Shown here: piece after piece, positions 1 through 64,000 of the stretch | Numbering within the stretch: the stretch's first letter is position 1 | Layout: every line of letters begins with the position of its first letter | Assembly: GCA_963777605.1 (NCBI GenBank) | Contig: CAVZRV010000013.1 | Span: 32,001 to 96,000, forward strand | Source of the DNA: an uncultured Acidobacteriota bacterium | GTDB lineage: Bacteria > Acidobacteriota > UBA6911 > RPQK01 > JAPXNP01 | Reading direction: 5' to 3' | Length of the DNA stretch: 64,000 nt | Program-made: the position numbers and the translations under genes | Notes under the pieces: model-generated | What the model saw: the letters and a program-made list of their open reading frames with translations, nothing else | The model's database searches: none | What the model was told of the DNA's origin: nothing

Positions 1-46
1 GCTCCAATCGGGACGCCCGTCTTCATCTTCTGATCTGATAGGTGTA

Positions 47-640
47 ATGCGATTTGCCATAGGCCTTCTGATGCTGGGTATCTTCTCCGCTGCGGCTGAG
101 CAGGGTCCTGACGCGTCTCGACTGGCGGCCCGCCTCGAGCTTCTGCGCCGCGGCGGCGTGTATCTCGAAAGTACCGAGAACGCCCTCGAGGTCTATGCCG
201 GCGGATGGAAGGTTCGGCGGTTTCCGGCTCGGATCCTCGAAGTCTCCCGGGGCAAGGCGACCGGCGTGTCGCAAGTCGAGGAGCTCATGCCTCTGGACCC
301 CACTCCGACTGCGATCATCGACAGTGAAAAGATCGCATCGGAATCGGGCAACACCGATTCCGATGTTTCGACGCTCGACCAGATCATCGGTGTCGACAAG
401 ATGCCGGAGACTTATTTGGCATACTTCGACGACGGGTCGATCTGGGTCGTCAATCCGGGCGAATGGATCGGACTCTCCCGGCTCTGGCGGAAGGGCGAGC
501 TGCAATTCCGGATGGCCCGATATCTGTTTCGACGGGCCGTCGATCTGGAGGGCTTCAAGATCTCTTTTCTCTCGATGGATCCGGAATCCGCGCAGCATCT
601 CTACTGGATCCTCGAGGAGCGGATACCGGTCGTCCAATGA
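47..640 (+). CDS. Secreted hypothetical protein, possibly a degenerate YkuD/L,D-transpeptidase-like fold
   Basis: Signal peptide MRFAIGLLMLGIFSAAA. N-terminal VYLESTENALEVYAGGWKVRRFP and C-terminal MDPESAQHLYWILEERIPVV echo YkuD ends. No catalytic His/Cys motif. Confidence 0.6.
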   Translation: MRFAIGLLMLGIFSAAAEQGPDASRLAARLELLRRGGVYLESTENALEVYAGGWKVRRFPARILEVSRGKATGVSQVEELMPLDPTPTAIIDSEKIASESGNTDSDVSTLDQIIGVDKMPETYLAYFDDGSIWVVNPGEWIGLSRLWRKGELQFRMARYLFRRAVDLEGFKISFLSMDPESAQHLYWILEERIPVVQ

Positions 641-889
641 GGCGGCAGCTGAACCGCGCAATCCCCAGCACAATCCTTAACAGCATGGTAGCGTGGAAGT
701 CAGGGTTGGGTCATCCGAGTGCCCCTGTTCGAACGGCCCGCCCCCACTTCTGCCGTGATCAACAAACGTGCCACGAGTCGCCCGGACTTCTTGTCGGAAC
801 GTCGTGTCATATTTCCGGGTGGGGCCTTTCGCTTAATCAGAAGGTGGATCAGCGCGGATCGGTCGCTTTGCAATCGTTGAAATCCAACT

Positions 890-1306
890 CTAAGAACGTT
901 TCTTAATGAGTTCCAGGATCCCTTCCTCGTCGAGGATCGGGATTCCTCGCTCTTCCGCTTCGGCCCGCTTCGATCCGGCTCCGGCTCCGGCGACCAGGTA
1001 ATCGGTGTTGCCGCTCACGCTCTGAAACGGTCCGCTCTCCCCCACCTCATGGATCGCAGAGAGATCCTGATGCGTAGGACCCATCAGATCATCCAGGATC
1101 TCCTCGATTTTCTCAGCCATTCCTTTGCCGATATTGGGGAGATCAGTCAAATCCCGGCTGTCGGCGATCTCTTCGATCCTTTCTGAAGAGTCGCGCACCG
1201 TGCGTGCCGCGGAGCGATAGGAACGGATTCGAAACTCATTTCCGCCTTCCAAGTCGATCAAGTCGGCGATTTCATCGAAGATGTCGGCAATCTGTGTGTT
1301 CTCCAT
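890..1306 (-). pseudogene. Chimera: DNA polymerase X N-terminal (8 kDa HhH) domain joined to a LigA-type BRCT C-terminus
   Basis: [34 protein letters not shown]...[16 protein letters not shown] is a PolX start. [39 protein letters not shown] is the BRCT end of an NAD-dependent ligase. Only 138 aa. Confidence 0.75.
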
Positions 1307-1819
1307 CGGTGGGCACTTCCATTGTCGGGACGAGCCGAGCGAACGTAAGATTCAGGAAACCAGTCTATGATCAAAATATCACTGAGATCAAAATGAACAA
1401 CCTGATTCCAAATGACATGCGGACCTCCCTTCTTCGTTGTTTCTGTTTGTCCGCCTCGAGTGAATCAGCTGTAGCGTCGGCTCTAAACACAGGAATTTTC
1501 TCGTATTCCACCCAGCCGAGAGTTTTCAATTAGGATAGGTCAAAGGAGCGGTCTGATCCCAACTGAACTTCTGGCACAGAGATGTATCGAACCGCTCAGG
1601 AAAAGGAGTCCCATCGCCACCATCATGTTCCCTCGAATTGTTCGTTTTCTTGGGCTTCTATAGACTGTGTCTCACCCAGAATGGATCACGGGCTTGCCGC
1701 ATGAGATTCTCAACGCTGCTGAAACGATCCGGTGCTTTCTGGGGCGTTAGGAAGCCTGGCCAATGAAAAGAATGCCGCGGTCCACTGTCCTTCATTTTCG
1801 AAGATGAGGTAAAGAATCG

Positions 1820-2893
1820 ATGCCTGGATTCGTCCCATCAACCCCGCCTGGAGCAGAAACTGGATCTTCCTTCGGGGACCGATTTCGATATTTCTGGGGG
1901 CGGCACAGGACGCTTTTCTGGAACCTCCATTCAATTTGGGCTCTGTTCGGCGGAGGGGCAGTCATCTTCCTCGCAGATGAGCGATATGGTTTCGTTCCCT
2001 GGGTCATTCTTTTCCTAATATTGACCTGGGTCTCCACTCTCTTGTTCTGCAGAGCCATCCTGCCCGAAAAAGGTTCGTCCAATCAGGCGGAACCACCGGC
2101 GTTGCACGAGGAGGTAGCATCTTATCTGACACGGGTCATGTACCAGGGAACGCTCTTCTTCCTTCTGCCCTTCTATTGGTATTCGACCGTGATCGGGTCG
2201 CTCAATCTCTCTTTTTCTATTTTGCTGGCGGGATTGGCGATTGTCTCGTGTATCGACCTGATCTTTGACCGATGGCTTCGGACTTACCCCTGGTTCGGGC
2301 TTGTCTATTTCTCGACTGTCACGTTTGCCGCCATCAACTTGTTGCTTCCCCTCCTGTTTCCGATCGGCCCGGCTGTAGCCACTCCGCTTGCCGGCCTTGT
2401 CGCTGTGGCCAGCGCCATCCCTCTAGCCATTCGTGGCTCGCAGACCGGTCGTTCAAATAAGCTCTGGTTCGCGTTACTGGTTGGATGGTTCCTTCTCCTC
2501 GTGGTCGCCTTTCCCCGGTTGGTTCCTCCCGTACCCCTGAGGCTGGAGCGTGCGACCTTTACCTCGGACATCGACAGAGAGACGCTGGTCGCGGCCGACA
2601 GGTTGACGCTCAACGTGAAATCGGCAGAGCTGCGAGGTGCGATTTACGTCCTGGCCGAGGTCTTCGCGCCTTCGGCGCTCCCCGCGAGTGTCAGTTTGGA
2701 GTGGAATCGAGACGGAGAGGAGATTCGCACTTCTCGAGAAATCGAGATCACCGCGCACGCACTGGGGTTCCGGATCTGGGATGGCTACCATTCAGCAAGT
2801 GGCAAAATTCCCCCAGGCGAGTATGAAGTGACTTTTCGTACCGACGGACAGAGGTGTTTTGGCGTGGCTCAAATTCTGGTCAGCGCTGATTGA
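1820..2893 (+). CDS. Multi-pass membrane protein with C-terminal DUF2914-like domain
   Basis: About 8 hydrophobic segments, then VFAPSALPASVSLEW...GFRIWDGY...PPGEYEVTFRT, typical of DUF2914. Confidence 0.75.
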   Translation: MPGFVPSTPPGAETGSSFGDRFRYFWGRHRTLFWNLHSIWALFGGGAVIFLADERYGFVPWVILFLILTWVSTLLFCRAILPEKGSSNQAEPPALHEEVASYLTRVMYQGTLFFLLPFYWYSTVIGSLNLSFSILLAGLAIVSCIDLIFDRWLRTYPWFGLVYFSTVTFAAINLLLPLLFPIGPAVATPLAGLVAVASAIPLAIRGSQTGRSNKLWFALLVGWFLLLVVAFPRLVPPVPLRLERATFTSDIDRETLVAADRLTLNVKSAELRGAIYVLAEVFAPSALPASVSLEWNRDGEEIRTSREIEITAHALGFRIWDGYHSASGKIPPGEYEVTFRTDGQRCFGVAQILVSAD

Positions 2894-2979
2894 TAACGGG
2901 AGCCGCAGCCAAACCTTGAGGGCTGAGCTTTCTTGTCGGAGTATAGGTTTTCTTTTCCTGCATCCTCATCCAATCTTTA

Positions 2980-3678
2980 CTAAGCCATTCCATGTTTCCA
3001 TTTGATAGAAACTAACCACCAATTCATAGGATATGTAAATATTGTTCCAACGATTAATCCTAATGAACCGAAGCCCCAAAATGAAGCTTCAGAGGGAAGG
3101 GGGATATGACCAACGACACTCGGAGTAACAAATTTCATCACCAGTCTCATACCAAGCATAACTGTCATCATTGAAAAAACTTCCGCCCTTCCTCCTTTCC
3201 ATAAGGACATTAAAGGTGAATTTCCCATATCTCCCATAGCAATATATTGGAAGATAAACCACCCAAAGGAAAATCCTACAGCATATTCAAACCAGAATTC
3301 TGTCCAGAATTCAAGGCCAATAATTCTAGATATTACCATCGCGGTCATTATTCCAAGACCATCACCGCCGACACAATGCATAACGGAGCCGAAAACTTTT
3401 TTCCATTTTTTATTAACATAATTATGATGGACTTCTTTCTTGGCCTCATTTTGATAATTTCCAATATTTGGAGGACGACAGGTTACTTTGTACAGGAGCA
3501 GTCCTAAAATGGAAAAAAATATGATAATGATTATCCAGCCGAATTTTAATGCTGTGTTAACTTCAGTATTTATTTTGAGCACATCATAGGTCACCACTAA
3601 TGCCCCGAAAATTCCAATAGAATACCACGTTATTACAAACGCATTGGATGTTAAGAATTCTAAAAATGAAAAATCCAT
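2980..3678 (-). CDS. DUF4396-family membrane protein (low GC)
   Basis: SVMHCVGGDGLG, WFEYAVGFSFGWFIFQY and YPMNWWLVSIKWKHGM motifs. DNA is visibly AT-rich compared with its flanks. Confidence 0.8.
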   Translation of the reverse strand: MDFSFLEFLTSNAFVITWYSIGIFGALVVTYDVLKINTEVNTALKFGWIIIIIFFSILGLLLYKVTCRPPNIGNYQNEAKKEVHHNYVNKKWKKVFGSVMHCVGGDGLGIMTAMVISRIIGLEFWTEFWFEYAVGFSFGWFIFQYIAMGDMGNSPLMSLWKGGRAEVFSMMTVMLGMRLVMKFVTPSVVGHIPLPSEASFWGFGSLGLIVGTIFTYPMNWWLVSIKWKHGMA

Positions 3679-3690
3679 AATATTATCTTC

Positions 3691-4059
3691 TTAACTCTTC
3701 CCCTTCAGAATCCCGGCCGAAGCGGGAACCCATCCGCCGTGGCAGATGAAGGCGACGATACCGCCTTGCTCGTTGACGTTTCGGACGAGTTCCACGAACG
3801 GCGGATGACGACGCATGTGGTCCGGAGAGTAGCCCCCCGGAATGATGACCGCATCGACCTTAGCCGGGTCCACGGAAGCCACGGAGACGTCCGCCGTAAC
3901 GGGATACCCGTGCTTGCTCTCGTAGACGTCCCCTTTACTTTTCCCGGCAACCACGACCGATGCGCCCGCCTCTTTCAAGCGGAGCAGGGGATACCAGAGT
4001 TCGAGGTCTTCATAGATTTTCTCTGCCAGAATGACCACGCGTTTATTGAGTTATTCCAT
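3691..4059 (-). pseudogene. pfpI: PfpI/DJ-1 family type 1 glutamine amidotransferase, truncated
   Basis: YEDLELWYPLLRL, IIPGGYSPDHMR and FICHGGW motifs. ATG at 4059 is followed by in-frame TAA at codon 3. The ORF ends at ILKGKS, missing the usual C-terminal part. Confidence 0.8.
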
Positions 4060-4086
4060 TTTTCCAACTTCCTTTTCGGTTTGAGT

Positions 4087-5185
4087 TCACCTCTCGCTGC
4101 TCCTCCTGCTGGCCCAGTTCATCAGGCTTCCCTCGCGAATGATCTCGATCTGCCGAGAGGAGAGCTGGTGTCGGACCGGAAGGGTTACATCGCGTCCGAC
4201 AATCCGTAGACTGAGCATTTCCTTGCGATTCAGGTGATCGAGTCCGGCCAACTCGAGATGGTCGTCCGCCTCGATCTGGTCATAATCCTCGGGGTGTTCG
4301 AAGCTCAGGGGTAGAATGCCGAAGTTCACCAGGTTCTGCTCGTGAATCCGGGCAAAGCTCTTGGCGATGACCGCCCGAAGACCGAGGTAACGGGGCGCCA
4401 GGGCTGCATGCTCCCGGCTTGATCCCTGCCCATAGTTCCGGCCCGCAATAATGATGTGATCTCCCGTCACCCTCCCTGCGCTGCTGCTTCAGGTACCGTC
4501 GCACTTCTTCGTCCGAAGGGAAAACCGTGCTGGTTGCACCCAGTTCGGTCCCCATGTTGGCGATGACGTGGCGATCCATCGCGGAAAGCGCCTCGAGGCC
4601 CGGCCCATGGTATTCGATAACACACTGGACCGCACCCGCCACGCCGTGCCGCCGCAGCATCTCCAGAATCACGTCCTTGGCACTGACCCAGTCCGGCAAT
4701 CGACCCGTGAGGCGCACACCGAAGACGCGGGGCATCTTCAGGGAAAAGGGATGGCCGGCCATGGCCATCGCAACCTCCAGGCCGCCCGCCCCCATTGCGA
4801 GCATGCCCAGTGCTCCAGCCGCCGGAGTGTGACTGTCCGAGCCCAGCAGGGTCTTCCCGGGGGCTCCAAATCGCTGCTGGTGTACAGGGTGGCTGACTCC
4901 GTTGCCCGGTCCGCTGAACCAGAGCCCGTATTTTCGTGCCGCGCTCAGCAAAAAGCGGTGGTCATCAGGGTTTTTGTTGTCTTCCTGGAGGAGGTTGTGG
5001 TCCACGTACTGAACCGAACACTCGGTTTGGACACGTGTCACGCCCATGGCTTCGAGTTCGAGCATGACCAACGTGCCGGTTGCGTCCTGGGTGAGGGTCT
5101 GATCGATCTTCAGCGCGATCTCTTCTCCGGCCTCCTTCCGGCCTTCGACGAGGTGAGACGAAATGAGCTTCTCCGCTACGTTCAT
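4087..5185 (-). pseudogene. Aconitate hydratase (small type) with large internal deletion
   Basis: N-terminal DQTLTQDATGT, GSDSHT and IANMGTELGATST motifs run to ~4470. The sequence then jumps, in another frame, to the swivel domain GRNYGQGSSREHAALAPRYLG. The central Fe-S ligand region is absent. Confidence 0.85.
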
Positions 5186-5622
5186 GATGTCCTCACGTGT
5201 GGGTCAGGAGGATGTTGACCCGGTCTTCAGAGGAGCCGACTCCGCATGAGCGTCACACCAGGCAATCAATCTGGACGGCGCCGTCATGCCGGGGGGAGTT
5301 ACGGACAGCCTCGATATCTAAACCCTGCATTCACCATATGCCACGGGCAGGGTGCTTTCAAATCGCCTGGCATACTAATACCTCATGCAAAAACCCCGAG
5401 ATCCTGGAAACGGGCACCTGCAACCCAGGCGTTCCATTCAGGGCAATTGAAGCCTTCACTGACCACTTGCGCTGAGATACGCTCTCTCCCCAGTTAGCCG
5501 GTCTGAGAGATGACGGATCGATTTTGGAGTTCTCCTCCTCCGATGAAGATGTGATTGTCGCCCCAGAGAGATTCCTGGCCCGCGCGAAATCCCGCCCACG
5601 AGATCAGAAGAGAAAATGGTAG

Positions 5623-5961
5623 TCAATCGAGTGGGGGCGCGGCCTGGAGTTTGATCGTTACGCTGTCCTGCCGTTCTACGGCTTCGACGATGATCAGGGT
5701 AATCTCTTCAGCCGCGTTCTCTTCGATTCGAAGATCGGCAATCCCGCGGTCCTGCATTTCCGGGGTAAGAGGTGCATTGAACCGCTCGTACGTGCCGTGC
5801 TGCTGTTCTCCGCGGACGGCTTCCTTGGCCAGGAACTCTTCCTCGAATACGGATGTAGTCGATGTCCCGTCATTAAACTGCAGAGTGACCTCTGCGCCGT
5901 CCATGCAAATCTCGGTCAGGCCAAACTTGTTCTCTGGAATAACATCTGAAGTGCAGTGCAT
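5623..5961 (-). CDS. Hypothetical acidic protein
   Basis: 112-aa ORF with plausible composition directly downstream of the FtsH fragment. No motif recognised. Confidence 0.4.
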   Translation of the reverse strand: MHCTSDVIPENKFGLTEICMDGAEVTLQFNDGTSTTSVFEEEFLAKEAVRGEQQHGTYERFNAPLTPEMQDRGIADLRIEENAAEEITLIIVEAVERQDSVTIKLQAAPPLD

Positions 5962-5980
5962 AAGTTCCTTATCCGGTTGA

Positions 5981-6550
5981 TCAGGCCGATCGTCGGTTTT
6001 CTCGCTTCCCGTCGTGCCTTTTGTCGAGCAGAGAGATCACCCAATTGCCGCTGACCTCTTCGTCACGGAGCAGCTGGTCCGCGAGTTCATCCAGAGTTTT
6101 CTGGTTCTCCTGCAGAACCATGGTTGCTCGCTCGAAGGCATCGTTGAGTATTCTAAACACCACGCGGTCAATCTCCTTCGCGGTCTGTTCGCTGTATTTG
6201 CGCCGATGCGCAATCTCTTCGCCGAGAAAGACCTGCTGCTTTTCGTCGCCATATGAGACGTTCGGCAGTTCGTCGCTCATTCCCCAGTCGATCACCATTT
6301 TGCGGGCAAGTTGGGTGGCCTTCTTGAGGTCATCCTCCGCACCCGTTGAAATGGTCTCGAAATGGAGCTTTTCAGCAGCCCGCCCACCCAACAGGACGAC
6401 CAGCCTGTTGAGAAGCTCAGCCTTCTGGTAAACATACCTTTCGTTTTCGGGGTACTGGTCGCGCCCATCGCCCGTCCCCGGGGGATGATGCTGACCTTCT
6501 GAAGGACGTCCCCGTCAAGCAGCGCGCCGGCAGTAATAGCGTGTCCCCCG
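5981..6550 (-). pseudogene. ftsH: FtsH C-terminal peptidase M41 fragment
   Basis: LGGRAAEKLHFETISTGAEDDLKKATQLARKMVIDWGMS...YSEQTAKEID. Upstream frameshifted GHAI...KVSIIPRG remnants. No AAA domain. Confidence 0.85.
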
Positions 6551-6594
6551 CGTTCTAGATGGGTGGAGTCGCCAATTGTAAGGCTGTGAATTAA

Positions 6595-7330
6595 TCAGCG
6601 AACAGGCACGAGCGGGTCGAGCTTCCAGGACTCGAAACTCCGCAATCCCTCACGAAAGGGCGCTTTTCGGCCGGACTGGCGGTGGAACTCCAGTATCTGC
6701 CCCATGGCTTCAGGGTCGAACTGTGACTTATATTGGGATATCGCCCTGACTGACTGGGCCAACTCCCCGGCGGAAACTTCGATAACCGTATCAATGAACC
6801 GGTCGGCTACCCAGGCAAGCTGGCGCCCCGAGATGTCCAGGAGTTTCTGTGCCATTGTCCGCGTAAAAGCGAGGTAGAAAAGGCGAATCTTCTGCTCCGT
6901 TTCCCTCTGGAGCAACTCCGTGACGAGGCAACTGACCGCACGGTGATCCGGATGCCCAGTGATCCCATCGGGACCGAAAGTCAGAACCACATCCGGCCGT
7001 CGGTTTTGAAGAACGCCATGGAGTTGCTCCTTCAACTCGGCCTGCTGGGATCCAAGGAGTTCCTGGTCTACGAAATCAAGAATCGTTGGAGGCTCGATCT
7101 TCAGAATCTCACACGCCCGGTGAAGTTCCTGTTTTCGAATCCGCGCCAACTCAGAGGGATCGGAGACGCCTACATGAGATCGAAACCCTTTCTGCCCGGC
7201 GGTTGCACACACAAGGTGCACTTCGACGCCCCGCGCCGCATAGTGAGTGAGGACCGCACCCAATCCCATGTCGTCGTCGGGATGGGCCGTAATGGCCAGC
7301 ATCTTCTTTCCCTGCAGTGAAGTCACCTGT
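6595..7330 (-). CDS. PIG-L/LmbE family deacetylase (start approximate)
   Basis: LAITAHPDDD, TAGQKG and LTFGPDGITGHPDHRAV motifs. Confidence 0.85.
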
Positions 7331-7549
7331 ATTACCTCCCTGAAATCACTATACCCAATCTCAGTGAGCCAAGGTCCCGGCGGGCAGCTTTCGGCCGCTG
7401 AGGACGAATCCCATCTCATTGAGATAGTGCTCCTTTCGCAACTCACCGAGCCGAGCTTGGAGGACCCTCCTTCCGCGTGCCCATTTTGCCTGCAACCTGG
7501 CATCATCCAGATCTTAGAGCGTGTCGATGCCGGCCTGTCTCAAGGCCTG

Positions 7550-7764
7550 ACCGTACAAGGGTAGAGATCAACAAGCCTCCGGTGACGACGGTCGCCAAGG
7601 GGCGTTGCACTTCGGCCCCGGCACTGGTGTGGCCAGTGCCATTGGAGCAAATCCCGGACTGGCGACGAGAGCGGTCATCAGGACCGGGCGCAACCGTACC
7701 GATGCCCCTCTATCGGGCGCCTCATCAATCGATGCTCCCTCGCTGCGAATCTGGTTGACCTTGA
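7550..7764 (-). pseudogene. CusA/CzcA heavy-metal RND transporter C-terminal fragment
   Basis: GASVRLRPVLMTALVASPGFAPMALAT, then frameshifted EVQRPLATVVTGGL. Confidence 0.75.
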
Positions 7765-7803
7765 ACGGGGGGCTGCCGCTCCATGATTGCCCGCGCGCAA
7801 TAC

Positions 7804-7914
7804 GGCCGCGATCTGCACCAACTGCTGGGTGGCCAAGGTCTCGATCGAATGCCGAACGTAGCGTTCGTCCCGCTCGTCTCTCAGACACGAAGCAAAGCTG
7901 CGGCTCAGACCGTG
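7804..7914 (-). mobile_element. IS1380-family transposase remnant
   Basis: HGLSRSFASCLRDERDERYVRHSIETLATQQLVQIAA resembles the IS1380 N-terminal segment LxDxRxxxxVxHsxxxLxxQRxxQIAAGY. Confidence 0.5.
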
Positions 7915-8170
7915 ACTCGTACGGCCGGACCCGGTTGTCCATTTTGACTGCAATAAAGTGGCTAAAACCTGCCAGGAAAGAATGGCGGCTTTGACTCCAG
8001 TCTGGTAGGATTCATTGCAATTTCACCCGCATTCTCTCCTGTCGCATTCGCGTCGATTGAAATATGAGTGGGAGGTTTGGGCGAGCAATTGCCCGTTCAT
8101 TACCCTTGATATACAGGTTTTCCGAGGTCAGCTGACAAGATGAATAGGAGCGCGAGATTAGGAGAATTAT

Positions 8171-8899
8171 ATGATCCAGCGCGGTTTGTTTGTTTTCGTT
8201 CTGGCATTCCTCAGTGCGAACGCCCCCATGTGGGCCGGAGTGCCTCAAATTGTGCACCGACTGGCCCAAGTCGGTGCCGGAGGAGGGATTCGGAGCGTTA
8301 TTCTTGTTCTCAATGACGGTGAACAACAGGCGAGCTTCCACCTCGAGTTCTTTGAAGGGGGAGGCACCCCTCTGGAGGTCACCATCGGTGAAAGCACGGC
8401 CTCGTCCTTCGACCTGACTGTGCCCCCAAGAGGGACGACACGGTTCGTCGTGACCAGTTCCTCTACGACTCCAGTCGCAGGCTGGGCCCAGCTGCTGTCT
8501 TCCTTTCCGATTGGAGTTCAGCTTCTTTTCGAGATCTCGGCCGATGGCAATCTGGTCACGCAGGCGGCTGTGGAACCGGCCGCGACAACCCACTTGGCCG
8601 AACTGTTTGTGGATACGAAGTCAGGGAATACCGGTGTGGCACTGGCCAACCCGTCCGGGCTTGGCGGCATCGTCGTAAGGATCATTCTCAAGAACGATGT
8701 GGGCGAGGTGCTTGGCACGTATCAGAGTGAGATCCCGGCGCTCGGCCACTTCGCCAAGTTCGTTTCTGAGATCTTCCCGGAGGCCGCTGAGACAACCGGG
8801 TCGCTCGAGGTTTCAGCTACTGGTCTATTCACAGTCATTACCCTGCAGCAGACCGGGCTCGTTCTCGGGACCTTGCCCGTGATCACGCCGAGTTCCTGA
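8171..8899 (+). CDS. Secreted protein with two beta-rich modules typical of Acidobacteria
   Basis: Signal peptide; AQVGAGGGIRSVILVLN and NTGVALANP modules; HFAKFVSEIFP. Confidence 0.75.
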   Translation: MIQRGLFVFVLAFLSANAPMWAGVPQIVHRLAQVGAGGGIRSVILVLNDGEQQASFHLEFFEGGGTPLEVTIGESTASSFDLTVPPRGTTRFVVTSSSTTPVAGWAQLLSSFPIGVQLLFEISADGNLVTQAAVEPAATTHLAELFVDTKSGNTGVALANPSGLGGIVVRIILKNDVGEVLGTYQSEIPALGHFAKFVSEIFPEAAETTGSLEVSATGLFTVITLQQTGLVLGTLPVITPSS

Positions 8900-8918
8900 A
8901 ACCGGAAGGAAGTCACCA

Positions 8919-9911
8919 ATGAAAAGGAATCTAATATCGGCCATTCTTCTCCTTGCTTGCGTCACAACAACTTGTCTCGGGGATTTGACAGAGGACTATT
9001 CAGACGATCTCTCGGACCTGATCGCAACTCAAGGCCGCTGGCAAGATCTGGAGGTTGGCTCGGACCTCTCTCAGAGTACAAAGGATGCCGTTGGTGCTCA
9101 AATCGATTACCTCGTTCAATTGTTGAAACTGGGTGGGGAAGCTGGAAAACTGGAAGTCAGCGACGAATCCATAATGAACGGCGCGGCACAGCTTCTTGGC
9201 ACTGCATTTGGCATGTCGGCGAATTCATTGCTGACGAGCAGCAAGGCAATTGACGTCGAGCATGAGCTGGGTTCGGTGGTAAGGCGACTGTTCGACAGAG
9301 CCGAAACAGCCCATTTCCTCGCCCAACCGATCGATATTCCGAAAGGTCTGGTGTCTGCCCTCACTTGGCTTGTGGATTCCGGTGAGTGCACGGTCCGTTT
9401 GAGTGCGACTCGCTCGAATCCAGGCAGCGCGATCAGGTTTGCCGAGTTTGACATCCGAGCCCTGGCGTCTCCAGCTGGAGGGGTTTTTACGTGGGCTTGG
9501 GTGAGGTCGATCGACAGGGACGGAGACATCTTTACGCCGGCTGAAATCGAGAATGTCATCGTGTTCGGCACCTCTCCGACTGTGCCGCCGCCTGCAAAGA
9601 TCCTGAGCAACGCCTCTTTCGATGGCGAAGTACTCCCCATCCAGGAAACAGTGGCCTCGGGGGAACTGGGGCTGCTGAAGTTCAATCAGCAAATCGTGAA
9701 AGGCGCCGGCCTCTCCTCCCCCCTGTCGCCTCTTCCCGAAGGATTCAGAACCTTGGCGATTGCGGTTCGGTATGACGCCCCGAATGGAAGTTCCTGTCAG
9801 GATGACCTGTGGATTTCCCTATACGACTCTTTCGAAATCCATGATTCGCACTTCATGAGCGGCGATGTCCGGAATAGATTGTTGGAGGAAGAGGGCTGGA
9901 GACCTCAGTGA
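8919..9911 (+). CDS. Secreted hypothetical protein
   Basis: Signal peptide MKRNLISAILLLAC; starts 19 bp after the previous gene, with an RBS-like AGGAAG. Confidence 0.65.
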   Translation: MKRNLISAILLLACVTTTCLGDLTEDYSDDLSDLIATQGRWQDLEVGSDLSQSTKDAVGAQIDYLVQLLKLGGEAGKLEVSDESIMNGAAQLLGTAFGMSANSLLTSSKAIDVEHELGSVVRRLFDRAETAHFLAQPIDIPKGLVSALTWLVDSGECTVRLSATRSNPGSAIRFAEFDIRALASPAGGVFTWAWVRSIDRDGDIFTPAEIENVIVFGTSPTVPPPAKILSNASFDGEVLPIQETVASGELGLLKFNQQIVKGAGLSSPLSPLPEGFRTLAIAVRYDAPNGSSCQDDLWISLYDSFEIHDSHFMSGDVRNRLLEEEGWRPQ

Positions 9912-10157
9912 CGGCCGGGCCAGTCAATCATCCGGTGCTGTCAAGTAGACAGGTGGCCGGCCCGAAGAACCAATCAATTTGAGGCGGTGGGGGTAGTGTT
10001 CTCGACTGGAGAAGAGGCTTCCTTGAGAGCACTGTGGCTCTGGACGAGTTGATTCGAAGGTGTTGGCACACCTGGGGCAGCCCGCACATGTCGCGCGGGG
10101 AGAACTGCCCCTGAGCGTACGTTTTAAAATTCTCTGTGAACCCTCAATTGATGAAGG

Positions 10158-10451
10158 CTAGACCTTCACCCGGTCCTTGAGACCCTTGCCCGGTTTGAAC
10201 GTGGGGACGGTACGTGCGGCGATCTCGATTGTCGCTCCGGTCTGAGGGTTGCGCCCCTGGCGAGCCTTGCGGTTCGACGTGTCGAAGGTGCCGAAACCCG
10301 GAATCGTGACGTTGCGTCCGGCGTCCAGTTCCACCGCGATGATCCCTTGTCCAGGCTCGGTGTCGAAGAGTGCGTTCACGACATCCGTAGCCTGAGATTT
10401 GGTCAATCCGGTTTTCTTCGCCAAATTTGTACAGAGTTCAGTTTTGTTCAT
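10158..10451 (-). CDS. hup: HU DNA-binding protein
   Basis: MNKTEL...IPGFGTF...RKARQGRNPQTGATIEIAARTVPTFKPGKGLKDRV; RBS AAGGAGG. Confidence 0.95.
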   Translation of the reverse strand: MNKTELCTNLAKKTGLTKSQATDVVNALFDTEPGQGIIAVELDAGRNVTIPGFGTFDTSNRKARQGRNPQTGATIEIAARTVPTFKPGKGLKDRVKV

Positions 10452-10808
10452 GCTCTTTCCTCCTTAAATAGCCCCGATATAGCAGGAGCAGGCACACGTT
10501 TGGAAGTTTCAATATCCGAGACATTTACACAAATCCAGTTCGTGTGCAACTACCTATCTTCCGGGGAATTCCTTCAAAATGATGTGTTTGTAAACCGGGA
10601 GTCCGATGGCTCAAGCCACAACCAAACGATATTCTACCAAAAATCAATCACTTCGACAGAATTCGGGGCTTTACAGGATGCCCCGACCAGAGGGACAGGG
10701 AATTCGGCCTGGAAGGACAACTGGAAGTTCACTTACATTGTGCGCAGACAAGAGGCAGCAGGGAGTTGTCCTCAAATCGAGGAGGTTTTCGGGAGCCGAT
10801 TTTGAAGA

Positions 10809-10838
10809 AGGCCGGCTGCTTGAGGAGCAACCGGCCTC
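10809..10838 (-). terminator. Hairpin after spondin gene
   Basis: AGGCCGGCTGCT-TGAGG-AGCAACCGGCCT imperfect inverted repeat just past the stop codon. Confidence 0.45.
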
Positions 10839-10845
10839 GCGGAAG

Positions 10846-11563
10846 CTAGAAGCCGTTGCGGGAGGCCCGAATGGTTATTTTGGCGACCGGATTTCTCCAG
10901 TCGGAGGTGGCTGCGGATAGTCCATCGGGAGGGGAACCGGCGATTCCATGGACTCCGGCGTGAACGTAGACGTACCCTTCCGCGCCGTCGGTGTCACGGT
11001 CATTGACTCCGTTGTTGCAGGGAGGGCCGGGCACGGTGTCGCAGGTCTCGCTGTTTACCTCGGTCCCGGAATCGTAGGCAGGTGCGTAGAAGACCAAGGT
11101 CCCGAGGTTGGGCAGAAATGGAAAGTACAGCGATGACACCGGCTGGCCGTTCAAGGCGAAAAATGCATCGTTGGTCGAGCCGAGCATCCCGGCGAGACTG
11201 AGGTATCGTGGCCCAAAACCTGTACCGCCGTTCAGGATCACGGTCACCGACTGTCCCGGAAGGAATGGTCCGTCGCTCACCTGGACGTCGATCACGTCTG
11301 GATCGGCACTCAGTTGGGGAGCCAAAACCGACGTGTCCCCGCCTTCAGCGATTCTCCAGATTCCTTCGCTCGGCCGGTTCCCCGAGTGTGAAAATCGGGG
11401 TCATGCGGGCGTTGTGAATGGCTACAACCGCCGGCGAGAAAGGCTGCCCTTTGGTCAGGTTCGTGATGGTTACTTCGTACTGCAGGGGGCCGGCCAGTGC
11501 CAGTCCGGAACCCAGCATCAACACGGACAAGATTAAAATGATACGGGCTAATTTGGTTTGCAT
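10846..11563 (-). CDS. Spondin_N-domain secreted protein (one +1 frameshift near 11371)
   Basis: YEVTITNLTKGQPFSPAVVAIH...IAEGGD...MLGSTNDAFFALN...AYDSGTEVNSE...YVHAGVHG...WRNPVAKITI. Confidence 0.85.
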
Positions 11564-11965
11564 TAGTTACTCCTTGTTGAATTTCGTGTTATCGCCCTGT
11601 GAACCACCCCGTAGGGATGATTCACCCCACTCGCCGTCCCAACAGACCGCGGAATCCATCTGCCGGATTCTCCTTTCGGACCAGCTGTGGAAACCATCCC
11701 CGGGGAGTCGATCTGATCCAGTCCGGCGATCCGAAGGTATGCAAGTGAGCTGATTACTGAATACTTTGCTCGGGAAGCGGAAATGGTTACGGGACGGAGC
11801 AAATACCTGAATCAACACCCGAAATGAGGGACTCCGTGCCAGCAACGGATGACGATATCGAAGGTTGTGGGGCGTCTTGCCATTACCCTGGCGTATGTAT
11901 TTGTCCCCAGGCAACTTGGCGGGGGAAGACGAGATGACTTCGCAGGGAAGAGTCTGAAACCGTTC

Positions 11966-12505
11966 TCAGGAGGTTTCCCCGAAGACGGCGGAGAGTTCCT
12001 CCAGGCATCCGGCCTGGGCGTCCGCACCGAGTTCCAGGTAGACGCCCGGCGTGGATTTGAAGGCAGCTCCGCCGAGGGCGATCCGCGGCTGCGCAGGCAA
12101 GTCCGCACTGCGGATCGCTGCAATTAGCCTTCGAACAACAGGAGTAGCGGTCAACTGGTTGTTGATCGACATCAATTCGTGGTTGAGGGCCTGTTCCCGA
12201 TCAGCGGGAATTTCTCCAATCAGGGTAAAGCCATCCGGCAGCTTTTCGATCCAGCAACGGATCGTAATCGGATGCTGGAGGGAATCACAGAAATTCAGCT
12301 GCAGTTCCGCAGAGGGAGCCTCATGGTTCTGCAGAAATTCCTGAACCGTTCGGGCGTCGCGTTCCACGAGGAAATCCCAAGCGCTGAAGCCGCGGATCGT
12401 GTCGGCTTCGATCTTGAGAGTGCGCGCAAAACAGCGGTTCAATTCGAGAATGTGACCGTTGGAGCCCGCTCTCAGGTAGTGAACAGTCTCGACTTGATTC
12501 GACAA
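11966..12505 (-). pseudogene. Chimera: PAS/coiled-coil start of a sensor kinase fused to the C-terminus of a B12-binding domain
   Basis: PAS-like N-terminus ends ELMSINNQLT, then IRSADLPAQPRIALGGAAFKSTPGVYLELGADAQA. No kinase domain and no cobalamin-binding His. Confidence 0.6.
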
Positions 12506-12608
12506 CTTTGCCCCACAAGTTCAATGGACGAAACCCCCTTCGCGGTCGCAGACTGGGCGCCCAATAAGATATCACGGGCCGCGCTGCCCCGGGATGACCG
12601 ACGACTCC

Positions 12609-14450
12609 CTAGAAGGAGGGGATCCTGCACTCCAGGCCGGCCCGGATCCAGCGACCGGGCATGATAACCCCGCGGATCTCTTCGTACCGGCTATCGAGAA
12701 GGTTGGAAACCTCCAGAAAGCCATTGAAACGGCCCAGTTCCCGGGACCACTTCTGATTGAGAACCCAGTAGCGCCGACCGTCCGATCGAACTTTGAAGTG
12801 GAGGTCCTGACCAAGCCGGAACCGGCCGGGAAGTTGAACGGTCCCGAACGCGGAGAAGGCGTGCCGGGCAAAATCAAGCGCGTACTTGGAAAGGAGGTCA
12901 AGAGTTTCGGTAGTCGAATCCAGGTACGCATACTGGACCGAGACCAGGCCGACCCTTCCGCCAAGCGCTTTCTGAAGCCCGAGTTCCAGGCCCCGGGTAT
13001 CGAGTGCCCGGATGTTGGCTGTTCTCCACCTTTGATCGGCGGACTCTCGGACCCAGTCAACCAGGTTCTGATCCCAGCGGGAAAAGGCCGAGACCTGGAC
13101 CAGGAGAGACGGGTTGACGATCCAATCTGCCCCTGACTCCAATTCCCAGGCCTCTTCCGGGAGCAGGTTCGGAGACGCCAAATGATTCGGGTCGCTGTAA
13201 TAGAGTTCGGTGAAGGTCGGAACTCGGAAGGCATGACCCGCAGACGAACGAAGCTTGAGGCGGGGATGGACCCACCAGGCGGCGCTCAGCGAAGGGCTGA
13301 ATGCCGACCCGAAGGACGTATAGTGATCGAATCGGATTCCCGGGACAAGAGAGAACCGATCTCCCCACGCCTGCTGCAGTTCGGCATAGAGTCCCCATCG
13401 ATCGTAGGCATGGCGTCCGAGGTTGTTCGAGTCGATCCATTCATGGCCTGCCTCTCCACCCCAGGAGAACCGGGTGTCTTCCAGGATCTCGTGTTCGTTC
13501 CGGATTGAGGTCCCGATGGAATGGGTCCGGTGATGATTTTCGGCAAAGCCGGGTCTGCGAACATCCCAGAGGAAGTGATCTCCATGGGTGCGATAGAAGA
13601 TTCGGGTGTCGGTCTTCCTGGCACCGGACGAGAGGAACGGACTTTCCATCGCAATCATCGTCGCGTCAGTCCATTCCTTCGAGGGCGAGGGCCCGTAGAA
13701 ACCATTGGCTCCGAATTCTTTGTTGAGATGGCCGACCTGGAGGTACGCGCCTGAGCCGAATGCCGTCTCCGAGTTCACCCCGACGTTCGCAAAATCCCGG
13801 TCAAACATGAATCCGCTCGATCGAATGCCGAATAGGGATACGGTCTGGCGAACGGAACCGGCCTCGATGATCGCTCGACCGCCGGCTTCGGCGAGGCCGT
13901 GTGAGCCTGCTGCAAAGCGGGCCTGGCTCTCACCGGCATCACGAGTGATGATGTTTATGGCCGCGCCGAAAGCGTCGCCGCCGTAGACGGAAGAACCGGT
14001 GCCGTGCAGGACCTCCACCCGTTCGATGTCGGCCAGTGCCACAGGGAGATCGGTGTTGTGATGGCCGGTCTGGGAATCGTTCATGCGAATCCCGTTGACC
14101 AGGATCAGGGTTTGTCCGAAACCGGCGCCGCGGGCCGAAATGTCGCTCTGCACGCCGAATGGAGAACGGCTGCGCACGTCAACGCCTGTGACATAGCGAA
14201 GGAGATCCGGCACGGAGTGGACGGGCAGCTGCTCAATCTCCTCCCGGGAGATGATCGTGACCCCGCGGCCGAGGTCCTGAAAGGTTATGGGAGAAGCGTT
14301 CGCCGTCACTACGACCGATTCCTTGAGGTCGGCCTGGGCAAACAACACCCCGGTGGAGATTCCGGCCTGTGGAAGCAGAGTCAGCCACGCGATTCGCGCA
14401 ACAGTCTTGAGGCAGCGGGGATAGAGCACAGCTTTTCTCGGAGTCTCCAA
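12609..14450 (-). CDS. TonB-dependent receptor (BtuB-like size)
   Basis: ESVVVTAN TonB box; ISARG, LILVNGIRMND and IERVEVLHGTGSSVYGGDAFGAAINIIT plug motifs; barrel ending PGRWIRAGLE. Confidence 0.92.
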   Translation of the reverse strand: METPRKAVLYPRCLKTVARIAWLTLLPQAGISTGVLFAQADLKESVVVTANASPITFQDLGRGVTIISREEIEQLPVHSVPDLLRYVTGVDVRSRSPFGVQSDISARGAGFGQTLILVNGIRMNDSQTGHHNTDLPVALADIERVEVLHGTGSSVYGGDAFGAAINIITRDAGESQARFAAGSHGLAEAGGRAIIEAGSVRQTVSLFGIRSSGFMFDRDFANVGVNSETAFGSGAYLQVGHLNKEFGANGFYGPSPSKEWTDATMIAMESPFLSSGARKTDTRIFYRTHGDHFLWDVRRPGFAENHHRTHSIGTSIRNEHEILEDTRFSWGGEAGHEWIDSNNLGRHAYDRWGLYAELQQAWGDRFSLVPGIRFDHYTSFGSAFSPSLSAAWWVHPRLKLRSSAGHAFRVPTFTELYYSDPNHLASPNLLPEEAWELESGADWIVNPSLLVQVSAFSRWDQNLVDWVRESADQRWRTANIRALDTRGLELGLQKALGGRVGLVSVQYAYLDSTTETLDLLSKYALDFARHAFSAFGTVQLPGRFRLGQDLHFKVRSDGRRYWVLNQKWSRELGRFNGFLEVSNLLDSRYEEIRGVIMPGRWIRAGLECRIPSF

Positions 14451-14535
14451 TTCCGGTTGGCCGGGTGTCGATTTGTCAGAAAATCCTACACTGGTTCGAG
14501 AGTATACTCAATCGATCAGGATTGTCGATTGGAGG

Positions 14536-14862
14536 TCAGAAGCTAAAATGGGAGAGGATCGTTTCTTTGAGCGCCTCTGCATCCTTCAGGTCGGAGGTAG
14601 TAAAGAAATGCAGGGTTCCACTTGTTGAAAGTCCCGGGTCGCCAATGACCTGCCAGACCGAAGGGCCCCGGTTTGGACTGCCCAGATGAGAAATAGTTGC
14701 ACTCAGATTGGCCGAGGCGAAGGCACGCCGGCATCCGTTAGGGGATTCGACCAGGCAGACACCCGGCTTGTCAGGGGCTTTAGCGCAGTCGTCAGGGAAC
14801 TTCAGCCTTGAAACCATGGAAACGACACGCTCGTCTTCGTAAAAGACTTCTTCGATTCTCAA
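14536..14862 (-). CDS. Hypothetical protein, weakly GIY-YIG-like
   Basis: APDKPGVCLV...ASANLSATISH resembles a degenerate GIY-YIG start; RBS GGGGAG. Confidence 0.5.
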   Translation of the reverse strand: MRIEEVFYEDERVVSMVSRLKFPDDCAKAPDKPGVCLVESPNGCRRAFASANLSATISHLGSPNRGPSVWQVIGDPGLSTSGTLHFFTTSDLKDAEALKETILSHFSF

Positions 14863-15385
14863 TGCTCTCCCCCAAGAGACTGACCGATTAAGTGTTTTAC
14901 CACAACCGAATGAACGAATCCAATCAGAATTTTCCCTGGCCTTCGCGGGACTGCAAAGCGCAGGTGACCGATACGCCGAAGCCCTCCATCAGACCGGCGC
15001 ATCTCTTCGTTCTCCGGTTCCATATTGCAGGAAATGCCGGTGTCCCGGCCCGCCCATGAAGAGCCTGGCCGAGTAAAGAACAAGGGCATCCAGGGAGGGC
15101 ATCGTCGGTGTCCGGATTCCAGGCGTGAAGCAGATACCTGGCATCCTCTCGACCGCGATCGACCATGGGATACTCGCTTGCAGGACGACATCCATCTCGG
15201 CAGCACCGCGGGGAATCCGAGACGACTCTTCAGGAGGGGGAATTGAAACGCCGGGTCGCGAAGGAGAAGACCCGGTCCTGATCCCTGCTCGGATCGTATC
15301 GACTGGTTCGTCGGCCGGGAGTGGGGATTCGTTCGACGACAAATTCGTTGCTCTCCTCTTCGGTCTCTGGTTGACTGGGCACATC

Positions 15386-16822
15386 ATGTTGAGACGACAA
15401 TTCCTGAAGGCTGCAGGTGTCAGTTTGTGCCTTGAGACCGGGAGCCGATCGGAGAGCGTTGTGCTGGGAGCGGCCGGCCTCAATGAGAGTGCCGTTCCTG
15501 GCGAAACCCTTCGCCCGCGCCACCCTTACCACCAGACTCAGACGATCAAGATCTTCATGTGTTCGAAGACGGAGCCCCGGGCAGCCCTCAACGTCGATCA
15601 GGCACTGGAAGTCATCCGGAAACTTCACAATCTCACCCGGGGAATTCCCACCATCGCCTACCTGGTCGGTTGGCAGTACGAGGGTCACGACTCCAAGTAT
15701 CCCGCCTGGTTCGAAGTGAACCGAAAGATCGGGGGCATGGGATCGAAATCGGCACACAAGGATCTTTTGAAGTTGATGTCTGAGGCGCGCAGGTTCAACA
15801 CGACGGCGAGCGTGCACATCAACATGGACGACGCCTACGAGAACAGTCCCCTCTGGCGGGAGTACCGTGAAGCCGACGTCCTGATCCGGGAAGAGGACGG
15901 GAGCCTCCGCAAAGGGGGCGTCTGGGGTGATGAACAGTCCTACCTGGTCTGCAAGGCCCGCGAGTGGGAGAGCGGTCTCGCCCGACGCCGGATTGACCAG
16001 TTGCTCGAACTCCTGCCGATTGCCGGCGCGGGAACCGTCCACATCGACGTATTCCAGCCTCTGGCCAGTCCTTATCACGGCGTGACCGAGGAGGGCGACG
16101 TCGAGGCGATGAAGCAGATCATCCGCTACTGGCACTCTCGTGGCGTTGATGTGACAAAGGAGTGGTTCCACCACGAGTTCGCCGGGTTGATCCCGATGGT
16201 TTGGCACCTCAACCTGGACGAGGCATCGCGGCTCAAATATTCCCCGGACGTGCTTTGTGGAGGCGGATCCGGATGGAATTCGCGAGCGGGGCGGGGATCG
16301 CGAGGGACGCATGGCAGGCCGGAGGACGGTTGCCTGTTCGAGGACGCCTGGGGTCACGCGATGTATGGCGAGCCCGAGATCGGTGCCGACGCCGAGAACC
16401 TCAGCAATGTCCTCGACCACTTCTGCCTGACGACCCTGCCCTGGTATTTCCTCAACCGGCAGCGTGCCGTCCGGCATGTCCAGACGGCGACCCGGTACTC
16501 GGTCGAGTTCACCGGCGAGGTACGTACCGATGTAGATGTACGGAGCGGGAAGTTGAGGTTGACCGCCGGAGACCGTCTCCTGGTCGATGGGACCGATCTC
16601 TGTGTCCCCGCGCTTTGGAGACCGGAGGAGTGTATCGCCTACAGCCGGGAGGGAGGGCTCTCAAAGTGGCAGTTGCCGGAGGACTGGCGCTCGGTCGGCC
16701 GGGTCGATGTTGCCGAAATTGGGCCTGAAGGGCTCCGACCTTCGGGGCAGAGACCGGTGGTGAATGGCTGGGTAACTCTTGAGCCTGCCCCGGGACAGGG
16801 TCTCAGCTTGACTCCCGCTTAG
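15386..16822 (+). CDS. Tat-exported GH101-like (endo-alpha-N-acetylgalactosaminidase family) glycoside hydrolase
   Basis: MLRRQFLK Tat motif; YLVGWQYEGHDSKYP, SVHINMDDAY and VHIDVF motifs. Confidence 0.75.
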   Translation: MLRRQFLKAAGVSLCLETGSRSESVVLGAAGLNESAVPGETLRPRHPYHQTQTIKIFMCSKTEPRAALNVDQALEVIRKLHNLTRGIPTIAYLVGWQYEGHDSKYPAWFEVNRKIGGMGSKSAHKDLLKLMSEARRFNTTASVHINMDDAYENSPLWREYREADVLIREEDGSLRKGGVWGDEQSYLVCKAREWESGLARRRIDQLLELLPIAGAGTVHIDVFQPLASPYHGVTEEGDVEAMKQIIRYWHSRGVDVTKEWFHHEFAGLIPMVWHLNLDEASRLKYSPDVLCGGGSGWNSRAGRGSRGTHGRPEDGCLFEDAWGHAMYGEPEIGADAENLSNVLDHFCLTTLPWYFLNRQRAVRHVQTATRYSVEFTGEVRTDVDVRSGKLRLTAGDRLLVDGTDLCVPALWRPEECIAYSREGGLSKWQLPEDWRSVGRVDVAEIGPEGLRPSGQRPVVNGWVTLEPAPGQGLSLTPA

Positions 16823-16832
16823 CGCGACCGGG

Positions 16833-17372
16833 TCAGCTCTCGGTTGTGGGATGCGTGATCTCCGGGACAGGCCTCGGACTCGAATCCGGTCTGCTCGTGC
16901 GGCCGGTGGAGCGGGACTTCCGGCGGGTCCAAAGGAAGCAGAGAATTGCGACCGGGACGGTGACTAGATCGACGAAGATCCAGTAGTGAAACGAGATCGT
17001 GCGGATACCGATTCTCCCTCCCAACGGATAGAGCGGGGCGGTACCCCCGGAAATCGTGTCAACCCCAAGATGCAGCAGGACCGCTAGCCAGGCTGCAACC
17101 GCCGCCGGTTTCCAACCGGGTCCCAGCAATTTCCGGCCGAACAGGATCAGGATCGGGACCAGCGCAGCGAGAAACCAGACCGTGTGACTCCAACTGGTCA
17201 GGCGGGCATGCAGTGAAAGGTGCGGCCAAACGATGTCGGGCAATACGCCCCCCACTGCAATTGCGCCGAGGTGACGGACCTGGAACAGGAGTCGTCCTTT
17301 GCGTTTCACGTAAACAGCATTGACTGCTGTGGCCGCAATTACCGGCAAGCTTGCATGGGTCCCAACGAACAT
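16833..17372 (-). CDS. Membrane-bound metal-dependent hydrolase (YdjM-like)
   Basis: GTH, GGVLPD, WSHTVWF, LLHLGVD and LYPL motifs. Confidence 0.75.
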   Translation of the reverse strand: MFVGTHASLPVIAATAVNAVYVKRKGRLLFQVRHLGAIAVGGVLPDIVWPHLSLHARLTSWSHTVWFLAALVPILILFGRKLLGPGWKPAAVAAWLAVLLHLGVDTISGGTAPLYPLGGRIGIRTISFHYWIFVDLVTVPVAILCFLWTRRKSRSTGRTSRPDSSPRPVPEITHPTTES

Positions 17373-17391
17373 TGATTTTCAATCGAGCAGG

Positions 17392-18909
17392 TTACTCTGA
17401 GCCGGGCGCCCGCAGCAGCAGGACGTTGTTCGTCGAGCGCGATTCGCCTACCGATGAAACCCGGATGCCCCGCTTGTCATTGACCGGACACTTGTTTTCA
17501 CAGAGTCCGCAGCCAATGCAGCGAGCCGGGTCGACTACGGGCCGCTGGAGCTTGACCCGCTCGCCGGCCGAATTGACCGCTTCGGCAGGTTCGATGTAGA
17601 TGGCCTTGGGAGAGACCGGGCACATTTCCTCGCAGACGATGCAGGGCTTGTTCATCGCCCACGCAAGACAGCGGGTGCGGTCCACGAAAGCGGTTCCCAG
17701 TTTGACCGGAGCTTTGTAAGGTTCCCGGCCCAGTTTCTCTTCCAGGGTGAGCGATCGAATCGCACCGGTCGGGCAGACTTCACCGCAAAGTGCGCAGTTG
17801 TACTCGCAGTAACCGAGGCGGTAGACCATGACGGGGGTCCAGATCCCCTCCAGCCCGGCCTGAATGAGCGTCGGCTGGATGGCGTTGGTTGGGCACACCT
17901 TCATGCAGGCGCCGCACTTCACACACTTGGCCAGAAAGTCTTTTTCGTCCGCCGAGCCGGGCGGGCGGATGACCACTGAGTCCGGCAGCCGGGCCGAGGT
18001 CGCAGAAGCGGCCAATAAGGGAACGCCTACTGCCGCGATGGCAGTCGTCTGAATCAGTCCTCGACGGGAGAGATCGGGAAGGGGATTGACGGTCGGGTTT
18101 TCCGGTGGAACCGTCCGGAACGAAATCGCGTTGGTGGGACAGTTCTCCCGGCACTCCATGCAGACAAAACACTCCGACTTGCGGAGTTTCATGTGGGGAT
18201 CCGCCGCACCGGGACAGTTTGTGACGCACTGCTCGCAGCCACTGCACTTGTCCTCGGACCGGTAGACGTGAAACAGCGAGAGCCGGGACGTGGCTCCAAG
18301 GAGGGCGCCCAGCGGACAAAGGGTCCGACAGAAGAATCTCGGCGATACGGTGTTCAGAAAGAGCAGCAGCAGGAGGATGCCCCCGAGCAGCCACCCGAGT
18401 TGAAAGGTCCGCGTCGGGAAAACGTACCCTTCGGTCATCACTCCGATCGCCGGATAAACGGACGTCGCCAAGCTTCTCGTGAGCAGGCTGATCGGGTCGA
18501 GCAAGCCGATCTGGGTGATGCCGAAGGCCGAGAGAATCAAGAATGCAACCAGAAGGTAGTACTTCACCCCGTAAAAGGAGCGGTACCGGTTCCTCTCGAC
18601 CACGTCCGCACGTTTCTTGGGGCGTGACAGCCAGTCCATGAAATGGTGCAGACTCCCGAACGGGCAGAGCCACCCGCAGAAGACCCGGCCCAGGAGAATC
18701 GTGACTACCAGAACGACGACGGCCAGAATCAGCCCGGAATAGAGCGTGTGACTGGCCAGGACGTTTGCGATCGCACTGAGCGGATCAAGTTGGAGAAAAA
18801 GGCTGACCGCGTAGTCTTCGATTCTGCTGAAGTCGCTTCGGAAGAGCAGCCAGAGAAACAGCGTAAGGAAGAAAACCTGCGTAATCGTGCGAGTTCTAGT
18901 CAGTCTCAT
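17392..18909 (-). CDS. Membrane polyferredoxin (NapH/MauN-like fused to NapG/MauM-like)
   Basis: GRVFCGWLCPFG and FFCRTLCPLG motifs, multiple CxxCxxCxxxCP clusters, IRPPG motif. Confidence 0.9.
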   Translation of the reverse strand: MRLTRTRTITQVFFLTLFLWLLFRSDFSRIEDYAVSLFLQLDPLSAIANVLASHTLYSGLILAVVVLVVTILLGRVFCGWLCPFGSLHHFMDWLSRPKKRADVVERNRYRSFYGVKYYLLVAFLILSAFGITQIGLLDPISLLTRSLATSVYPAIGVMTEGYVFPTRTFQLGWLLGGILLLLLFLNTVSPRFFCRTLCPLGALLGATSRLSLFHVYRSEDKCSGCEQCVTNCPGAADPHMKLRKSECFVCMECRENCPTNAISFRTVPPENPTVNPLPDLSRRGLIQTTAIAAVGVPLLAASATSARLPDSVVIRPPGSADEKDFLAKCVKCGACMKVCPTNAIQPTLIQAGLEGIWTPVMVYRLGYCEYNCALCGEVCPTGAIRSLTLEEKLGREPYKAPVKLGTAFVDRTRCLAWAMNKPCIVCEEMCPVSPKAIYIEPAEAVNSAGERVKLQRPVVDPARCIGCGLCENKCPVNDKRGIRVSSVGESRSTNNVLLLRAPGSE

Positions 18910-18923
18910 GGTGTCGCCAATTC

Positions 18924-19928
18924 TCAGATCTGGAGCAGCTCGAAGCCTGCGTCGTTGAGATCGGATGTGCCGTGTCCTCGGCGTTCCGCTTCACCAATGA
19001 ACGGAAGTCCAGCGGGGTCTGCGCCTACCAGCGTGGCGCCATAGCTGTCGAGGGCCACCGGGTCGGTCGCCACGGCGATGATGCCCTCGTGGCGAAGATC
19101 ACTGGGACTCCCCCCGGTCGGTCCATTGCGGAACATGACCCGGGTGGCATCGAGTACGATCAGTGTCGGACGCACAATCGAGGCGAGATCGGCGACACTG
19201 ATATTGATGTCCTGATGGAGTCGGTTCCTCCGCCCACCGAGTAACCCGTACCAGTTCTTCATCCCAAGGGTTACGCCGGCCAGGGCATGGTGCTTTGCGG
19301 TCGGCAGCCCGATGACCTTCGTGGCGGTCTCGAACGGGGCGTAAAAGAACGTCCAGCGTTTGAGGATCTCATTCGTCGGCGTTTCCACATCGCGAAAGGC
19401 CCCGGCGTGAGGATAGACCACGGTTGCTCCGTTTGCCTCGGCGGCGGCGGCCACACCGGAGATCACCATGCAGCGATTCGGGTCGTTGATCGGATTGTCG
19501 ACTACCCAGACTTCCGACGCTCCCTGGGCCCGACACAGCTTTGCCATGGCGCCCACGACTTCAGGGCTCGTGGTTGCCCCGAGCGCCGGGGGCGAGGCGA
19601 ACCCCACGTTCGGTTTCAGCACAACCCGGTCACCCGGGTTAATGAAACGGCCCAAGCCGCCCAGTCTTTCCAGGCAGAGCTGGATCATCTGCTGAGGATT
19701 TCCCCCCTTCGCGGCAACGATCCCCGGACGATCCGGGAGGTGCTCCACCCGGTAGTCGGGAAGTGTGACTGCCCCCTGTCCCGCATTGGGAACACGGTTG
19801 TGGAGGGCGAAGCCGAGGCCGCCGACACCGGCCACGGCCGCGCCGGCGGTGCCGACGCGCCACATGAACTCTCTGCGTGAGCAGTGGTGTTCCTGTGGCG
19901 GGAACTTATTGACCTCATTCTTCGCCAT
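18924..19928 (-). CDS. DUF362 domain protein with Tat-like signal
   Basis: SRREFMW, VVLKPNVG, TLGMKNWYGLLG, NGPTGG and DPVALD motifs. Confidence 0.88.
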   Translation of the reverse strand: MAKNEVNKFPPQEHHCSRREFMWRVGTAGAAVAGVGGLGFALHNRVPNAGQGAVTLPDYRVEHLPDRPGIVAAKGGNPQQMIQLCLERLGGLGRFINPGDRVVLKPNVGFASPPALGATTSPEVVGAMAKLCRAQGASEVWVVDNPINDPNRCMVISGVAAAAEANGATVVYPHAGAFRDVETPTNEILKRWTFFYAPFETATKVIGLPTAKHHALAGVTLGMKNWYGLLGGRRNRLHQDINISVADLASIVRPTLIVLDATRVMFRNGPTGGSPSDLRHEGIIAVATDPVALDSYGATLVGADPAGLPFIGEAERRGHGTSDLNDAGFELLQI

Positions 19929-20932
19929 CTTGTGGGGCCTCCCCAATCTCTTTCGGTACGGTCTGGATTGCGCGCTTGAGCAGGTCTTGAACAAGGGGTT
20001 CGTGCGGTCTTCAGATCAGCCAGTCCAGTGCTGCCGGCGACGAAGTTGTCCCTCGCAATAAACAAGGTTGGGCCCACGTACTTGTCCTTCCCCCAGACGC
20101 TCTTCACTTCGGACTGGTAGTCTTCGGACTCGAGGCCGTCGCTCGATTTCAGGAATTCAGCGTGGTCCTTCAGAATCTTCTCCGCCTCGGCGGGGTTGGC
20201 CAGGTCGCAGAAAAAGAGCCGGTAAGTCCCGGTGGGCGTCTCATAGCTGGCGTAGAACGTGTCGGTCAGGTAGGAAAGCCCGAAAGCCGCGGACTTGGAG
20301 TAGGCCAGGGTGTCCGGTATCAGCCCTTCCTTCGGGAACGCGTCGAACTCGACCAGGCTTGTCGAGCCGTCATCGATCTTGTCTGCCACCGCTTCGGCCG
20401 CTTTACTGACCTCGCTGCCCATGTCAGTCGAGGTCAGTCCGTTGACCTTGACGAACAGCGGGCCCTTCCAGAAGGAGGCTGTGTTGCCGGAGGCGTATCC
20501 CGAGTTGCCCAGGGAGATCAGTTCGTCCTCGGGCGGCACGCTACTCATGAAAAGGCCGTATGCATTCCGGCGGAGCACCATGTCATACAACTCGACCACC
20601 AGCGAGGGAATTGCCTCCGACTCGGATGAGTACTCGGCCACCAGCAGGGCACGGAATCCGAAACCAATGTAATGGGGGGCCTGCCCGTCAATGTACTCGT
20701 AGAGGTTCTCCGGAGTGTAGATCCTGGTTCCAGAAAGGCTCCGGTTGTCGATCTTCTCCGGAGCCAGATCCATCCCGGCGATCCAGGGCGAGTCTGCGAC
20801 CGTCACCAGGGAAACCCGGTCGGAGTGGCCGGTCAAGTAGACCACGAGGGCGATGCAGGCCAGACAAGTGAGTATGATCCCGCTCGCAACCCGGTCGGCG
20901 GGGCGCGTCTTCTTCGATTTACGTCGAGCCAC
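19915..20932 (-). CDS. DUF6599-like membrane-anchored protein (+1 frameshift near 20002)
   Basis: ENLYEYIDGQAPHYIGFGF, VVELYDM and FWKGPLFVKV motifs. The corrected frame ends EAPQDGEE*, overlapping the DUF362 start. Confidence 0.75.
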
Positions 20933-20942
20933 TGGTTCTTCC

Positions 20943-22061
20943 TCAGACGAGGTGCTGGTGCGTTCTGCTCAGGAGCGGCTGCAGGGAGGTCCCTCGAGTG
21001 CAGGGGACTACGCAGTCTTCGCAGTCAACGCAGGGAGCGGCGTTTCCGGCGAGCTGCCGGTAGTTCTCACGAGCCAGTGAGTTGTCCCGATACCCCTCCA
21101 TGTACATCGAGCACCGCCTGACTTCGGTGACCTCGACACCGTGCGGGCAGAGTCCGTTACAGGATCCGCATCCGCTGCAGTGCAGGTCTGCCGTCGCCTC
21201 GACATAGCGATCCAGTTCCCGCTCCTCCCACAAGGCGAGTTTCTGGCCCATGACGGTGAGGTTGGCGTCGAGCTGCTGAAAATCGCGGGTTCCGGGCACG
21301 GCGCAGGAGATGTTCTTGTTTTCCAGTACCCATTTCAGGGCGGCCTGGTGCGGGGTCAGTCCTCCTTGAGGATTCGGAAAATCGCCCAGTTGAGTCTTCA
21401 TCGCGGTGATGCCGATTCCGGCAGCCGCAGCTTTCTCGATGGCGGCCAGTAGACGCGGGTTTGAAGCGGAGTAGTTGAACTTAACCAAAACCGTGTCATA
21501 GACGCCGGCATCGAACACGCTCTCGAGGGTTTCGGCCATGTTGGAATGAGAGCTGACACCGATGAAGCGGGTCTTTCCCTCCTTCTTCGCCTTTTGCAGT
21601 GCCGCAATCGATTCCTCGTTAAAGACCTGGTCGCGGCTGCTCAGGCCGTGAGCAAAGAGGTTGTCCACGTAGTCGGTCTGGAGCCGCTTGAGGCTGATGT
21701 CCAGGTTGTCCAGCATCTCCTTCGTGGTGCCCTGATGGATCTTCGTTGAGATGTAGACCTTGTTGCGGCGCCCCTTCATGGCCCGACCGACCTCGGCTTC
21801 GTTCTTTCCGCCTTTGTACCCGTGGGCCGTATCGAACCAGTTGATGCCCATGTCACCCGCTTTGGCGATGACTTCTTCCGGAGCGACCATGCAACCGAGG
21901 GATACGGTTGTGATCTTCATGCCGGTCTTTCCAAGGGTGCGATAGGTGAGCTGGGGCTGTCCCCCCTGGCTCGCCCGAATAACGGGGGCTGCTACGCCGA
22001 GAGCAATCGCGGCCGGGCCCATTTTCAGGATTTGTCTTCGCGTATGGTTCTTGTTGAACAT
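20943..22061 (-). CDS. Aldo/keto reductase with C-terminal 4Fe-4S dicluster and Tat-like signal
   Basis: TRRQILK, YRTLGKTG, FDTAHGY, SLKRLQTDYVD; CSGCGSCNGLCP and CVDCEDCVVPC. Confidence 0.9.
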   Translation of the reverse strand: MFNKNHTRRQILKMGPAAIALGVAAPVIRASQGGQPQLTYRTLGKTGMKITTVSLGCMVAPEEVIAKAGDMGINWFDTAHGYKGGKNEAEVGRAMKGRRNKVYISTKIHQGTTKEMLDNLDISLKRLQTDYVDNLFAHGLSSRDQVFNEESIAALQKAKKEGKTRFIGVSSHSNMAETLESVFDAGVYDTVLVKFNYSASNPRLLAAIEKAAAAGIGITAMKTQLGDFPNPQGGLTPHQAALKWVLENKNISCAVPGTRDFQQLDANLTVMGQKLALWEERELDRYVEATADLHCSGCGSCNGLCPHGVEVTEVRRCSMYMEGYRDNSLARENYRQLAGNAAPCVDCEDCVVPCTRGTSLQPLLSRTHQHLV

Positions 22062-22238
22062 CGTTCTTCCTTCCGGGGTCGGGCAGTGTTGTTCCCTGCT
22101 GATGGAAAACTCGGTGTAAATAAGAATGTCAAGGTTTACACGGTCTCTATGTTGTCAATGATTAATTCTAAACAGAGGATTCGGTCTGTGCAAGCAGATA
22201 ATATAGGTGGGAATCCCGGCGGTTGGCGGCCGGACGAG

Positions 22239-22970
22239 TCAACTCATGTACCAGCCGCCATTTACGTTGATCGTCTGGCCGGTAATGTAGCCATTGCGGG
22301 CCAGCATGACCACGACGTCAGCGACTTCTTCGACGGTACCGAAACGCCCGACGGGAATGATATCCGGGCGTATCCCGGGGAGCGCCCGGACCATGTCGGT
22401 TTCGACCAGCGCGGGCGCAATTGAATTGACCGCGATTCCTTCCTTGCAGAGGAGGTTGGCGTAGGAGCGGCTCAGGCCCAGGATGCCGGCCTTTGAAGCG
22501 GCGTAGTGTGGGCCGACAACGCCTCCCGTCTGGGCTGCCACTGAAGAAAGATTGATGATCCGTCCCCAGCGGGCCTTTCTCATGGACGGAAGAACGGCCT
22601 GGGTGACCAGAAACACCGATTTGAGGTTCACAGTCAGGACTTCGTCCCAATCTTGTTCGGTGACCTCGTCGAGCGGTTGCGGGCGGGTGATCCCGGCGTT
22701 GTTGACCAGCACTTCGATCGGGCCAATTTCCATCTCGACGACCCCGATCATCTGCGCCACTTCCCGGGAGCGGGAGACGTCAGCCTGGACGCAGATCGCC
22801 CGGCTTCCCGAAGCCTTGATCTGCCCCGCCACCTCTTCCGCATCTTCCCGGTGGCTGAGGTAGTTCACGGCAACACTCACTCCGGCCCGCCCCAGTGCCA
22901 GGGCCGACGCCCGTCCAATTCCCCGGCTCGCGCCGGTGACCAGTGCTACACGTCCCTGCAGTTCGTCCAT
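22239..22970 (-). CDS. Short-chain dehydrogenase/reductase (FabG-like)
   Basis: TGASRGIG, NNAG, YAASK and ITGQTINVNGG motifs. Confidence 0.92.
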   Translation of the reverse strand: MDELQGRVALVTGASRGIGRASALALGRAGVSVAVNYLSHREDAEEVAGQIKASGSRAICVQADVSRSREVAQMIGVVEMEIGPIEVLVNNAGITRPQPLDEVTEQDWDEVLTVNLKSVFLVTQAVLPSMRKARWGRIINLSSVAAQTGGVVGPHYAASKAGILGLSRSYANLLCKEGIAVNSIAPALVETDMVRALPGIRPDIIPVGRFGTVEEVADVVVMLARNGYITGQTINVNGGWYMS

Positions 22971-23156
22971 ACTGAAATGCTAACAGGTGACACGCCCCAA
23001 ATTCGACCGTAAATGCCCGCCGAAAAACAGTTTTGGTCGAGGTCTGGCACTTTTTCCCCATCAACCAGCTCTCGACCCCGTTTGAAGACACCTGGGCTGT
23101 TGACTGGCCCCTAATTCGGTGCCAGACCTGGAAAAATAGTCTTTATGCGTAAATGG

Positions 23157-25724
23157 TTAGAAGTCAATTCGGTGCGTGTCACCGAATTTGAGGCGTTGGA
23201 GGGCGTTCCAGAGGAGCAGGAAGGCGAAACGGGGTAGAAAGAGGATGACTTTCGCCGGTGGGAGCAGGATTGCCCGCCAGAGAGGCAGATGAGAACCAAA
23301 TCGGCGGTTGCGGCGGAAGTTGGCCAGGTTTCCCCATCGTACGTAGAAGCAGTCCAGGTCTTCGTTGAAGGCGAGGCGACTGCGCGCAGGAATCATCCAG
23401 AACAGCAACTTGTGCTTGAGAAATATGCGTCGGCCGGAAAACAGGGCGGCAACTACGTCCGGTCTCCGACCCATGAATTTGCGGAGTTTGAACAGGTTGG
23501 CAAAGACCGCTCCTCCCCGGTACGTGACCACCGCGTCAACATCCGGTTGCCCGCGGTAGGAAGCTTCTCGTTCTTCAGCACAGAAGACCGTAATGCGGGC
23601 GTGAGGGACGACGTGAGGGCGGCGGACGATCTCGAGTGCCTCGAGCATTTCGGGTGTCCCTTCAGTCTCGAGCAAGAGCACATCGTGAGCGAAGGGTTTG
23701 GCAGCTTTGAACGCGAACGGTTCCATCCGGAAGAGTCGTGGCCAAGTGAATGAGTTGAGCCAATACCCGTCGAGGCTGGCGTTGAAGATGAGCTGACGTC
23801 GGAACGAGGAGAACAGGAACAGCAGCTTGGCCCAGCGGAAAACAGGGCGGCCGGAAAAGACGGCAGACGATACCTGCGGACGGAATTTCCGGATTTTCCT
23901 CCAGGTTCGAAAGCCCTCGCCGAACGAGAGCTTTTCTGGAAACGGAAGAATCTCGACATTGTCCTGCCGGGGGGCAATTGAATCGGCGTCCCGGGCGCGG
24001 CAAATGAGCATTATCTGCGCATCGGGATAGAGTTGGGGACCGTTGAGGCGTTGATAGACTTCTTTCAGTGCCGGCGCCACCTCGGTCTGGACGAGGAGCA
24101 CGCGGGTGCGATCGACGGGTGTGGCGATGCCGAACCGCAGCGGTTCCCGGTGGAAGAGCCTGGGCAGGGTGGTGGGGGTGAGCCAGTACCCGTCTAGACC
24201 GGCGTTGAACACCAACTTTCGGCGCAAGGTCGCCAGGTGAAAAAGGAGCTTGGCTCCCCGGAAAACCGGACGTCCGGTGAAAACGGCACTGGAAACCTGG
24301 GGCCGAAAACGGCGAATCCGGCGCCAGGTTCGAAAAAGAGTGACCGGGGAATTCCGTCTTGGAAAGGGAACGATCGCCTCGACTCCCTGGAGATCGTAGA
24401 AGTGCTGGCGGTCCTCGTCACGGCAGATCACGAGAAACTGGGCGCCCGGGTAGAGCCGGGGCCTGGTCAGCGCTGCGTGAGCGCCCGCCATGTACTCCGG
24501 GATTTCGGTCTGAACGAGGAGCACGCGGGTGCGGTCTTCGGTGTTGGAAACACCGAAGACTTGCGGTTCCCGTCGCAACGGACGGCGCCAGGTCCGCAAG
24601 GTCAGCCAGTAGTCGTTCAGGCTGGCGTTGAACACGAGTTTCCGGAGACTGCCGGTGAGGAGGAAGAGCGCTTTACTGGAACGGTAGACGGGTCGTCCGG
24701 TCAGGGGCGCCGCGTTAAAAGTGGGGTGGAATTCCTTGATGCGGCGGCGATACCGTTTGAAGTGCCGCCAGTTCAGAATACCGGGAATCACCAGCAATTC
24801 GTCCACCGCCGCCTGTTTCTCCAGGTACTTCGCGTCCTCCGGTCGGGCCACAACCAGAATGCGGCAGTCCGGAAACAATCGGTGTTTCCGGAGTCGCTCG
24901 GCACAGGCTGCGACGTACTCGCGGGAAGCGGTCTGGATGAGCAGAATCCGGGCGCCGAAGCTGCGGCGGGGTTCCCGATTGCGGATCCGGTTGAGCAGGA
25001 ATCGAGCAAGGCTGCGAGAGCTGGAGTAGAAGAACTCTCCGTTCTCGTTGATGATGAGGAGCCGGGGAACTCTCAGGATAAAAGGCAACAGTTTCAATTT
25101 GAGGAGGTGAGGCTCGCCGGTGAAATAGACAACGGCCCCGTCGAAGCTCTGCCGGCGCAGGGAGCGCCAAAGTGCGAATAGCTTTCCCTTCGAGACCCGG
25201 GTCAATTCAGCCTGCGCGGGAATCAGTTGCAGCAGGGTTTCACGGTTGGCCTCCAGGTGTCCGGGGTGGGCGGACTCTATCAGGAGCAGCTTCTCGCCCA
25301 GGGGGCGATGGGGAAAACGCTGCAGGTATTGCGCGAACGAAGGATCGGGTTCGGCCAGTGGAAGGGCCATCGATCGAAGGAGCGCTACGCGGGTCATCGG
25401 GCGCAAGGTGCCCCGGTAATCGACCCATTGATGATTCCCGCTAAGGGATCGAGCGGCCTGCTTGATTCTCCGGTAACCCCGGTTGAGGAGAGGGTAGACC
25501 ACCAGGCTGAAATCGTCCGTTGCCGGAAGTTCGCGCAGGTAGTGGATGTTCTCACCCTGGAGCAGTTGTTCGGCGTAAAAACGGACCTGCGGATGGTCGA
25601 GCGCCAGTCCTTCGATTTCCCAGTCGGGGTGGAGTTCCTGGAGATGTCGCCAAACGAAGACCCACTGGGGAATATTGCAGCACTGTACGAGCAACACCCG
25701 GCGACGGGATTTCGACTCAGCCAC
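23157..25724 (-). CDS. Protein built of six tandem ~140-aa repeats resembling the GT9 N-terminal Rossmann half
   Basis: Recurring (R/K)(V/I)LL(V/I)(Q/E)T...F(T/S)GRPVF...KLLF...LVFNAxLDxYW units. Confidence 0.75.
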   Translation of the reverse strand: MAESKSRRRVLLVQCCNIPQWVFVWRHLQELHPDWEIEGLALDHPQVRFYAEQLLQGENIHYLRELPATDDFSLVVYPLLNRGYRRIKQAARSLSGNHQWVDYRGTLRPMTRVALLRSMALPLAEPDPSFAQYLQRFPHRPLGEKLLLIESAHPGHLEANRETLLQLIPAQAELTRVSKGKLFALWRSLRRQSFDGAVVYFTGEPHLLKLKLLPFILRVPRLLIINENGEFFYSSSRSLARFLLNRIRNREPRRSFGARILLIQTASREYVAACAERLRKHRLFPDCRILVVARPEDAKYLEKQAAVDELLVIPGILNWRHFKRYRRRIKEFHPTFNAAPLTGRPVYRSSKALFLLTGSLRKLVFNASLNDYWLTLRTWRRPLRREPQVFGVSNTEDRTRVLLVQTEIPEYMAGAHAALTRPRLYPGAQFLVICRDEDRQHFYDLQGVEAIVPFPRRNSPVTLFRTWRRIRRFRPQVSSAVFTGRPVFRGAKLLFHLATLRRKLVFNAGLDGYWLTPTTLPRLFHREPLRFGIATPVDRTRVLLVQTEVAPALKEVYQRLNGPQLYPDAQIMLICRARDADSIAPRQDNVEILPFPEKLSFGEGFRTWRKIRKFRPQVSSAVFSGRPVFRWAKLLFLFSSFRRQLIFNASLDGYWLNSFTWPRLFRMEPFAFKAAKPFAHDVLLLETEGTPEMLEALEIVRRPHVVPHARITVFCAEEREASYRGQPDVDAVVTYRGGAVFANLFKLRKFMGRRPDVVAALFSGRRIFLKHKLLFWMIPARSRLAFNEDLDCFYVRWGNLANFRRNRRFGSHLPLWRAILLPPAKVILFLPRFAFLLLWNALQRLKFGDTHRIDF

Positions 25725-28023
25725 GGTCCCTCCCCGTATTATTCTGCGCGGCTTTGCGATAGAGGTCGCTCATTTGCCGGCCCAGGATGTCCCAGTCGTA
25801 ACGATTCTCGGCTATCTGGCGACCCCGGTCCCCGAGGACGCGGCAGAATTCGGGATTGCGCAAGAGAGCAACTGTCCAGAGGGTGAACTCGTCGGGCCTG
25901 TCGGCAATCATGATGTTCTCGCCGTGAATGGCCTCGATCCCTTGGCAGGCCAGGCTGGTAGCGACCATGGCTTTGCCGACCGACCATCCCTCCAGAATCT
26001 TGCCACGGATTCCGACTCCGGTTCGGAGCGGAACGACGACCACAGCCGCGCGCTCGTAATACTGCTGGATGTCATCGACAAACCCGGTGACCGTGATATT
26101 GGGGTGCTTTTCGAGCCGCCGAATCTCCGGCGGCGGGGAGGATCCGACGATGTAGAGGTGGGCGTCGGGAATCTCGTCGAGGACCCCGGGAAGGATTTGG
26201 CGCGTGAAGAACTTCATGGCGTCGAGATTGGGAGCATGTCGGAAAGCCCCGACGAACACCAGAGAATTCGGTTCTTCCCGTGATGACGAGTAGGCAAAAG
26301 CCTGCGTGTCAACGCCGGTGTTGACCACTTCGAGTGGCGGCCTGACCAGGTAGGGTTCCAGGTATCCCCGGTCCTCTCCGGTCACACAGATCACGTGGTC
26401 CACCTGCCGGCACAGCTCAACTTCGCGGTAGAGCGTCTGCAGCGTGTTGTAGTACAGGCGGGGCTTCCTGAGCGGATTTTCCTCTACGCCGAGCAGGGTG
26501 CGGTGGGCGGCGTAGTTCACCTCGATTTCGGTCACCAGACGCGGAATGTCCCGAAAGAGGTCGGCGTAGAGCACCATCTGCGTCCACTCGAAGTGGACCA
26601 GGTCATAGTCTTCTTCGCAGAGGAGTTCCTTGATTTTCTGGCGCATCTCGGGGACGTTGAATTCCTCGAAGGGCTCGTAGGCGAACCAGGAAAGGGGCAG
26701 ATACCCGCGTCGCAAAACGGTCTCAACCCGCCGACAGACGGTTTCGGCCTGGTGCAGAAAGCGCAGGTCGCTGTCGTCCTCGACGAAGGTCAGCAGGGTC
26801 ACCTCGAAGTCCTGGGCCACGCGCTTGAGAAGTTGGAAAACTCTTCCCGCCCCTCCGTGAGTGCCGAGGTGGGGCAGGTACGCGCTGACGATGAGGAGGC
26901 GCAGCGGGGCTTCTCCGGCACGCCGAACCGGCGTGAGCCGGGGCTGAAAGCGATTGAAGTAAAGAAACGGGGCGCGACTCCAGGAGAAAATCTGCCGGTC
27001 TGTGAATGCCCGCGGCGGTTCCTGCGTCCGGAGCCACAGGACTTTCGGGAGTCGACCGAGGGCTCGGAGGTAGGCGGCCGGCCGGACCCACTTGGTCAGG
27101 TTGAGCGGAAACAGGAGCAGGTGGGGAACCAGGGTCCGGAGTTGGAAATTTCGCCAGATGTACCAGAGCCGCCTCTCTTCGACGACAATGGCCAGTTCCT
27201 TCTCAGTGAAACGCCGGGACGTGCTGCTGCGGTGCTTGTGCAGCACTCGACTCTCGGCGGCGAGGAACACCTTCCAGCCTCTGCGCCAGGCCCGGTAGCT
27301 GAGGTCGGTGTCTTCGAAGTAGCAGGGGGAAAAGAGGTCGGAGAACCCCCCGAGCTGGAGGTAGCAATCGCGACGGAATGCCGTGGAGCCCCCTCCGCCC
27401 CAGAGCACGGGGGTCCGCTTCCGGGTGTAATGGTAAGGGCGGATCTCGGCATGAGCCAGGTGAAGGAAGCCTTGCCGGAAGCGCCCCTCGGTCTGGCCGG
27501 TTTCCTCCCGCCGCTTGCCGGGGGGAAACTCGACCTGGGCTGAAACGGCAAAGACTCCAGGATCGGCGAAACCGTCGAGGAGTGGCTGCAGGAAGTCCTT
27601 CGACACGATCATGTCGTTATTGAGCAGGACCACGACCGGGTGAGTTGCCGCTTCGACGCCCCGATTGTTTCCTTCGGAGAATCCGAGGTTTTCCGGCAGT
27701 TGCAGCAGGTCAACACCAGGGTGGTGGTCGCGGAGCCATTCCACGCTGTCGTCCGTGCTCCCGTTGTCTACGACCAGGATCTGGTGACCTCCGCCGACAT
27801 GCCGGACCGCGCGTTCCAGGGCGGGGATGCACTCTTCGAGAAGATGCCGCCCGTTCCAGTTCAAGACCAGGAGCGTGGCCGACGGATTGGCGAGAGGCTC
27901 GAGGGGTTGCGCCTTGCGCTGCCACGGAGATGCCGCCAGGCGCACTACCTCGAAGATGGCGAAAACCGCCAGCAGGATGAGCTGGAGTGGGAGCAGGACG
28001 ACCCACAACAGGACGCGCTTCAT
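25717..28023 (-). CDS. Bifunctional glycosyltransferase (GT2 + GT4)
   Basis: LNWNG, VVDNGSTD, NLGFSEGNN, LLNND and YFEDTDL (GT2); FVGAFRHAPN and GIRGKILEGW (GT4). Confidence 0.92.
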   Translation of the reverse strand: MKRVLLWVVLLPLQLILLAVFAIFEVVRLAASPWQRKAQPLEPLANPSATLLVLNWNGRHLLEECIPALERAVRHVGGGHQILVVDNGSTDDSVEWLRDHHPGVDLLQLPENLGFSEGNNRGVEAATHPVVVLLNNDMIVSKDFLQPLLDGFADPGVFAVSAQVEFPPGKRREETGQTEGRFRQGFLHLAHAEIRPYHYTRKRTPVLWGGGGSTAFRRDCYLQLGGFSDLFSPCYFEDTDLSYRAWRRGWKVFLAAESRVLHKHRSSTSRRFTEKELAIVVEERRLWYIWRNFQLRTLVPHLLLFPLNLTKWVRPAAYLRALGRLPKVLWLRTQEPPRAFTDRQIFSWSRAPFLYFNRFQPRLTPVRRAGEAPLRLLIVSAYLPHLGTHGGAGRVFQLLKRVAQDFEVTLLTFVEDDSDLRFLHQAETVCRRVETVLRRGYLPLSWFAYEPFEEFNVPEMRQKIKELLCEEDYDLVHFEWTQMVLYADLFRDIPRLVTEIEVNYAAHRTLLGVEENPLRKPRLYYNTLQTLYREVELCRQVDHVICVTGEDRGYLEPYLVRPPLEVVNTGVDTQAFAYSSSREEPNSLVFVGAFRHAPNLDAMKFFTRQILPGVLDEIPDAHLYIVGSSPPPEIRRLEKHPNITVTGFVDDIQQYYERAAVVVVPLRTGVGIRGKILEGWSVGKAMVATSLACQGIEAIHGENIMIADRPDEFTLWTVALLRNPEFCRVLGDRGRQIAENRYDWDILGRQMSDLYRKAAQNNTGRDRG

Positions 28024-29367
28024 TGCTGCAGTTCCATTCGAGAGATCATCACACCAAGCTGGCGCCGGTCGTTGGCGTTGTCCGGGACGAACGTCCGGTC
28101 GCACCGAATTTCAACCTCGAAGAGGCGGCGCTCCGAGTCGGAAAAGGGTATCAGGAAGGTCGCTTCGAAGGTCTGCCCGGCCTGAATCGGCTTTCTCCCG
28201 ACCCGGAGTCCCTTCAACCAGGATGTCGAGCGCATTTTCCCGCGGGGAGAAACCCTCCACGTGAAGATAGTGAACCGAGTCCCGGCTCTGCAGGTAGCAG
28301 ACGGCCCGCCCCCCAATCCAGCGAATGGGCCGTTCTTGCGATTCAGGCCAAAACCACCCCGGTCCCAACTGATGGTTGAAGGGAGGGTTCGAAAAGTCGA
28401 TGGCTGGAGCGAACTCTTCGATCGGCTCCGCGCTCGGTTGAGCACTCTCGTAGTACCAGTCCTTGCGGAGTTTTCGGCGCATTCTGGAACGGTCTTCAGT
28501 ACGGACCAGGATGGGCCAGAATTCGGCGTGCAGGAGCCATCCGAATCCGAGGTAGGCGAGCCAGCCGTAGAGCGGGTGCAGGTCCAGATAGTCCTTCCTG
28601 TCCAGGCCGCAGGGCAGTTCGTGCAGCGACGCCAGCCCGGCCCTGGCAAGGGCCTTTTTCAGGAAGCCCGGTCGCATCAGCGGGATATTCCGAAACGTAA
28701 TGTGCTCGCGCAGGAACTCCGGGTTCCGCCAGCCGATGTAGCGATCGGCCAAAGCCACAGGCAGAAACTGTGGTCCGTTGAGTTCGGAGTGAGCATCGTA
28801 GGGATACCAGAAATTCGGGGTCGTGAAAAAGACCATCCCCATCGGCCCGAGGACTCGCCTGATTTCGCTGAGAAACGCCTCCTGCCAGGGCTTTCCTCCG
28901 ACGAGATGCTCGATGACGTCGAAGGCGATGACAAGGTCGAAACTCGCGTCCGGGAAGGGGAGTTCGATCCCGCTGCAGCGAAGATAGGCACGCCCGTCCG
29001 CGGGGACGGAGAACTGGAGCACGTGGGTGTGGTAGTCGGCCCCGAAATACTCAGCCCCGCGGGCCGCGAGGATCTCGCCGAGGCCCCCCGTTCCGCAACC
29101 GATATCCAGAACCCGTCGTCCTTTCAGTTCGGTCAGGACGATCGACTCAAACTGAGCCAGCAACTCCGCGTTACGCTTTCGGCTGGCCTGCCAGTATTCG
29201 ACCCAGCGACGGAACGCTGCGCTGTTTCTCGACCCGTAGATGGCTTCAGCAACCGCCTCGATTGAGGCGAGGTCGGCCGACCGCCCGGAGATCCCCGGAG
29301 GAAGCTTCCGGCCAGCCGCCGAGTCGCCCGGATTTTCGGTTTTTGAATGTGACGACCGTCGCACCAT
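28020..29367 (-). CDS. Class I SAM-dependent methyltransferase with C-terminal beta domain (+1 frameshift near 28212)
   Basis: VLDIGCGTGG, LPFPDASFDLVIAFDVIEHL and FTTPN motifs. The C-terminus DRRQLGVMI lies in the shifted frame and overlaps the GT start. Confidence 0.85.
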
Positions 29368-29484
29368 AGTCAACCAAAAAACGTTAAGATGCATCCATAT
29401 AAGACGATATAGCGCTATGGAGCAACACTGGCAGCGAGAGACTCGAGGATACTGGAGCCCATATCGTTTCGAAACGAGGATTCT

Positions 29485-30100
29485 ATGACAAGAGGTGCGA
29501 GGCTTGTAGCGACACTCGCGGCGTTGTGCTGCGTGCTGGGGACGACATCGTTCGGAATTTCGGTACGCACGGTCAACCTGGGTGAGATGGTCGGTGCGTC
29601 CGAACGGATCTTCTACGGCCGCTGCATCGGAGTGGCCGATCTGGGTGACGCTGGATATGGAGTCCCGGTGCGACTGTACCGGTTCCAGGTCCTGGACGGG
29701 CTGAAGAACGCGGCCACGGGAGACGTGGTGGAGTTTCGCCAGGTTCGGGGGCGGGGGCCCGGGGCTCGCATCCCAGGAGTCCCCGAATATCGAAAGGGGC
29801 AGGAACTGATGCTCTTTCTCTATCGCCGACTCGAGGCTGGGCCTCACCAGCCCGGTTGGGATGCAGCAGGGTGTATTCCGCACGGAACGCCTGCGGTCGG
29901 GTGAAGTCGGGTTCATCAACGGTTACGAGAACCGGAACCTGGCCCAGGGCATGACCCAGCAGGCGGCCGCCGGAGCCGGCCTGACCCCGGCTGAGTTGCA
30001 GGATCTGAGCAGCGGGGCGCCGGTCCCGCTTGACCGGTTTCGGAACCTGGTAGACAAGCTGGACCGCCACTCGGGGCTCTTTCAGGAGGCTGTGCAGTGA
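29485..30100 (+). CDS. Secreted hypothetical protein (+1 frameshift near 29824)
   Basis: Signal peptide; VNLGEMVGASERIFYGRC...PEYRKGQELMLFLY, continuing SRLGLTSPVGMQQGVF in the shifted frame. Confidence 0.7.
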
Positions 30101-33100
30101 TGCGCGACAGGACGCTTCGTTCTTCTCTTTCCCTGGCGACCCCGGCCGTCGTCATCCTGGCTGTCATGGGTGCGGCTTTTGCCGGTGGTCCCAACAACCT
30201 GGACTACCAGGGCGGTTTCCTGCGTTGGAACACGACAGTATCGGTTCCCTTTACGATTGACAACGGCCCGCTTCGAAGCGGAATCACGCGGGACACCGGG
30301 GCGGCGATTGTCCGTGAACAGATGGCCAAGTGGACCGATGTGCCCACGGCTTCGATCCTGCTCCACGACAACGGTTTCCTGAATATCGATGTCGATGCAA
30401 CCAACTACCGTTCCTTTTTCGGGTTCGACTCGCCTCAGGGGCCGTTTGTACGTGCCGAGAATCCAGTTATTTTCGACGCTGACGGGAAGATTACCGACGA
30501 CTTTCTGGGGTCTGGGTCGAGCAACCAGACGCTCGGCTTTGCCGGTATCCGCTCTGTCCAGGGCGACGAGTTCTTGTCCGGTTGGGCGGTCCTGAACGGC
30601 AGGCAGGCGTCCGCGACGAGTGTCACATTTCGCCAGACCGTGCTGCACGAGCTGGGGCATTTCATTGGTCTTGACCACTCACAGGGTCTGATCGAGAACT
30701 GGAATAACCCCGGTGCTGACCATCTCGGTGACGTCCCGGTGATGTTTCCCTACGGCTCCGAGCCGGACCTGCCTTCCAAGCCCATCACCGACGACATTGC
30801 CTGGCTTTCGTGGATGTACCCGGTGGCGGGCTGGGCGGAGAGTACCGGAACCATCAAGGGACAGGTGTTCCGCCTCCGCATGGACGGCCCTCCGCTGCAG
30901 GGTGCCAACGTCGCCGCGATTCCGGCTATTTCGGACGGGAAGGGCGGATTTCTTGAAGCCCGTTCCAACATTGTGACCTGCGTGTCCGATTTCCTGGCGG
31001 AGGGAACCGGCGAGTTCGAATTGCCGGGCCTCGCGCCCGGTTACTACTTCGTTCGCATCGACCGGATTTCCACTTCCTTTACAGGGGGAAGCGGGATCGG
31101 TCCCTTCGACGACCGGCCGGAGAGCTTTGCTCCGGACTACTACGACGACCAGGAATCGGCGACGGATGATAACAGCCGCAAGGTGGCGATCCATGTCGGC
31201 GCGGGTGAGACCGTGACCGGAATCAACATGGTTGCCAACGAACCCCTCGTCCTGTTCACCAAGTTGACGGTAGGGGCGCCGGCGATTCACCTTTCGGCGA
31301 TGGGTGATGACGATACCAAGATGGTGTTGTTTCCCGATTCCTTCGGGTTTCCCTTTTACGGTCGTATCTACCGCGAGGTCTACGTCAACAGCGACGGCAA
31401 TCTCACCTTCGGCGTCGGCGATGCGATCCCCGGGGCGCCTCGAACCGAGGACCGTTTCCTGAGCGGGCCGCCGCGAATCGCGCCGCTCTTCACCGATCTG
31501 GATCCTACCACCGCCTATGTATACGGCGGGAGCGTCGATGCGGATGCGGGCGTGGGCTACGTGCGTATTCGCTGGATCGCCGTGCCGGAGTACCTGGAAG
31601 TCGGAGTCGGCGATCCCAACACGTTCTCCGTCGTGCTCTATTCGACGGGCGAAATTTCCTTCGAATACGGCAACATCAGCGTGACTCCAGACCAGGACGA
31701 TGTTTACGGGACTCTTCAGGCGATCGCGGGAGTCTCTCCGGGGCACGTCTACATAGGCTCCTCGACAGACCTGTCAGGAGCCGTCCAGTACGACATGAGT
31801 GGAGCTCCGGTCTATCAGGTCTTTCCCGATACCGCCCCCACCAACGCTTTCGACCTGAGCGGACGTTCAATCCGTTTTCTGGCTGATCTGACAGACCTTT
31901 ACTTTCCATTTATTCAGGGAGACTCTCAGCTCTTCACCGGGATTGCGATCAGCAATTACGGCAGTACGACGGCCGCCGTCGCCGCCGAGTTCAGGGGCGC
32001 CGATGGAGACCTTCAGGGCTACCCGTTGAACCCGACCCAGTTCGAGATCGCTCCGGACGCCCAGTACGCGGCCCTGGGTCGGGAGATGTTCGACATTCCT
32101 GCCGGAGAGAGCCATTCGGGTTGGGCCAGGCTGGTTTCGACCGATCCGGAGATCGGCAGCTTCTTCCAGTTCGGAAACGGGCTGGTTGGCCCGCTGACGA
32201 AGATGGATGGGTCCACGGCCTGGACGACGCAATCCCAGAAGCTCTACTTCACCCGGATCTACCAGGGACAGGCGGTGTATCCCTCCTACAGCGGGCTCAA
32301 GGATGCGACGACCTGGCTCTCGATCGTGAACCCGAACGAGCAGGACATCACCGTAACGATGCAGCTGTTCAGCCCCCAGGGTGCCCAGATTGGGACCAAC
32401 GTGGTCCGGCCCATTGCAGCCCAGGGGCGGATTTTCGACACGGTCGCATCGATCTTCAACCGGGATGGCGATCCGTTCTATGACGGGTACGTCAAGGTGG
32501 TGGTGGATGGCCCCGGCGCAATTGGGTTCGAGATGATCGAACTCGCCGACAGCCTGTTTGGACTGAACGCCGCAACCGATACCGCGGCCCAGGTTCTCTA
32601 TTCGGCCCAGTTGGGACACGGATCCACAATTTATACGAGTCTGAAGCTCGTCAATCCAACCAGTACGGTGGCTACCGTCACCGTGAGAGCTTTCATTCGT
32701 GAGGCCGGGGGGACGATTGGTGAGCGAGTGTTTGGCCCGTTTCAGCTCGGGCCAAATCAGGCCCTCCAGCAGACGGCCGCAGCCATGTTTGGCCTTGGGC
32801 CTGGCGGCACGGACCTGGTGGAAGGATCGATGCGCGTGAACGTGGAGGGGGCGGGAGCTTTCGTCGTCGGTGACGTCGTTTTCGGCGATCCGCAGTCGGC
32901 CCGCTTTGCGGCGGCCCTTCCACTGCAGTCGCGTCTTTTCCGGAAGGCCGTGCAGGGACAAATTTCCAACGGCCGAGTGCCCGGTAATCCGTCACTCGAT
33001 TCCTTTACCGGGCTGGCGCTCTTCAACCCGAACACCACTTCGGCGCACGTGACCGTGGAGGTTTTTGACAAGGACGGCAACAGCGTCGGCAGCAAGGAGC

Positions 33101-33285
33101 TCACGTTGAAGGCCAACGAACGGATCTCCAAGCTTCTCTACGAGACGGATTTCGTTCCGGAGAGCCTCGGGCTGATTCGAGGATATGTCGTCCTCACGGC
33201 CGATCAGCCGATCGTGGCCCAGCAACTCTTCGGGAATCTGGCTCTGGACTACCTCTCCGCCGTGGTCCCGACCATTGTGGAGTAG
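30097..33285 (+). CDS. Secreted matrixin-like (M10) zinc metalloprotease with NIDO-like and repeated Acidobacteria-type modules
   Basis: HELGHFIGLDHS plus the VMFP Met-turn; FPFYG...YVNSDGNLTFG...RIAPLFTDLDP; four TG(I/L)AxxNP-type modules. Confidence 0.88.
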   Translation: MMRDRTLRSSLSLATPAVVILAVMGAAFAGGPNNLDYQGGFLRWNTTVSVPFTIDNGPLRSGITRDTGAAIVREQMAKWTDVPTASILLHDNGFLNIDVDATNYRSFFGFDSPQGPFVRAENPVIFDADGKITDDFLGSGSSNQTLGFAGIRSVQGDEFLSGWAVLNGRQASATSVTFRQTVLHELGHFIGLDHSQGLIENWNNPGADHLGDVPVMFPYGSEPDLPSKPITDDIAWLSWMYPVAGWAESTGTIKGQVFRLRMDGPPLQGANVAAIPAISDGKGGFLEARSNIVTCVSDFLAEGTGEFELPGLAPGYYFVRIDRISTSFTGGSGIGPFDDRPESFAPDYYDDQESATDDNSRKVAIHVGAGETVTGINMVANEPLVLFTKLTVGAPAIHLSAMGDDDTKMVLFPDSFGFPFYGRIYREVYVNSDGNLTFGVGDAIPGAPRTEDRFLSGPPRIAPLFTDLDPTTAYVYGGSVDADAGVGYVRIRWIAVPEYLEVGVGDPNTFSVVLYSTGEISFEYGNISVTPDQDDVYGTLQAIAGVSPGHVYIGSSTDLSGAVQYDMSGAPVYQVFPDTAPTNAFDLSGRSIRFLADLTDLYFPFIQGDSQLFTGIAISNYGSTTAAVAAEFRGADGDLQGYPLNPTQFEIAPDAQYAALGREMFDIPAGESHSGWARLVSTDPEIGSFFQFGNGLVGPLTKMDGSTAWTTQSQKLYFTRIYQGQAVYPSYSGLKDATTWLSIVNPNEQDITVTMQLFSPQGAQIGTNVVRPIAAQGRIFDTVASIFNRDGDPFYDGYVKVVVDGPGAIGFEMIELADSLFGLNAATDTAAQVLYSAQLGHGSTIYTSLKLVNPTSTVATVTVRAFIREAGGTIGERVFGPFQLGPNQALQQTAAAMFGLGPGGTDLVEGSMRVNVEGAGAFVVGDVVFGDPQSARFAAALPLQSRLFRKAVQGQISNGRVPGNPSLDSFTGLALFNPNTTSAHVTVEVFDKDGNSVGSKELTLKANERISKLLYETDFVPESLGLIRGYVVLTADQPIVAQQLFGNLALDYLSAVVPTIVE

Positions 33286-33292
33286 TCTGGTG

Positions 33293-33987
33293 ATGAGCCT
33301 GGAAACGATCACGACTGTGACCCTGGATGTGGGCGGGACGATCCTGTTCCCCCATCCGTCCGTAGGTGAAGTCTACGCCGAGGTAATGGCCTCCCATGGT
33401 CTTGTTGTGGGCCGGGAAGAACTGGAGAAGCGTTTCCAGAAGATGTTCGCCTTGACCCGGACAGGGCCCCGTGCCGTAGTGGATGATGCTGCGGAGAAGC
33501 TCTTCTGGCGCGGTCTGGTCTGGGAAGTAATTGGCGACTTTTGTGCTGAAGACGTTTTTGAGGCTCTCTTCTCAGATCTCTACGACGCCTTCGCTCACCC
33601 CCGTCGCTGGCGGATCGCGGACGATGCAGTCGATGACGATCGGTGGACTGTCGAACCGGGGCTACCGTGTCGCGATCCTGAGCAATGCCGATTCCCGGCT
33701 CCGGCACATCCTGGAAGTCCTGGGCATTGCCCGGCATGGTCGAGAAGGTCTTCATCTCTGCCGAAGTCGGGTGCGAGAAGCCCGACCCGCGAATCTTCCG
33801 CCTCGTGGAGCGGGAACTCGGAGTGAAACCTGGCCAGGTCGTTCATGTCGGGGACAGCGAGTTTCACGACATCGCCGGTGCCCGGGCCGCCGGCTGGGCC
33901 AGTTTCCTGCTGGCCGACCGGTTTGATCCCGTCGGAGGAACGATCGGTTGCCTCGGCGACCTCCTCCAGTTGCTCAATCGAGGCTGA
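33293..33987 (+). CDS. HAD-family hydrolase (two +1 frameshifts near 33632 and 33731)
   Basis: LDVGGT, ILSNAD, SAEVGCEKPDPRIF and HVGDS...DIAGARAAG motifs, spread over three frames. Confidence 0.85.
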
Positions 33988-34163
33988 ACGGTCGAACGGG
34001 CCGAGCTGTTCAACTTGTCTGATCGTTCCGACCGGGTCCTTTTCGCGGGCGATCCCTTCGAATACACTAGCCTTGTGCCCGGCGTGGAGTATTGCGCCGG
34101 GCGGGTTAGCGCTGGCGCCGCCGATTGGGGTCGGCATTTCAAGAATTGGAGGGATGCCACTGC

Positions 34164-36654
34164 ATGGCACGAGAGGGAACGCTTTTCTTCACCGATTCGG
34201 TCCGGCGGGCCGGTTATTCGCTGAGTAACCAGTTTGCCGAGCACATGGAGTTCTCGCTCGTCAAGACCCGGAAAACGGCGACCGAGTATGATTTCTACCA
34301 GGCGCTTTCACTGGCGGTGAAAGATCGTCTGATCCGCAAATGGCTGCGGACCCAGCACCACTACGTGGAGCAGGACTCCAAGCAGGTCTACTACCTTTCA
34401 CTCGAATTCCTGATGGGGCGGCTGCTCGGCAACACGCTGATCAACATGGAGTTTTACGATCAGTGCCGGGAGATTCTGCTCAAGGACGGCATCAACCTGG
34501 AAGAGATCATGGAACTCGAGTACGACATGGCCCTCGGCAACGGCGGGTTGGGTCGACTGGCGGCCTGCTACCTGGATTCGATGGCGACCATCGGGATTCC
34601 CGCCTGCGGCTATGGAATTCGCTATGAATACGGGATTTTTCGCCAGGAATTGCGCAACGGCTACCAGGTCGAGCAGCCCGACAACTGGCTCAGCTTTGGG
34701 AACCCCTGGGAAACGCTGCGGCGCGACATTACCTACCGGGTCCACTTTCACGGCCGTCTCGAGCCCCAGGGCGGGCCGGCCGGGTTGGCAACCCGATGGG
34801 TTGAGACCGAAGATGTCCTGGCGGTGGCCTACGACGTCCCGGTTCCGGGGTACCGGACCGAAACCGTGAACAACCTCCGGCTCTGGCAGGCCAAGTCAAC
34901 CAACGATTTCAGTTTCAGTGAGTTCGACCGGGGCAATTACCTGGCTGCCGTGGAAGACAAGAATCGCTCGGAGAACATTTCCAAGGTCCTCTATCCGAAT
35001 GACTCATCGGCCCAGGGAAAGATCCTGCGCCTGAAACAGGAATACTTTTTCGTTTCTGCTTCACTTCAGGATATTATTAGTAACTACCTGTTAAAAAAAG
35101 ATTCTTTTGATGATTTTCCGGAGAAGATTTTCATTCAGCTCAACGATACCCACCCGGTCATCGCGATCCCGGAGTTGATGCGGTTGCTCATCGATGAACA
35201 CGGGCTGGACTGGGACCGGGCCTGGTCCATTAGCCGGCGGTGCTTCGGGTACACCAACCACACTGTGGTTCCCGAGGCCCTGGAAGAGTGGCCGGTGGAG
35301 GTGCTGGAAAGCCTGGTTCCGCGTCACCTGCAGATCATCTACGAGATCAATTCCCGATTTTCTGGCTTCGGTACGCCGAAGTCGAGCGGCGAATGAACGG
35401 GAGATCGCCGAACTTTCGATCATTCGGGAGTTTCCCGAAAAGACGGTTCGCATGGCCAATCTGGCAGTCGTGACCAGCACTGCCGTCAACGGCGTGGCTT
35501 CGTTGCACACCGAGATCCTGAAAACCCGGATCTTCCCCCTTTTCGACCGTCTCTTCCCGGGGAAGATTCAGAGCATCACCAACGGGATCACTCCCCGGCG
35601 CTGGCTCAAGGTCGCCAACCCGTTTCTGTCCAGTCTGATCACCGAGACGATTGGCGACGGGTGGGTCACCAACCTGGAAGAACTGAGGAAGCTGGAGCCT
35701 TTTGCCGAGGACGAGGCCTTTCGGGAGGCCTGGGCGAATGTCAAGACGGCCCAAAAACTTCTCCTCAAGCGGGAGATCGAGCGAGAGTCGGATCTTCGGG
35801 TGAAAGTGGATTCACTGTTCGATTCCCAGGTGAAGCGGTTCCACCTGTACAAGCGCCAGTTGCTCAATGCCCTGCACATGATCACTCTGTACAACAGGAT
35901 TCGGCGGGACCCCGGGGAAAACCATCTGCCGCGCACGATTGTCGTGGGGGGCAAGGCGGCCCCGGCCTATGTCGAGGCCAAGCTGGTCATCAAGTTGATC
36001 AATTCCATCGCGGACGTGGTCAACCGGGATCCGGCGGTCAAAGGGTTGTTGCAGATCGTGTTCATGCCCAACTACTCGGTTGCGCTGGCCGAGAAGATCA
36101 TTCCTGCGACCGAGTTGTCGGAGCAGATTTCGACCGCAGGATACGAAGCTTCCGGTACGGGAAACATGAAGCTTGCGCTCAACGGGGCGCTCACCATCGG
36201 GACCTTGGACGGCGCGAACATTGAGATCATGGACGAAGTCGGCCGGGAGAACATGTTCATTTTCGGGCTCAACGCGGACGAAGTTGCCCGTCGCCACCAG
36301 GGAGGGTACCGGCCGCGCGATTTTTACGAGCAGGACGCTGAACTTCGTGAAGTCATCGACATGATTGAGGGCGGCTACTTCAATCCCGATGAGCCGGGTA
36401 TCTTCGGAATTCTCGTGCAGGAACTTCTTGAACGTGATTTCTTTTGTTTGCTGGCAGATTACTCGGCATATATTAAGGCTCAACTCGAAGTAGAATCGGT
36501 CTATCGCAATAGCCACGAGTGGACTCGCAGGTCAATTCTCAATGTCGCTCGAATCGGTCGATTCTCAAGTGACCGTTCGATCGCGGAGTACAACCGGCAG
36601 ATCTGGCGGGTGGAACCGGTCGCGATTTCCGAGGAGCGGTTCGGATCAATCTGA
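34164..36654 (+). CDS. glgP: Glycogen phosphorylase (+1 frameshift near 35360)
   Basis: YYLSLEFLMGR, ALGNGGLGRLAAC, QLNDTHP, EASGTGNMK and GTLDGANIEI motifs. Confidence 0.95.
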
Positions 36655-37262
36655 TGTTCCGTGACTCTCGAGATGAACCAGTCATGGCCTCGATTCAGCA
36701 GGCGGGGAGGCGGCTTCGATCGGTGCCTCCGCGGCGCCTGACTGCTCCGAACGGTAAGGAGGCGGCTGTCCTGATTGCACTGCAGGACCTGGCCGGAGAG
36801 GCCAACTTCCTGTTTACTCGACGGACCCAAACGGTGGCAACCCACAAGGGGCAGATCTCTTTCCCGGGTGGCGTGCGTGAGCGGCAGGATCGGGATCTCA
36901 TTGAGACCGCGTTGCGTGAAACCGAGGAGGAGATCGGGGTAGCCCGGGAGGAGGTCGAGGTCCTCGGAGAGTTCCACGATTACCTGGCCGTCACCGACCT
37001 GCTGGTCCGTTCCGTCGTGGGAATCGTTCCCGGTGACGTGGAATTCCGCCTCTTCCCCGAAGAGGTGGCCTATGTATTGCAAGTCCCGGTTCGCTTCTTC
37101 CAGACGACCGTGCCGGTCGTGGAGCAGCGCCTGGTTCAGGGCCAGGCACGGGACGTCTACTACTTCGATTACGAAGGAGAGACGATCTGGGGGCTGACAG
37201 CCCTGATCGTAGTCGATTTCGTTCAGTTTCTGCGCGATGATTGCGAACCAGGTATTGCATGA
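36654..37262 (+). CDS. Nudix CoA pyrophosphatase
   Basis: AAVLI, HKGQISFPGG, TALRETEEEIG and IWGLTA motifs. Confidence 0.92.
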   Translation: MFRDSRDEPVMASIQQAGRRLRSVPPRRLTAPNGKEAAVLIALQDLAGEANFLFTRRTQTVATHKGQISFPGGVRERQDRDLIETALRETEEEIGVAREEVEVLGEFHDYLAVTDLLVRSVVGIVPGDVEFRLFPEEVAYVLQVPVRFFQTTVPVVEQRLVQGQARDVYYFDYEGETIWGLTALIVVDFVQFLRDDCEPGIA

Positions 37263-37289
37263 ACTCCGGGCTCTGAATAAGCTCGTCGG

Positions 37290-39179
37290 ATGCCAGTATT
37301 GACCGGAGGCTGGAACCTGGAGGGAGGATTCTCTCACCTTGTCGAAGGTACTTCGCTTGAGCTCCTGCTTCGAGCAGACTCCGCGAACCTCGACCTGGAC
37401 ATTCCGCCCGTCGAATTTCTCAGAAAGCGCCAGGGAGCGACACTGACTTTTCAGGCCAAACGGGCCCTCCGAGGATACCTGCCGAAGCGAGTTTCGTGGA
37501 GAATCGAACCGGACGCCAGAATCATTGCGAAACTGCTCAGGCCTGGAAATGCCTACCTGGGCAATTTCCGGATTCCAAAGGAACAGTTTGGGCTGCAGTG
37601 GACGGTATCGGGAAAGGTCACTGCGACCTCGGCGCGCCGGGTCAGTGACGTCCTCTTCAATTTCCGAAGCGGCAGTCGAGTCACCTTCGCCTGGGTGGAA
37701 GTATTTGACGGAGAGTGGACGGTCCGGGAGGCACTTCTTGCCACATGGACCGGCTTTCGCGATCCCTTTGAAGCGAGAGAAATCGCGCTGATGCGCCCGG
37801 CCCAGGTGAGTCAGTTCAGTTGGTCCGGAAGTGCCCAGATACGGCTGAGCGCCGGTTGGGACCTGGCCCGCGGGTGGGAGCTTGGGGCGGAGTCCGAACC
37901 CTGGTTCGATGTTGCGGCCGGACTGCGAGCCGACATGGGGTTGGATGCCCGCTATACGTGGAGGCGAAGTGGGGACTTCTCACTCCGCTGGTCGAACCGG
38001 AGAGGGGCACTCAGCCTGTCTCTGCGTCGGAACAGCGGATGGGATCGTTCGGCCTCGATCGAAGTTGCCCTGGGAGCCGCCTCCCGGACCCGGGTCAAGT
38101 CCCCGCACGCGCTCCTGGACCCGGCGTTCAAACCGCTCAGGGACAAGGTTAAGGACGGGCTTGTCCGGCGCGCTGAAATCCTCCTGGCGGCGGAGGTCGC
38201 TCGTTGGCGGCGACGCAAGGAGTGGGTCAAGGCGAGCTGGAAACTCCCGCTCCCGCCAGGATTCACCGGAAGCTGTTCCCGGCTTCTCGAGGGCCGGATC
38301 TCTGAAGTCGGCAGTGGCGTCAAGGTTACTTCAGCCCTCGAAACGCTTCGGGGGCGAAGAGCGCGGCTGAGCCTCAACTTCCTGAATTGGCTTTCTCTTG
38401 GAATCGAACGGATTACTGAAGAGTCCGAGCGGTTTGAGCTCGACCCGATGGGCAACCTGCTAATGGAGCGGAACCTCAATGTAGAAAAGCGGCGATGGAG
38501 GGGAGAGAACCTCCGTTTTCTGAGGCTTCTCGCAACGGCCGGCCCCGATTCTCCGGTTCGTTGGGTGTTCGGAACGGAGGGTGCGCTGGAGAGGGAGCAA
38601 TCTCTCCGCGTCCTGAAGGCCGCTCAGAGTTTCGGGGTGCAGTCGCCGGGACGGCAGCCCGCAGAGGCGGAAGCCGCGAACGGCTCGCGGATTGTCTGGG
38701 GAACGGAATTCTCGTCGGCGGCAATCGATCGCATTCGGAATTCGTCGGAGAGGGCCCGCTGGGACGCCCTGGTCCTGGCGCTCGAACTTTCCGAGCCGGA
38801 CCGTTACGGATCGGACAGCTATTGGAGAGACTGGATCGAGTCTCGGGAACTGCGCGAGATCGTTGACCGGGAGCCGCTCCAGGCCCACCTGAGGAACCAT
38901 TACCCTTTACCTGGTCGCAGTGAAATCCAGCGCCGGCAGGCTGTTTCTGAGTATCGGAGATTTCGAAGTTTTCTTCGCTTTCTGGATCGGTGGGCCGGCA
39001 GTGGAAAGACGGAACTGCCGGCCGGAGATGACCTGGAACAGCTTTTGGAGGTTCCGATCTTCTACTTCTTTCACGCGCTCTGTCCGCCGGAAACCCGGAC
39101 GTCCTTTCTCCTCATGACGGGGGAACGGGAGCAGTTCTGGGGTGACGAGCAGTTGTTGAGCGAGATGTTGGAAGGTTAA
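37290..39179 (+). CDS. Hypothetical protein (629 aa)
   Basis: Long ORF co-oriented with the glgP/Nudix genes; no motif recognised. Confidence 0.65.
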   Translation: MPVLTGGWNLEGGFSHLVEGTSLELLLRADSANLDLDIPPVEFLRKRQGATLTFQAKRALRGYLPKRVSWRIEPDARIIAKLLRPGNAYLGNFRIPKEQFGLQWTVSGKVTATSARRVSDVLFNFRSGSRVTFAWVEVFDGEWTVREALLATWTGFRDPFEAREIALMRPAQVSQFSWSGSAQIRLSAGWDLARGWELGAESEPWFDVAAGLRADMGLDARYTWRRSGDFSLRWSNRRGALSLSLRRNSGWDRSASIEVALGAASRTRVKSPHALLDPAFKPLRDKVKDGLVRRAEILLAAEVARWRRRKEWVKASWKLPLPPGFTGSCSRLLEGRISEVGSGVKVTSALETLRGRRARLSLNFLNWLSLGIERITEESERFELDPMGNLLMERNLNVEKRRWRGENLRFLRLLATAGPDSPVRWVFGTEGALEREQSLRVLKAAQSFGVQSPGRQPAEAEAANGSRIVWGTEFSSAAIDRIRNSSERARWDALVLALELSEPDRYGSDSYWRDWIESRELREIVDREPLQAHLRNHYPLPGRSEIQRRQAVSEYRRFRSFLRFLDRWAGSGKTELPAGDDLEQLLEVPIFYFFHALCPPETRTSFLLMTGEREQFWGDEQLLSEMLEG

Positions 39180-39240
39180 AGTCAACCGGTCTCCGCTGCC
39201 GCCGTGGATCATTCAGAGAGTGAAGCTTGCCAAGAGTGCT

Positions 39241-39326
39241 TTGAACCGCAAAGTCGCCAAGGCGCAAAGAAATCTTTTGTTTTCAACAGCAACACTCTTA
39301 GCGCCCTTCGTGCTCTTGCGTTTCAA
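39241..39326. repeat. Imperfect inverted repeat
   Basis: TTGAACCGCAAAG...GCGCAAAGA pairs with TCTTAGCGC...CTTGCGTTTCAA. Confidence 0.55.
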
Positions 39327-39361
39327 TTCGAGGTCGACAGATGATCTCTGGGAACCGGGTC

Positions 39362-39526
39362 TCGCCGGGCAGGCTGGCCGGCCGACATACCAGGCAGGGT
39401 TGCCTGGGGGTAATACAGGCTGCCAGCCTGTTGGGTTACACGGGCTGCCAGCCCGCGGACAGGAGAGGCGGTTCGGCCAGTCGCCGGGCAAGCTGCCCGG
39501 GCGACATCGCAGGCAAGGTTGCCTGG
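39362..39526. repeat. REP/BIME-like palindrome cluster
   Basis: ~46-bp direct repeats at 39362-39407 and 39481-39526 (TCGCCGGGCA...CAGGCA(G/A)GGTTGCCTGG) flank the palindromes ACAGGCTGCCAGCCTGT and CGGGCTGCCAGCCCG. Confidence 0.7.
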
Positions 39527-39527
39527 A

Positions 39528-40526
39528 CTACTCTTCAGGGGCCAGGAACGCTTCAACCGCATCGAGGTAGACCTGGGGAGCCTCCCGGTAGGCAGCACCG
39601 TGGTCCGCTCCTTCCACGAAGAGCAGGCGCTTGTCGGCCCCGGGAATCGCGGCGTAGACCGCTTCGGCTACCGATCGAGGCATTCGGCGGTCCCTGTTTC
39701 CGTAGATGAGGAGGACGGGAACGTGATCGAGTTTGCTGGCGGCTTCGATGACGTTGACCGAGTTTGGCTCGAAGTGCCCGATTCGACAGAAGTTCCAGAG
39801 GAAGACCCGGGAGAAGGGAACTGCCGGGAAGCCCAGCAGGAGTTCCGCGTGATGTTCGACGGTCCGTTCCAGGCTGGCGAAGGGACTGTCGGCGACCAGC
39901 GACTGGATGCGGCCGGGATCCTGGGCGGCTGCCAGTACGACGGCGGCGGCTCCCATCGAAACACCACACAAGGCGATCTTTGAGGCTCCGGTTCGTGATC
40001 TCAGCTGGTCGGCGGCGGCGATGACGTCGAACTGCTCCATGTATCCCAGGGTGATCGGGGCCGGGTCACTGTGGCCATGCCCGCGGAAATCGAACAGAAG
40101 GGCAGGGAATCCCATTTCATTCAACCGGCAGGAGCGTTCCAGTACTTCGTGGCGGTCCCGGAAGAGTCCGTGGCAAAAGACAAACGGGCTGCGGCCGGCC
40201 TTGCCGGGTAGGTACCAACCGCGCAGCACGACGCCATCAGAGCTCGGGAAAGAGACGTCTTCGAAGGGGCGACCGTAGGTGGCCGGGTCCTGGGTCAGAT
40301 GCTGGTCCATAGGCCGGGTGGATGCGTGGGCAAGAAATTGGGAGGCGACAACGGGGAGCGCGACCAGAACCACCAGCGGCAGCAGGACGAGGTAGGCTAC
40401 GCCGGTCCATTTGAGGGTCTGGCGAAGGTGTCCGCGGCGGCCGGTGAGCCGGATGAGTAGCCAGCAGAGCCCTCCCACGATGACTGAAACCAACGCTAGA
40501 GCACCGGAAATGAAAAGCAGGGGCAT
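39528..40526 (-). CDS. Membrane-anchored alpha/beta hydrolase
   Basis: Two N-terminal TM segments; CHGL, FDFRGHGHS, GVSMG, LLIYGNRD and GADH motifs. Confidence 0.9.
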   Translation of the reverse strand: MPLLFISGALALVSVIVGGLCWLLIRLTGRRGHLRQTLKWTGVAYLVLLPLVVLVALPVVASQFLAHASTRPMDQHLTQDPATYGRPFEDVSFPSSDGVVLRGWYLPGKAGRSPFVFCHGLFRDRHEVLERSCRLNEMGFPALLFDFRGHGHSDPAPITLGYMEQFDVIAAADQLRSRTGASKIALCGVSMGAAAVVLAAAQDPGRIQSLVADSPFASLERTVEHHAELLLGFPAVPFSRVFLWNFCRIGHFEPNSVNVIEAASKLDHVPVLLIYGNRDRRMPRSVAEAVYAAIPGADKRLLFVEGADHGAAYREAPQVYLDAVEAFLAPEE

Positions 40527-40724
40527 GGGAATCTTGCGGGTAAGTATATGCCAGAGATGTGGAATGAGGCTATTTTAGTAGGCTCCGGTTACAATAGTCG
40601 GAAAATTCCTTGCCCGGATATGAGTTGCCGGAATTGAAGGCCGGTGCTGTTTTCAGGTCAATCGCCGCAGGGAGCGGATCTCAGTTCCGGGGACTGAAGT
40701 CAGAGTTGCAGGAAAGGACGAAGC

Positions 40725-42386
40725 GTGGAACAGCGACCTTGGCACGAGTTTTATGAGCCGGGAATACCGGTAGAGGGAGAGTATCCCGACCTTAATCTGT
40801 ATCAGCTCTTGCAGTGGGCTACCGAAGAGCATTCCGAGGGTGCGGCGACACTCTTCTTCGGGTCAAGAAAGACCTACCGCGAGTTGCTGGCGCAGGTCGA
40901 TCGTTTCGCGGATGTCCTCGCTCACCTCGGAGTGGGGAAGGGGGATCGGGTGGCATTGATCCTGCCCAATTTCCCCGGCTACCCGATCGCTCATTTTGCG
41001 GTCGCCAAGCTGGGCGGGATCCTGGTTCCTACCAATCCACTTTACGTCGAGCGGGAACTCGAACATCAGCTCAACGACTCTGGTTCGAAGACCGTGATCG
41101 TCCTGGACAAGTTGTTGCCGATGCTGGAGAAGGTCCGGCCCCACACGGATGTGCGGAGGATCATCGTGATGTCGGTACGGGATTTCCTGCCCTTCCACCT
41201 CGCGTTTCTTCTTGGACTGAAAGAGAAGTCCAAGGTTGAACAGGACGAGGGGACGGGCCGGTTTCTCTATTCAACCCTGATCAAAGAGGGCCACCCGCGC
41301 CACCCCGGGACGCACGTTCCGACGGAGGAAACGGCGTTGTTGCTTTACACCGGGGGAACCACCGGGCTTTCAAAGGGAGCCGAGTTGACTCACCGGAACG
41401 TGGTCATCAACGTGATACAGACCCGCCGGTGGCTGCGCACCGTGGAAGAGAAGAAAGAGACGATTCTCTGCGTGCTGCCATTCTTCCACAGCTACGGGAT
41501 GACGACGGGGCTGCACCTGGCCGTCGCGGCCCAGTCCGCCATGCTCCTGCTGCCCCGCTTCGAGCTGGCCGATGTGGCCAAGGCGATCAAGAAGCACCGG
41601 CCCACGATCTTTTGCGCCGTTCCATCGATGTACAACGCGATCAACCGATATCCGGACCTCACTCCCGACGACGTTTCGTCGATCAAGCTTTGCGTCAGCG
41701 GTGGAGCTGCCTTGCCGGCTGAGGTGCAGAGCCGCTTTGAAGAGCGTACCGGGGGGAAACTTGTCGAAGGATACGGTCTGACCGAGACGTCACCGGTGGC
41801 AGTGGTGAATCCCCTGCTGGGATTCCGGAAGCTGGGCACCATCGGCATTCCAATTTCCGACACCGACGCCCGCGTGGTCGATCTTGATACGCGTGAGGCA
41901 TTGCCTCCCGGAGAAGTGGGAGAACTGGCGTTGAAGGGGCCTCAGGTGATGAAGGGATACTGGAATCGACCCGAGGAGACCGCCCAGGTTCTGCGGGACG
42001 GCTGGTTACATACGGGCGACATGGCGGTGATGGACGAGGACGGGTTCTTTCGGATCGTCGACCGGAAGAAGGACGTGATCATCAGTGCCGGCATGAATGT
42101 TTACCCGAGGGAGGTCGAAGAGGTCCTCCACCAGCATCCAAAGATTGTCGAGGCCGCGGTTGTCGGAATGCACAGCAAGGTCCGGGAGGAGTCGGTCAAG
42201 GCGTTCGTCGTGGTGGAAAAAGGCCAGACTCTGACCAAGGCGGAAGTCGTCGAGTTCTGTCGGGACAAGTTGTCCAAGTTCAAGATCCCCAGGCAGGTTG
42301 AGATCGTCGATGCGCTCCCGAAAAGCGCCATGGGCAAGGTGCTCAAGCGTGCGCTCAAAGACGACCAGGCGGGGGGCGGGAAGTAG
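40725..42386 (+). CDS. Long-chain fatty acid--CoA ligase
   Basis: YTGGTTGLSKG, EGYGLTETSP, GWLHTGD and LPKSAMGKVL motifs. Confidence 0.93.
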   Translation: MEQRPWHEFYEPGIPVEGEYPDLNLYQLLQWATEEHSEGAATLFFGSRKTYRELLAQVDRFADVLAHLGVGKGDRVALILPNFPGYPIAHFAVAKLGGILVPTNPLYVERELEHQLNDSGSKTVIVLDKLLPMLEKVRPHTDVRRIIVMSVRDFLPFHLAFLLGLKEKSKVEQDEGTGRFLYSTLIKEGHPRHPGTHVPTEETALLLYTGGTTGLSKGAELTHRNVVINVIQTRRWLRTVEEKKETILCVLPFFHSYGMTTGLHLAVAAQSAMLLLPRFELADVAKAIKKHRPTIFCAVPSMYNAINRYPDLTPDDVSSIKLCVSGGAALPAEVQSRFEERTGGKLVEGYGLTETSPVAVVNPLLGFRKLGTIGIPISDTDARVVDLDTREALPPGEVGELALKGPQVMKGYWNRPEETAQVLRDGWLHTGDMAVMDEDGFFRIVDRKKDVIISAGMNVYPREVEEVLHQHPKIVEAAVVGMHSKVREESVKAFVVVEKGQTLTKAEVVEFCRDKLSKFKIPRQVEIVDALPKSAMGKVLKRALKDDQAGGGK

Positions 42387-42392
42387 GTTCCG

Positions 42393-43610
42393 ATGGACGT
42401 GACGTTGGAGTGCGCTGATTTTCTGAGGCGCCTGATCCGGACCCCAGGCCTGCCCGGGGAAGAGGGCAATGTGGCAGAAGTGGTCGCCGGAGAGATGACG
42501 CGGCTGGGTTTTGACACCGTGGACCGGGACGGCGCGGGGAACATCATCGGGTTGGTGCGGGGAAACGGCCCGTCAGAGCCGATCATGCTCAATACCCACC
42601 TGGACCACGTTGCGGCTGGCGAGGAGAGCGAGTGGCCCTATCCCCCATTCGAGGGATCGGTGTCGGATGGCCGGATTTGGGGCCGGGGAGCTGTTGACAT
42701 CAAGGGACCACTCGCGGCGCAGGTTTACGCCGTGGGTGAACTGGCGCGGGCGGGCCGGAGGCCTCCCGGAGACGTGTGGGTCACCACGGTCGTGATGGAG
42801 GAAATTGGGGGTTTGGGTGCGCGCTACCTGGCTCGAAACCTGTTCACCAAATGTGTAATTGTCGGAGAGCCGAGCCGGAATCGGCTGATGCGAGGACACC
42901 GGGGCCGGACCGAGTTGCTTCTGACCGTCACGGGAAGGAGCGTTCACGCGAGCATTCCCGATCACGGAGTGAATCCGCTTGAAGTGACCGCGTCCTTCAT
43001 CTCGGCGATACCGGGACTCCCGCACCTGGTCGATGCCGAACTCGGACCGAGCAGTGTGGCCCCGACACTTTTCCGGACCGACCAGTCGAGCCCAAATGTC
43101 ATTCCCGGGCGAGCCTGGCTGACCTGCGACTGGCGCAATGTCCCAGGAGAGACCGGGGAGAGTATTCGCAAGTTGCTTCAGGAACTCGCCAACCGCTGTC
43201 TGATCGAGGGCGCGCGTGCCGAAGTCACCATTCCAGGCAGTGAGTTGACAACCTACACCGGATACCGGGAGTTCTCCCATTCCTACCACCCGTCATTTTG
43301 TCTCGGTCCGGAGGATCCCTCCTTGAAGGCGGCTGAAGCGGTTGTTGCTCGTGTTTTGGAAAGGCCGGCGAAAGCCGGAGTCTGGAAGTTTGCCACTGAC
43401 GGTGGCCACTTCGCGGAAGCTGGCATGAAAGTTCTGGGCCTGGGTCCGGGTGAGGAAACCCTGGCGCACACTGTGCGGGAGTCGATCGGCCTGGACGAGC
43501 TCGAAGAAGGCCGCCGATTGTACCAGGCCCTGGTCTGCGACGAGGCGTTTCGGCGCACGCAAGCCGGGGGTATCGGAACGCGGAACGGCCGAGACACGGC
43601 CGCGGGGTAA
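42393..43610 (+). CDS. M20/M25/M40 metallopeptidase/deacylase
   Basis: NTHLDHV, GRGAVDIKG, MEE, VGEPS, FATDG and LAHT motifs. Confidence 0.9.
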   Translation: MDVTLECADFLRRLIRTPGLPGEEGNVAEVVAGEMTRLGFDTVDRDGAGNIIGLVRGNGPSEPIMLNTHLDHVAAGEESEWPYPPFEGSVSDGRIWGRGAVDIKGPLAAQVYAVGELARAGRRPPGDVWVTTVVMEEIGGLGARYLARNLFTKCVIVGEPSRNRLMRGHRGRTELLLTVTGRSVHASIPDHGVNPLEVTASFISAIPGLPHLVDAELGPSSVAPTLFRTDQSSPNVIPGRAWLTCDWRNVPGETGESIRKLLQELANRCLIEGARAEVTIPGSELTTYTGYREFSHSYHPSFCLGPEDPSLKAAEAVVARVLERPAKAGVWKFATDGGHFAEAGMKVLGLGPGEETLAHTVRESIGLDELEEGRRLYQALVCDEAFRRTQAGGIGTRNGRDTAAG

Positions 43611-43766
43611 GGAACGCGCCCCCGGGTGCCTGCCCTCCCGGCTGTCGGTTGCGCGGACGCAGGCCCGGTGAGGGCCTGGCCGACAGAGCCGGGGAGAAGC
43701 GGTTCCCCCAACCGAGATCCCTCGACAAATCAAGAATAAGAAATCGTAGATCGTACGTGTCCCACG

Positions 43767-45020
43767 TCACGGCTTCCAGGGGCTGATTTGCCCGCTTTCC
43801 ATCTCCACCATGGTTACCGGGCGCGTGTTTTGACCGGTCAGGTCCCAGACGATCGGTCCGGCCGCCCCGGACCAAGAGAATTTGGCCCGCAGCGTGTCTC
43901 CAATCCGGGCCCGGTTGGCACCGGCTTCTCGCACGGCTTCTCCCAGGAGTTCGATGGCGTCGTAGGTCTGGGCGGCAGCGAAGTCCGCGGGGTGTCCGGT
44001 TTCTGACCGGAAACGCTTCGAAAACTCTTCCAGGGCTCCAAGGTCGGCCGGGAGGGGGAATATGAAGCGGTTGGACAGCCCCGCCGCCGCTTCGTGGAAG
44101 GATCGGCGGCCCATCGCCGAAGAGCCGTAAACAGGTCCGGAATAGATCGGCGCCAGGTGGCGCGCAACCTGCGCCGAAACCTGCGGATCCGCCAGGATCA
44201 CCAGGGTGGGCCGGACCGAGCCGGCGAGGAGTTGACGATTGAGGTTGGAGAGTTCGGTCTCGTCGCCTGTGGTGACGTTCAGGTGGTAGTGAAGCGCGCT
44301 CTCCCGCTTCGAGAGCGCTTCGAGGAATTCAGTCGTCACGGCGCGGGAGTCATGGTCGGTGGCGGAGATCAGGACGATGGTGTCGGTATGGCCGTTCTTC
44401 TCCAGCGTTTCGAGGAGCAACTCCATCTGGAGGTCATCGCCCGGCAGGCAGGAAAAGATCCACGGAACGTGGGCCATGTTGGCCGACCGGTCGGTCGATC
44501 CCGGGTTGAGCAGGGGCAGGCGGGCTTTGGCGACGATCTGCTCGGCCAGGTGCGCGGTAGGCCCGTCTACGCCGCCGATGATGGCCTGGATTCCGTCGTT
44601 GTAAACCATCCGCGCGATCTGCCCGACACCGCTGCCCCAGGGATTCTCCGACCACGCGGGAAGGAGTCGGAAGGGCAGCCCCCGGTAGCCGCCTCGAGCG
44701 TTGAGGTCGTCGATGGCCATTTGGGCAGCGGTCCAGGAATCACCATACAGTGGGTGATCGGGATCGGACGGCCCGAAGTAACCGATGCGGATCTCCGTAA
44801 GGCCCGGCGGGTCGATGTCATCCCGCCCGGGGCCATTGTAGTGGTGCAGGCTTGTTCGGCCGTCGAAGAACGGGCCCTCGGCCTGTCCAGCCAGAGCCGG
44901 TCGAATCAGGCAGCACAGCCCGGCCAAAACAACCAGGGCTCGGCAAATCTGGAGCCGGCTCGCCTGCCAATCGGACGGAGGGTTCGATTGGCGAACCCTC
45001 CGGCACCGGTCAGCGGTCAA
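43767..45020 (-). CDS. LivJ/ANF-receptor-type (Peripla_BP_6) substrate-binding protein
   Basis: IRIGYFGP, AIDDLNARGGYRG, AIIGGVDG, AAQTYDAI and GAAGPIVWD motifs. Confidence 0.85.
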   Translation of the reverse strand: MTADRCRRVRQSNPPSDWQASRLQICRALVVLAGLCCLIRPALAGQAEGPFFDGRTSLHHYNGPGRDDIDPPGLTEIRIGYFGPSDPDHPLYGDSWTAAQMAIDDLNARGGYRGLPFRLLPAWSENPWGSGVGQIARMVYNDGIQAIIGGVDGPTAHLAEQIVAKARLPLLNPGSTDRSANMAHVPWIFSCLPGDDLQMELLLETLEKNGHTDTIVLISATDHDSRAVTTEFLEALSKRESALHYHLNVTTGDETELSNLNRQLLAGSVRPTLVILADPQVSAQVARHLAPIYSGPVYGSSAMGRRSFHEAAAGLSNRFIFPLPADLGALEEFSKRFRSETGHPADFAAAQTYDAIELLGEAVREAGANRARIGDTLRAKFSWSGAAGPIVWDLTGQNTRPVTMVEMESGQISPWKP

Positions 45021-45032
45021 TGGCAGGCCGCT

Positions 45033-46497
45033 TCACGGCTGACCCGGTCCCGTTCCGGGACGATATCCTTGGGGGATATCGAGGTCTTCCCGCGTGTAGT
45101 AGTGCCAGGCGCCGTCCTTGAAGTGCGCCATGGCGACCGTCCCGACGTCATCCAGTGCCGCACTGAGGGCGATCTGCCCCGTCACGCCCGGCCATGGCTT
45201 GGACCTGTAGGCCAGCACGTCACGAACTTTGGCCCGATTCAATCCCGCCACCTGGACGGCCCAGATCAGCATATTCATTCCGTCGTAGGCGTGAGCCGCG
45301 TAAGTGTCCGCCTCGACACCGAAGCGTCTCCGGAAGATCTCCCGAAAAGCGGACAGCTTGGGATCTTTCCGGTCCGGGTTCCAGGGGTACATTGCCCAGA
45401 CTCCCTCGGCGTTCTGGCCGGCTATCTCGGTGAAAGTCGGGCGAGACGTGCCGGTCGGAGCCGAAGAACGGTTGCTTCATCCCCATCTTCCGCATCTGGT
45501 TGAGAATCATGGCCCCTTCCTGGGCATCTCCCCAGTGGACGATGGCGTCCGGATTGGTCGCCTTGAGGCGTTCCAGTTGAAGCGAGAAATCGGTGTCCCC
45601 GAGACGGTAGGCCATCTCCAGAACGACCGGCTTCTCCAGGCGCCGGCTGCCGTCCCGAACCTCGCGCACACCGAAGCGGCCGTACCGGTTGGAAGCCCGG
45701 ATGATCCCCACCCGTTGGTAGCCCATTTTTCGGTACAGGTAGTCCACCAAAAGGTAACCCATCTGCCGGTCGTCCCCGATACAGCGGAACACCCACGGGA
45801 TGTTCGTCTCGATAAAGGTCGGGTCGGTGTCGCCGGAGTTCATCATGGCAACCTCGGCCTTCAGAGCGACCCGGATCGCGATGTGGCTGTTGGCGCCGTC
45901 AATCGTGCCGAGAATCGCCCAAACCTTGTCGTTGTAAGCCATTTTGATGATCTCGTTGCCCGAGGCTCCCCACAGCCCGTTGTCGTTGGAGACGGCCAGT
46001 TCGAATGGAACCGACCGTTTCAGGTAGCCTCCCCGGGCATTGGCCTGTTCGATGGCCAGTCGGCTGCCCCGCATCATCTGGATTCCCAGGGGCTCTTCGT
46101 GGCTCTTGCCGCCGGTAGCGACCGAAACGGTGGACATTATGGGACCGATGAATCCGATCTTGACCGAATCGACATGCTCGGGTTCGGGGATCGCGCGCCC
46201 GGGTCCGGTGTACTCGATCTGAAGGAGGAAGTTCTCCTTGAAGGGTTTGACCCCGCTGAACGGTTCGACGTCGACGGCGGTTCCGGCGTAGTTCTCGTCC
46301 CGCTTCAGGTCAATTGGAGGAGTTTCATAGGCAGTGATGTTGTTGAGGATTTCCAGGACCTTGGCCACGGCCGGATCATCCACCGCGAAAGGAGGCAGGA
46401 GTTCATCCGGGGGCAGAATGTCCGGTCGTTTTGTCGCCTGGGCAAAGAGCCCGGACACGGTCAGGATGACGAAGAATACTCTGCAGACCAGTTTCAT
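45033..46497 (-). CDS. LivJ/ANF-receptor-type substrate-binding protein (+1 frameshift near 45434)
   Basis: Signal peptide; VKIGFIGP, AIEQANARGGY and TDFSLQL motifs. AAHAYDGMN and GVTGQI lie in the shifted frame. Confidence 0.85.
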
Positions 46498-46503
46498 GGC
46501 TAG

Positions 46504-47754
46504 TTACCTCCTCGCACTCGCCGGCCGGGCAGGAGATGTCGCTGCGGTCGGGGTCGTGGCGGCTGCGTCGGAGCCCTCCGGTTTGAGCCCGGCAAAGTAG
46601 TTCGTTCCGATCCCGTGGGCCAGGCCTTTCGACGTTCCGATCCAGACATCAGAACCGTCGAAATCTACTGCAAGCGTGTAGTTGTGGGGAATTCCGGTGG
46701 CGGTCTCAACCTCCTTCAGTACCTGTTTGTTGCGGGATACGATCGCCTTTCCCTTGTGGGTTTCCGGGTCCATCGTATAGGTGACCCACGTATCGGTATC
46801 AAAGTCGGTCACGGTCCCCACGCCCTTGTCGGTACAGAACCAGGCCTCCTGGGCGCTCCGCCCTTTGACGGCATTGATGAAGTCACTGGGAAGCCCGGTT
46901 TCCTGGTTGTAATAACCGCGCCAGTGTCGTCCGTCGTAGCGGCATCCCCCGAAGTAGGTCGAAACCCAGAGGATCTTGTCCACGTAGCTGACTCCGGTCG
47001 TGATGACGTGGACAATCCCGTCATCGCGATAGAGGTCGATCTCCATCTCACCGTCCGGGTCGAGGTAGTCTTTCCAGGTCCCGCGCGCGATGTCGTATTC
47101 GAGTACACCGCTTCCCCAGACACCGAGGTAGACAAGGCCGTCGTTGTAGGTGACACCGTAGTTCCAGATCTCCTCCATGGGCGCATTCTTCTCTGTAAAA
47201 ATGGCCCATTCGCCGGTAACGGTGTTGAATCGGCTCGCACCCGCGGTAGTCGCACACCAGACATTGTCGTGCTCGACGGCGACCCCGTAGACGACGTCGT
47301 TGACCAGTCCGCTGTTCAACTGGTGCCAGTGATCGAACCGGCCGGCGGTATAGCGCGCCAGGCCGCCGCCGAACAGGGCCAGCCAGACCTCCCCGGTCTT
47401 TGGGTTGACGGCGATCCAGGAGACCACCTTCCAGGGGAGACCATCCTCCATCGTCCAGGTCCGCTTGACCTTGCCGGCGACCTTGTCGATGAGGGCCAGG
47501 CCGTTCTCCGTGCCGACCCAAACGTCGTTGCCGTTGACGGTGACGGCGAAAATGTGGTCGTTTGGCAGCCCATCCTTGACCGTGAACTGCTGCCAGTCCC
47601 GGTAGATGTACGGCAGCGGTTCCTGCTCAGCCGCGGGCGGAACCAGCGCGGATTCAGCGAACGGCAGGGCCGGGATCGTAAACAGTATCGCCAGGACTGT
47701 CAGCAGAAAACGCGGGCATTCCTTGATGCTGACTGGGAATGATTGTCTGCTCAT
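46504..47754 (-). CDS. Secreted beta-propeller (two-component regulator propeller repeats, no kinase)
   Basis: DGLPNDHIFAV, VWVGTENGL, SGLVNDVVY, GLPSDFIN and VWIGTSKGL repeats; signal peptide. Confidence 0.85.
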   Translation of the reverse strand: MSRQSFPVSIKECPRFLLTVLAILFTIPALPFAESALVPPAAEQEPLPYIYRDWQQFTVKDGLPNDHIFAVTVNGNDVWVGTENGLALIDKVAGKVKRTWTMEDGLPWKVVSWIAVNPKTGEVWLALFGGGLARYTAGRFDHWHQLNSGLVNDVVYGVAVEHDNVWCATTAGASRFNTVTGEWAIFTEKNAPMEEIWNYGVTYNDGLVYLGVWGSGVLEYDIARGTWKDYLDPDGEMEIDLYRDDGIVHVITTGVSYVDKILWVSTYFGGCRYDGRHWRGYYNQETGLPSDFINAVKGRSAQEAWFCTDKGVGTVTDFDTDTWVTYTMDPETHKGKAIVSRNKQVLKEVETATGIPHNYTLAVDFDGSDVWIGTSKGLAHGIGTNYFAGLKPEGSDAAATTPTAATSPARPASARR

Positions 47755-47782
47755 AATTGAGTCCTCACCGATTCTTCTCGGA

Positions 47783-50635
47783 TCAGAACGTCTTGATGTA
47801 CTCAATCAGATCGTTCAGTTGATCCTTGGTCAGATCGTTCGTCACCCCATGCTTATCCTGGGGGTTGTGCACGGTCCAGATCTCCTCCAGCGTGGGTGCG
47901 ATCCCGTTGTGAAGGTAAGGCGCTGAGTCATAGATGTTGTTCAGATGGGGAACGTCAAAGAGCGCTTCCCGATCATAGGGCATCCGGGTTCCGACATCCA
48001 CCTGGGTTCGGTTCGTGTAGAGCGGAGGTGGATGACAGAAGACACACTGTCCGGTCTTGGGAATTTCCCGGCCGTCGCTGGTCATCGATCGCTCGAAGAC
48101 GGACTTGCCTCGTCGCTGGGCGGGAGTGAGTTCGGCTCCCAGAGGACGATAGCGGTTTGGTGGCCGCTGAATCATGGAAATGTAGAGATCCAATGCGGCC
48201 AGTTCGTCCGGGCTAAAAGGCTGGATTCGGGTGAAGAAGACAGCCAGGCGGGGACCGCATTGCCGCTGCAGGCTTGGGTTGGTACCTTCCCACTTGAACG
48301 GGGCGGTGTCCAGAATCCCGCGAAGCGTCCGGTTGTCCACGGGGCTCACGCCCACTCCATCCGGTTCGATGTCGTAAGTGACTCCGTCAACGTGGCCGTC
48401 CGGGTGGCAGGAGTGGCAGGAGAATTGGCGTCGGAAGGTGATTTTGGCATTGTGAAAGAGCTGTTCTCCCAAGCGTGCCTTGGTGATCTGCCTGGGTCCG
48501 CCAAGGTCCACGACTCCAGCTGGCTCGAGTCGCTTCATGTCGATAACCGTGAGGGAATCGTCCAGGCAATTGGCGACGAAAGCAGTGCTGCCGTCCGGCG
48601 TCACCCGAATTCCCCGCGGGCTCTTCCCGGTCGGGATCAGCTTCGCAATGAACTCGGTGGGCAGGCCCAGGTGATTGGGCAGAACGTTCTTGCGCTCTTC
48701 ATCGGATGCCGACTTGAGGATGCCGACCAGTTTGTTGAGATCGACCACCGCCACCCGGTCGAGGCTCGCGCTGGTCACCAGGGCATACTTTCCGTCCGGC
48801 GTGATCGTCAGGCCGGTGGGGTCGGGAAACGAGATGTCGGTCTGGTCGAGCAAGACCTGGTCCACGTGCCCGTCCTTCCAGGCGATCCCGATGCCGTTGG
48901 TGATGGTCCAGCCCTGGGTCAGCCTGGTCATGGGCACCAGGTTCTTGGTTCGGAGCATTACGAAGACGGCGTATTCCCCGCTCGGATGCCAGTCTACGCC
49001 GAGCAGGAGGTTCGTTCCCCGGGCGGTGTAGCGGTCGTCCACCTTCTCGGTCTTGGTATTGACCACGGTCAGTTCCGAGACACAGGGAGTCCGGAAGGGG
49101 ATAAACCGGGACAGGGCATTGGTCACGACGATCTGGCTGCCGTCGGGAGACAGGGACATCGCCCAGGGATACCGGCTTGCCGTCAGCCGGGACTTCTCGG
49201 TCAGTGAATCGCCATCCAGGATCGAGATGCTGTCCTCAGAGGAGTTGAGAACGTAAACGTCCCGGCCCATGCCGTCCATCTGGACGCCGTGTGGTTCGTC
49301 GCCGACGGGTACGGTGCGCAACACCTTCCGCGTCACCACATCGATCTCGCTCAAGCTGTCGTCGAGCCGGTTGGTGACGAGGACCCTCTTCCCGTCTGGG
49401 CTGAACGTCAGGTCATTGGGCTGGCCTCCGACCTGAATCTCGGCCACCTTCTGGCGCCTGGCGACATCCACAACGATGACCGAATCAGAGGTTTCGCAGG
49501 TGAGCCAGACTTCACGGCCGTTTGGAGAGACAACCAGGTTAAGAGGGTTCTTGTAGCGGATTTGCGCCACCGGTGCAGGGCGCTTTTTCGGGTGGGCGAT
49601 CGATTTCCACGCTGCTTCGTAGTCGAAGGATTTTCCGTGGGCATCGGCATGGCACTCCATGCACATGTCGCGATTGCCCAGTTTGAGGCCAGCCTCGCGG
49701 GCCGCCTCCTTGTCCAGCATGATGGCTTCGTGCTGGTAGTCGCTGCCGGGTCCATGGCACGACTCGCAGCCGACTCCCTCATCCAGGGTAAGCGACGGGA
49801 GAGCCTCGGACAGTTTTCCTCCGGTGGTGGCATGGCAGCGCAGGCACTTGGGGCTCTGTTGGGCTGGACCTTCGATCCCGGCCTGGCGAGCAATACCCTG
49901 GGCCGCCTCAGTGGCGAGGCGCCCATAGGCCTTGGCGTGCGGAGACATCTTCCAAATGCTGAATTGGTAACCCATCATGGCCGCGCGGTGGCACTGGGTG
50001 CAGGCCTGCACGCCGACGTAGTGAGGACCAGGGGTCGTTTCGTCCGCCGTCCCGGACAGGGCGGGCAGTTCCGTGAGTTCCGCCGAGTCCGGCGTCGGGT
50101 GAGCAATCCTGTTCCAGCCCTCGTCGATGTCCAGCTTGGGCAGGTTGTGGACTGCGACGTGCGATCCCTTCTCGTTGTGGCACATCTTGCAGTCGTTCTT
50201 GGTGATCTTCTTCAGCCCGGCCCGCATCGCGGCTGCGGGATCGCTCATGACCTCGGCGTCCATGTACTCGCTTCCGGGACCGTGACACTTTTCGCACTGG
50301 ACCCCGTCCTCGATGCGGAACCCGTCGTCATGTTCCCAGTCTTCGGCTTCCGCCCCGGTGGCATGGCATCCGAGACACACCGGTGACTCCTGCGGAACCT
50401 GGGGCACTCCGCTGAGGCGGGCAATTTCCAGGGCCTCCGACTTGGCCAGGACCGCGTAGGCCCGGCTGTGCTTGGTCATCAGCCACTTGCTGAACTGGTG
50501 GCCCATGGAAGGCCCGTCATGGCAGGTAGCGCAGGCCCGTGCCCCGACGTAGATGGGCTGGCGTTGCTGAGCCGCAGCGGAAACCAGAAGGCAGCTCATG
50601 CTCAGCAGGAATGGCAGCAGGGATTTGGAACGCAT
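47783..50635 (-). CDS. Decaheme protein: two c554-like tetraheme domains + YVTN/YncE beta-propeller + HzsC/CCP-like diheme domain (hydrazine synthase beta-gamma-like fusion)
   Basis: Signal peptide MRSKSLLP; 10 CxxCH motifs (CATCH, CLGCH, CEKCH, CKMCH, CTQCH, CLRCH, CESCH, CMECH, CHSCH, CVFCH); YVG..C and GVxCExCHGPGS c554 motifs; FDVPHL...APYLHNG...KHGVT..L. Confidence 0.9.
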   Translation of the reverse strand: MRSKSLLPFLLSMSCLLVSAAAQQRQPIYVGARACATCHDGPSMGHQFSKWLMTKHSRAYAVLAKSEALEIARLSGVPQVPQESPVCLGCHATGAEAEDWEHDDGFRIEDGVQCEKCHGPGSEYMDAEVMSDPAAAMRAGLKKITKNDCKMCHNEKGSHVAVHNLPKLDIDEGWNRIAHPTPDSAELTELPALSGTADETTPGPHYVGVQACTQCHRAAMMGYQFSIWKMSPHAKAYGRLATEAAQGIARQAGIEGPAQQSPKCLRCHATTGGKLSEALPSLTLDEGVGCESCHGPGSDYQHEAIMLDKEAAREAGLKLGNRDMCMECHADAHGKSFDYEAAWKSIAHPKKRPAPVAQIRYKNPLNLVVSPNGREVWLTCETSDSVIVVDVARRQKVAEIQVGGQPNDLTFSPDGKRVLVTNRLDDSLSEIDVVTRKVLRTVPVGDEPHGVQMDGMGRDVYVLNSSEDSISILDGDSLTEKSRLTASRYPWAMSLSPDGSQIVVTNALSRFIPFRTPCVSELTVVNTKTEKVDDRYTARGTNLLLGVDWHPSGEYAVFVMLRTKNLVPMTRLTQGWTITNGIGIAWKDGHVDQVLLDQTDISFPDPTGLTITPDGKYALVTSASLDRVAVVDLNKLVGILKSASDEERKNVLPNHLGLPTEFIAKLIPTGKSPRGIRVTPDGSTAFVANCLDDSLTVIDMKRLEPAGVVDLGGPRQITKARLGEQLFHNAKITFRRQFSCHSCHPDGHVDGVTYDIEPDGVGVSPVDNRTLRGILDTAPFKWEGTNPSLQRQCGPRLAVFFTRIQPFSPDELAALDLYISMIQRPPNRYRPLGAELTPAQRRGKSVFERSMTSDGREIPKTGQCVFCHPPPLYTNRTQVDVGTRMPYDREALFDVPHLNNIYDSAPYLHNGIAPTLEEIWTVHNPQDKHGVTNDLTKDQLNDLIEYIKTF

Positions 50636-50651
50636 CAAGTCTGCTCTCCCT

Positions 50652-52289
50652 TCAGTTGGCGCCTTGAATGATTTTGAGAACCTGGTTGGCCGGGACATTC
50701 TCGAGTTTCTGGGTCTCTCCTCCCGGCCATCGAATCTCAATTGAGTCCACCTTCTGCGCTTTTCCCAGTCCGAAGTGGAGCCGGGAATCGACCTCTGAGA
50801 GGTATCCCCGGACGGGTTGAACGTTTTCGATTTGTCGCAGCGAATCAACCTGGACGGTGACCCGCGCGCCCAGAGCATCCCGCTCGGGGCCGGGGAGCTT
50901 CGGGACGACCTTAATCCAGTTGTTCTCGTTGCCACCGTCGTTGCGCAGCAACTTGGCGCGATCGTTCAGGTTGACGATCACCAAGTCGAGATCCCCGTCG
51001 TTGTCAAAATCGCCGAAGGTGGATCCCCGTCCAACCATTTTTACCCTGAAATAGTCTCCGGAGCGGTCGGAAACATCGTTGAAAACACCGGTGCCGTCGT
51101 TGTGAAGCAGCACATCCTCCTCGGTGTACTCGTGGTGAGCGTTGCCGTTGGAGACAAAGAGGTCGAGGTAGCCGTCATTGTCGTAGTCCACCAGGAGACC
51201 GCCCCAGCCGGTGTACTGACCGCAGGTGATGGCGACCTTGGAGCGGGTGGTCTGGTCTTCGAAGAACTCTCCCTGGTTCATTAGGAGACTGCTGTAGCCC
51301 ATGTCGGGGACGTAGATGTCCAGCAGTTGATTGCGGTCGATATCGCCCGGAAAGGGGCCCATCGAGGAAACGCCCTGTCCATGTTCGCCGAACGCCAAAC
51401 CCAGGAAGAGTCCCTTTTCGACGAAGGTCCCCTTTCCGGTGTTCTCGAAGTAGTAGTTTTCGGTGGCATCGTTGGCGACGTAGATGTCCATGTAGCCATC
51501 GCCGTTGAGATCGGCGGCGGTGGCACTCATGGCACGCCCGTTGTCCTTGAATACGCCTGCCTCACGGGCGACGTTAGTGAACGTGCCGTCGCCGTTGTTC
51601 CGATAGAGCGCATCGCTCTCGGCGCTGTAGCTCAGGGGGCCAGGGTAGCCGGCCGCGGCGTAGTAGGCCCGGAACTTTCCGTCATCGTAACGCAGGTAGT
51701 TGGCCACGTAGACGTCGAGGTCACCGTCATTGTCGTAATCGAGCCAGGGAGCGGAAAGGCTCCAGTTGGGGTCGGCCAGGCCCGCCTCTTTCGCAACGTC
51801 GGTAAACGTGCCGTCGCCGTTGTTCCGGTAGAGGACGTTCGAGCCGTAGTTCAAAACGTAGATGTCCACGTCCCCGTCGGCGTCGAAATCGACGGCGGAG
51901 CAGCCGAAGCTGGGACTTGGATCGCCAACCCCTGCCGAGTCGGTGACATCGGTGAAGGTGCCGTCCCCGTTGTTTCGGTAGAGATGGTTGAAGAGCTTTC
52001 CGCGCAGCTTCCGGCCACGGTTGTCGCTGATGGATTTGTCCCAGGAACCGTTCGGGAAGTAGAGGTCGAACCAGCCGTCGTTGTTGTAGTCGAGGAAGCA
52101 TGCCCCGGCACCGGTCCCCTCAACGATGTTGGTCAGGTCGAAATCGCCGAAGCTGTGTTTGAAGTCAATTCCCGCAGAGTCGGTGACGTCCACAAAAACC
52201 GGCAGGTTCGCCGGGTTCTGGGCCTGTCCCAGCGATCCGGCAATCGCCAGCGCGAACAAGAATAGGCATGGTCGGCGAAAGCACCTCAT
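50652..52289 (-). CDS. CRTAC1-family protein (FG-GAP/VCBS repeats + ASPIC/UnbV)
   Basis: FVDVTDSAGI, DYNNDGWFDLY, LYRNNGDGTFTDV repeats and GYLS..DSRLHFGLG...IRWPGG. Confidence 0.92.
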   Translation of the reverse strand: MRCFRRPCLFLFALAIAGSLGQAQNPANLPVFVDVTDSAGIDFKHSFGDFDLTNIVEGTGAGACFLDYNNDGWFDLYFPNGSWDKSISDNRGRKLRGKLFNHLYRNNGDGTFTDVTDSAGVGDPSPSFGCSAVDFDADGDVDIYVLNYGSNVLYRNNGDGTFTDVAKEAGLADPNWSLSAPWLDYDNDGDLDVYVANYLRYDDGKFRAYYAAAGYPGPLSYSAESDALYRNNGDGTFTNVAREAGVFKDNGRAMSATAADLNGDGYMDIYVANDATENYYFENTGKGTFVEKGLFLGLAFGEHGQGVSSMGPFPGDIDRNQLLDIYVPDMGYSSLLMNQGEFFEDQTTRSKVAITCGQYTGWGGLLVDYDNDGYLDLFVSNGNAHHEYTEEDVLLHNDGTGVFNDVSDRSGDYFRVKMVGRGSTFGDFDNDGDLDLVIVNLNDRAKLLRNDGGNENNWIKVVPKLPGPERDALGARVTVQVDSLRQIENVQPVRGYLSEVDSRLHFGLGKAQKVDSIEIRWPGGETQKLENVPANQVLKIIQGAN

Positions 52290-54205
52290 TCATCCCCTCC
52301 TGAAAGTCTCTTCTGCTCCATCTCAACTGCGTTCTGCACCCGGGATCCGCCATGAGCACCCAGATCGATCCACTCAATCATCACCTGGGCGTGTGCCGGT
52401 TGCACCAGCGGTTTCCCCATATTGGGCGGGCCCTCGTTCTGATTCGGCACTGTCCCGTCCCAGGGAAGAGTAGTGATTTTGCCCAGGATGTGCCAGACCA
52501 GGGGACTGGTTCGGGCCCGGCCCGGGTCGATCCAGCGTTTTTCCCCGCCTTCCGAACCCGGGTTTCCGCCATTCAATCGCGCGTAAATTCTTGCGACATA
52601 CCCACTGGAATCCGTCCGGCCGTCGGGAGGACGGAAGTCCGCCCCCGAAGTTCCCCCGGAATGGCATGACTCGGTCGTGCATCCCTTCTGGATAACCGGA
52701 AGGACATCCCGCTGGAAATCGACATAGCGGCGCAGGTGGGCGGGCGCGGTCAGCCGGACGGGAGGCTTCTTCACCGCATCGACAAACCGGTTGTCCGGGA
52801 CCAGTTCTCCGTCTTCGTGGCAGCCGATGCATCCACGAGGTTCCTTGTTCCTGGCCCAGATCCAGCCGCAACTCTTGAGGGACATCCCCTTGTCGTCAAT
52901 GAGTTGCAGCTGGACCGGCGTGTTGGCCGGCACCTCGAAGAAGACGGAGCCGTCGGCTTCCAGGGGAACCTCACCGAGGATACGTTTGGGAATCATCGAA
53001 TCCCTGGATTCGGAATGAGCCGGCAGGCCCTCGAGGACGCGCACGCGCCTGGCGAGGGACTGCAGTTGTGTCCCATTCTTCAGATCGTTGATGCCGACGT
53101 TGAGGCAGTAGAACTGCCCGAAGGGATGGTTCTCGTTGACCACGCTGGAGCGGCCGTCGGGTTGGGGGCGAGCTTTGACTAGGCGCCCGTAAAGCAGGTT
53201 GCTGGATGAACTGGACAGCCAGGGCGTGAAGGTCCCGCTTTCCGGGTCCAGTTTCACGACTTCGAAACGTGAAGAGCCGGCCGAGGCTTTCCGGGAAACC
53301 AGGATCGAACCGTCCGGAAGCGGGGCGGGGGAGTAGAAAATCCCCTCTGCCGGCCCGGTGAGTCTTCGATAGGTGTGCATCGGGCGCCGAAGCGAGACCG
53401 AGCCCAGGGTTCCCCCGATGGCCCCCGCGTCGAGAGCCGATTCGACGAACACGGCCAGGTCATGGGTCGTCACCGTGGGCATTTGCTGGACCGGCGATCC
53501 CTGCAAGCCGGAAAAGGCGACCAGGTCGGTGCCGTCAACGTTCATGTTGAAGATCCGGGTCTGGCCGGCATCGCTTGCAGCAGTCCCGGCCCGCCGGCTC
53601 GAGAAGAGGATGCGACCGTCCCAACAAAGGAAGGGATCTTCGTCGGAGGACGGGTTATAGGTGATCCGCTTGATCTCGCTCCCGTCGAGTTGGCAGGAAT
53701 AAAGGTTGAGGGCTTTGCCGGTGCCCCGCTCGTTGTACTCACCTGCCGCGTCACTGACAAAGAGGATCTGAAGCCACGGCTCGTTCGCCGTGATGATGTA
53801 GTAGGCTGACAGGTAGATCGGAGAGCGACAGTTTCCGGAGTCGCGGGTGACCTGCCGGGTCTTTCCCGAATCAATCTCGTACTCGAAAATGTTCCAGGGT
53901 TCGCCGGCTGAGGGCCTTCCGGAAAAAAGGATCCGCTTCCCGTCGTAGGAGACGTCAGGTTCGCAGGCGCTCTCGAAACCCTTGCTGACGGCAACCGTTC
54001 GGCCGTCCGGATAGCGCAGTACTAAGCGGGCCCCGTCACAGACCTCGGAACGCTGAACTTTTGCCGGGGAGACGGAAGGCGGAAGCGCTCGTGCTTCCAC
54101 CAGGACGGTTGGTTCGGGGGGGGCGGGGGATTGCGCCCAGACCAACCCCGACACTCCGAAAACGATGAGAGAGAAAGAGAGGAGACCTCGCATTTCACGA
54201 GTCAT
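52286..54205 (-). CDS. Hydrazine synthase alpha subunit-like protein (TolB-like propeller + HZS_alpha middle domain + heme c)
   Basis: EPDVSYDGKRILFS propeller; ILGEVPLEADGSVFFEVPANTPVQLQLIDDKGMS...WIWARNKEPRGCIGCHE; second motif CTTESCH; EWIDLGA end. Confidence 0.85.
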   Translation of the reverse strand: MTREMRGLLSFSLIVFGVSGLVWAQSPAPPEPTVLVEARALPPSVSPAKVQRSEVCDGARLVLRYPDGRTVAVSKGFESACEPDVSYDGKRILFSGRPSAGEPWNIFEYEIDSGKTRQVTRDSGNCRSPIYLSAYYIITANEPWLQILFVSDAAGEYNERGTGKALNLYSCQLDGSEIKRITYNPSSDEDPFLCWDGRILFSSRRAGTAASDAGQTRIFNMNVDGTDLVAFSGLQGSPVQQMPTVTTHDLAVFVESALDAGAIGGTLGSVSLRRPMHTYRRLTGPAEGIFYSPAPLPDGSILVSRKASAGSSRFEVVKLDPESGTFTPWLSSSSSNLLYGRLVKARPQPDGRSSVVNENHPFGQFYCLNVGINDLKNGTQLQSLARRVRVLEGLPAHSESRDSMIPKRILGEVPLEADGSVFFEVPANTPVQLQLIDDKGMSLKSCGWIWARNKEPRGCIGCHEDGELVPDNRFVDAVKKPPVRLTAPAHLRRYVDFQRDVLPVIQKGCTTESCHSGGTSGADFRPPDGRTDSSGYVARIYARLNGGNPGSEGGEKRWIDPGRARTSPLVWHILGKITTLPWDGTVPNQNEGPPNMGKPLVQPAHAQVMIEWIDLGAHGGSRVQNAVEMEQKRLSGGDE

Positions 54206-54311
54206 ACAACAAATCCTGAATAGACTCGACCCGCCGCGTGCTCGTTGGCCATGAGAGTGAGGCACTCGGGCCGAATGACAGTGTCTCGGTCTCGGAATCG
54301 CAGAAGACGAA

Positions 54312-54899
54312 CTACTCTTCCCGCTTCAGCATCGCAATGGCCTCGATCTCGACAAGCAGATCCTCACGGCAAAGCCTGGCCTGGATTCCGACACTCGCCG
54401 GCAGAGGGCTCAGTTCGAGGTAATTGAAGAAGGCGTTTCGGACCCGGTTGAATTCTTCGTAATCGCGCTCGATATCACGCAGATAGCAGGTGCATTTCAC
54501 GATATCGCGCCAGGTTGCCCCCTGGGCGGTGAGCAGTTCGGTGATATTCCGGTAGGTACGCCAGCACTGGGCGCGAAAATTGCCTTTGTGGACCGTGTCT
54601 CCTTTTTCGTCGACACTGGCGGTTCCCGAAATGAAAATCAGGTCGTGGTTGCCCATCTCGATGCGAAGGCCGCGCGAGAAGGCCGAACCGTAGTCATACG
54701 CTTCGTTCAGGACGGTGGAGGCGGAGACCGCCTGCCGTGTGACGGACGTGAACCCCGGTTGGTGTGCGACCTCGAGCAACGGTCGAACTGAGCCAGAAGA
54801 AGAGAGCAGGCCGAGAGCGACCAATTCCTGTCTTTCACCTTTAGTCAGGTTGCCAAATCCCGCCAGAATGTCGTCGCGCACGCTCACCAATGTGCTCAT
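54312..54899 (-). CDS. Rid/YjgF-family protein (Rid7/FkbO-Hyg5-like single domain)
   Basis: SAFSRG, IFISGTASVD, YLRD, FNRVR and IQARLCREDLLVEIEAIA motifs. Confidence 0.85.
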   Translation of the reverse strand: MSTLVSVRDDILAGFGNLTKGERQELVALGLLSSSGSVRPLLEVAHQPGFTSVTRQAVSASTVLNEAYDYGSAFSRGLRIEMGNHDLIFISGTASVDEKGDTVHKGNFRAQCWRTYRNITELLTAQGATWRDIVKCTCYLRDIERDYEEFNRVRNAFFNYLELSPLPASVGIQARLCREDLLVEIEAIAMLKREE

Positions 54900-54960
54900 T
54901 TACCGGTCCCTCCCAATCAGCATGTTTAAGAAGTACAGAATTCACCCACGGCTTCAGAAC

Positions 54961-54976
54961 AGCAAGATCAGTGCCA
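54961..54976 (-). promoter_or_regulatory. Sigma54 (-24/-12) promoter
   Basis: The minus strand reads TGGCAC-TGATC-TTGCT with exact consensus spacing, ~60 bp upstream of the Rid start codon. An AT-rich tract lies just upstream at ~55013-55040. Confidence 0.8.
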
Positions 54977-55341
54977 GCATTCCAACTTTCTGAACGGAGC
55001 CCTCTAAGCCCTGAAAAAGAAATAGTTTATATAAAAAGTACGGTTTGCCGGGCCGCGCCTCGTGGAAAGCCTGTTCATAGATTCTATGGGCACCGGGATA
55101 CAAGCCGGCACCCTGGACCGGTCGGGCCCGCGGCAACAGGGAGCCGACTAACTTGTGGCGAATGAGTAGATTAGCCTTGAAGCCCTGAAGAAGGGCGGCT
55201 CCCGCATATACATGAGATGTAATTCGTACAATATGTGTTAACTCAAGATCTACATCGCGCGTTGGGGATTTGGTTTTCGGTCGCCGGCCCGAACCATCGG
55301 TGTTATGATGCTCTCCTGCCGCCCGGCGGGACCATTTTGAC

Positions 55342-55370
55342 TTGAGCCCGACCACGTCCTTTCATATGAT
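55342..55370 (+). promoter_or_regulatory. Putative sigma70 promoter for the molybdoenzyme operon
   Basis: TTGAGC-17 bp-TATGAT, ~80 bp upstream of ATG 55449. Confidence 0.45.
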
Positions 55371-55448
55371 CTAACCTGCGGATCTTTGATTACTTTCAAA
55401 CGGTCTTTGGGAATCTACCGTATACGGAAAAAGACTAGGAGGATTTGA

Positions 55449-56078
55449 ATGCCCAAAGAGAAGAAGCCTGAGATGAGCAGCTCCGGCCTGTCCCGAAGAG
55501 ACTTCTTCAGAAGCGGCACCGTGGCCGGCATGTCGGCGGCACTGGTTTCGCAGAAGTCAGGGCTGGCCAAGAGTGAGGCGGGAACCCAGATTCTGGGCCC
55601 GGACCCGGTGCCAATCAGACTGATCGTCAATGGAAAGCAGCTCAATCTCAAGGTCGAGCCGCGGGTCACCCTGCTGGACGCATTGCGCAACGACCTGGGA
55701 ATAACCGGTGCAAAGAAGGTTTGTGACCGTGGAACGTGTGGTGCGTGCACGGTACTTCTTGACGGAAAGCCGGTTTACTCCTGCTCGGTGTTCGCGATCG
55801 AAGCGCAGGGAAAAGACATCGTCACCGTTGAGGGCCTCGGCACTCCCGACAAGATGCACCCGATACAGGAGGCGTTCGTGGATCACGACGCCCAGCAGTG
55901 CGGGTTCTGTACTTCGGGATTCGTGGTTGCCAGCAAGGCATTTCTGGACAAGAACCCGAATCCGAGCCTGGAGGATATCAACAAGGGTTTGGGCGGTAAC
56001 CTGTGCCGTTGCGGAACCTACGCCGGAATCCGCGGTGCAATCCTGCAGGCGGCTGGGAAAGGAGGAGACAATGCCTGA
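55449..56078 (+). CDS. Molybdenum hydroxylase (2Fe-2S) subunit with Tat signal (PaoA/YagT-like)
   Basis: SRRDFFR; GAKKVCDRGTCGACTV; QCGFCTSG; GNLCRCGTY. Confidence 0.93.
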   Translation: MPKEKKPEMSSSGLSRRDFFRSGTVAGMSAALVSQKSGLAKSEAGTQILGPDPVPIRLIVNGKQLNLKVEPRVTLLDALRNDLGITGAKKVCDRGTCGACTVLLDGKPVYSCSVFAIEAQGKDIVTVEGLGTPDKMHPIQEAFVDHDAQQCGFCTSGFVVASKAFLDKNPNPSLEDINKGLGGNLCRCGTYAGIRGAILQAAGKGGDNA

Positions 56079-58197
56079 TTATAAGTGGCCAGAAGCCGAT
56101 CAACGATGGCGAATCGGCCGCAACGTGTCCCGCGTGGACGGCCCCTCCAAGTCGACCGGATCGGCCGAGTACGCCTATGATGTCCGGCTCTACGGAATGC
56201 TCACCGCGAAAATGCTGACCTGCCCTTACGCTCACGCGCGGATTGTCAGCATCGACAGTTCCGCGGCCGAGAAGTTGCCGGGTGTCAAGGCTGTCAACGT
56301 GATCCAGGGGCCGGGAACGGAAATCCAGTGGGCGGGTGACGAAATCATATCAGTCGCCGCCGAGACCGAGGAGATCGCCCGGGATGCCCTCAAGCTGATC
56401 GACGTCAAATACGAGGTCCTTCCTCACCAGTTGGACGGTGAGAAGAAAGACGCCCCGGACGCCTCGGCGGCCCAGGAACAGGTGGCGGGCGATCCCGACC
56501 AGGGCATGACGAGTGCCGACAAGGTTTCGGAGGGGTACTACGGACTCGAATTGATCTCTCACTGCTGCCATGAATCGCACGGGACCGTGGCCTACTGGGA
56601 GGACGATGACCATCTCGTGGCTTATGCCTCGACCCAGGGAGTGAGCGTTCTGCCGGGTCAGTTCGCTGAAGGCCTGGGTATTCCCGCCGCCAATGCGCGC
56701 GTGATCTGTCAGAACATGGGCGGCGGATTCGGGAGTAAGTTCAGTGCCGACCGTTGGGGCATCGAGTGCGCCAAGCTCGCGCGAATGACCAAGCGGCCGG
56801 TCAAGCTCATGCTCGACCGGGATACGGACCTCCAGGTCGCCGGCGGGCGTCCATCTACATATGCCAGGATCAAGATTGGCGTGAAATCGACCGGCGAGAT
56901 CACGGCCTGGGCCTCCGAAACGTGGGGGACCGGTGGACCGAGCGGGACCAATAGTCCTCCGGTACCGTACGTGGTCGAAGTTCCCAACCGGCGGCACCAG
57001 CATACATCGGTCCCGACCAACACTGGTCCGTCCAGAGCCTGGCGGGCACCCAATCATCCCCAGGCCTGCCTGGTGACGATGGCGGCGATCGAGGATGCCG
57101 CGGCAGCGATCGGGATGGATCCGGTTGACTTCATCATGAAGAACATCCAGATGACCGAACCCCGGTCTCGGGAGTACACGGAAGAACTGCAGATCGGTGC
57201 CGAATTGATGGGCTGGAAGGAGCGCTGGAAGCCACGGGGACAGGGTGGCGACGGACCGGTCAAGCGCGGTCTGGGCGTTTCCCTGCATACTTGGGGCGGG
57301 CGCGGTCACAACAGCAACTGCGAGTTGCTGCTTCATCCCGACAGTTCCGTCGAGATCCGCCTGGGAAGCCAGGACCTCGGGACGGGAACCCGGACCGTCA
57401 TCGCGCTGGTTTGCGCGGACACCTTCGGCCTGGAAGCGAGCGACATCACCGTTCGTATTGGAGACAGTCGTTTTCCGGCTTCTGGCGCTTCCGGTGGAAG
57501 CACCACGGTCGGAGGCGTCAGTTCTACCGCACGGAGGGCGTCTCTGCTGGCTCTCGAGCAGTTGCTGACCCGGGTCGCACCGGAGTTGAACGCCCAGCCA
57601 GGCGAGTTGGAAGCGATCAATGGTCGAATCCAGGTCAAGGATTTTCCGGATCGCTACCTGACCTGGAAAGAAGCAACGTCGATGCTGGGTGTCTCGCCCA
57701 TCAGTGTTACGGGTCAGAATCCCGGCCCCGGGCGCCTGATCGACGGTGGCGTTGGCGGCATCCAGATGGCTGACGTTTCGGTCGATGTGGAAACCGGAAT
57801 CCTCAAGATCAACAAGATGGTCGCTGTCCAGGACTGCGGCCTCATCATCAACATGAAGACGGCCAAGAGCCAGGTTTACGGCGCCCTCATCATGGGAATT
57901 TCCTATTCCCTGGCCGAAGAGCGGATCATGGATCCGACGACCGGCTGGCTTCTCAACGATGACATGGAGTTCTACAAGCTGCCCGGCGTTGGAGACATCG
58001 GCGAGCTGGTCGTTCACATGATGACGGGACCGGGATACGACGAACGCGGCGTGATCGGCCTCGGTGAACCTCCGGTGATTTCTCCGGGGGCGGCGATCTC
58101 CAATGCCGTGGCCAATGCGATCGGAGTCCGGGTGCCTTACCTGCCCCTGACCTCCGATCGGATTCTCCAGGCTCTGGAGAAAGGAGGAGCAGCCTGA
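56071..58197 (+). CDS. Xanthine dehydrogenase-family molybdopterin-binding subunit
   Basis: RVDGPSKSTG, MGGGFGSK, AWRAP, QDLGTGT, SGGSTT and GLGEPP motifs. Confidence 0.93.
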   Translation: MPDYKWPEADQRWRIGRNVSRVDGPSKSTGSAEYAYDVRLYGMLTAKMLTCPYAHARIVSIDSSAAEKLPGVKAVNVIQGPGTEIQWAGDEIISVAAETEEIARDALKLIDVKYEVLPHQLDGEKKDAPDASAAQEQVAGDPDQGMTSADKVSEGYYGLELISHCCHESHGTVAYWEDDDHLVAYASTQGVSVLPGQFAEGLGIPAANARVICQNMGGGFGSKFSADRWGIECAKLARMTKRPVKLMLDRDTDLQVAGGRPSTYARIKIGVKSTGEITAWASETWGTGGPSGTNSPPVPYVVEVPNRRHQHTSVPTNTGPSRAWRAPNHPQACLVTMAAIEDAAAAIGMDPVDFIMKNIQMTEPRSREYTEELQIGAELMGWKERWKPRGQGGDGPVKRGLGVSLHTWGGRGHNSNCELLLHPDSSVEIRLGSQDLGTGTRTVIALVCADTFGLEASDITVRIGDSRFPASGASGGSTTVGGVSSTARRASLLALEQLLTRVAPELNAQPGELEAINGRIQVKDFPDRYLTWKEATSMLGVSPISVTGQNPGPGRLIDGGVGGIQMADVSVDVETGILKINKMVAVQDCGLIINMKTAKSQVYGALIMGISYSLAEERIMDPTTGWLLNDDMEFYKLPGVGDIGELVVHMMTGPGYDERGVIGLGEPPVISPGAAISNAVANAIGVRVPYLPLTSDRILQALEKGGAA

Positions 58198-59177
58198 TGA
58201 ACAAGTTCGAATATGCGAGTCCAAACACAGTCGAAAGCGCCATTCAGCTCCTCGGACCGGAAGCGGCCGTTCTGGCCGGCGGCAGTGACCTGCTGAGCCT
58301 GATGAAGGACGGGGGTGCCGCTCCCAAGCGGCTCGTCAGCATCAAGGCCATTCCGGACCTCTGCGGGATCACCGACCTCGGCAACAAGGGAATCCGCATC
58401 GGAGCCCTGGTGACGATTGACGAGTTCGTGGAACATCCCCTGATCCAGGCCAATTATCCGGCCCTGATTCAGGCCGCCGACGGTATCCGGAGCCACCAGA
58501 TTCAAAGCCTGGGAACCGTCGTGGGTGACCTCTGCCAGCGTCCCCGTTGCTGGTATTTCAGGACCGGCTTCGGTCTTCTCGCCATGAAAGACGGCAAGTC
58601 AATGGTCCTGGACGGCGATAACCGGTATCACGCGATTCTCGGGAATTCCGGGCCGGCCTACTTTGTTAGTCCTTCAACCATCGGCCCTGGGCTGATCGCT
58701 TTGGGGGCGCAGGTCGCCATTCAGGGACCCAAGGGAAGCCGGCAGACTCCGGTCGCCGATTTCTTCCGGATCCCGACTGCAGAAGGGGAGTTGGAACACG
58801 ACCTGGCTCCCGACGAAATCGTAACCGAGATCGTGATTCCTCCGGCTGCCGGCAAAAAGTCGGCAACCTATGAAGTCCGCCAGAAGGAAGCCCTGGACTG
58901 GCCGCTGACGGCCGCCGCAGTTGCTCTCGAAATGGACGGAGACACGGTCAAGGCAGCCAAAGTGGTCCTCGGACACGTGGCGCCCAAGCCCTGGGTAGCG
59001 GACGCTGCAGCTGCGGCCCTCGTTGGCAAATCGGTCAGCGAGGCGACTGCGGCCGCTGCGGGAAAGGCCGCTGTTCAGGGAGCCAAGGCACTGAGCAAGA
59101 ATGGCTACAAGATCAATCTTACTCAGGTGACCGTCAAGCGCGCTGTGCTTCGAGCGGCCGGCAAGGAGGTAGCCTAA
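58197..59177 (+). CDS. Xanthine dehydrogenase-family FAD-binding subunit (PaoB/YagS-like)
   Basis: LAGGSDLL, IRIGALVT, LCQRPRCWYFR, LGHVAPKPW and LSKNGYK motifs. Confidence 0.92.
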   Translation: MNKFEYASPNTVESAIQLLGPEAAVLAGGSDLLSLMKDGGAAPKRLVSIKAIPDLCGITDLGNKGIRIGALVTIDEFVEHPLIQANYPALIQAADGIRSHQIQSLGTVVGDLCQRPRCWYFRTGFGLLAMKDGKSMVLDGDNRYHAILGNSGPAYFVSPSTIGPGLIALGAQVAIQGPKGSRQTPVADFFRIPTAEGELEHDLAPDEIVTEIVIPPAAGKKSATYEVRQKEALDWPLTAAAVALEMDGDTVKAAKVVLGHVAPKPWVADAAAAALVGKSVSEATAAAAGKAAVQGAKALSKNGYKINLTQVTVKRAVLRAAGKEVA

Positions 59178-59383
59178 TGCCAATGGATAAGATCGAACGC
59201 GATGTCTGCAAGCGCCTCCGGACCAAGGGGATGTTCATTGATGCCGAGCCGGAGCCGACCGTTCCCAACACGAGCGACGGTTTCTGCTGGTGCACGCATT
59301 CCATGAACTGCCTCGGTCCTGACGGCAAGGTCGCGACCAAGGAAGTCTGCCGAATCGGAAGAGGCTGCTTCGAGTCTCGCTGA
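59177..59383 (+). CDS. Small Cys-rich protein
   Basis: TAATG overlap with the FAD subunit stop; RBS AAGGAGG; six Cys (C..., CWC, C, C, C). Confidence 0.75.
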   Translation: MPMDKIERDVCKRLRTKGMFIDAEPEPTVPNTSDGFCWCTHSMNCLGPDGKVATKEVCRIGRGCFESR

Positions 59384-59569
59384 GCAGGTGGCTGGTGTTC
59401 TGACTCAGGACACTGGATCGTTCGAATGTAACGGGCGCGGAGGTTCCCCTCATGAGGGACGAGCCTCGCGCCCGTAACTCTGTTTGCTCGCCTTTGGTGA
59501 TGAAGCCGGGCGGTTCGTGTTGTTGTGGGCTCTTCGCCGCCGGTTGGACCACAGGATTCGGAGCGTCCG

Positions 59570-60262
59570 TCAATTCTCCTGGTTCGGATACCAGTCGAGG
59601 AGCTTCACCTCGATCCCCTCATCGACCTCTTCCCGGAATATTTCGAGGTCGGAACCCCGGTAGTGGTAGGGGATAACGACCCTGGGCCTGAAGGTGTTGA
59701 CGCAGGCCGCCGCCTCGTCCGGAGGCATGGTGTAGGGGACGTTCATGCAGACCATGGCAACGTCGATGTCGCGGACCGCCTTCATCTCAGGCGTGCACGC
59801 CGTGTCGCCGGAGATGTAGATACGCTGGTCACCAAGACTCAGAATGTACCCATTGCCCCTTCCTTTTTCGTGGTAGACCCTCCCGGCCGAGGGGCCGCGT
59901 TTCAGGTTGTACATGGGAATCGCCTCGAGGTGAATCCCGAGGACGTCCATGCTTTCTCCGTTCTTGAGAACACGGGCCTGCGAGACCTGCTGCTGGACAG
60001 CGAGAGGCGCCACGATAATCGTGTCGTCCCGGCTCAGGGCCTCGATCTCGCCGAGGTCGAGGTGATCGCCGTGGATGTCCGTCAGCAGGATCAGGTCGGC
60101 CTTGGGCTGCCCGGTGTAGTCTCCCTGGCTCCACGGATCGACGTGAATGACTTTCCCGTCCCACTTTATGACAAACGATGCGTGGACGATCGGAGTGATC
60201 TCGACCGGACCGGAAGTGAAGGAAGCTCCAAGCGAAAGAATGAGGGGAATCGTTAGCAGCAT
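59570..60262 (-). CDS. MBL-fold metallo-hydrolase (secreted)
   Basis: HASF, VDP, TDIHGDHLD, YISGDT and VIPYHY motifs. Confidence 0.9.
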   Translation of the reverse strand: MLLTIPLILSLGASFTSGPVEITPIVHASFVIKWDGKVIHVDPWSQGDYTGQPKADLILLTDIHGDHLDLGEIEALSRDDTIIVAPLAVQQQVSQARVLKNGESMDVLGIHLEAIPMYNLKRGPSAGRVYHEKGRGNGYILSLGDQRIYISGDTACTPEMKAVRDIDVAMVCMNVPYTMPPDEAAACVNTFRPRVVIPYHYRGSDLEIFREEVDEGIEVKLLDWYPNQEN

Positions 60263-60373
60263 AGGTGCACCTCGCTAGTGATTGGTGTCAGAGTATAACG
60301 CCCGCCAGGCTGATTCTCCAATTGGGAGGAGGGTCGGACGGGTCAGACCTGTCTGACGGAGAGTTTTGGTATA

Positions 60374-62581
60374 TCAGCGAAACAGCGTGCCCAGTGAGAA
60401 GTAGAGCCGGAAACGGGACGACTCTCCCCAACTTCCCCCGATGAAGAGCGGTCCGACGATGGAATCCAGGACGATCCCAGCCGAGCCGACATGACGGTAG
60501 TCGGGCTTTTGGTGGCGGTCGAACGCTGAGCCGACTTCATACCAGGTTCCAATGTAGGTTGCTCCTCCGAAAAAGAGGGAGTTGTCCACGACGCGGTGAA
60601 GAACGCCGGTTGATCCGTATACGACTCTGGAGGCCCGAAACTGGTCGATCTCGTATGCCCCGAGGTTGAGAGGGCCACCCAGTGTGAAATCGAGATACAG
60701 GGGAGGGTCCGTATTGGCGGTGGCTCCACCTGAGACCCTGCTGAAGAGAGTGTCCCGCCTGGTAGCGGGGAAGAAGATCTGGGCTCGGCCCGACCATTGA
60801 TCGAGATTTCGCGCGATGCCCGGGCCGGCGAAGTATCGGGTCCACGTCAGATCCACAGCCACGCCGGAACTCGGAATCACCGCGTCATTCAACCGGTTGA
60901 GTTTCCACTGCACGCGTGCGGACGTTACATTGCCGTCGAGTCTCGGGAGACCGGGGGGGCCGACCCTGGGGCGCCCCGAAAAGTCGGTGATGGCATAACC
61001 GATTCTCAGTTCCTGACTGGACTGTTGAAACCCGTAGCCTAGATCCAGTCCGAAGCCCGCCTTGCGTTGAAGGTACTCCGCGGATCTCGTGTCTCCTTCG
61101 AAAAGGTATATCGTTTCCCGAGAACCGGTGCCCCGGGGGGCAACGAACCACCCCTTCCAGACTGGAACGTAGTACTCGACGGCCGCGAAATTGGGGGCGC
61201 CGACGCCCAGATCGATGCGGGTCTCCGATGATTGAAAACCCCAGTCCATGGCCGTGAGCCGAGTCCTCAGCCCGAAACGAACGGCGTCGATGTCGGATCC
61301 GTTGATGAAGAGCCCAAAACGCACGAATGGAGGTCCGTGGGAGGCCGGTTGAACGATTACGTCCAGGACCTTCTTTCCATCGACCTCGTCTACCTGGTAT
61401 CCGACCGAGTCGAACTTGTTGATCGAGTAGATTTGAGTCAGACGGGACTCCAGTTGATCGGGTCTCAACGGCCCGGGCACCTGGTCTTCGAGTTGTTGCC
61501 GGATCGTTTTCGACATTTGCTCGCCGACGCCCGCAACGGTGAGTCCGGCGACGTCGGGAAGACGGGTTCGGCGGCGGCCCAGGCGAGATCGGATGTGCTC
61601 CTCCCATTCGGACGGGGAAACTGAGAGTGTGGACAAGAACCGGCGTTTGGATTCCACCGCCGAATATCCTCTTTCGGCAATCTCGGATGTGTCGCCAAAA
61701 TCGAGGGTGAAGATGCCCTCGAGGTCGGGCGAAATGATCAGGTCGGCCTGCCGGATGATTCGACGGACGTTGTTGATCATCATGATCGAAATGGTCTGAT
61801 CCGCAACGCCGAGTATCGACGACAGTTCATCGGCGCTTCGCAACGGCGAGCCCACGTCAACGGCAATTACCACATCAGCTCCCAGCCTGCGGGCAACGTC
61901 GGCCGGGACATTATTCAGGATGCCGCCGTCCACGTAAAGATGCCCCCGGACCTGTGTCGGGGTGAAGACTCCGGGGATGGCCATTGTTGCCCGAAGCGCC
62001 TCCCAGAGTTGCCCGTCCGAGAAAACCTTCTCGCGGCCGCTTTCCAGGTCAACCGCCACACAGCGAAACGGGATGGGGAGCTCGTCGAAACTCTGAAGAC
62101 TCCCGTAGGGGACACTGAGGCGCTGCAGGAGCAGATCGATGAAGTGGCCGGGGTTGAGCCCGCTGGGGACGGACAGGCCATTCCGGAGTCCCACTTCAAA
62201 CCCGACCGGGTAGTCGGAGGCGTCCTCCTTCCGGCGAAACGCCATTTCACGATAAGGGGGCGAGCCGGCAAGGACCTTGGTCCAGTCAATGCTGCCGACC
62301 AGAGTGTCGAGTTCTTCGCTGGAATAGCCCATCGAATACACGCCTCCGATGAGCCCGCCCAAGCTGGTCCCGACGACCATGTCAACCGGGATGCGGTGTT
62401 CCTCGAACCAGCGGATGACGCCAAGGTGGGCAATGCCGCGGGCGCCGCCGCCTCCGAGGACGAGGGCGACCTTTTCGCGGGCGAGAAGAGTCGGGCCCAG
62501 GATAACCGAAAGGCCCGCCAGGAGCACGATGAGTCCGGCAGCAGACCAGTTCGACTGAAAGTGCTTTTTCGCTTCAAACAT
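60374..62581 (-). CDS. Patatin-like phospholipase with POTRA and Omp85-type barrel (PlpD-like)
   Basis: LVLGGGGARG, GTSLG and YVDGG motifs; C-terminal FTLGG and LYFSLGTLF barrel signature. Confidence 0.9.
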   Translation of the reverse strand: MFEAKKHFQSNWSAAGLIVLLAGLSVILGPTLLAREKVALVLGGGGARGIAHLGVIRWFEEHRIPVDMVVGTSLGGLIGGVYSMGYSSEELDTLVGSIDWTKVLAGSPPYREMAFRRKEDASDYPVGFEVGLRNGLSVPSGLNPGHFIDLLLQRLSVPYGSLQSFDELPIPFRCVAVDLESGREKVFSDGQLWEALRATMAIPGVFTPTQVRGHLYVDGGILNNVPADVARRLGADVVIAVDVGSPLRSADELSSILGVADQTISIMMINNVRRIIRQADLIISPDLEGIFTLDFGDTSEIAERGYSAVESKRRFLSTLSVSPSEWEEHIRSRLGRRRTRLPDVAGLTVAGVGEQMSKTIRQQLEDQVPGPLRPDQLESRLTQIYSINKFDSVGYQVDEVDGKKVLDVIVQPASHGPPFVRFGLFINGSDIDAVRFGLRTRLTAMDWGFQSSETRIDLGVGAPNFAAVEYYVPVWKGWFVAPRGTGSRETIYLFEGDTRSAEYLQRKAGFGLDLGYGFQQSSQELRIGYAITDFSGRPRVGPPGLPRLDGNVTSARVQWKLNRLNDAVIPSSGVAVDLTWTRYFAGPGIARNLDQWSGRAQIFFPATRRDTLFSRVSGGATANTDPPLYLDFTLGGPLNLGAYEIDQFRASRVVYGSTGVLHRVVDNSLFFGGATYIGTWYEVGSAFDRHQKPDYRHVGSAGIVLDSIVGPLFIGGSWGESSRFRLYFSLGTLFR

Positions 62582-62603
62582 GGGCGCGACCCGCCGGACA
62601 ATT

Positions 62604-63623
62604 CTATCGAATGGACGGTGCGTGCTGGGCCAGGGTGCGATCGATCGCTGCGATCTCCTCTTGATTGAGTTCCAGATCGCCCGCGGCGGCGTTGGCAATC
62701 GCCTGTTCGCTACTTCGGGCTCCCACCAGAGCATGCGTCACGCCCGGCTGGGCCAAGGTCCAGGCGATTACGAGCTGGGCCAGGGAAACGTTCCGATCCC
62801 CGGCAATCGGACGGAGTTCGTCGAGCATCGCATCCACACGCCGGAGATTATCCGGGCTGAAACGGGGGTGGGATCGACGAAGGTCTCCCTCTCCGAATTC
62901 GCGATCGGCGCCGATCTTCCCGGTCAGAAGCCCGTTGGCCAGCGGAGAGTACGCCAGAAAGGAAATCTTCCGCTTCCGGCAAAAGGGGAGGTTGGAGGAC
63001 TCGAGTTTTCGGTCGAGCATGCTGTACTGTTCCTGGTCCGAGTCAACGGCTCCGCGAGCCAGGTACTTCTGCATGTGGTCCACGGTCGCGTTGCTGACTC
63101 CGATGGCCCGGATTTTGCCCTCGGCACGAAGTGTCTCGAGGGCGGCCATGGTGTCTTCAATGGCCGTGGTGGTTTCCTGCCAGTGAGTCTGGTACAGGTC
63201 GATAGTTTCGACGTTGAGGCGGCGCAGGCTGGCTTCAATCTCTTCCCGGATCGAGTCGGGACCGAGGAAGCGATACACCTGGTAGGGGGCTTCCGACGAG
63301 TCTTCGAGGCCTTTCTCATTGGAACTGAAATAAAAGCTTCCCTGGCGTGGTTCAGAGCCTTCCCATCGCAGTCCGCACTTGGTGGCCAGGACGACCTCCT
63401 GGCGCCGGCCCACAATTGCCCTGCCGACGACTTCCTCCGAATGTCCGAACCCGTAAATGGCGGCCGTGTCGATGAAGTTGACTCCCTGGTCGATCGCCGT
63501 CTGGATTGTACGGATGGAATTCGAGTCATCCTGCCCGCCCCACATCCAGCCCCCGATAGCCCACGCTCCGAGGGCTACTCTCGATGCCTGGATGCCGGTC
63601 TTTCCAATTTCACTGTACTGCAT
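62604..63623 (-). CDS. Aldo/keto reductase
   Basis: LGAWAIGG, IDTAAIYGFGHSE, SLRRLNVETIDLYQTHW and AYSPLANGLLTG motifs. Confidence 0.93.
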   Translation of the reverse strand: MQYSEIGKTGIQASRVALGAWAIGGWMWGGQDDSNSIRTIQTAIDQGVNFIDTAAIYGFGHSEEVVGRAIVGRRQEVVLATKCGLRWEGSEPRQGSFYFSSNEKGLEDSSEAPYQVYRFLGPDSIREEIEASLRRLNVETIDLYQTHWQETTTAIEDTMAALETLRAEGKIRAIGVSNATVDHMQKYLARGAVDSDQEQYSMLDRKLESSNLPFCRKRKISFLAYSPLANGLLTGKIGADREFGEGDLRRSHPRFSPDNLRRVDAMLDELRPIAGDRNVSLAQLVIAWTLAQPGVTHALVGARSSEQAIANAAAGDLELNQEEIAAIDRTLAQHAPSIR

Positions 63624-63649
63624 TCACACCCTCCCCCTGATCGAGTTTT

Positions 63650-64000
63650 TCAGGCAAAGACGACTTTCTTGACGACGGCCTTGGTCCAATTCACGGCCTG
63701 CCAGTCTTCTTTCTTGACTGCTTCGGCCTCGGTGGGGCCTTCGCCGCGGGAATGACGGATTCCCGACTCGATTCCCCAGAACCCCGTGTAACCGGCAGCC
63801 TTGGAGACGGACAGCATTTCGGCAAGATCGTACTGAGGATGGGTTCCATCGGGAAGCCATCCGGCCTTCACCGAGACTCCCTTGGCGAAGACCATTGCCT
63901 TCTTGAGGGCCGCCTTGATGTCGCTATCGGGGAGATAGTTGCCGTAATCGGGCAAGATTCCGAAATTCGGATTGTTGAGTTTGGCGGCCAGACCGGGCAA
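63650..64000 (-). CDS. Sugar phosphate isomerase/epimerase TIM-barrel protein (5' part outside window)
   Basis: FGILPDYGNY, GVSVK and AGYTGFWGIES motifs. Confidence 0.75.
   Translation of the reverse strand: MPGLAAKLNNPNFGILPDYGNYLPDSDIKAALKKAMVFAKGVSVKAGWLPDGTHPQYDLAEMLSVSKAAGYTGFWGIESGIRHSRGEGPTEAEAVKKEDWQAVNWTKAVVKKVVFA

What the first reader, a model, noticed from the sequence alone, without database searches (positions are those of the whole stretch)
43767..54976. Sigma54-driven hydrazine-synthase-like operon in an apparently non-anammox bacterium
Seen in sequence: seven co-oriented genes, most separated by only -4 to ~30 bp (107 bp after Rid): Rid protein, HzsA-like, CRTAC1, decaheme propeller-diheme fusion, secreted propeller and two substrate-binding proteins. 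A consensus sigma54 promoter heads the operon. Established: anammox hydrazine synthase consists of alpha (propeller + middle domain + hemes), beta (7-bladed propeller) and gamma (CCP/MauG-like diheme), and beta-gamma are fused in Scalindua. All three architectures are present here. Inference: a periplasmic multi-heme complex doing N-O, N-N or other heme chemistry on an unknown small molecule, with its own electron wire and accessory binding proteins. I know of no characterised system with this composition.
Basis: partly seen in the sequence, partly recalled or inferred. Interest (0 to 1): 0.92.

Follow-up and report, generated by a model that had tools for sequence, protein, structure and literature searches.

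The report
Hydrazine-synthase-like multihaem operon, already described
This is a real, tightly packed operon in a soil acidobacterium that encodes distant relatives of all three subunits of the anammox enzyme hydrazine synthase plus four helper proteins, but the same gene set was described in a 2025 paper, it lacks the residues needed to make hydrazine, and its chemistry is still unknown.

Summary
Seven co-oriented minus-strand genes (43767-54899) sit behind an exact sigma54 motif: Rid, an HzsA-like dihaem protein, CRTAC1, a decahaem protein (two c554 modules, a propeller, a CCP-like dihaem domain), a Reg_prop propeller and two LIV-type binding proteins. One binding-protein gene is frameshifted.

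Homology to Kuenenia HZS alpha, beta and gamma is significant (E 1.5e-34, 3e-37, 8e-19). A modelled alpha/beta-gamma interface scores 0.65 against 0.03 for controls. The genome is acidobacterial and shows no HAO/HDH-type cytochrome.

The novelty claim does not hold. Hagglund et al. 2025 (PMC12758564) describe this arrangement as their "clade I" HZS homologues.

HZS-specific catalytic residues are missing here:
- no Tyr after the alpha-I haem motif, and no Cys303 insertion
- gamma His144 is Trp
- gamma Asp168 is Arg

NCBIfam scores reach only 13-28% of the HZS cut-offs.

New here:
- The six-gene order is kept in 47 of 50 related loci.
- The same genome holds a second, shorter paralogous cassette with the same protein families.
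- Sigma54 and Rid are mainly an acidobacterial add-on.

The function is uncharacterised. My best guess is a periplasmic two-site haem enzyme for a small nitrogen compound.

The parts
54962..54976 (-). sigma54-type -24/-12 promoter motif TGGCAC-N5-TTGC
   Evidence: It is the only exact match in the window. Its 3' end is 62 nt upstream of the Rid ATG. The motif is aligned and kept in L007, L008, L009 and L021. rpoN is present in the genome, with about 30 full-length activator genes, none of them in the window.
54312..54899 (-). Rid/YjgF-family protein, 195 aa, no signal peptide, with an ~80-aa N-terminal extension
   Evidence: PF01042 at 6.4e-21. TIGR00004 scores 61.9 bits, below its cut-off of 106. 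It is present co-oriented upstream in 20 of 59 related loci with room.
52286..54205 (-). HzsA-like dihaem protein, 639 aa: signal peptide, TolB-like propeller, HZS_alpha middle domain with haem alpha-I (CIGCH), C-terminal cytochrome domain with CX4CH
   Evidence: PF18582 at 5.1e-21. NF052339 scores 149 bits against a cut-off of 800. 5c2v_A matches at 1.5e-34 in four segments. The model has pLDDT 75.8, and its top Foldseek hit is 5c2v_A at E 8.4e-33, TM 0.67; the next hit is TolB at 9e-12.
50652..52289 (-). CRTAC1-family secreted FG-GAP propeller with UnbV/ASPIC domain, 545 aa
   Evidence: FG-GAP_3 at 2.5e-51 and UnbV_ASPIC at 2.3e-25. It is present between the alpha-like and beta-gamma-like genes in 70 of 70 loci with room.
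47783..50635 (-). Decahaem HzsBC-like fusion, 950 aa: signal peptide, two tetrahaem c554 modules, 7-bladed YVTN/YncE propeller, CCP/MauG-like dihaem domain
   Evidence: Ten CXXCH motifs, all invariant in 81 of 81 homologues. Cytochrome_C554 at 6.9e-31, YNCE at 1.6e-22, CCP_MauG at 25.6 bits, exactly its cut-off. NF052342 scores 201.6 bits against a cut-off of 1250. 5c2v_B at 3e-37 and 5c2v_C at 8e-19.
46504..47754 (-). Secreted Reg_prop beta-propeller, 416 aa
   Evidence: PF07494 at 1.8e-6. The model has pLDDT 86.2. Its top fold matches are the periplasmic sensor propellers of Bacteroides hybrid two-component systems, TM 0.59. It is present in 70 of 71 loci with room.
45033..46497 (-). Peripla_BP_6 (Leu/Ile/Val-binding-protein type) substrate-binding protein with an ~130-aa N-terminal extension; reading frame broken near 45430-45440
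   Evidence: PF13458 at 8.3e-23. The frameshift is seen in the three-frame translation. LivK/LivJ-type PDB relatives. It is present in 67 of 68 loci and is the best-conserved accessory protein, at 63-85% identity.
43767..45020 (-). Second Peripla_BP_6 substrate-binding protein (start TTG 45020 or 44927)
   Evidence: PF13458 at 3.3e-26. LIV-type PDB relatives. It is present in 51 of 55 loci with room.

Best explanation
The locus is an acidobacterial copy of the published but uncharacterised 'clade I' family of hydrazine-synthase homologues. It encodes a periplasmic haem enzyme with 12 haem-binding motifs.

Proposed complex. An alpha-like subunit carries a His-ligated catalytic-type haem and a second cytochrome haem. 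It docks onto a beta-gamma fusion protein. The contact is between the segment around the alpha-I haem motif and an almost invariant loop in blade 6 of the beta propeller, the region that sits in the substrate tunnel in HZS.

Proposed electron path. Electrons pass through eight fused c554-type haems to a probably bis-His haem (gamma-II). From there they reach a gamma-I haem that keeps the HZS-type third cysteine. That site otherwise has peroxidase/MauG-type pocket residues (Trp and Gln), and an Arg where HZS has Asp168.

Accessory proteins. Four secreted proteins (CRTAC1, a Reg_prop propeller and two LIV-type binding proteins) belong to the same module. They probably capture or deliver the substrate, or scaffold the complex.

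Regulation. In this lineage the module is transcribed with a Rid-family gene from a sigma54 promoter.

Chemistry. It is not a hydrazine synthase. My committed guess is a channelled, multi-electron conversion of a small nitrogen compound (NO, hydroxylamine, nitrite or an amine), most likely reductive. I give that about 0.35.

Shown here: gene content, homology, conservation, the residue pattern and a predicted interface. Inferred: periplasmic location, direction of electron flow, the tunnel, the substrate, and any physical role of the accessory proteins.
For: Homology to all three HZS subunits:
- NCBIfam matches at 1.1e-43 (alpha), 5.5e-46 (beta), 1.8e-22 (gamma) and 1.8e-59 (beta-gamma fusion).
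- PDB 5C2V chains A, B and C at 1.5e-34, 3e-37 and 8e-19. The beta match covers residues 14-347 of 352.
- Foldseek of the alpha-like model hits 5c2v_A at E 8.4e-33, TM 0.67. The next hit is 21 orders of magnitude weaker.

Match to the published clade I description (PMC12758564, sections 7 and 8):
- alpha upstream, CRTAC1 in between
- eight extra c554 haems
- the alpha-II site present
- gamma Cys165 kept, and Trp in place of gamma His144
- two binding-protein genes downstream
Each point was checked.

Module conservation in related loci with room:
- alpha-like 63 of 63
- CRTAC1 70 of 70
- propeller 70 of 71
- SBP1 67 of 68
- SBP2 51 of 55
- full six-gene order 47 of 50
The 80 loci are 30 Acidobacteriota, 47 Planctomycetota and 3 others.

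A second, diverged cassette with the same families lies on contig C30 of the same genome. Its order is kept in 8 of 9 loci fetched from other genomes of the phylum.

No ABC permease or ATPase family was found among the conserved flanking families that were checked.

Invariant features in 81 of 81 beta-gamma homologues: all ten haem motifs, Trp782, Cys793 and Arg796. The blade-6 loop is nearly invariant.

Predicted alpha/beta-gamma interface:
- Score 0.65 (runs 0.68, 0.65, 0.58) against a best control of 0.03.
- That mark was reached by 58 of 80 solved complexes and 2 of 110 mismatched pairs.
- Contacts agree in at least 71%; partner pLDDT is at least 74.
- The contacts are beta-gamma 562-579 and 650-657 with alpha 464-474.

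Weak hints towards nitrogen:
- the sigma54 motif and Rid
- LIV-type binding proteins, with weak urea-ABC model hits for SBP1
- C-N hydrolase or M20 amidohydrolase genes next to some cassettes
Against: - No experiment exists for any member of this family, and no substrate is indicated by any tool result.
- The interface pass may come from the model's memory of the solved HZS complex 5C2V. It shows likeness, not binding.
- The pocket residues Trp782 and Gln792 resemble peroxidases and MauG rather than HZS. That fits oxidant chemistry as well as N-oxide reduction.
- Sigma54 and Rid are not general. Rid occurs in 20 of 59 loci. A sigma54-like motif with at most one mismatch occurs upstream of the first gene in 9 of 60 loci. 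So the nitrogen-regulation hint covers only part of the family.
- Physical association of CRTAC1, the propeller and the binding proteins with the haem proteins was not tested.
- SBP1 is frameshifted in this assembly. This copy could therefore be defective, although other genes in the window are also split, which points to assembly indels.
Confidence: 0.7

Rival explanations
1. It is a peroxide- or oxygen-activating CCP/MauG-type enzyme. The gamma-like dihaem site makes a high-valent oxidant. That oxidant either detoxifies peroxide or oxidatively modifies a partner, which could be a small molecule or one of the co-encoded secreted proteins. The octahaem module supplies or removes electrons.
For: - The CCP/MauG Trp is invariant in 81 of 81 homologues, where HZS has His144.
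- A Gln aligns with the Gln of the 'Q-A-x-x-P' stretch of the Nitrosomonas dihaem peroxidase 1iqc. That this Gln lines the peroxidatic pocket is recalled, not tested.
- CCP_MauG and RoxA-like Pfam matches.
- MauG-like and MbnH-like NCBIfam matches.
Against: - A peroxidase or maturase would not obviously need a conserved second haem subunit docked through the HZS-type tunnel loop. Nor would it need eight extra haems or two binding proteins.
- The Met ligand position of the Nitrosomonas peroxidase is not kept. An invariant His lies three residues on, as in HZS gamma.
- The CCP_MauG Pfam score sits exactly at its cut-off, 25.6 bits.
Confidence: 0.2
2. It is mainly an electron-transfer conduit for respiration on an external or periplasmic acceptor such as metals or humic substances. 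The propellers and binding proteins act as scaffold, and there is no channelled small-molecule catalysis.
For: - There are 12 haem motifs. The N-terminal module also matches MtrC/MtrF-like and decahaem families.
- Carriers include anaerobic sediment lineages such as Sedimentisphaerales.
Against: - The most conserved part is the gamma-like catalytic-type domain (75% mean identity), not the haem wire (49-63%).
- No outer-membrane porin or quinol dehydrogenase family was seen among the conserved neighbours that were checked.
- The homology is to an enzyme, not a conduit.
Confidence: 0.1
3. It is a genuine hydrazine synthase or another enzyme that forms N-N bonds, so this acidobacterium carries out cryptic anammox-like chemistry.
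For: Homologues of all three subunits are present and the interface is predicted. Gamma Cys165 is kept.
Against: - Scores reach only 13-28% of the NCBIfam equivalog cut-offs.
- There is no Tyr after the alpha-I CXXCH.
- The short insertion that carries alpha Cys303 is absent.
- Gamma His144 is Trp and gamma Asp168 is Arg.
- No HAO/HDH-type octahaem cytochrome was found in a genome that is 96.7% complete.
- PMC12758564 reaches the same conclusion for clade I.
Confidence: 0.04
4. The gene row is a chance neighbourhood. The binding proteins, the propeller and CRTAC1 have nothing to do with the haem proteins.
For: There is no direct evidence of physical association. Peripla_BP_6 proteins normally serve ABC importers.
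Against: - The six-gene order is kept in 47 of 50 loci across mainly two phyla.
- It recurs in a diverged paralogous cassette.
- Gaps run from -4 to 28 nt.
- No transporter genes are conserved nearby.
Confidence: 0.03

Closest known systems
'Clade I' hydrazine-synthase homologues of Hagglund et al. 2025 (Genome Biol Evol, PMC12758564). Named carriers: Syntrophobacter fumaroxidans, Paludibaculum fermentans, Aquisphaera giovannonii, Thermogutta terrifontis, Novipirellula artificiosorum, Opitutus terrae
   Same: - Gene order: alpha-like, CRTAC1, beta-gamma fusion.
- Eight extra N-terminal haems in two c554 domains.
- The alpha-II haem site is present.
- Gamma Cys165 is kept and Trp replaces gamma His144.
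- Two binding-protein genes lie downstream.
- My alpha-like model matches 5c2v_A at TM 0.67. The paper reports 0.66-0.67 for S. fumaroxidans and O. terrae.
   Different: Nothing essential differs; this is a further member. Points I did not find in the parts of the paper I read (abstract, sections 7, 8, 12 part 1, and passages):
- the Reg_prop propeller gene
- the Rid gene and the sigma54 motif
- the Arg at the gamma Asp168 position
- the CX4CH variant of the alpha-II motif
The paper's figures and supplements were not seen.
Anammox hydrazine synthase (Kuenenia stuttgartiensis HZS, PDB 5C2V)
   Same: - Homologous alpha subunit (propeller, middle domain with haem, cytochrome domain), beta subunit (7-bladed propeller with a blade-6 insertion) and gamma subunit (dihaem, CCP-like).
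- The third cysteine at haem gamma-I.
- A probable bis-His gamma-II haem.
- A predicted alpha/beta-gamma contact through the blade-6 loop.
   Different: - The alpha-I haem lacks the Tyr591 ligand and the Cys303 insertion of the zinc site.
- Gamma His144 is Trp and gamma Asp168 is Arg.
- Beta and gamma are fused, with an octahaem c554 module added.
- The gene order is reversed, with alpha first.
- Four secreted accessory proteins are present.
- The host has no HAO/HDH-type cytochrome.
hzsA-like plus fused hzsBC-like genes in Phycisphaerae UBA1845 genomes (Suarez et al. 2023, PMC10732223; passages read)
   Same: Non-anammox carriers. hzsA-like lies immediately upstream of a fused hzsBC-like gene. 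Blastp scores to Kuenenia subunits fall in the same range (89-163 bits there).
   Different: That paper considered these organisms possible novel anammox bacteria. I could not tell from the passages whether their clusters carry the CRTAC1, propeller and binding-protein genes.
Bacterial dihaem cytochrome c peroxidases and MauG/MbnH
   Same: Two CXXCH haems in a CCP fold, the inter-haem Trp, and a Gln aligned to the peroxidase stretch.
   Different: - Fused to a propeller and eight further haems.
- An extra Cys next to the Gln.
- The Met ligand position of the Nitrosomonas enzyme is not kept.
- Only a borderline Pfam score.
Cytochrome c554 of Nitrosomonas europaea
   Same: Two tetrahaem modules match the c554 family (PF13435 at 107.5 bits, 1bvb at 1e-8).
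   Different: Here the modules are fused in tandem to an enzyme-like protein, rather than acting as a free carrier for hydroxylamine oxidoreductase.

Membership tests
Hydrazine synthase proper (anammox HZS) | Scores above the NCBIfam equivalog cut-offs for alpha, beta, gamma or the beta-gamma fusion | tested here: not met
   149.3 against 800, 157.3 against 560, 79.8 against 625, and 201.6 against 1250 bits. No match in the whole genome exceeds the alpha cut-off.
Hydrazine synthase proper (anammox HZS) | Haem alpha-I with a Tyr591 proximal ligand four residues after the CXXCH His, and a zinc site with Cys303 (numbering from PMC12758564 and PMC12607021) | tested here: not met
   The motif is followed by HEDGELVPDN, which has no Tyr. 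H-E-D is invariant in 63 of 63 homologues. Cys303 lies in a 5-residue insertion of 5c2v_A that this protein lacks.
Hydrazine synthase proper (anammox HZS) | Gamma-subunit pocket residues His144 and Asp168 | tested here: not met
   They align to Trp782 and Arg796, each invariant in 81 of 81 homologues. The numbering offset was derived from gamma His106 being chain position 67.
Hydrazine synthase proper (anammox HZS) | A third covalent bond to haem gamma-I through Cys165 | tested here: met
   Cys793 aligns to chain position 126 of 5c2v_C and is invariant in 81 of 81 homologues. The bond itself cannot be tested here.
Hydrazine synthase proper (anammox HZS) | A companion hydrazine dehydrogenase or HAO-family octahaem enzymes in the genome | tested here: not met
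   PF13447 hits only the beta-gamma-like protein itself, in a genome that is 96.7% complete. This was a single-family search, so absence is not proven.
Hydrazine synthase proper (anammox HZS) | Alpha binds beta-gamma | tested here: met
   Score 0.65 against a best control of 0.03. The mark was reached by 58 of 80 solved complexes and 2 of 110 mismatched pairs. Contacts agree in at least 71% and partner pLDDT is at least 74. A like complex is solved, so this shows likeness, not binding.
Clade I HZS homologues (PMC12758564) | The alpha-like gene upstream of the fused beta-gamma gene, with a CRTAC1/FG-GAP gene between them | tested here: met
   The same order holds in 63 of 63 and 70 of 70 related loci.
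Clade I HZS homologues (PMC12758564) | Eight additional N-terminal haem motifs in two c554 domains, plus two C-terminal motifs | tested here: met
   Ten CXXCH motifs. PF13435 matches in two stretches.
Clade I HZS homologues (PMC12758564) | The alpha-II haem site is present, but alpha His772 is absent | tested here: met
   A CX4CH motif lies at 509-515 of the 639-aa protein. The position aligned to His772 is Met596. That stretch aligns weakly.
Clade I HZS homologues (PMC12758564) | Two substrate-binding-protein genes downstream | tested here: met
   Two Peripla_BP_6 genes. The first is frameshifted in this assembly.
Bacterial dihaem cytochrome c peroxidase / MauG | Pfam CCP_MauG above its gathering score, two haems and the inter-haem Trp | tested here: inconclusive
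   The score is 25.6 bits, exactly the cut-off. The Trp is present. The position of the Nitrosomonas Met258 ligand holds Gln, with an invariant His three residues on. That Met258 is the ligand is recalled.
Sigma54-dependent operon | GG/GC elements at -24/-12 with the right spacing, rpoN in the genome, and a cognate activator | tested here: inconclusive
   The motif is exact and conserved. rpoN scores 431.9 bits. About 30 full-length activator genes exist but none lies in the window. No transcript data: no RNA run was listed.

The most novel reading that the evidence does not exclude
The conserved module has five protein families: the alpha-like haem protein, the beta-gamma-like haem protein, CRTAC1, the Reg_prop propeller and the LIV-type binding proteins. 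It exists in two anciently diverged versions in one genome. It could be a new kind of periplasmic nitrogen enzyme. In that reading the binding proteins hand an amine or amino-acid-like substrate to an HZS-like two-site haem machine. The product would be a new N-N or N-O bond, or ammonium released by a haem-based route unlike any known amine dehydrogenase. That would mark the pre-anammox chemistry from which hydrazine synthase evolved.
Probability: 0.1. Interest if true: 0.85.

Novelty: new member of a known kind. Interest (0 to 1): 0.42.

Why it matters
These are the closest known relatives of hydrazine synthase, the enzyme behind a large share of global nitrogen loss, and nobody knows what they do. 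They are not rare. 254 stretches in one-genome-per-species collections encode a relative of the decahaem protein at tblastn E <= 1e-3, and the best 80 are full-length at 57-73% identity. About 1 in 20 sampled genomes of this phylum carry the alpha-like gene (14 of 301). Working out their chemistry would show which activity hydrazine synthesis evolved from. It could also reveal an unrecognised periplasmic redox reaction in soil and sediment bacteria. This particular window adds little beyond one more example. The useful additions are the fixed set of accessory proteins, the second cassette in the same genome, and the residue pattern of the gamma-like site.

Tried and rejected
- Expression data. 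The look-up of sequencing runs listed no RNA holder. The only holder was a DNA soil-metagenome run with a 0.11 share of words. Read laying was therefore not used. This says nothing about expression.
- Rfam. No match in the operon region or in the conserved leader of the relatives.
- Terminator and sigma70 scans. Nothing above chance.
- Ligand of the binding proteins. PDB sequence matches only place them in the Leu/Ile/Val-binding family. I did not attempt a residue-level ligand call.
- Fold of the Reg_prop protein. It is a confident propeller, but the matches are generic and give no functional clue.
- Literature on bacterial CRTAC1/UnbV/ASPIC together with multihaem proteins. The search returned only PMC12758564 as relevant. 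Searches for 'hydrazine synthase-like', 'hzs-like', 'HZS_alpha' and hydrazine synthase with Acidobacteria, Syntrophobacter or Paludibaculum found no functional study of this family.
- Horizontal transfer. A FastTree of 81 beta-gamma proteins groups mostly by phylum, with 5 label changes by parsimony on a midpoint-rooted tree. I make no claim about donors.
- A linked sigma54 activator. None lies in the window.
- Rid as chorismatase. The 368-384-aa Pirellulales form matches TIGR04444 at only 46-53 bits against a cut-off of 325. I rejected this as a name and kept it as a lead.
- Not used: the search for homologous proteins, the search of protein representatives, the listing of cluster members, the protein-atlas search, search_dna_similar, the metagenome scan.
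- The physical association of CRTAC1, the propeller and the binding proteins was not modelled. The single complex job went to the alpha/beta-gamma pair.

Full report
**What is in the sequence.**
Between 43767 and 54976 the minus strand carries seven ORFs in a row. With the most plausible starts they are:
- Rid: 54899-54312
- an HzsA-like protein: 54205-52286
- a CRTAC1-family protein: 52289-50652
- a 950-aa decahaem protein: 50635-47783
- a Reg_prop propeller: 47754-46504
- two Peripla_BP_6 binding proteins: 46497-45033 and 45020-43767

The spacings are 106, -4, 16, 28, 6 and 12 nt. Pfam confirms each assignment. The decahaem protein has ten CXXCH motifs. The HzsA-like protein has one CXXCH and one CX4CH.

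The exact motif TGGCACTGATCTTGC lies at 54962-54976 on the minus strand. Its 3' end is 62 nt upstream of the Rid start. By count alone such motifs are not enriched in the window: 7 with at most one mismatch against 3.6 expected. But this is the only exact match. It also aligns with a kept TGGCA-N6-TC-N-TGC core in the otherwise divergent upstream regions of four related loci. The genome has rpoN and about 30 full-length sigma54 activator genes, none of them in the window.

The first binding-protein gene changes frame near 45430-45440. Its homologues elsewhere are intact. Other genes in the window are also split, such as glycogen phosphorylase at 34125-36654. An assembly indel is therefore the likelier cause.

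**The host.**
The window is part of a 6.73-Mb, 53-contig genome estimated 96.7% complete with 5.7% contamination. The best relatives of the decahaem protein are Acidobacteriota MAGs at 72-73% identity, with syntenic flanks. The HAO/HDH Pfam family PF13447 matches nothing in the genome except the decahaem protein itself. No HZS model is matched above its cut-off. 'Non-anammox' is therefore supported.

**Homology to hydrazine synthase is real.**
- NCBIfam places the proteins nearest the HZS alpha, beta, gamma and beta-gamma-fusion models, at 1.1e-43, 5.5e-46, 1.8e-22 and 1.8e-59. These are only 13-28% of the curated cut-offs.
- Against solved structures, the alpha-like protein matches only 5c2v_A (1.5e-34, four segments spanning all three domains).
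- The propeller matches 5c2v_B over residues 14-347 of 352 (3e-37). The C-terminal domain matches 5c2v_C (8e-19).
- A generic YVTN surface-layer propeller (1l0q) scores higher overall, through repeated blade matches.
- An AlphaFold model of the alpha-like protein (pLDDT 75.8) finds 5c2v_A at E 8.4e-33 and TM 0.67. TolB follows at 9e-12.

**It is not new.**
Hagglund et al. 2025 (PMC12758564) searched for HZS homologues and sorted the co-localised alpha and beta-gamma pairs into four clades. I read the abstract, sections 7 and 8, section 12 part 1, and passages. Their clade I has:
- the alpha gene upstream
- a CRTAC1/FG-GAP gene between alpha and beta-gamma
- eight extra N-terminal haem motifs in two c554 domains
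- the alpha-II haem site
- a Cys at gamma 165
- Trp in place of gamma His144
- two binding-protein genes downstream

Clade I includes the acidobacterium Paludibaculum fermentans. Every one of these points holds here. They conclude that the residues needed for hydrazine synthesis are not conserved, and they propose no function. An earlier paper reported hzsA-like plus fused hzsBC-like genes in non-anammox Phycisphaerae (PMC10732223, passages read). My literature searches found no functional study.

**Residue checks done here.**
I took numbering from the papers and offsets from the printed alignments.
- Alpha Cys303 sits in a five-residue insertion of Kuenenia alpha that this protein lacks.
- The alpha-I motif is followed by HEDGELVPDN, with no Tyr. 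R-G-C-[IV]-G-C-H-E-D is invariant in 63 of 63 homologues.
- Alpha His772 aligns, weakly, to a Met. Many homologues have an M-P-P motif nearby (36 of 63).
- The alpha-II motif is CX4CH here and in 19 further sequences. It is CX2CH in 43 of 63.
- In the gamma-like domain, His144 is Trp782 and Cys165 is Cys793.
- Asp168 is Arg796. Asp168 is proposed as a proton donor in PMC12607021 (passages read).
- These three residues are invariant in 81 of 81 homologues.
- An invariant His929 lies where HZS gamma has its 'MHG' His, three residues after the position of the Nitrosomonas peroxidase Met258. This suggests a bis-His gamma-II haem as in HZS. The ligand roles are recalled from the literature, not tested.
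- The blade-6 loop (residues 564-581) is almost invariant.

**Predicted interface.**
The beta-gamma core (356-950) was folded with the middle and C-terminal domains of the alpha-like protein (380-639), each with a 23-row alignment.
- Score 0.65 (runs 0.68, 0.65, 0.58) against a best control of 0.03.
- That mark was reached by 58 of 80 solved complexes and 2 of 110 mismatched pairs.
- Contacts agree in at least 71%, and partner pLDDT is at least 74.
- The confident contacts join the blade-6 loop and residues 650-657 to alpha residues 464-474, directly after the alpha-I haem motif.

The HZS complex is solved, so this pass shows likeness and may come from memory. It does not show that this copy binds.

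**What I can add: a fixed module.**
A scan of one genome per species found 254 stretches encoding a relative of the decahaem protein at tblastn E <= 1e-3. The best 80 loci were kept. They are full-length at 57-73% identity: 30 Acidobacteriota, 47 Planctomycetota, and one each of Verrucomicrobia, Anaerolineales and unclassified.

Presence among loci with enough flank:

| Gene | Loci |
|---|---|
| alpha-like | 63 of 63 |
| CRTAC1 | 70 of 70 |
| Reg_prop propeller | 70 of 71 |
| first binding protein | 67 of 68 |
| second binding protein | 51 of 55 |
| full six-gene order | 47 of 50 |
| Rid, co-oriented upstream | 20 of 59 |

The one locus without the downstream genes is L035.

A sigma54-like motif with at most one mismatch lies within 400 nt upstream of the first gene in 9 of 60 loci, against about 0.5 expected. 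Five of those nine are among the 11 acidobacterial loci with Rid. Sigma54 and Rid are thus a lineage feature, not part of the core.

No ABC permease or ATPase family appears among the conserved flanking families I checked. In Planctomycetota the recurrent neighbours are further CRTAC1 and TPR genes.

The same genome carries a second, diverged cassette on contig C30. Its order is:
- CRTAC1
- a short one-haem HZS_alpha protein
- a beta-gamma-like protein with one extra N-terminal haem motif
- a Reg_prop propeller
- Peripla_BP_6

This matches the paper's description of clade III. The order is kept in 8 of 9 loci fetched from other genomes of the phylum. Two old paralogous versions with the same five families argue strongly that the accessory proteins work with the haem proteins.

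Prevalence in a sample of the phylum: the alpha-like protein occurs in 14 of 301 genomes and the short beta-gamma form in 18 of 301, both counts including this genome. A FastTree of the beta-gamma proteins groups mostly by phylum. So about 60% identity across phyla reflects strong constraint, strongest in the gamma-like domain (75% mean identity).

**Mechanism.**
Shown: the parts, their homology, their conservation, and a predicted HZS-like contact.

Inferred: export to the periplasm (signal peptides, c-type haems); electron flow through the eight c554-type haems to gamma-II and gamma-I; and a channel past the blade-6 loop to alpha-I.

The gamma-like site is a hybrid. It keeps the HZS third cysteine and the probable bis-His gamma-II haem, but it has the peroxidase/MauG Trp and Gln, plus an invariant Arg.

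I commit to a channelled multi-electron conversion of a small nitrogen compound as the most likely chemistry, at about 0.35. The grounds are the only characterised relative, the multi-electron wire, the LIV-type binding proteins (SBP1 also gives weak urea-ABC model hits) and the nitrogen-flavoured neighbours in some lineages. A peroxide or oxidant-activating CCP/MauG-like role is the main rival, at about 0.2. True hydrazine synthesis is unlikely, at about 0.04.

**Verdict.**
The novelty is that of a further member of a published but uncharacterised family.

Supplements and figures of the key paper could not be seen and may already contain some of the additions listed here.

Noticed in passing
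window 45430-45440 (also 34125-36654 and 4280-5185): The first binding-protein gene is frameshifted. Glycogen phosphorylase is split into two overlapping ORFs, and an aconitase ORF covers only the first half of its family model. Together these suggest assembly indels rather than true pseudogenes.
   Followed up: partly
L087 4222-12356 (G000 contig C30, about 28.2-36.4 kb): A second, diverged HZS-like cassette lies in the same genome. Its order is CRTAC1, a short one-haem HZS_alpha protein, a beta-gamma-like protein with one extra haem motif, a Reg_prop propeller, Peripla_BP_6 and a 215-aa ORF. The beta-gamma gene seems to change frame near its 3' end.
   Followed up: partly
L087 1663-4097: Directly upstream of the second cassette is a HAMP/HisKA_3 sensor kinase whose N-terminal part carries two CXXCH motifs. 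It could be a c-type-haem sensor. A LuxR-type response regulator follows it. The pair was not found in the flanks of the 9 related loci.
   Followed up: partly
L007 5430-5632, L008 and L009 equivalents: The three closest relatives have a conserved leader of about 140 nt between the sigma54 motif and the Rid start. The window lacks it. There is no Rfam match.
   Followed up: partly
window 55449-59177 (+): Genes of a xanthine-dehydrogenase/CO-dehydrogenase-family molybdenum hydroxylase (large subunit and FAD subunit; the 2Fe-2S subunit is seen in L008) are transcribed divergently from the operon. They are syntenic only in the closest acidobacterial relatives.
   Followed up: partly
L018 4321-5451, L027 4945-6066; L060 5057-5950: In Pirellulales the gene in the Rid position encodes a 368-384-aa two-domain protein. 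It weakly resembles FkbO/Hyg5 chorismatases (46-53 bits against a cut-off of 325). In 6 acidobacterial loci a DAHP synthase gene lies near the upstream (Rid) end of the cassette. This hints at a chorismate-derived small molecule in some lineages.
   Followed up: partly
L019 16836-22811, L065 17134-20838 and similar: In many Planctomycetota loci the cassette is followed, convergently, by arrays of further CRTAC1-type genes and TPR genes, some of them fused. The family was seen in 31 loci.
   Followed up: partly
window 42393-43610 (+); L023 11744-12766: An M20-family amidohydrolase/peptidase gene converges on the end of the operon in the window. A carbon-nitrogen hydrolase gene holds the same place in 4 Pirellulales loci.
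   Followed up: no
window 23157-33285: A block of large genes lies about 10 kb from the operon: an 855-aa protein with no family match, a fused GT2/GT4 glycosyltransferase, a methyltransferase-domain protein, and a 1062-aa protein with only a weak DUF5719 match.
   Followed up: no

Follow-up and report, generated by a model that had tools for sequence, protein, structure and literature searches.

The C-terminal diheme domain of a decaheme protein encoded in this DNA (the window, meaning the whole 64-kb stretch that was analysed) appears to be the diheme unit, probably catalytic, of a multiheme redox complex of clade I type located in the periplasm; we put the probability of this proposal as a whole at roughly 0.55. 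The decaheme protein is a member of the clade I homologs of hydrazine synthase (HZS), whose gene cluster and retained cysteine have already been described (Hagglund et al., 2025; PMC12758564). As it repeats a published observation, the finding is not surprising. Fold, family, gene cluster and residue conservation are those of the clade I HZS-like diheme unit, with hardly any room for doubt. The original prediction had read the domain as a relative of the HZS gamma chain (HzsC) that keeps Cys165 and loses Asp168. Both parts of that reading stand, but it overlooked that the domain forms the end of a ten-heme beta-gamma fusion whose gene sits in a conserved cluster.

The gene (47783..50635, minus strand) codes for 950 amino acids with ten CxxCH motifs according to the ORF call and its translation, and residues are numbered here from the ATG at 50635. 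This ATG is preceded by a ribosome-binding-like site (GGGAG) and lies 34 amino acids ahead of the first CxxCH, the mode being 35 among 64 ten-heme locus proteins. A longer version starting from a GTG at 50935 was discarded, as the homolog lengths disagree with it. By eye, the translation opens with a probable Sec signal peptide (50567..50635), followed by two cytochrome c554 modules holding eight CxxCH (49649..50533; two stretches of Pfam PF13435, E 3.8e-31), a region that also matches the c554 structure 1bvb (E 1e-8). Next comes a HzsB-like seven-bladed beta-propeller (48503..49555), which matches 5c2v_B in both sequence (E 3e-37) and fold (Z 48.3, rmsd 1.7 over 339 residues), and finally the HzsC-like diheme domain of CcP/MauG fold (47783..48502), all on the minus strand. 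The domain begins at about 48502, slightly beyond the 47783..48460 range given for it originally, and the ORF that ends at 47783 on the minus strand contains all the motifs then quoted.

The likeness to HzsC proposed originally proved correct. Among 29 PDB matches for the diheme domain, 5c2v_C was the best (E 7.3e-21; runner-up 2.4e-7), and the folds also agree (Foldseek TM 0.82; Z 24.3 and rmsd 2.1 over 227 residues, with the next entry at Z 18.0). The alignment with 5c2v_C contains a 10-residue deletion, as had been estimated. However, "close" is too strong a word for this relationship: identity is 30-36% in the structural alignments, and the domain scores 85 bits against an NCBIfam cut-off of 625. 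Since the 314 residues of 5c2v_C end at residue 353, its numbering is offset by 39, so that chain positions 126 and 129 are Cys165 and Asp168; the same offset reproduces the published Cys102 and His106 of HZS gamma. Two AlphaFold models had pLDDT values of 93.8 and 91.7, and fold searches with the first were dominated by matches to propellers. The ESM Atlas returned generic CCP_MauG clusters only, and no anammox HzsC was recognised among the 120 and 150 proteins fetched.

The surrounding minus-strand cluster runs in the order HzsA-like protein, CRTAC1 protein, decaheme protein, propeller and two binding proteins, an order kept at 58/59 loci upstream and 54/60 downstream. The HzsA-like protein (52286..54265; PF18582) has 5c2v_A as its only PDB match (E 1.8e-34), and its second heme site is a CX4CH, as at 17/59 loci. 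The CRTAC1/FG-GAP repeat protein (50652..52289, from Pfam) sits between the alpha-like and decaheme genes in relatives too. Downstream are a Reg_prop-type propeller protein (46504..47805; PF07494 and synteny), the true start of which is probably a little later, and two periplasmic binding proteins assigned to Peripla_BP_6 with Pfam (45033..46497, frameshifted in the window, and 43767..45020). A Rid-family gene (54312..54899; PF01042) is a variable member of the cluster, found in 21 of the 54 loci long enough to show it. The window holds 108 ORFs of at least 150 amino acids, many of them shadow frames; no HAO/HDH-type gene was present among the 44 ORFs scanned with Pfam, a result for the 64-kb window rather than the genome.

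We assigned the protein to clade I by architecture, synteny and motifs. As in the published clade I, an alpha-like gene lies upstream with CRTAC1 between it and a fused beta-gamma gene, and two binding proteins follow downstream. Eight N-terminal hemes in two c554 modules are joined to two C-terminal ones, and the residues at gamma 165 and gamma 144 are Cys and Trp. The Gln-Cys-Gly-Pro-Arg-Leu stretch of the window protein is the same as that of clade I (PMC12758564, Fig. S7B), and there is no substantial difference in the diheme domain; the window cluster departs from the clade I description in the CX4CH of the alpha-like protein and the frameshift in binding protein 1. Published carriers of clade I are Syntrophobacter fumaroxidans, Paludibaculum fermentans, Thermogutta terrifontis, Novipirellula, Aquisphaera and Opitutus (PMC12758564).

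The extra cysteine, Cys793 (48257..48259), is indeed kept: it falls on chain position 126 of 5c2v_C, the place of Cys165, with a HMMER posterior of at least 0.95 in pairwise alignments and about 0.7 with a profile. A Cys occupies this position in 120/120 best homologs and 80/80 genome loci. It is also found in 48/57 distant representatives of the subfamily, compared with 1/57 outside it. This exceeds chance, the background of non-CxxCH Cys in the decaheme ORF being 0.6%. We consider it likely that heme I is tied by a third thioether bond to Cys793, the counterpart of the bond made by Cys165 in HZS; the CxxCH of heme I (48404..48418) aligns with gamma Cys102, Cys105 and His106. A published structural comparison reached the same view for clade I (PMC12758564, section 8). 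That the residue is instead conserved without a bond to the heme, whether as a free Cys, in a disulfide or as a transient ligand, is unlikely. Its replacement by Asp, Glu, Ala or Phe in 9/57 subfamily rows, indicating that it is dispensable for the fold, would suit such a role, as would the missing 10-residue HZS loop just ahead of it. The diheme domains of 76/120 homologs also hold one or two further Cys, so a disulfide is possible in these. However, Cys793 is the sole non-CxxCH Cys of the diheme domain in the window protein, as in the other 44/120 homologs, and hence has no partner. The Cys is also invariant in clade I, and the Cys165 column was matched in every alignment examined.

Seven of the 57 subfamily rows have Asp or Glu at the Cys position, and in a careful tree of 46 rows the change from Cys to one of these acids falls on three separate branches. 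This suggests a possible ester-type heme link in such proteins, a lead that we did not find in print. Lactoperoxidase-type peroxidases provide an analogy only; their Asp and Glu side chains bond heme methyls autocatalytically, but they have an unrelated fold and a b-type heme, unlike the HZS-like diheme domain. Heme-protein links in peroxidases arise autocatalytically with H2O2 (PMC5377774).

The distal pocket of heme I differs from that of HZS, as originally predicted, because the equivalent of Asp168 is lost. The loss of this acid is certain from the sequence: no Asp or Glu occurs within 12 residues from the Gln onward in the window protein or in 120/120 homologs, so the loss holds in any register. 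The accompanying claim that Arg replaces the Asp is not established. The spacing from the Cys to the FSP motif is one residue longer than in HzsC, and this insertion leaves the register ambiguous as to which of Arg796 and Leu797 (48245..48250) takes the place of Asp168. We favour Leu797, with Arg796 as the conserved Arg167. A gap straight after Cys-Gly was the best of nine placements (substitution score 20, compared with 15 for the register predicted originally; 20.1 and 14.4 when averaged over 57 rows). The published alignment likewise has its gap after Cys-Gly and sets the Arg on Arg167, where conservation extends across the anammox and clade I-III rows (PMC12758564, Fig. S7B). The Arg is kept in 53/57 rows, while the residue after it varies (F, L, T, A, I), and both AlphaFold models break the helix at Gly794, where the extra residue would need to fit. 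A literature search on the role of Arg167 gave no usable account.

The converse register, with the helix unshifted and Arg796 over the iron at the place of Asp168 and MauG Pro107, is a possibility to be taken seriously if not the one we prefer, and would create a positively charged pocket that could take nitrite, peroxide or another anion. It is the register of the HMMER alignments, which in each of three runs placed the gap behind the Asp, although with posteriors of only 0.4-0.5 at the Arg167 and Asp168 columns. An ungapped count from the Trp also puts Arg796 at Trp+14, on MauG Pro107. The conservation of the Arg in 53/57 rows fits this register too, as does the column that follows it, where hydrophobic residues stand both within the subfamily and beyond it, as they do behind the CcP Pro. 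Having Arg796 over the iron would alter the distal-pocket step alone and leave the rest of the proposal as it is.

Two further residues of the domain resemble CcP/MauG. Trp782 (48290..48292), the inter-heme Trp of that family, stands at the place of gamma His144; it is found in 120/120 homologs, and the substitution has also been reported for clade I (PMC12758564). Gln792 (48260..48262) occupies the distal Gln place of CcP/MauG, which is Val164 in HZS. It aligns with the Gln at position 92 of 1iqc and lies at Trp+10, as do Trp93 and Gln103 in MauG; the 57 rows have Q in 42, E in 14 and H in one. Both residues are absent from HZS, and the original prediction had missed them as well as the published account of the retained Cys.

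Heme II (CxxCH at 48032..48046) is expected to have His929 (47849..47851) as its sixth ligand. This residue is equivalent to gamma His332 (chain position 293 plus 39), in a column marked H332 in the alignment of PMC12758564, and the pattern is matched by 118/120 homologs. In HZS, the bis-His heme gamma-II, near -310 mV, feeds gamma-I, near -30 mV, which binds NO. Heme II of the window protein would be of low potential, being bis-His, and together with the eight c554-type hemes it may quite plausibly serve as an electron wire to heme I across Trp782. The distal side of heme I would be open, with Gln792 and most likely Leu797 lining it and neither the Asp of HZS nor the Glu of CcP/MauG present. 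We suggest only tentatively that this site takes up a small oxidised ligand and reduces it, the ligand most likely being an N-oxide (NO, nitrite or hydroxylamine). In HZS, Asp168 has been proposed to supply the proton when NO is reduced, and its loss would weaken an NO-to-hydroxylamine step; given the loss of this acid, the redox role is probably a different one. These residues are best read as a putative heme site of reductase type in the periplasm, having a distal Gln and a third link through Cys. In the literature consulted, no clade I protein had been characterised biochemically, and the neighbourhood holds no clue to the substrate beyond the two binding proteins and the variable Rid gene.

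The shared features with CcP/MauG could instead point to an oxidative enzyme, either a peroxide-activated catalyst of the CcP/MauG kind or a dehydrogenase that exports electrons through the c554 modules, although we think this unlikely. Nitrosomonas c554 accepts electrons from hydroxylamine oxidation. The Rid-family gene would suit imine products, and the third link would be made by the protein's own oxidative chemistry, in keeping with the H2O2-dependent links of peroxidases (PMC5377774). The domain shares its fold (Z 14-18), the inter-heme Trp (Ser in BthA) and the distal Gln at Trp+10 with bacterial diheme CcP, MauG, BthA, MbnH and YhjA. However, bCcP, MauG and BthA are described as sharing a Gln/Pro/Glu triad that is both conserved and required. 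Here, only the Gln of this triad is kept, with Arg at Trp+14 and Thr at Trp+20, and the distal Glu is absent in 120/120 homologs. The second heme carries Met in CcP and Tyr in MauG and BthA, whereas heme II has a His here, which aligns with HZS His332. The MauG model gives 21-23 bits against a cut-off of 444, and the extra Cys and the fusion to propeller and c554 modules also set the domain apart from this group.

A true but divergent hydrazine synthase, implying anammox capacity outside Brocadiia, is highly improbable. Anammox of this kind has been proposed for hzs-like genes (Suarez et al., 2023; a cold-seep study of 2025), and all three subunit types are present here and clustered. With the HZS gamma and beta chains of Kuenenia stuttgartiensis (PDB 5C2V), the protein shares the folds, both CxxCH of the diheme domain, Cys165 at the third attachment position of gamma-I, His332, Asp118, an acid at 122 and a base at 143. 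However, its scores are far below the NCBIfam cut-offs (in bits, alpha 149/800, beta-gamma 202/1250, gamma 85/625). It has no Asp168, Trp for His144 and Gln for Val164, and lacks both the 10-residue loop and the long insertion after heme II. Its gamma part shares one chain with the propeller and a further eight hemes, and an Arg stands where the beta loop has Glu (in the pairwise alignment with 5c2v_B alone). The eight residues that follow the alpha-I CxxCH of the partner contain no Tyr in the window, nor do they at 59/59 loci; the missing Tyr591 is also reported in PMC12758564, which rejects the hydrazine-synthase reading of these homologs. The alpha-like partner would have an ordinary His-ligated heme, and the complex almost certainly does not make hydrazine.

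These results bear on a live dispute, in which two metagenome papers argue for possible anammox outside Brocadiia and one evolutionary paper argues against it. The residues described here (no Asp168, Trp at 144 and no Tyr591), seen across 120 proteins and up to 80 genome loci, side with the rejection. If the third link is real, ordinary bacteria in culture would offer a gene in which to study it, and the Asp and Glu variants would be a natural test of how the heme link forms. It is even conceivable, though we regard this as improbable, that throughout the HZS-like subfamily the Cys165 position has served since ancient times for cross-linking to the heme edge, and that it has switched between thioether (Cys) and ester (Asp/Glu) at least three times. 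If so, there would be an ester-linked c-type heme in a CcP/MauG fold, and cultured carriers of clades I-III would be a tractable model both for third-link formation and for the half-reaction handling NO that gave rise to hydrazine synthase.

The range under study, 47783-48460 on the minus strand, is the 3' end of an ORF that likely starts at the ATG at 50635 (950 aa), since a ribosome-binding-like site lies just before this codon and the first CxxCH motif follows after 34 residues (mode 35 among 64 ten-heme proteins from related loci). Its translation contains all the motifs quoted in the original prediction. Eight of its ten CxxCH motifs fall within two cytochrome c554 modules, followed by a propeller matching the beta chain of hydrazine synthase (HZS; 5c2v_B, E 3e-37; fold Z 48.3) and then the diheme domain. 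The HZS gamma chain HzsC (5c2v_C, E 7.3e-21) is the best of 29 matches to the diheme domain, and also ranks first in a fold search with the AlphaFold model of that domain (pLDDT 91.7; TM 0.82; Z 24.3, rmsd 2.1 over 227 residues; Z 18.0 for the second-ranked entry).

Upstream of the decaheme gene lie an HzsA-like gene (52286-54265, minus strand; 5c2v_A, E 1.8e-34) and a CRTAC1/FG-GAP gene, and downstream a Reg_prop propeller gene and two Peripla_BP_6 binding proteins (Pfam assignments). Among loci long enough to judge, the upstream order is kept in 58/59 and the downstream order in 54/60. By their titles, most of these records are MAGs of Planctomycetota or Acidobacteriota, and the closest three (87-88%) are Acidobacteriota. 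No Tyr follows the first CxxCH of the alpha-like protein in any of 59 loci, and the NCBIfam HZS models give scores well short of their cut-offs (149/800, 202/1250 and 85/625). Exactly this arrangement has been described as clade I of HZS homologs (Hagglund et al., 2025; PMC12758564), so the core of the finding is already published. Clusters of hzs-like genes were read as possible anammox by Suarez et al. (2023; PMC10732223) and in a cold-seep paper (PMC11828985), a reading that Hagglund et al. rejected.

Several other features of the region were recorded. In the alpha-like protein, the second heme site reads CX4CH in the window and in 17/59 loci and CX2CH in 38, and was not found in 4; its two Cys and its His do not vary across an alignment of 52 sequences. 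A Rid-family gene (54312-54899, minus strand) heads the cluster here and in 21/54 loci, while a divergent xanthine-dehydrogenase-like molybdoenzyme operon (55449-59177, plus strand) adjoins it only in loci L001-L003 and L005. Many Planctomycetota loci (L012, L013, L014, L020-L022, L024, L025 and others) have another CRTAC1-like match, a more distant one, on the opposite strand 6-10 kb downstream. Two loci titled Arcobacter (L051, L057) have a layout like that of L071 and L075, both Acidobacteriota records; mislabelling or misbinning is a likelier explanation than a genuine Arcobacter cluster. A frameshift near 45376-45440, which may be a sequencing error, divides binding protein 1 (45033-46497, minus strand); its two parts share one frame in 67/68 related loci. 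A glycogen/carbohydrate phosphorylase gene spread over two overlapping ORFs (34125-36654, plus strand; PF00343 positions 4-296 and 295-713) is a second probable frameshift, pointing to indel errors in the assembled sequence. Aldo/keto reductase, DUF6599, DUF362 and 4Fe-4S polyferredoxin genes (17392-22061, minus strand) form a redox cluster without link to the decaheme finding.

The 314-residue 5c2v_C chain ends at residue 353, so its positions 126 and 129 are Cys165 and Asp168. Cys793 pairs with Cys165 (posterior at least 0.95 pairwise, about 0.7 with a 73-sequence profile) after the predicted deletion, 10 residues long, which bears out at sequence level the claim that the extra gamma cysteine is kept. 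The stretch Gln-Cys-Gly-Pro/Ala-Arg-Leu occurs in 120/120 homologs (the best 120 of 5988 matches) and 80/80 loci (the 80 kept of 322), although the members of both sets share 74-93% identity with the query and hence are not independent. For a broader comparison we also used 150 representatives at 50% identity. The region is spanned by 122 of these, 65 of them with the Lys/Arg-Trp motif; leaving out eight without Gly after the Cys column (three of which look frameshifted) gave 57 subfamily rows. Their Cys column holds 48 Cys, 5 Asp, 2 Glu, 1 Ala and 1 Phe; outside the subfamily, Cys occurs in 1/57 rows. Dietl et al. are said to have found in 2015 that the third HZS link joins the Cys to a heme methyl group, and by alignment we infer a corresponding Cys793-heme I bond.

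Between this Cys and the FSP motif the window protein is one residue longer than HzsC, so the register around Asp168 is ambiguous. The original prediction placed Arg796 on Asp168. Three HMMER runs likewise set the gap after the Asp, although with posteriors of just 0.4-0.5 at these columns, and an ungapped count starting at the Trp pairs Gln792 with MauG Gln103 and Arg796 with MauG Pro107, a distal position at Gln+4 just as Asp168 is at Val164+4. However, this placement has a substitution score of 15, against 20 for a gap right after Cys-Gly (the best of nine placements), and a mean over the 57 rows of 14.4 against 20.1. Fig. S7B of PMC12758564, where C165 and D168 are marked, also has the gap right after Cys-Gly in its machine-extracted, interleaved text, with Arg as one kept column through anammox and clade I-III rows. 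Of the 57 subfamily rows, 53 keep the Arg while the following residue varies (Phe, Leu, Thr, Ala, Ile), and both structure models break the helix at Gly794. From these comparisons, Leu797 probably occupies the Asp168 position (roughly 60-65%), with Arg796 in the conserved Arg column.

The acid is lost whichever register applies: across 120 homologs, the 12-residue stretch that begins with the Gln contains neither Asp nor Glu. Of the predicted Asp-to-Arg replacement, the loss of the acid thus stands, while the placement of the Arg is the less likely of the two registers. In HZS, Asp168 lies 4.08 Å from the iron (bioRxiv 2023.01.22.525020) and is the proposed proton donor (also PMC12607021); the main text of PMC12758564 does not mention this residue, which its alignment marks.

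The rest of the pocket mixes two families. Trp782 replaces HZS His144 in 120/120 homologs, and Gln792, where HZS gamma has Val, aligns with the distal Gln of N. europaea CcP; its column holds Gln, Glu or His in 57/57 subfamily rows. His929 aligns with HZS gamma His332, and heme II should therefore be bis-His, as in HZS. The pocket thus shares the Cys and bis-His heme with HZS and the Trp and Gln with CcP but has the acid of neither, in keeping with the predicted altered distal chemistry; overall, observation and interpretation were each upheld in part. Separately, 14/57 subfamily rows (P0132, P0140, P0143, P0146, P0170, P0171 and others) have Glu for the distal Gln, which would restore a pocket acid at a position other than Asp168.

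In seven homologs (P0136, P0138, P0144, P0149, P0153, P0155, P0193) the Cys165 column holds Asp or Glu. We built a maximum-likelihood tree of 46 rows from the window domain plus those 45 of the 122 representatives, P0193 not among them, that reach 80% coverage and carry two CxxCH motifs as well as the Lys/Arg-Trp motif. The Asp/Glu rows sit among Cys rows on three distinct branches, each supported: P0144 next to P0135 and P0128; P0149 and P0153 next to P0131; and P0136, P0138 and P0155 with the Ala row P0129. Midpoint rooting without HzsC does not fix the direction of change. The alignment of PMC12758564 also has Asp here in three clade II/III rows, without comment in its main text. In lactoperoxidase-type enzymes, Asp and Glu form ester links to heme methyls (PMC5377774). 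By analogy these residues might form an ester-type heme link, an idea we did not find in searches of open-licence papers and consider unlikely; a proton donor is the simpler reading.

The window gene belongs to a known, uncharacterised kind. An oxidative or peroxide-driven role for the diheme domain is a real rival to a reductive one; the distal Pro and Glu of CcP/MauG, described as conserved and required for peroxide chemistry (PMC6405878), are absent from this pocket. In HZS, bis-His heme gamma-II, at about -310 mV, passes electrons to heme gamma-I at about -30 mV (bioRxiv 2023.01.22.525020; PMC12607021). The most likely reading is that the protein is part of a periplasmic complex delivering electrons to heme I for reduction of a small ligand. 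The eight c554-type hemes and heme II would feed electrons, in the direction we infer, via Trp782 to heme I, which would be triply attached and have an open distal site lacking an acid. Judging from descent from the HZS gamma site, the ligand reduced there would most plausibly be a nitrogen oxide.
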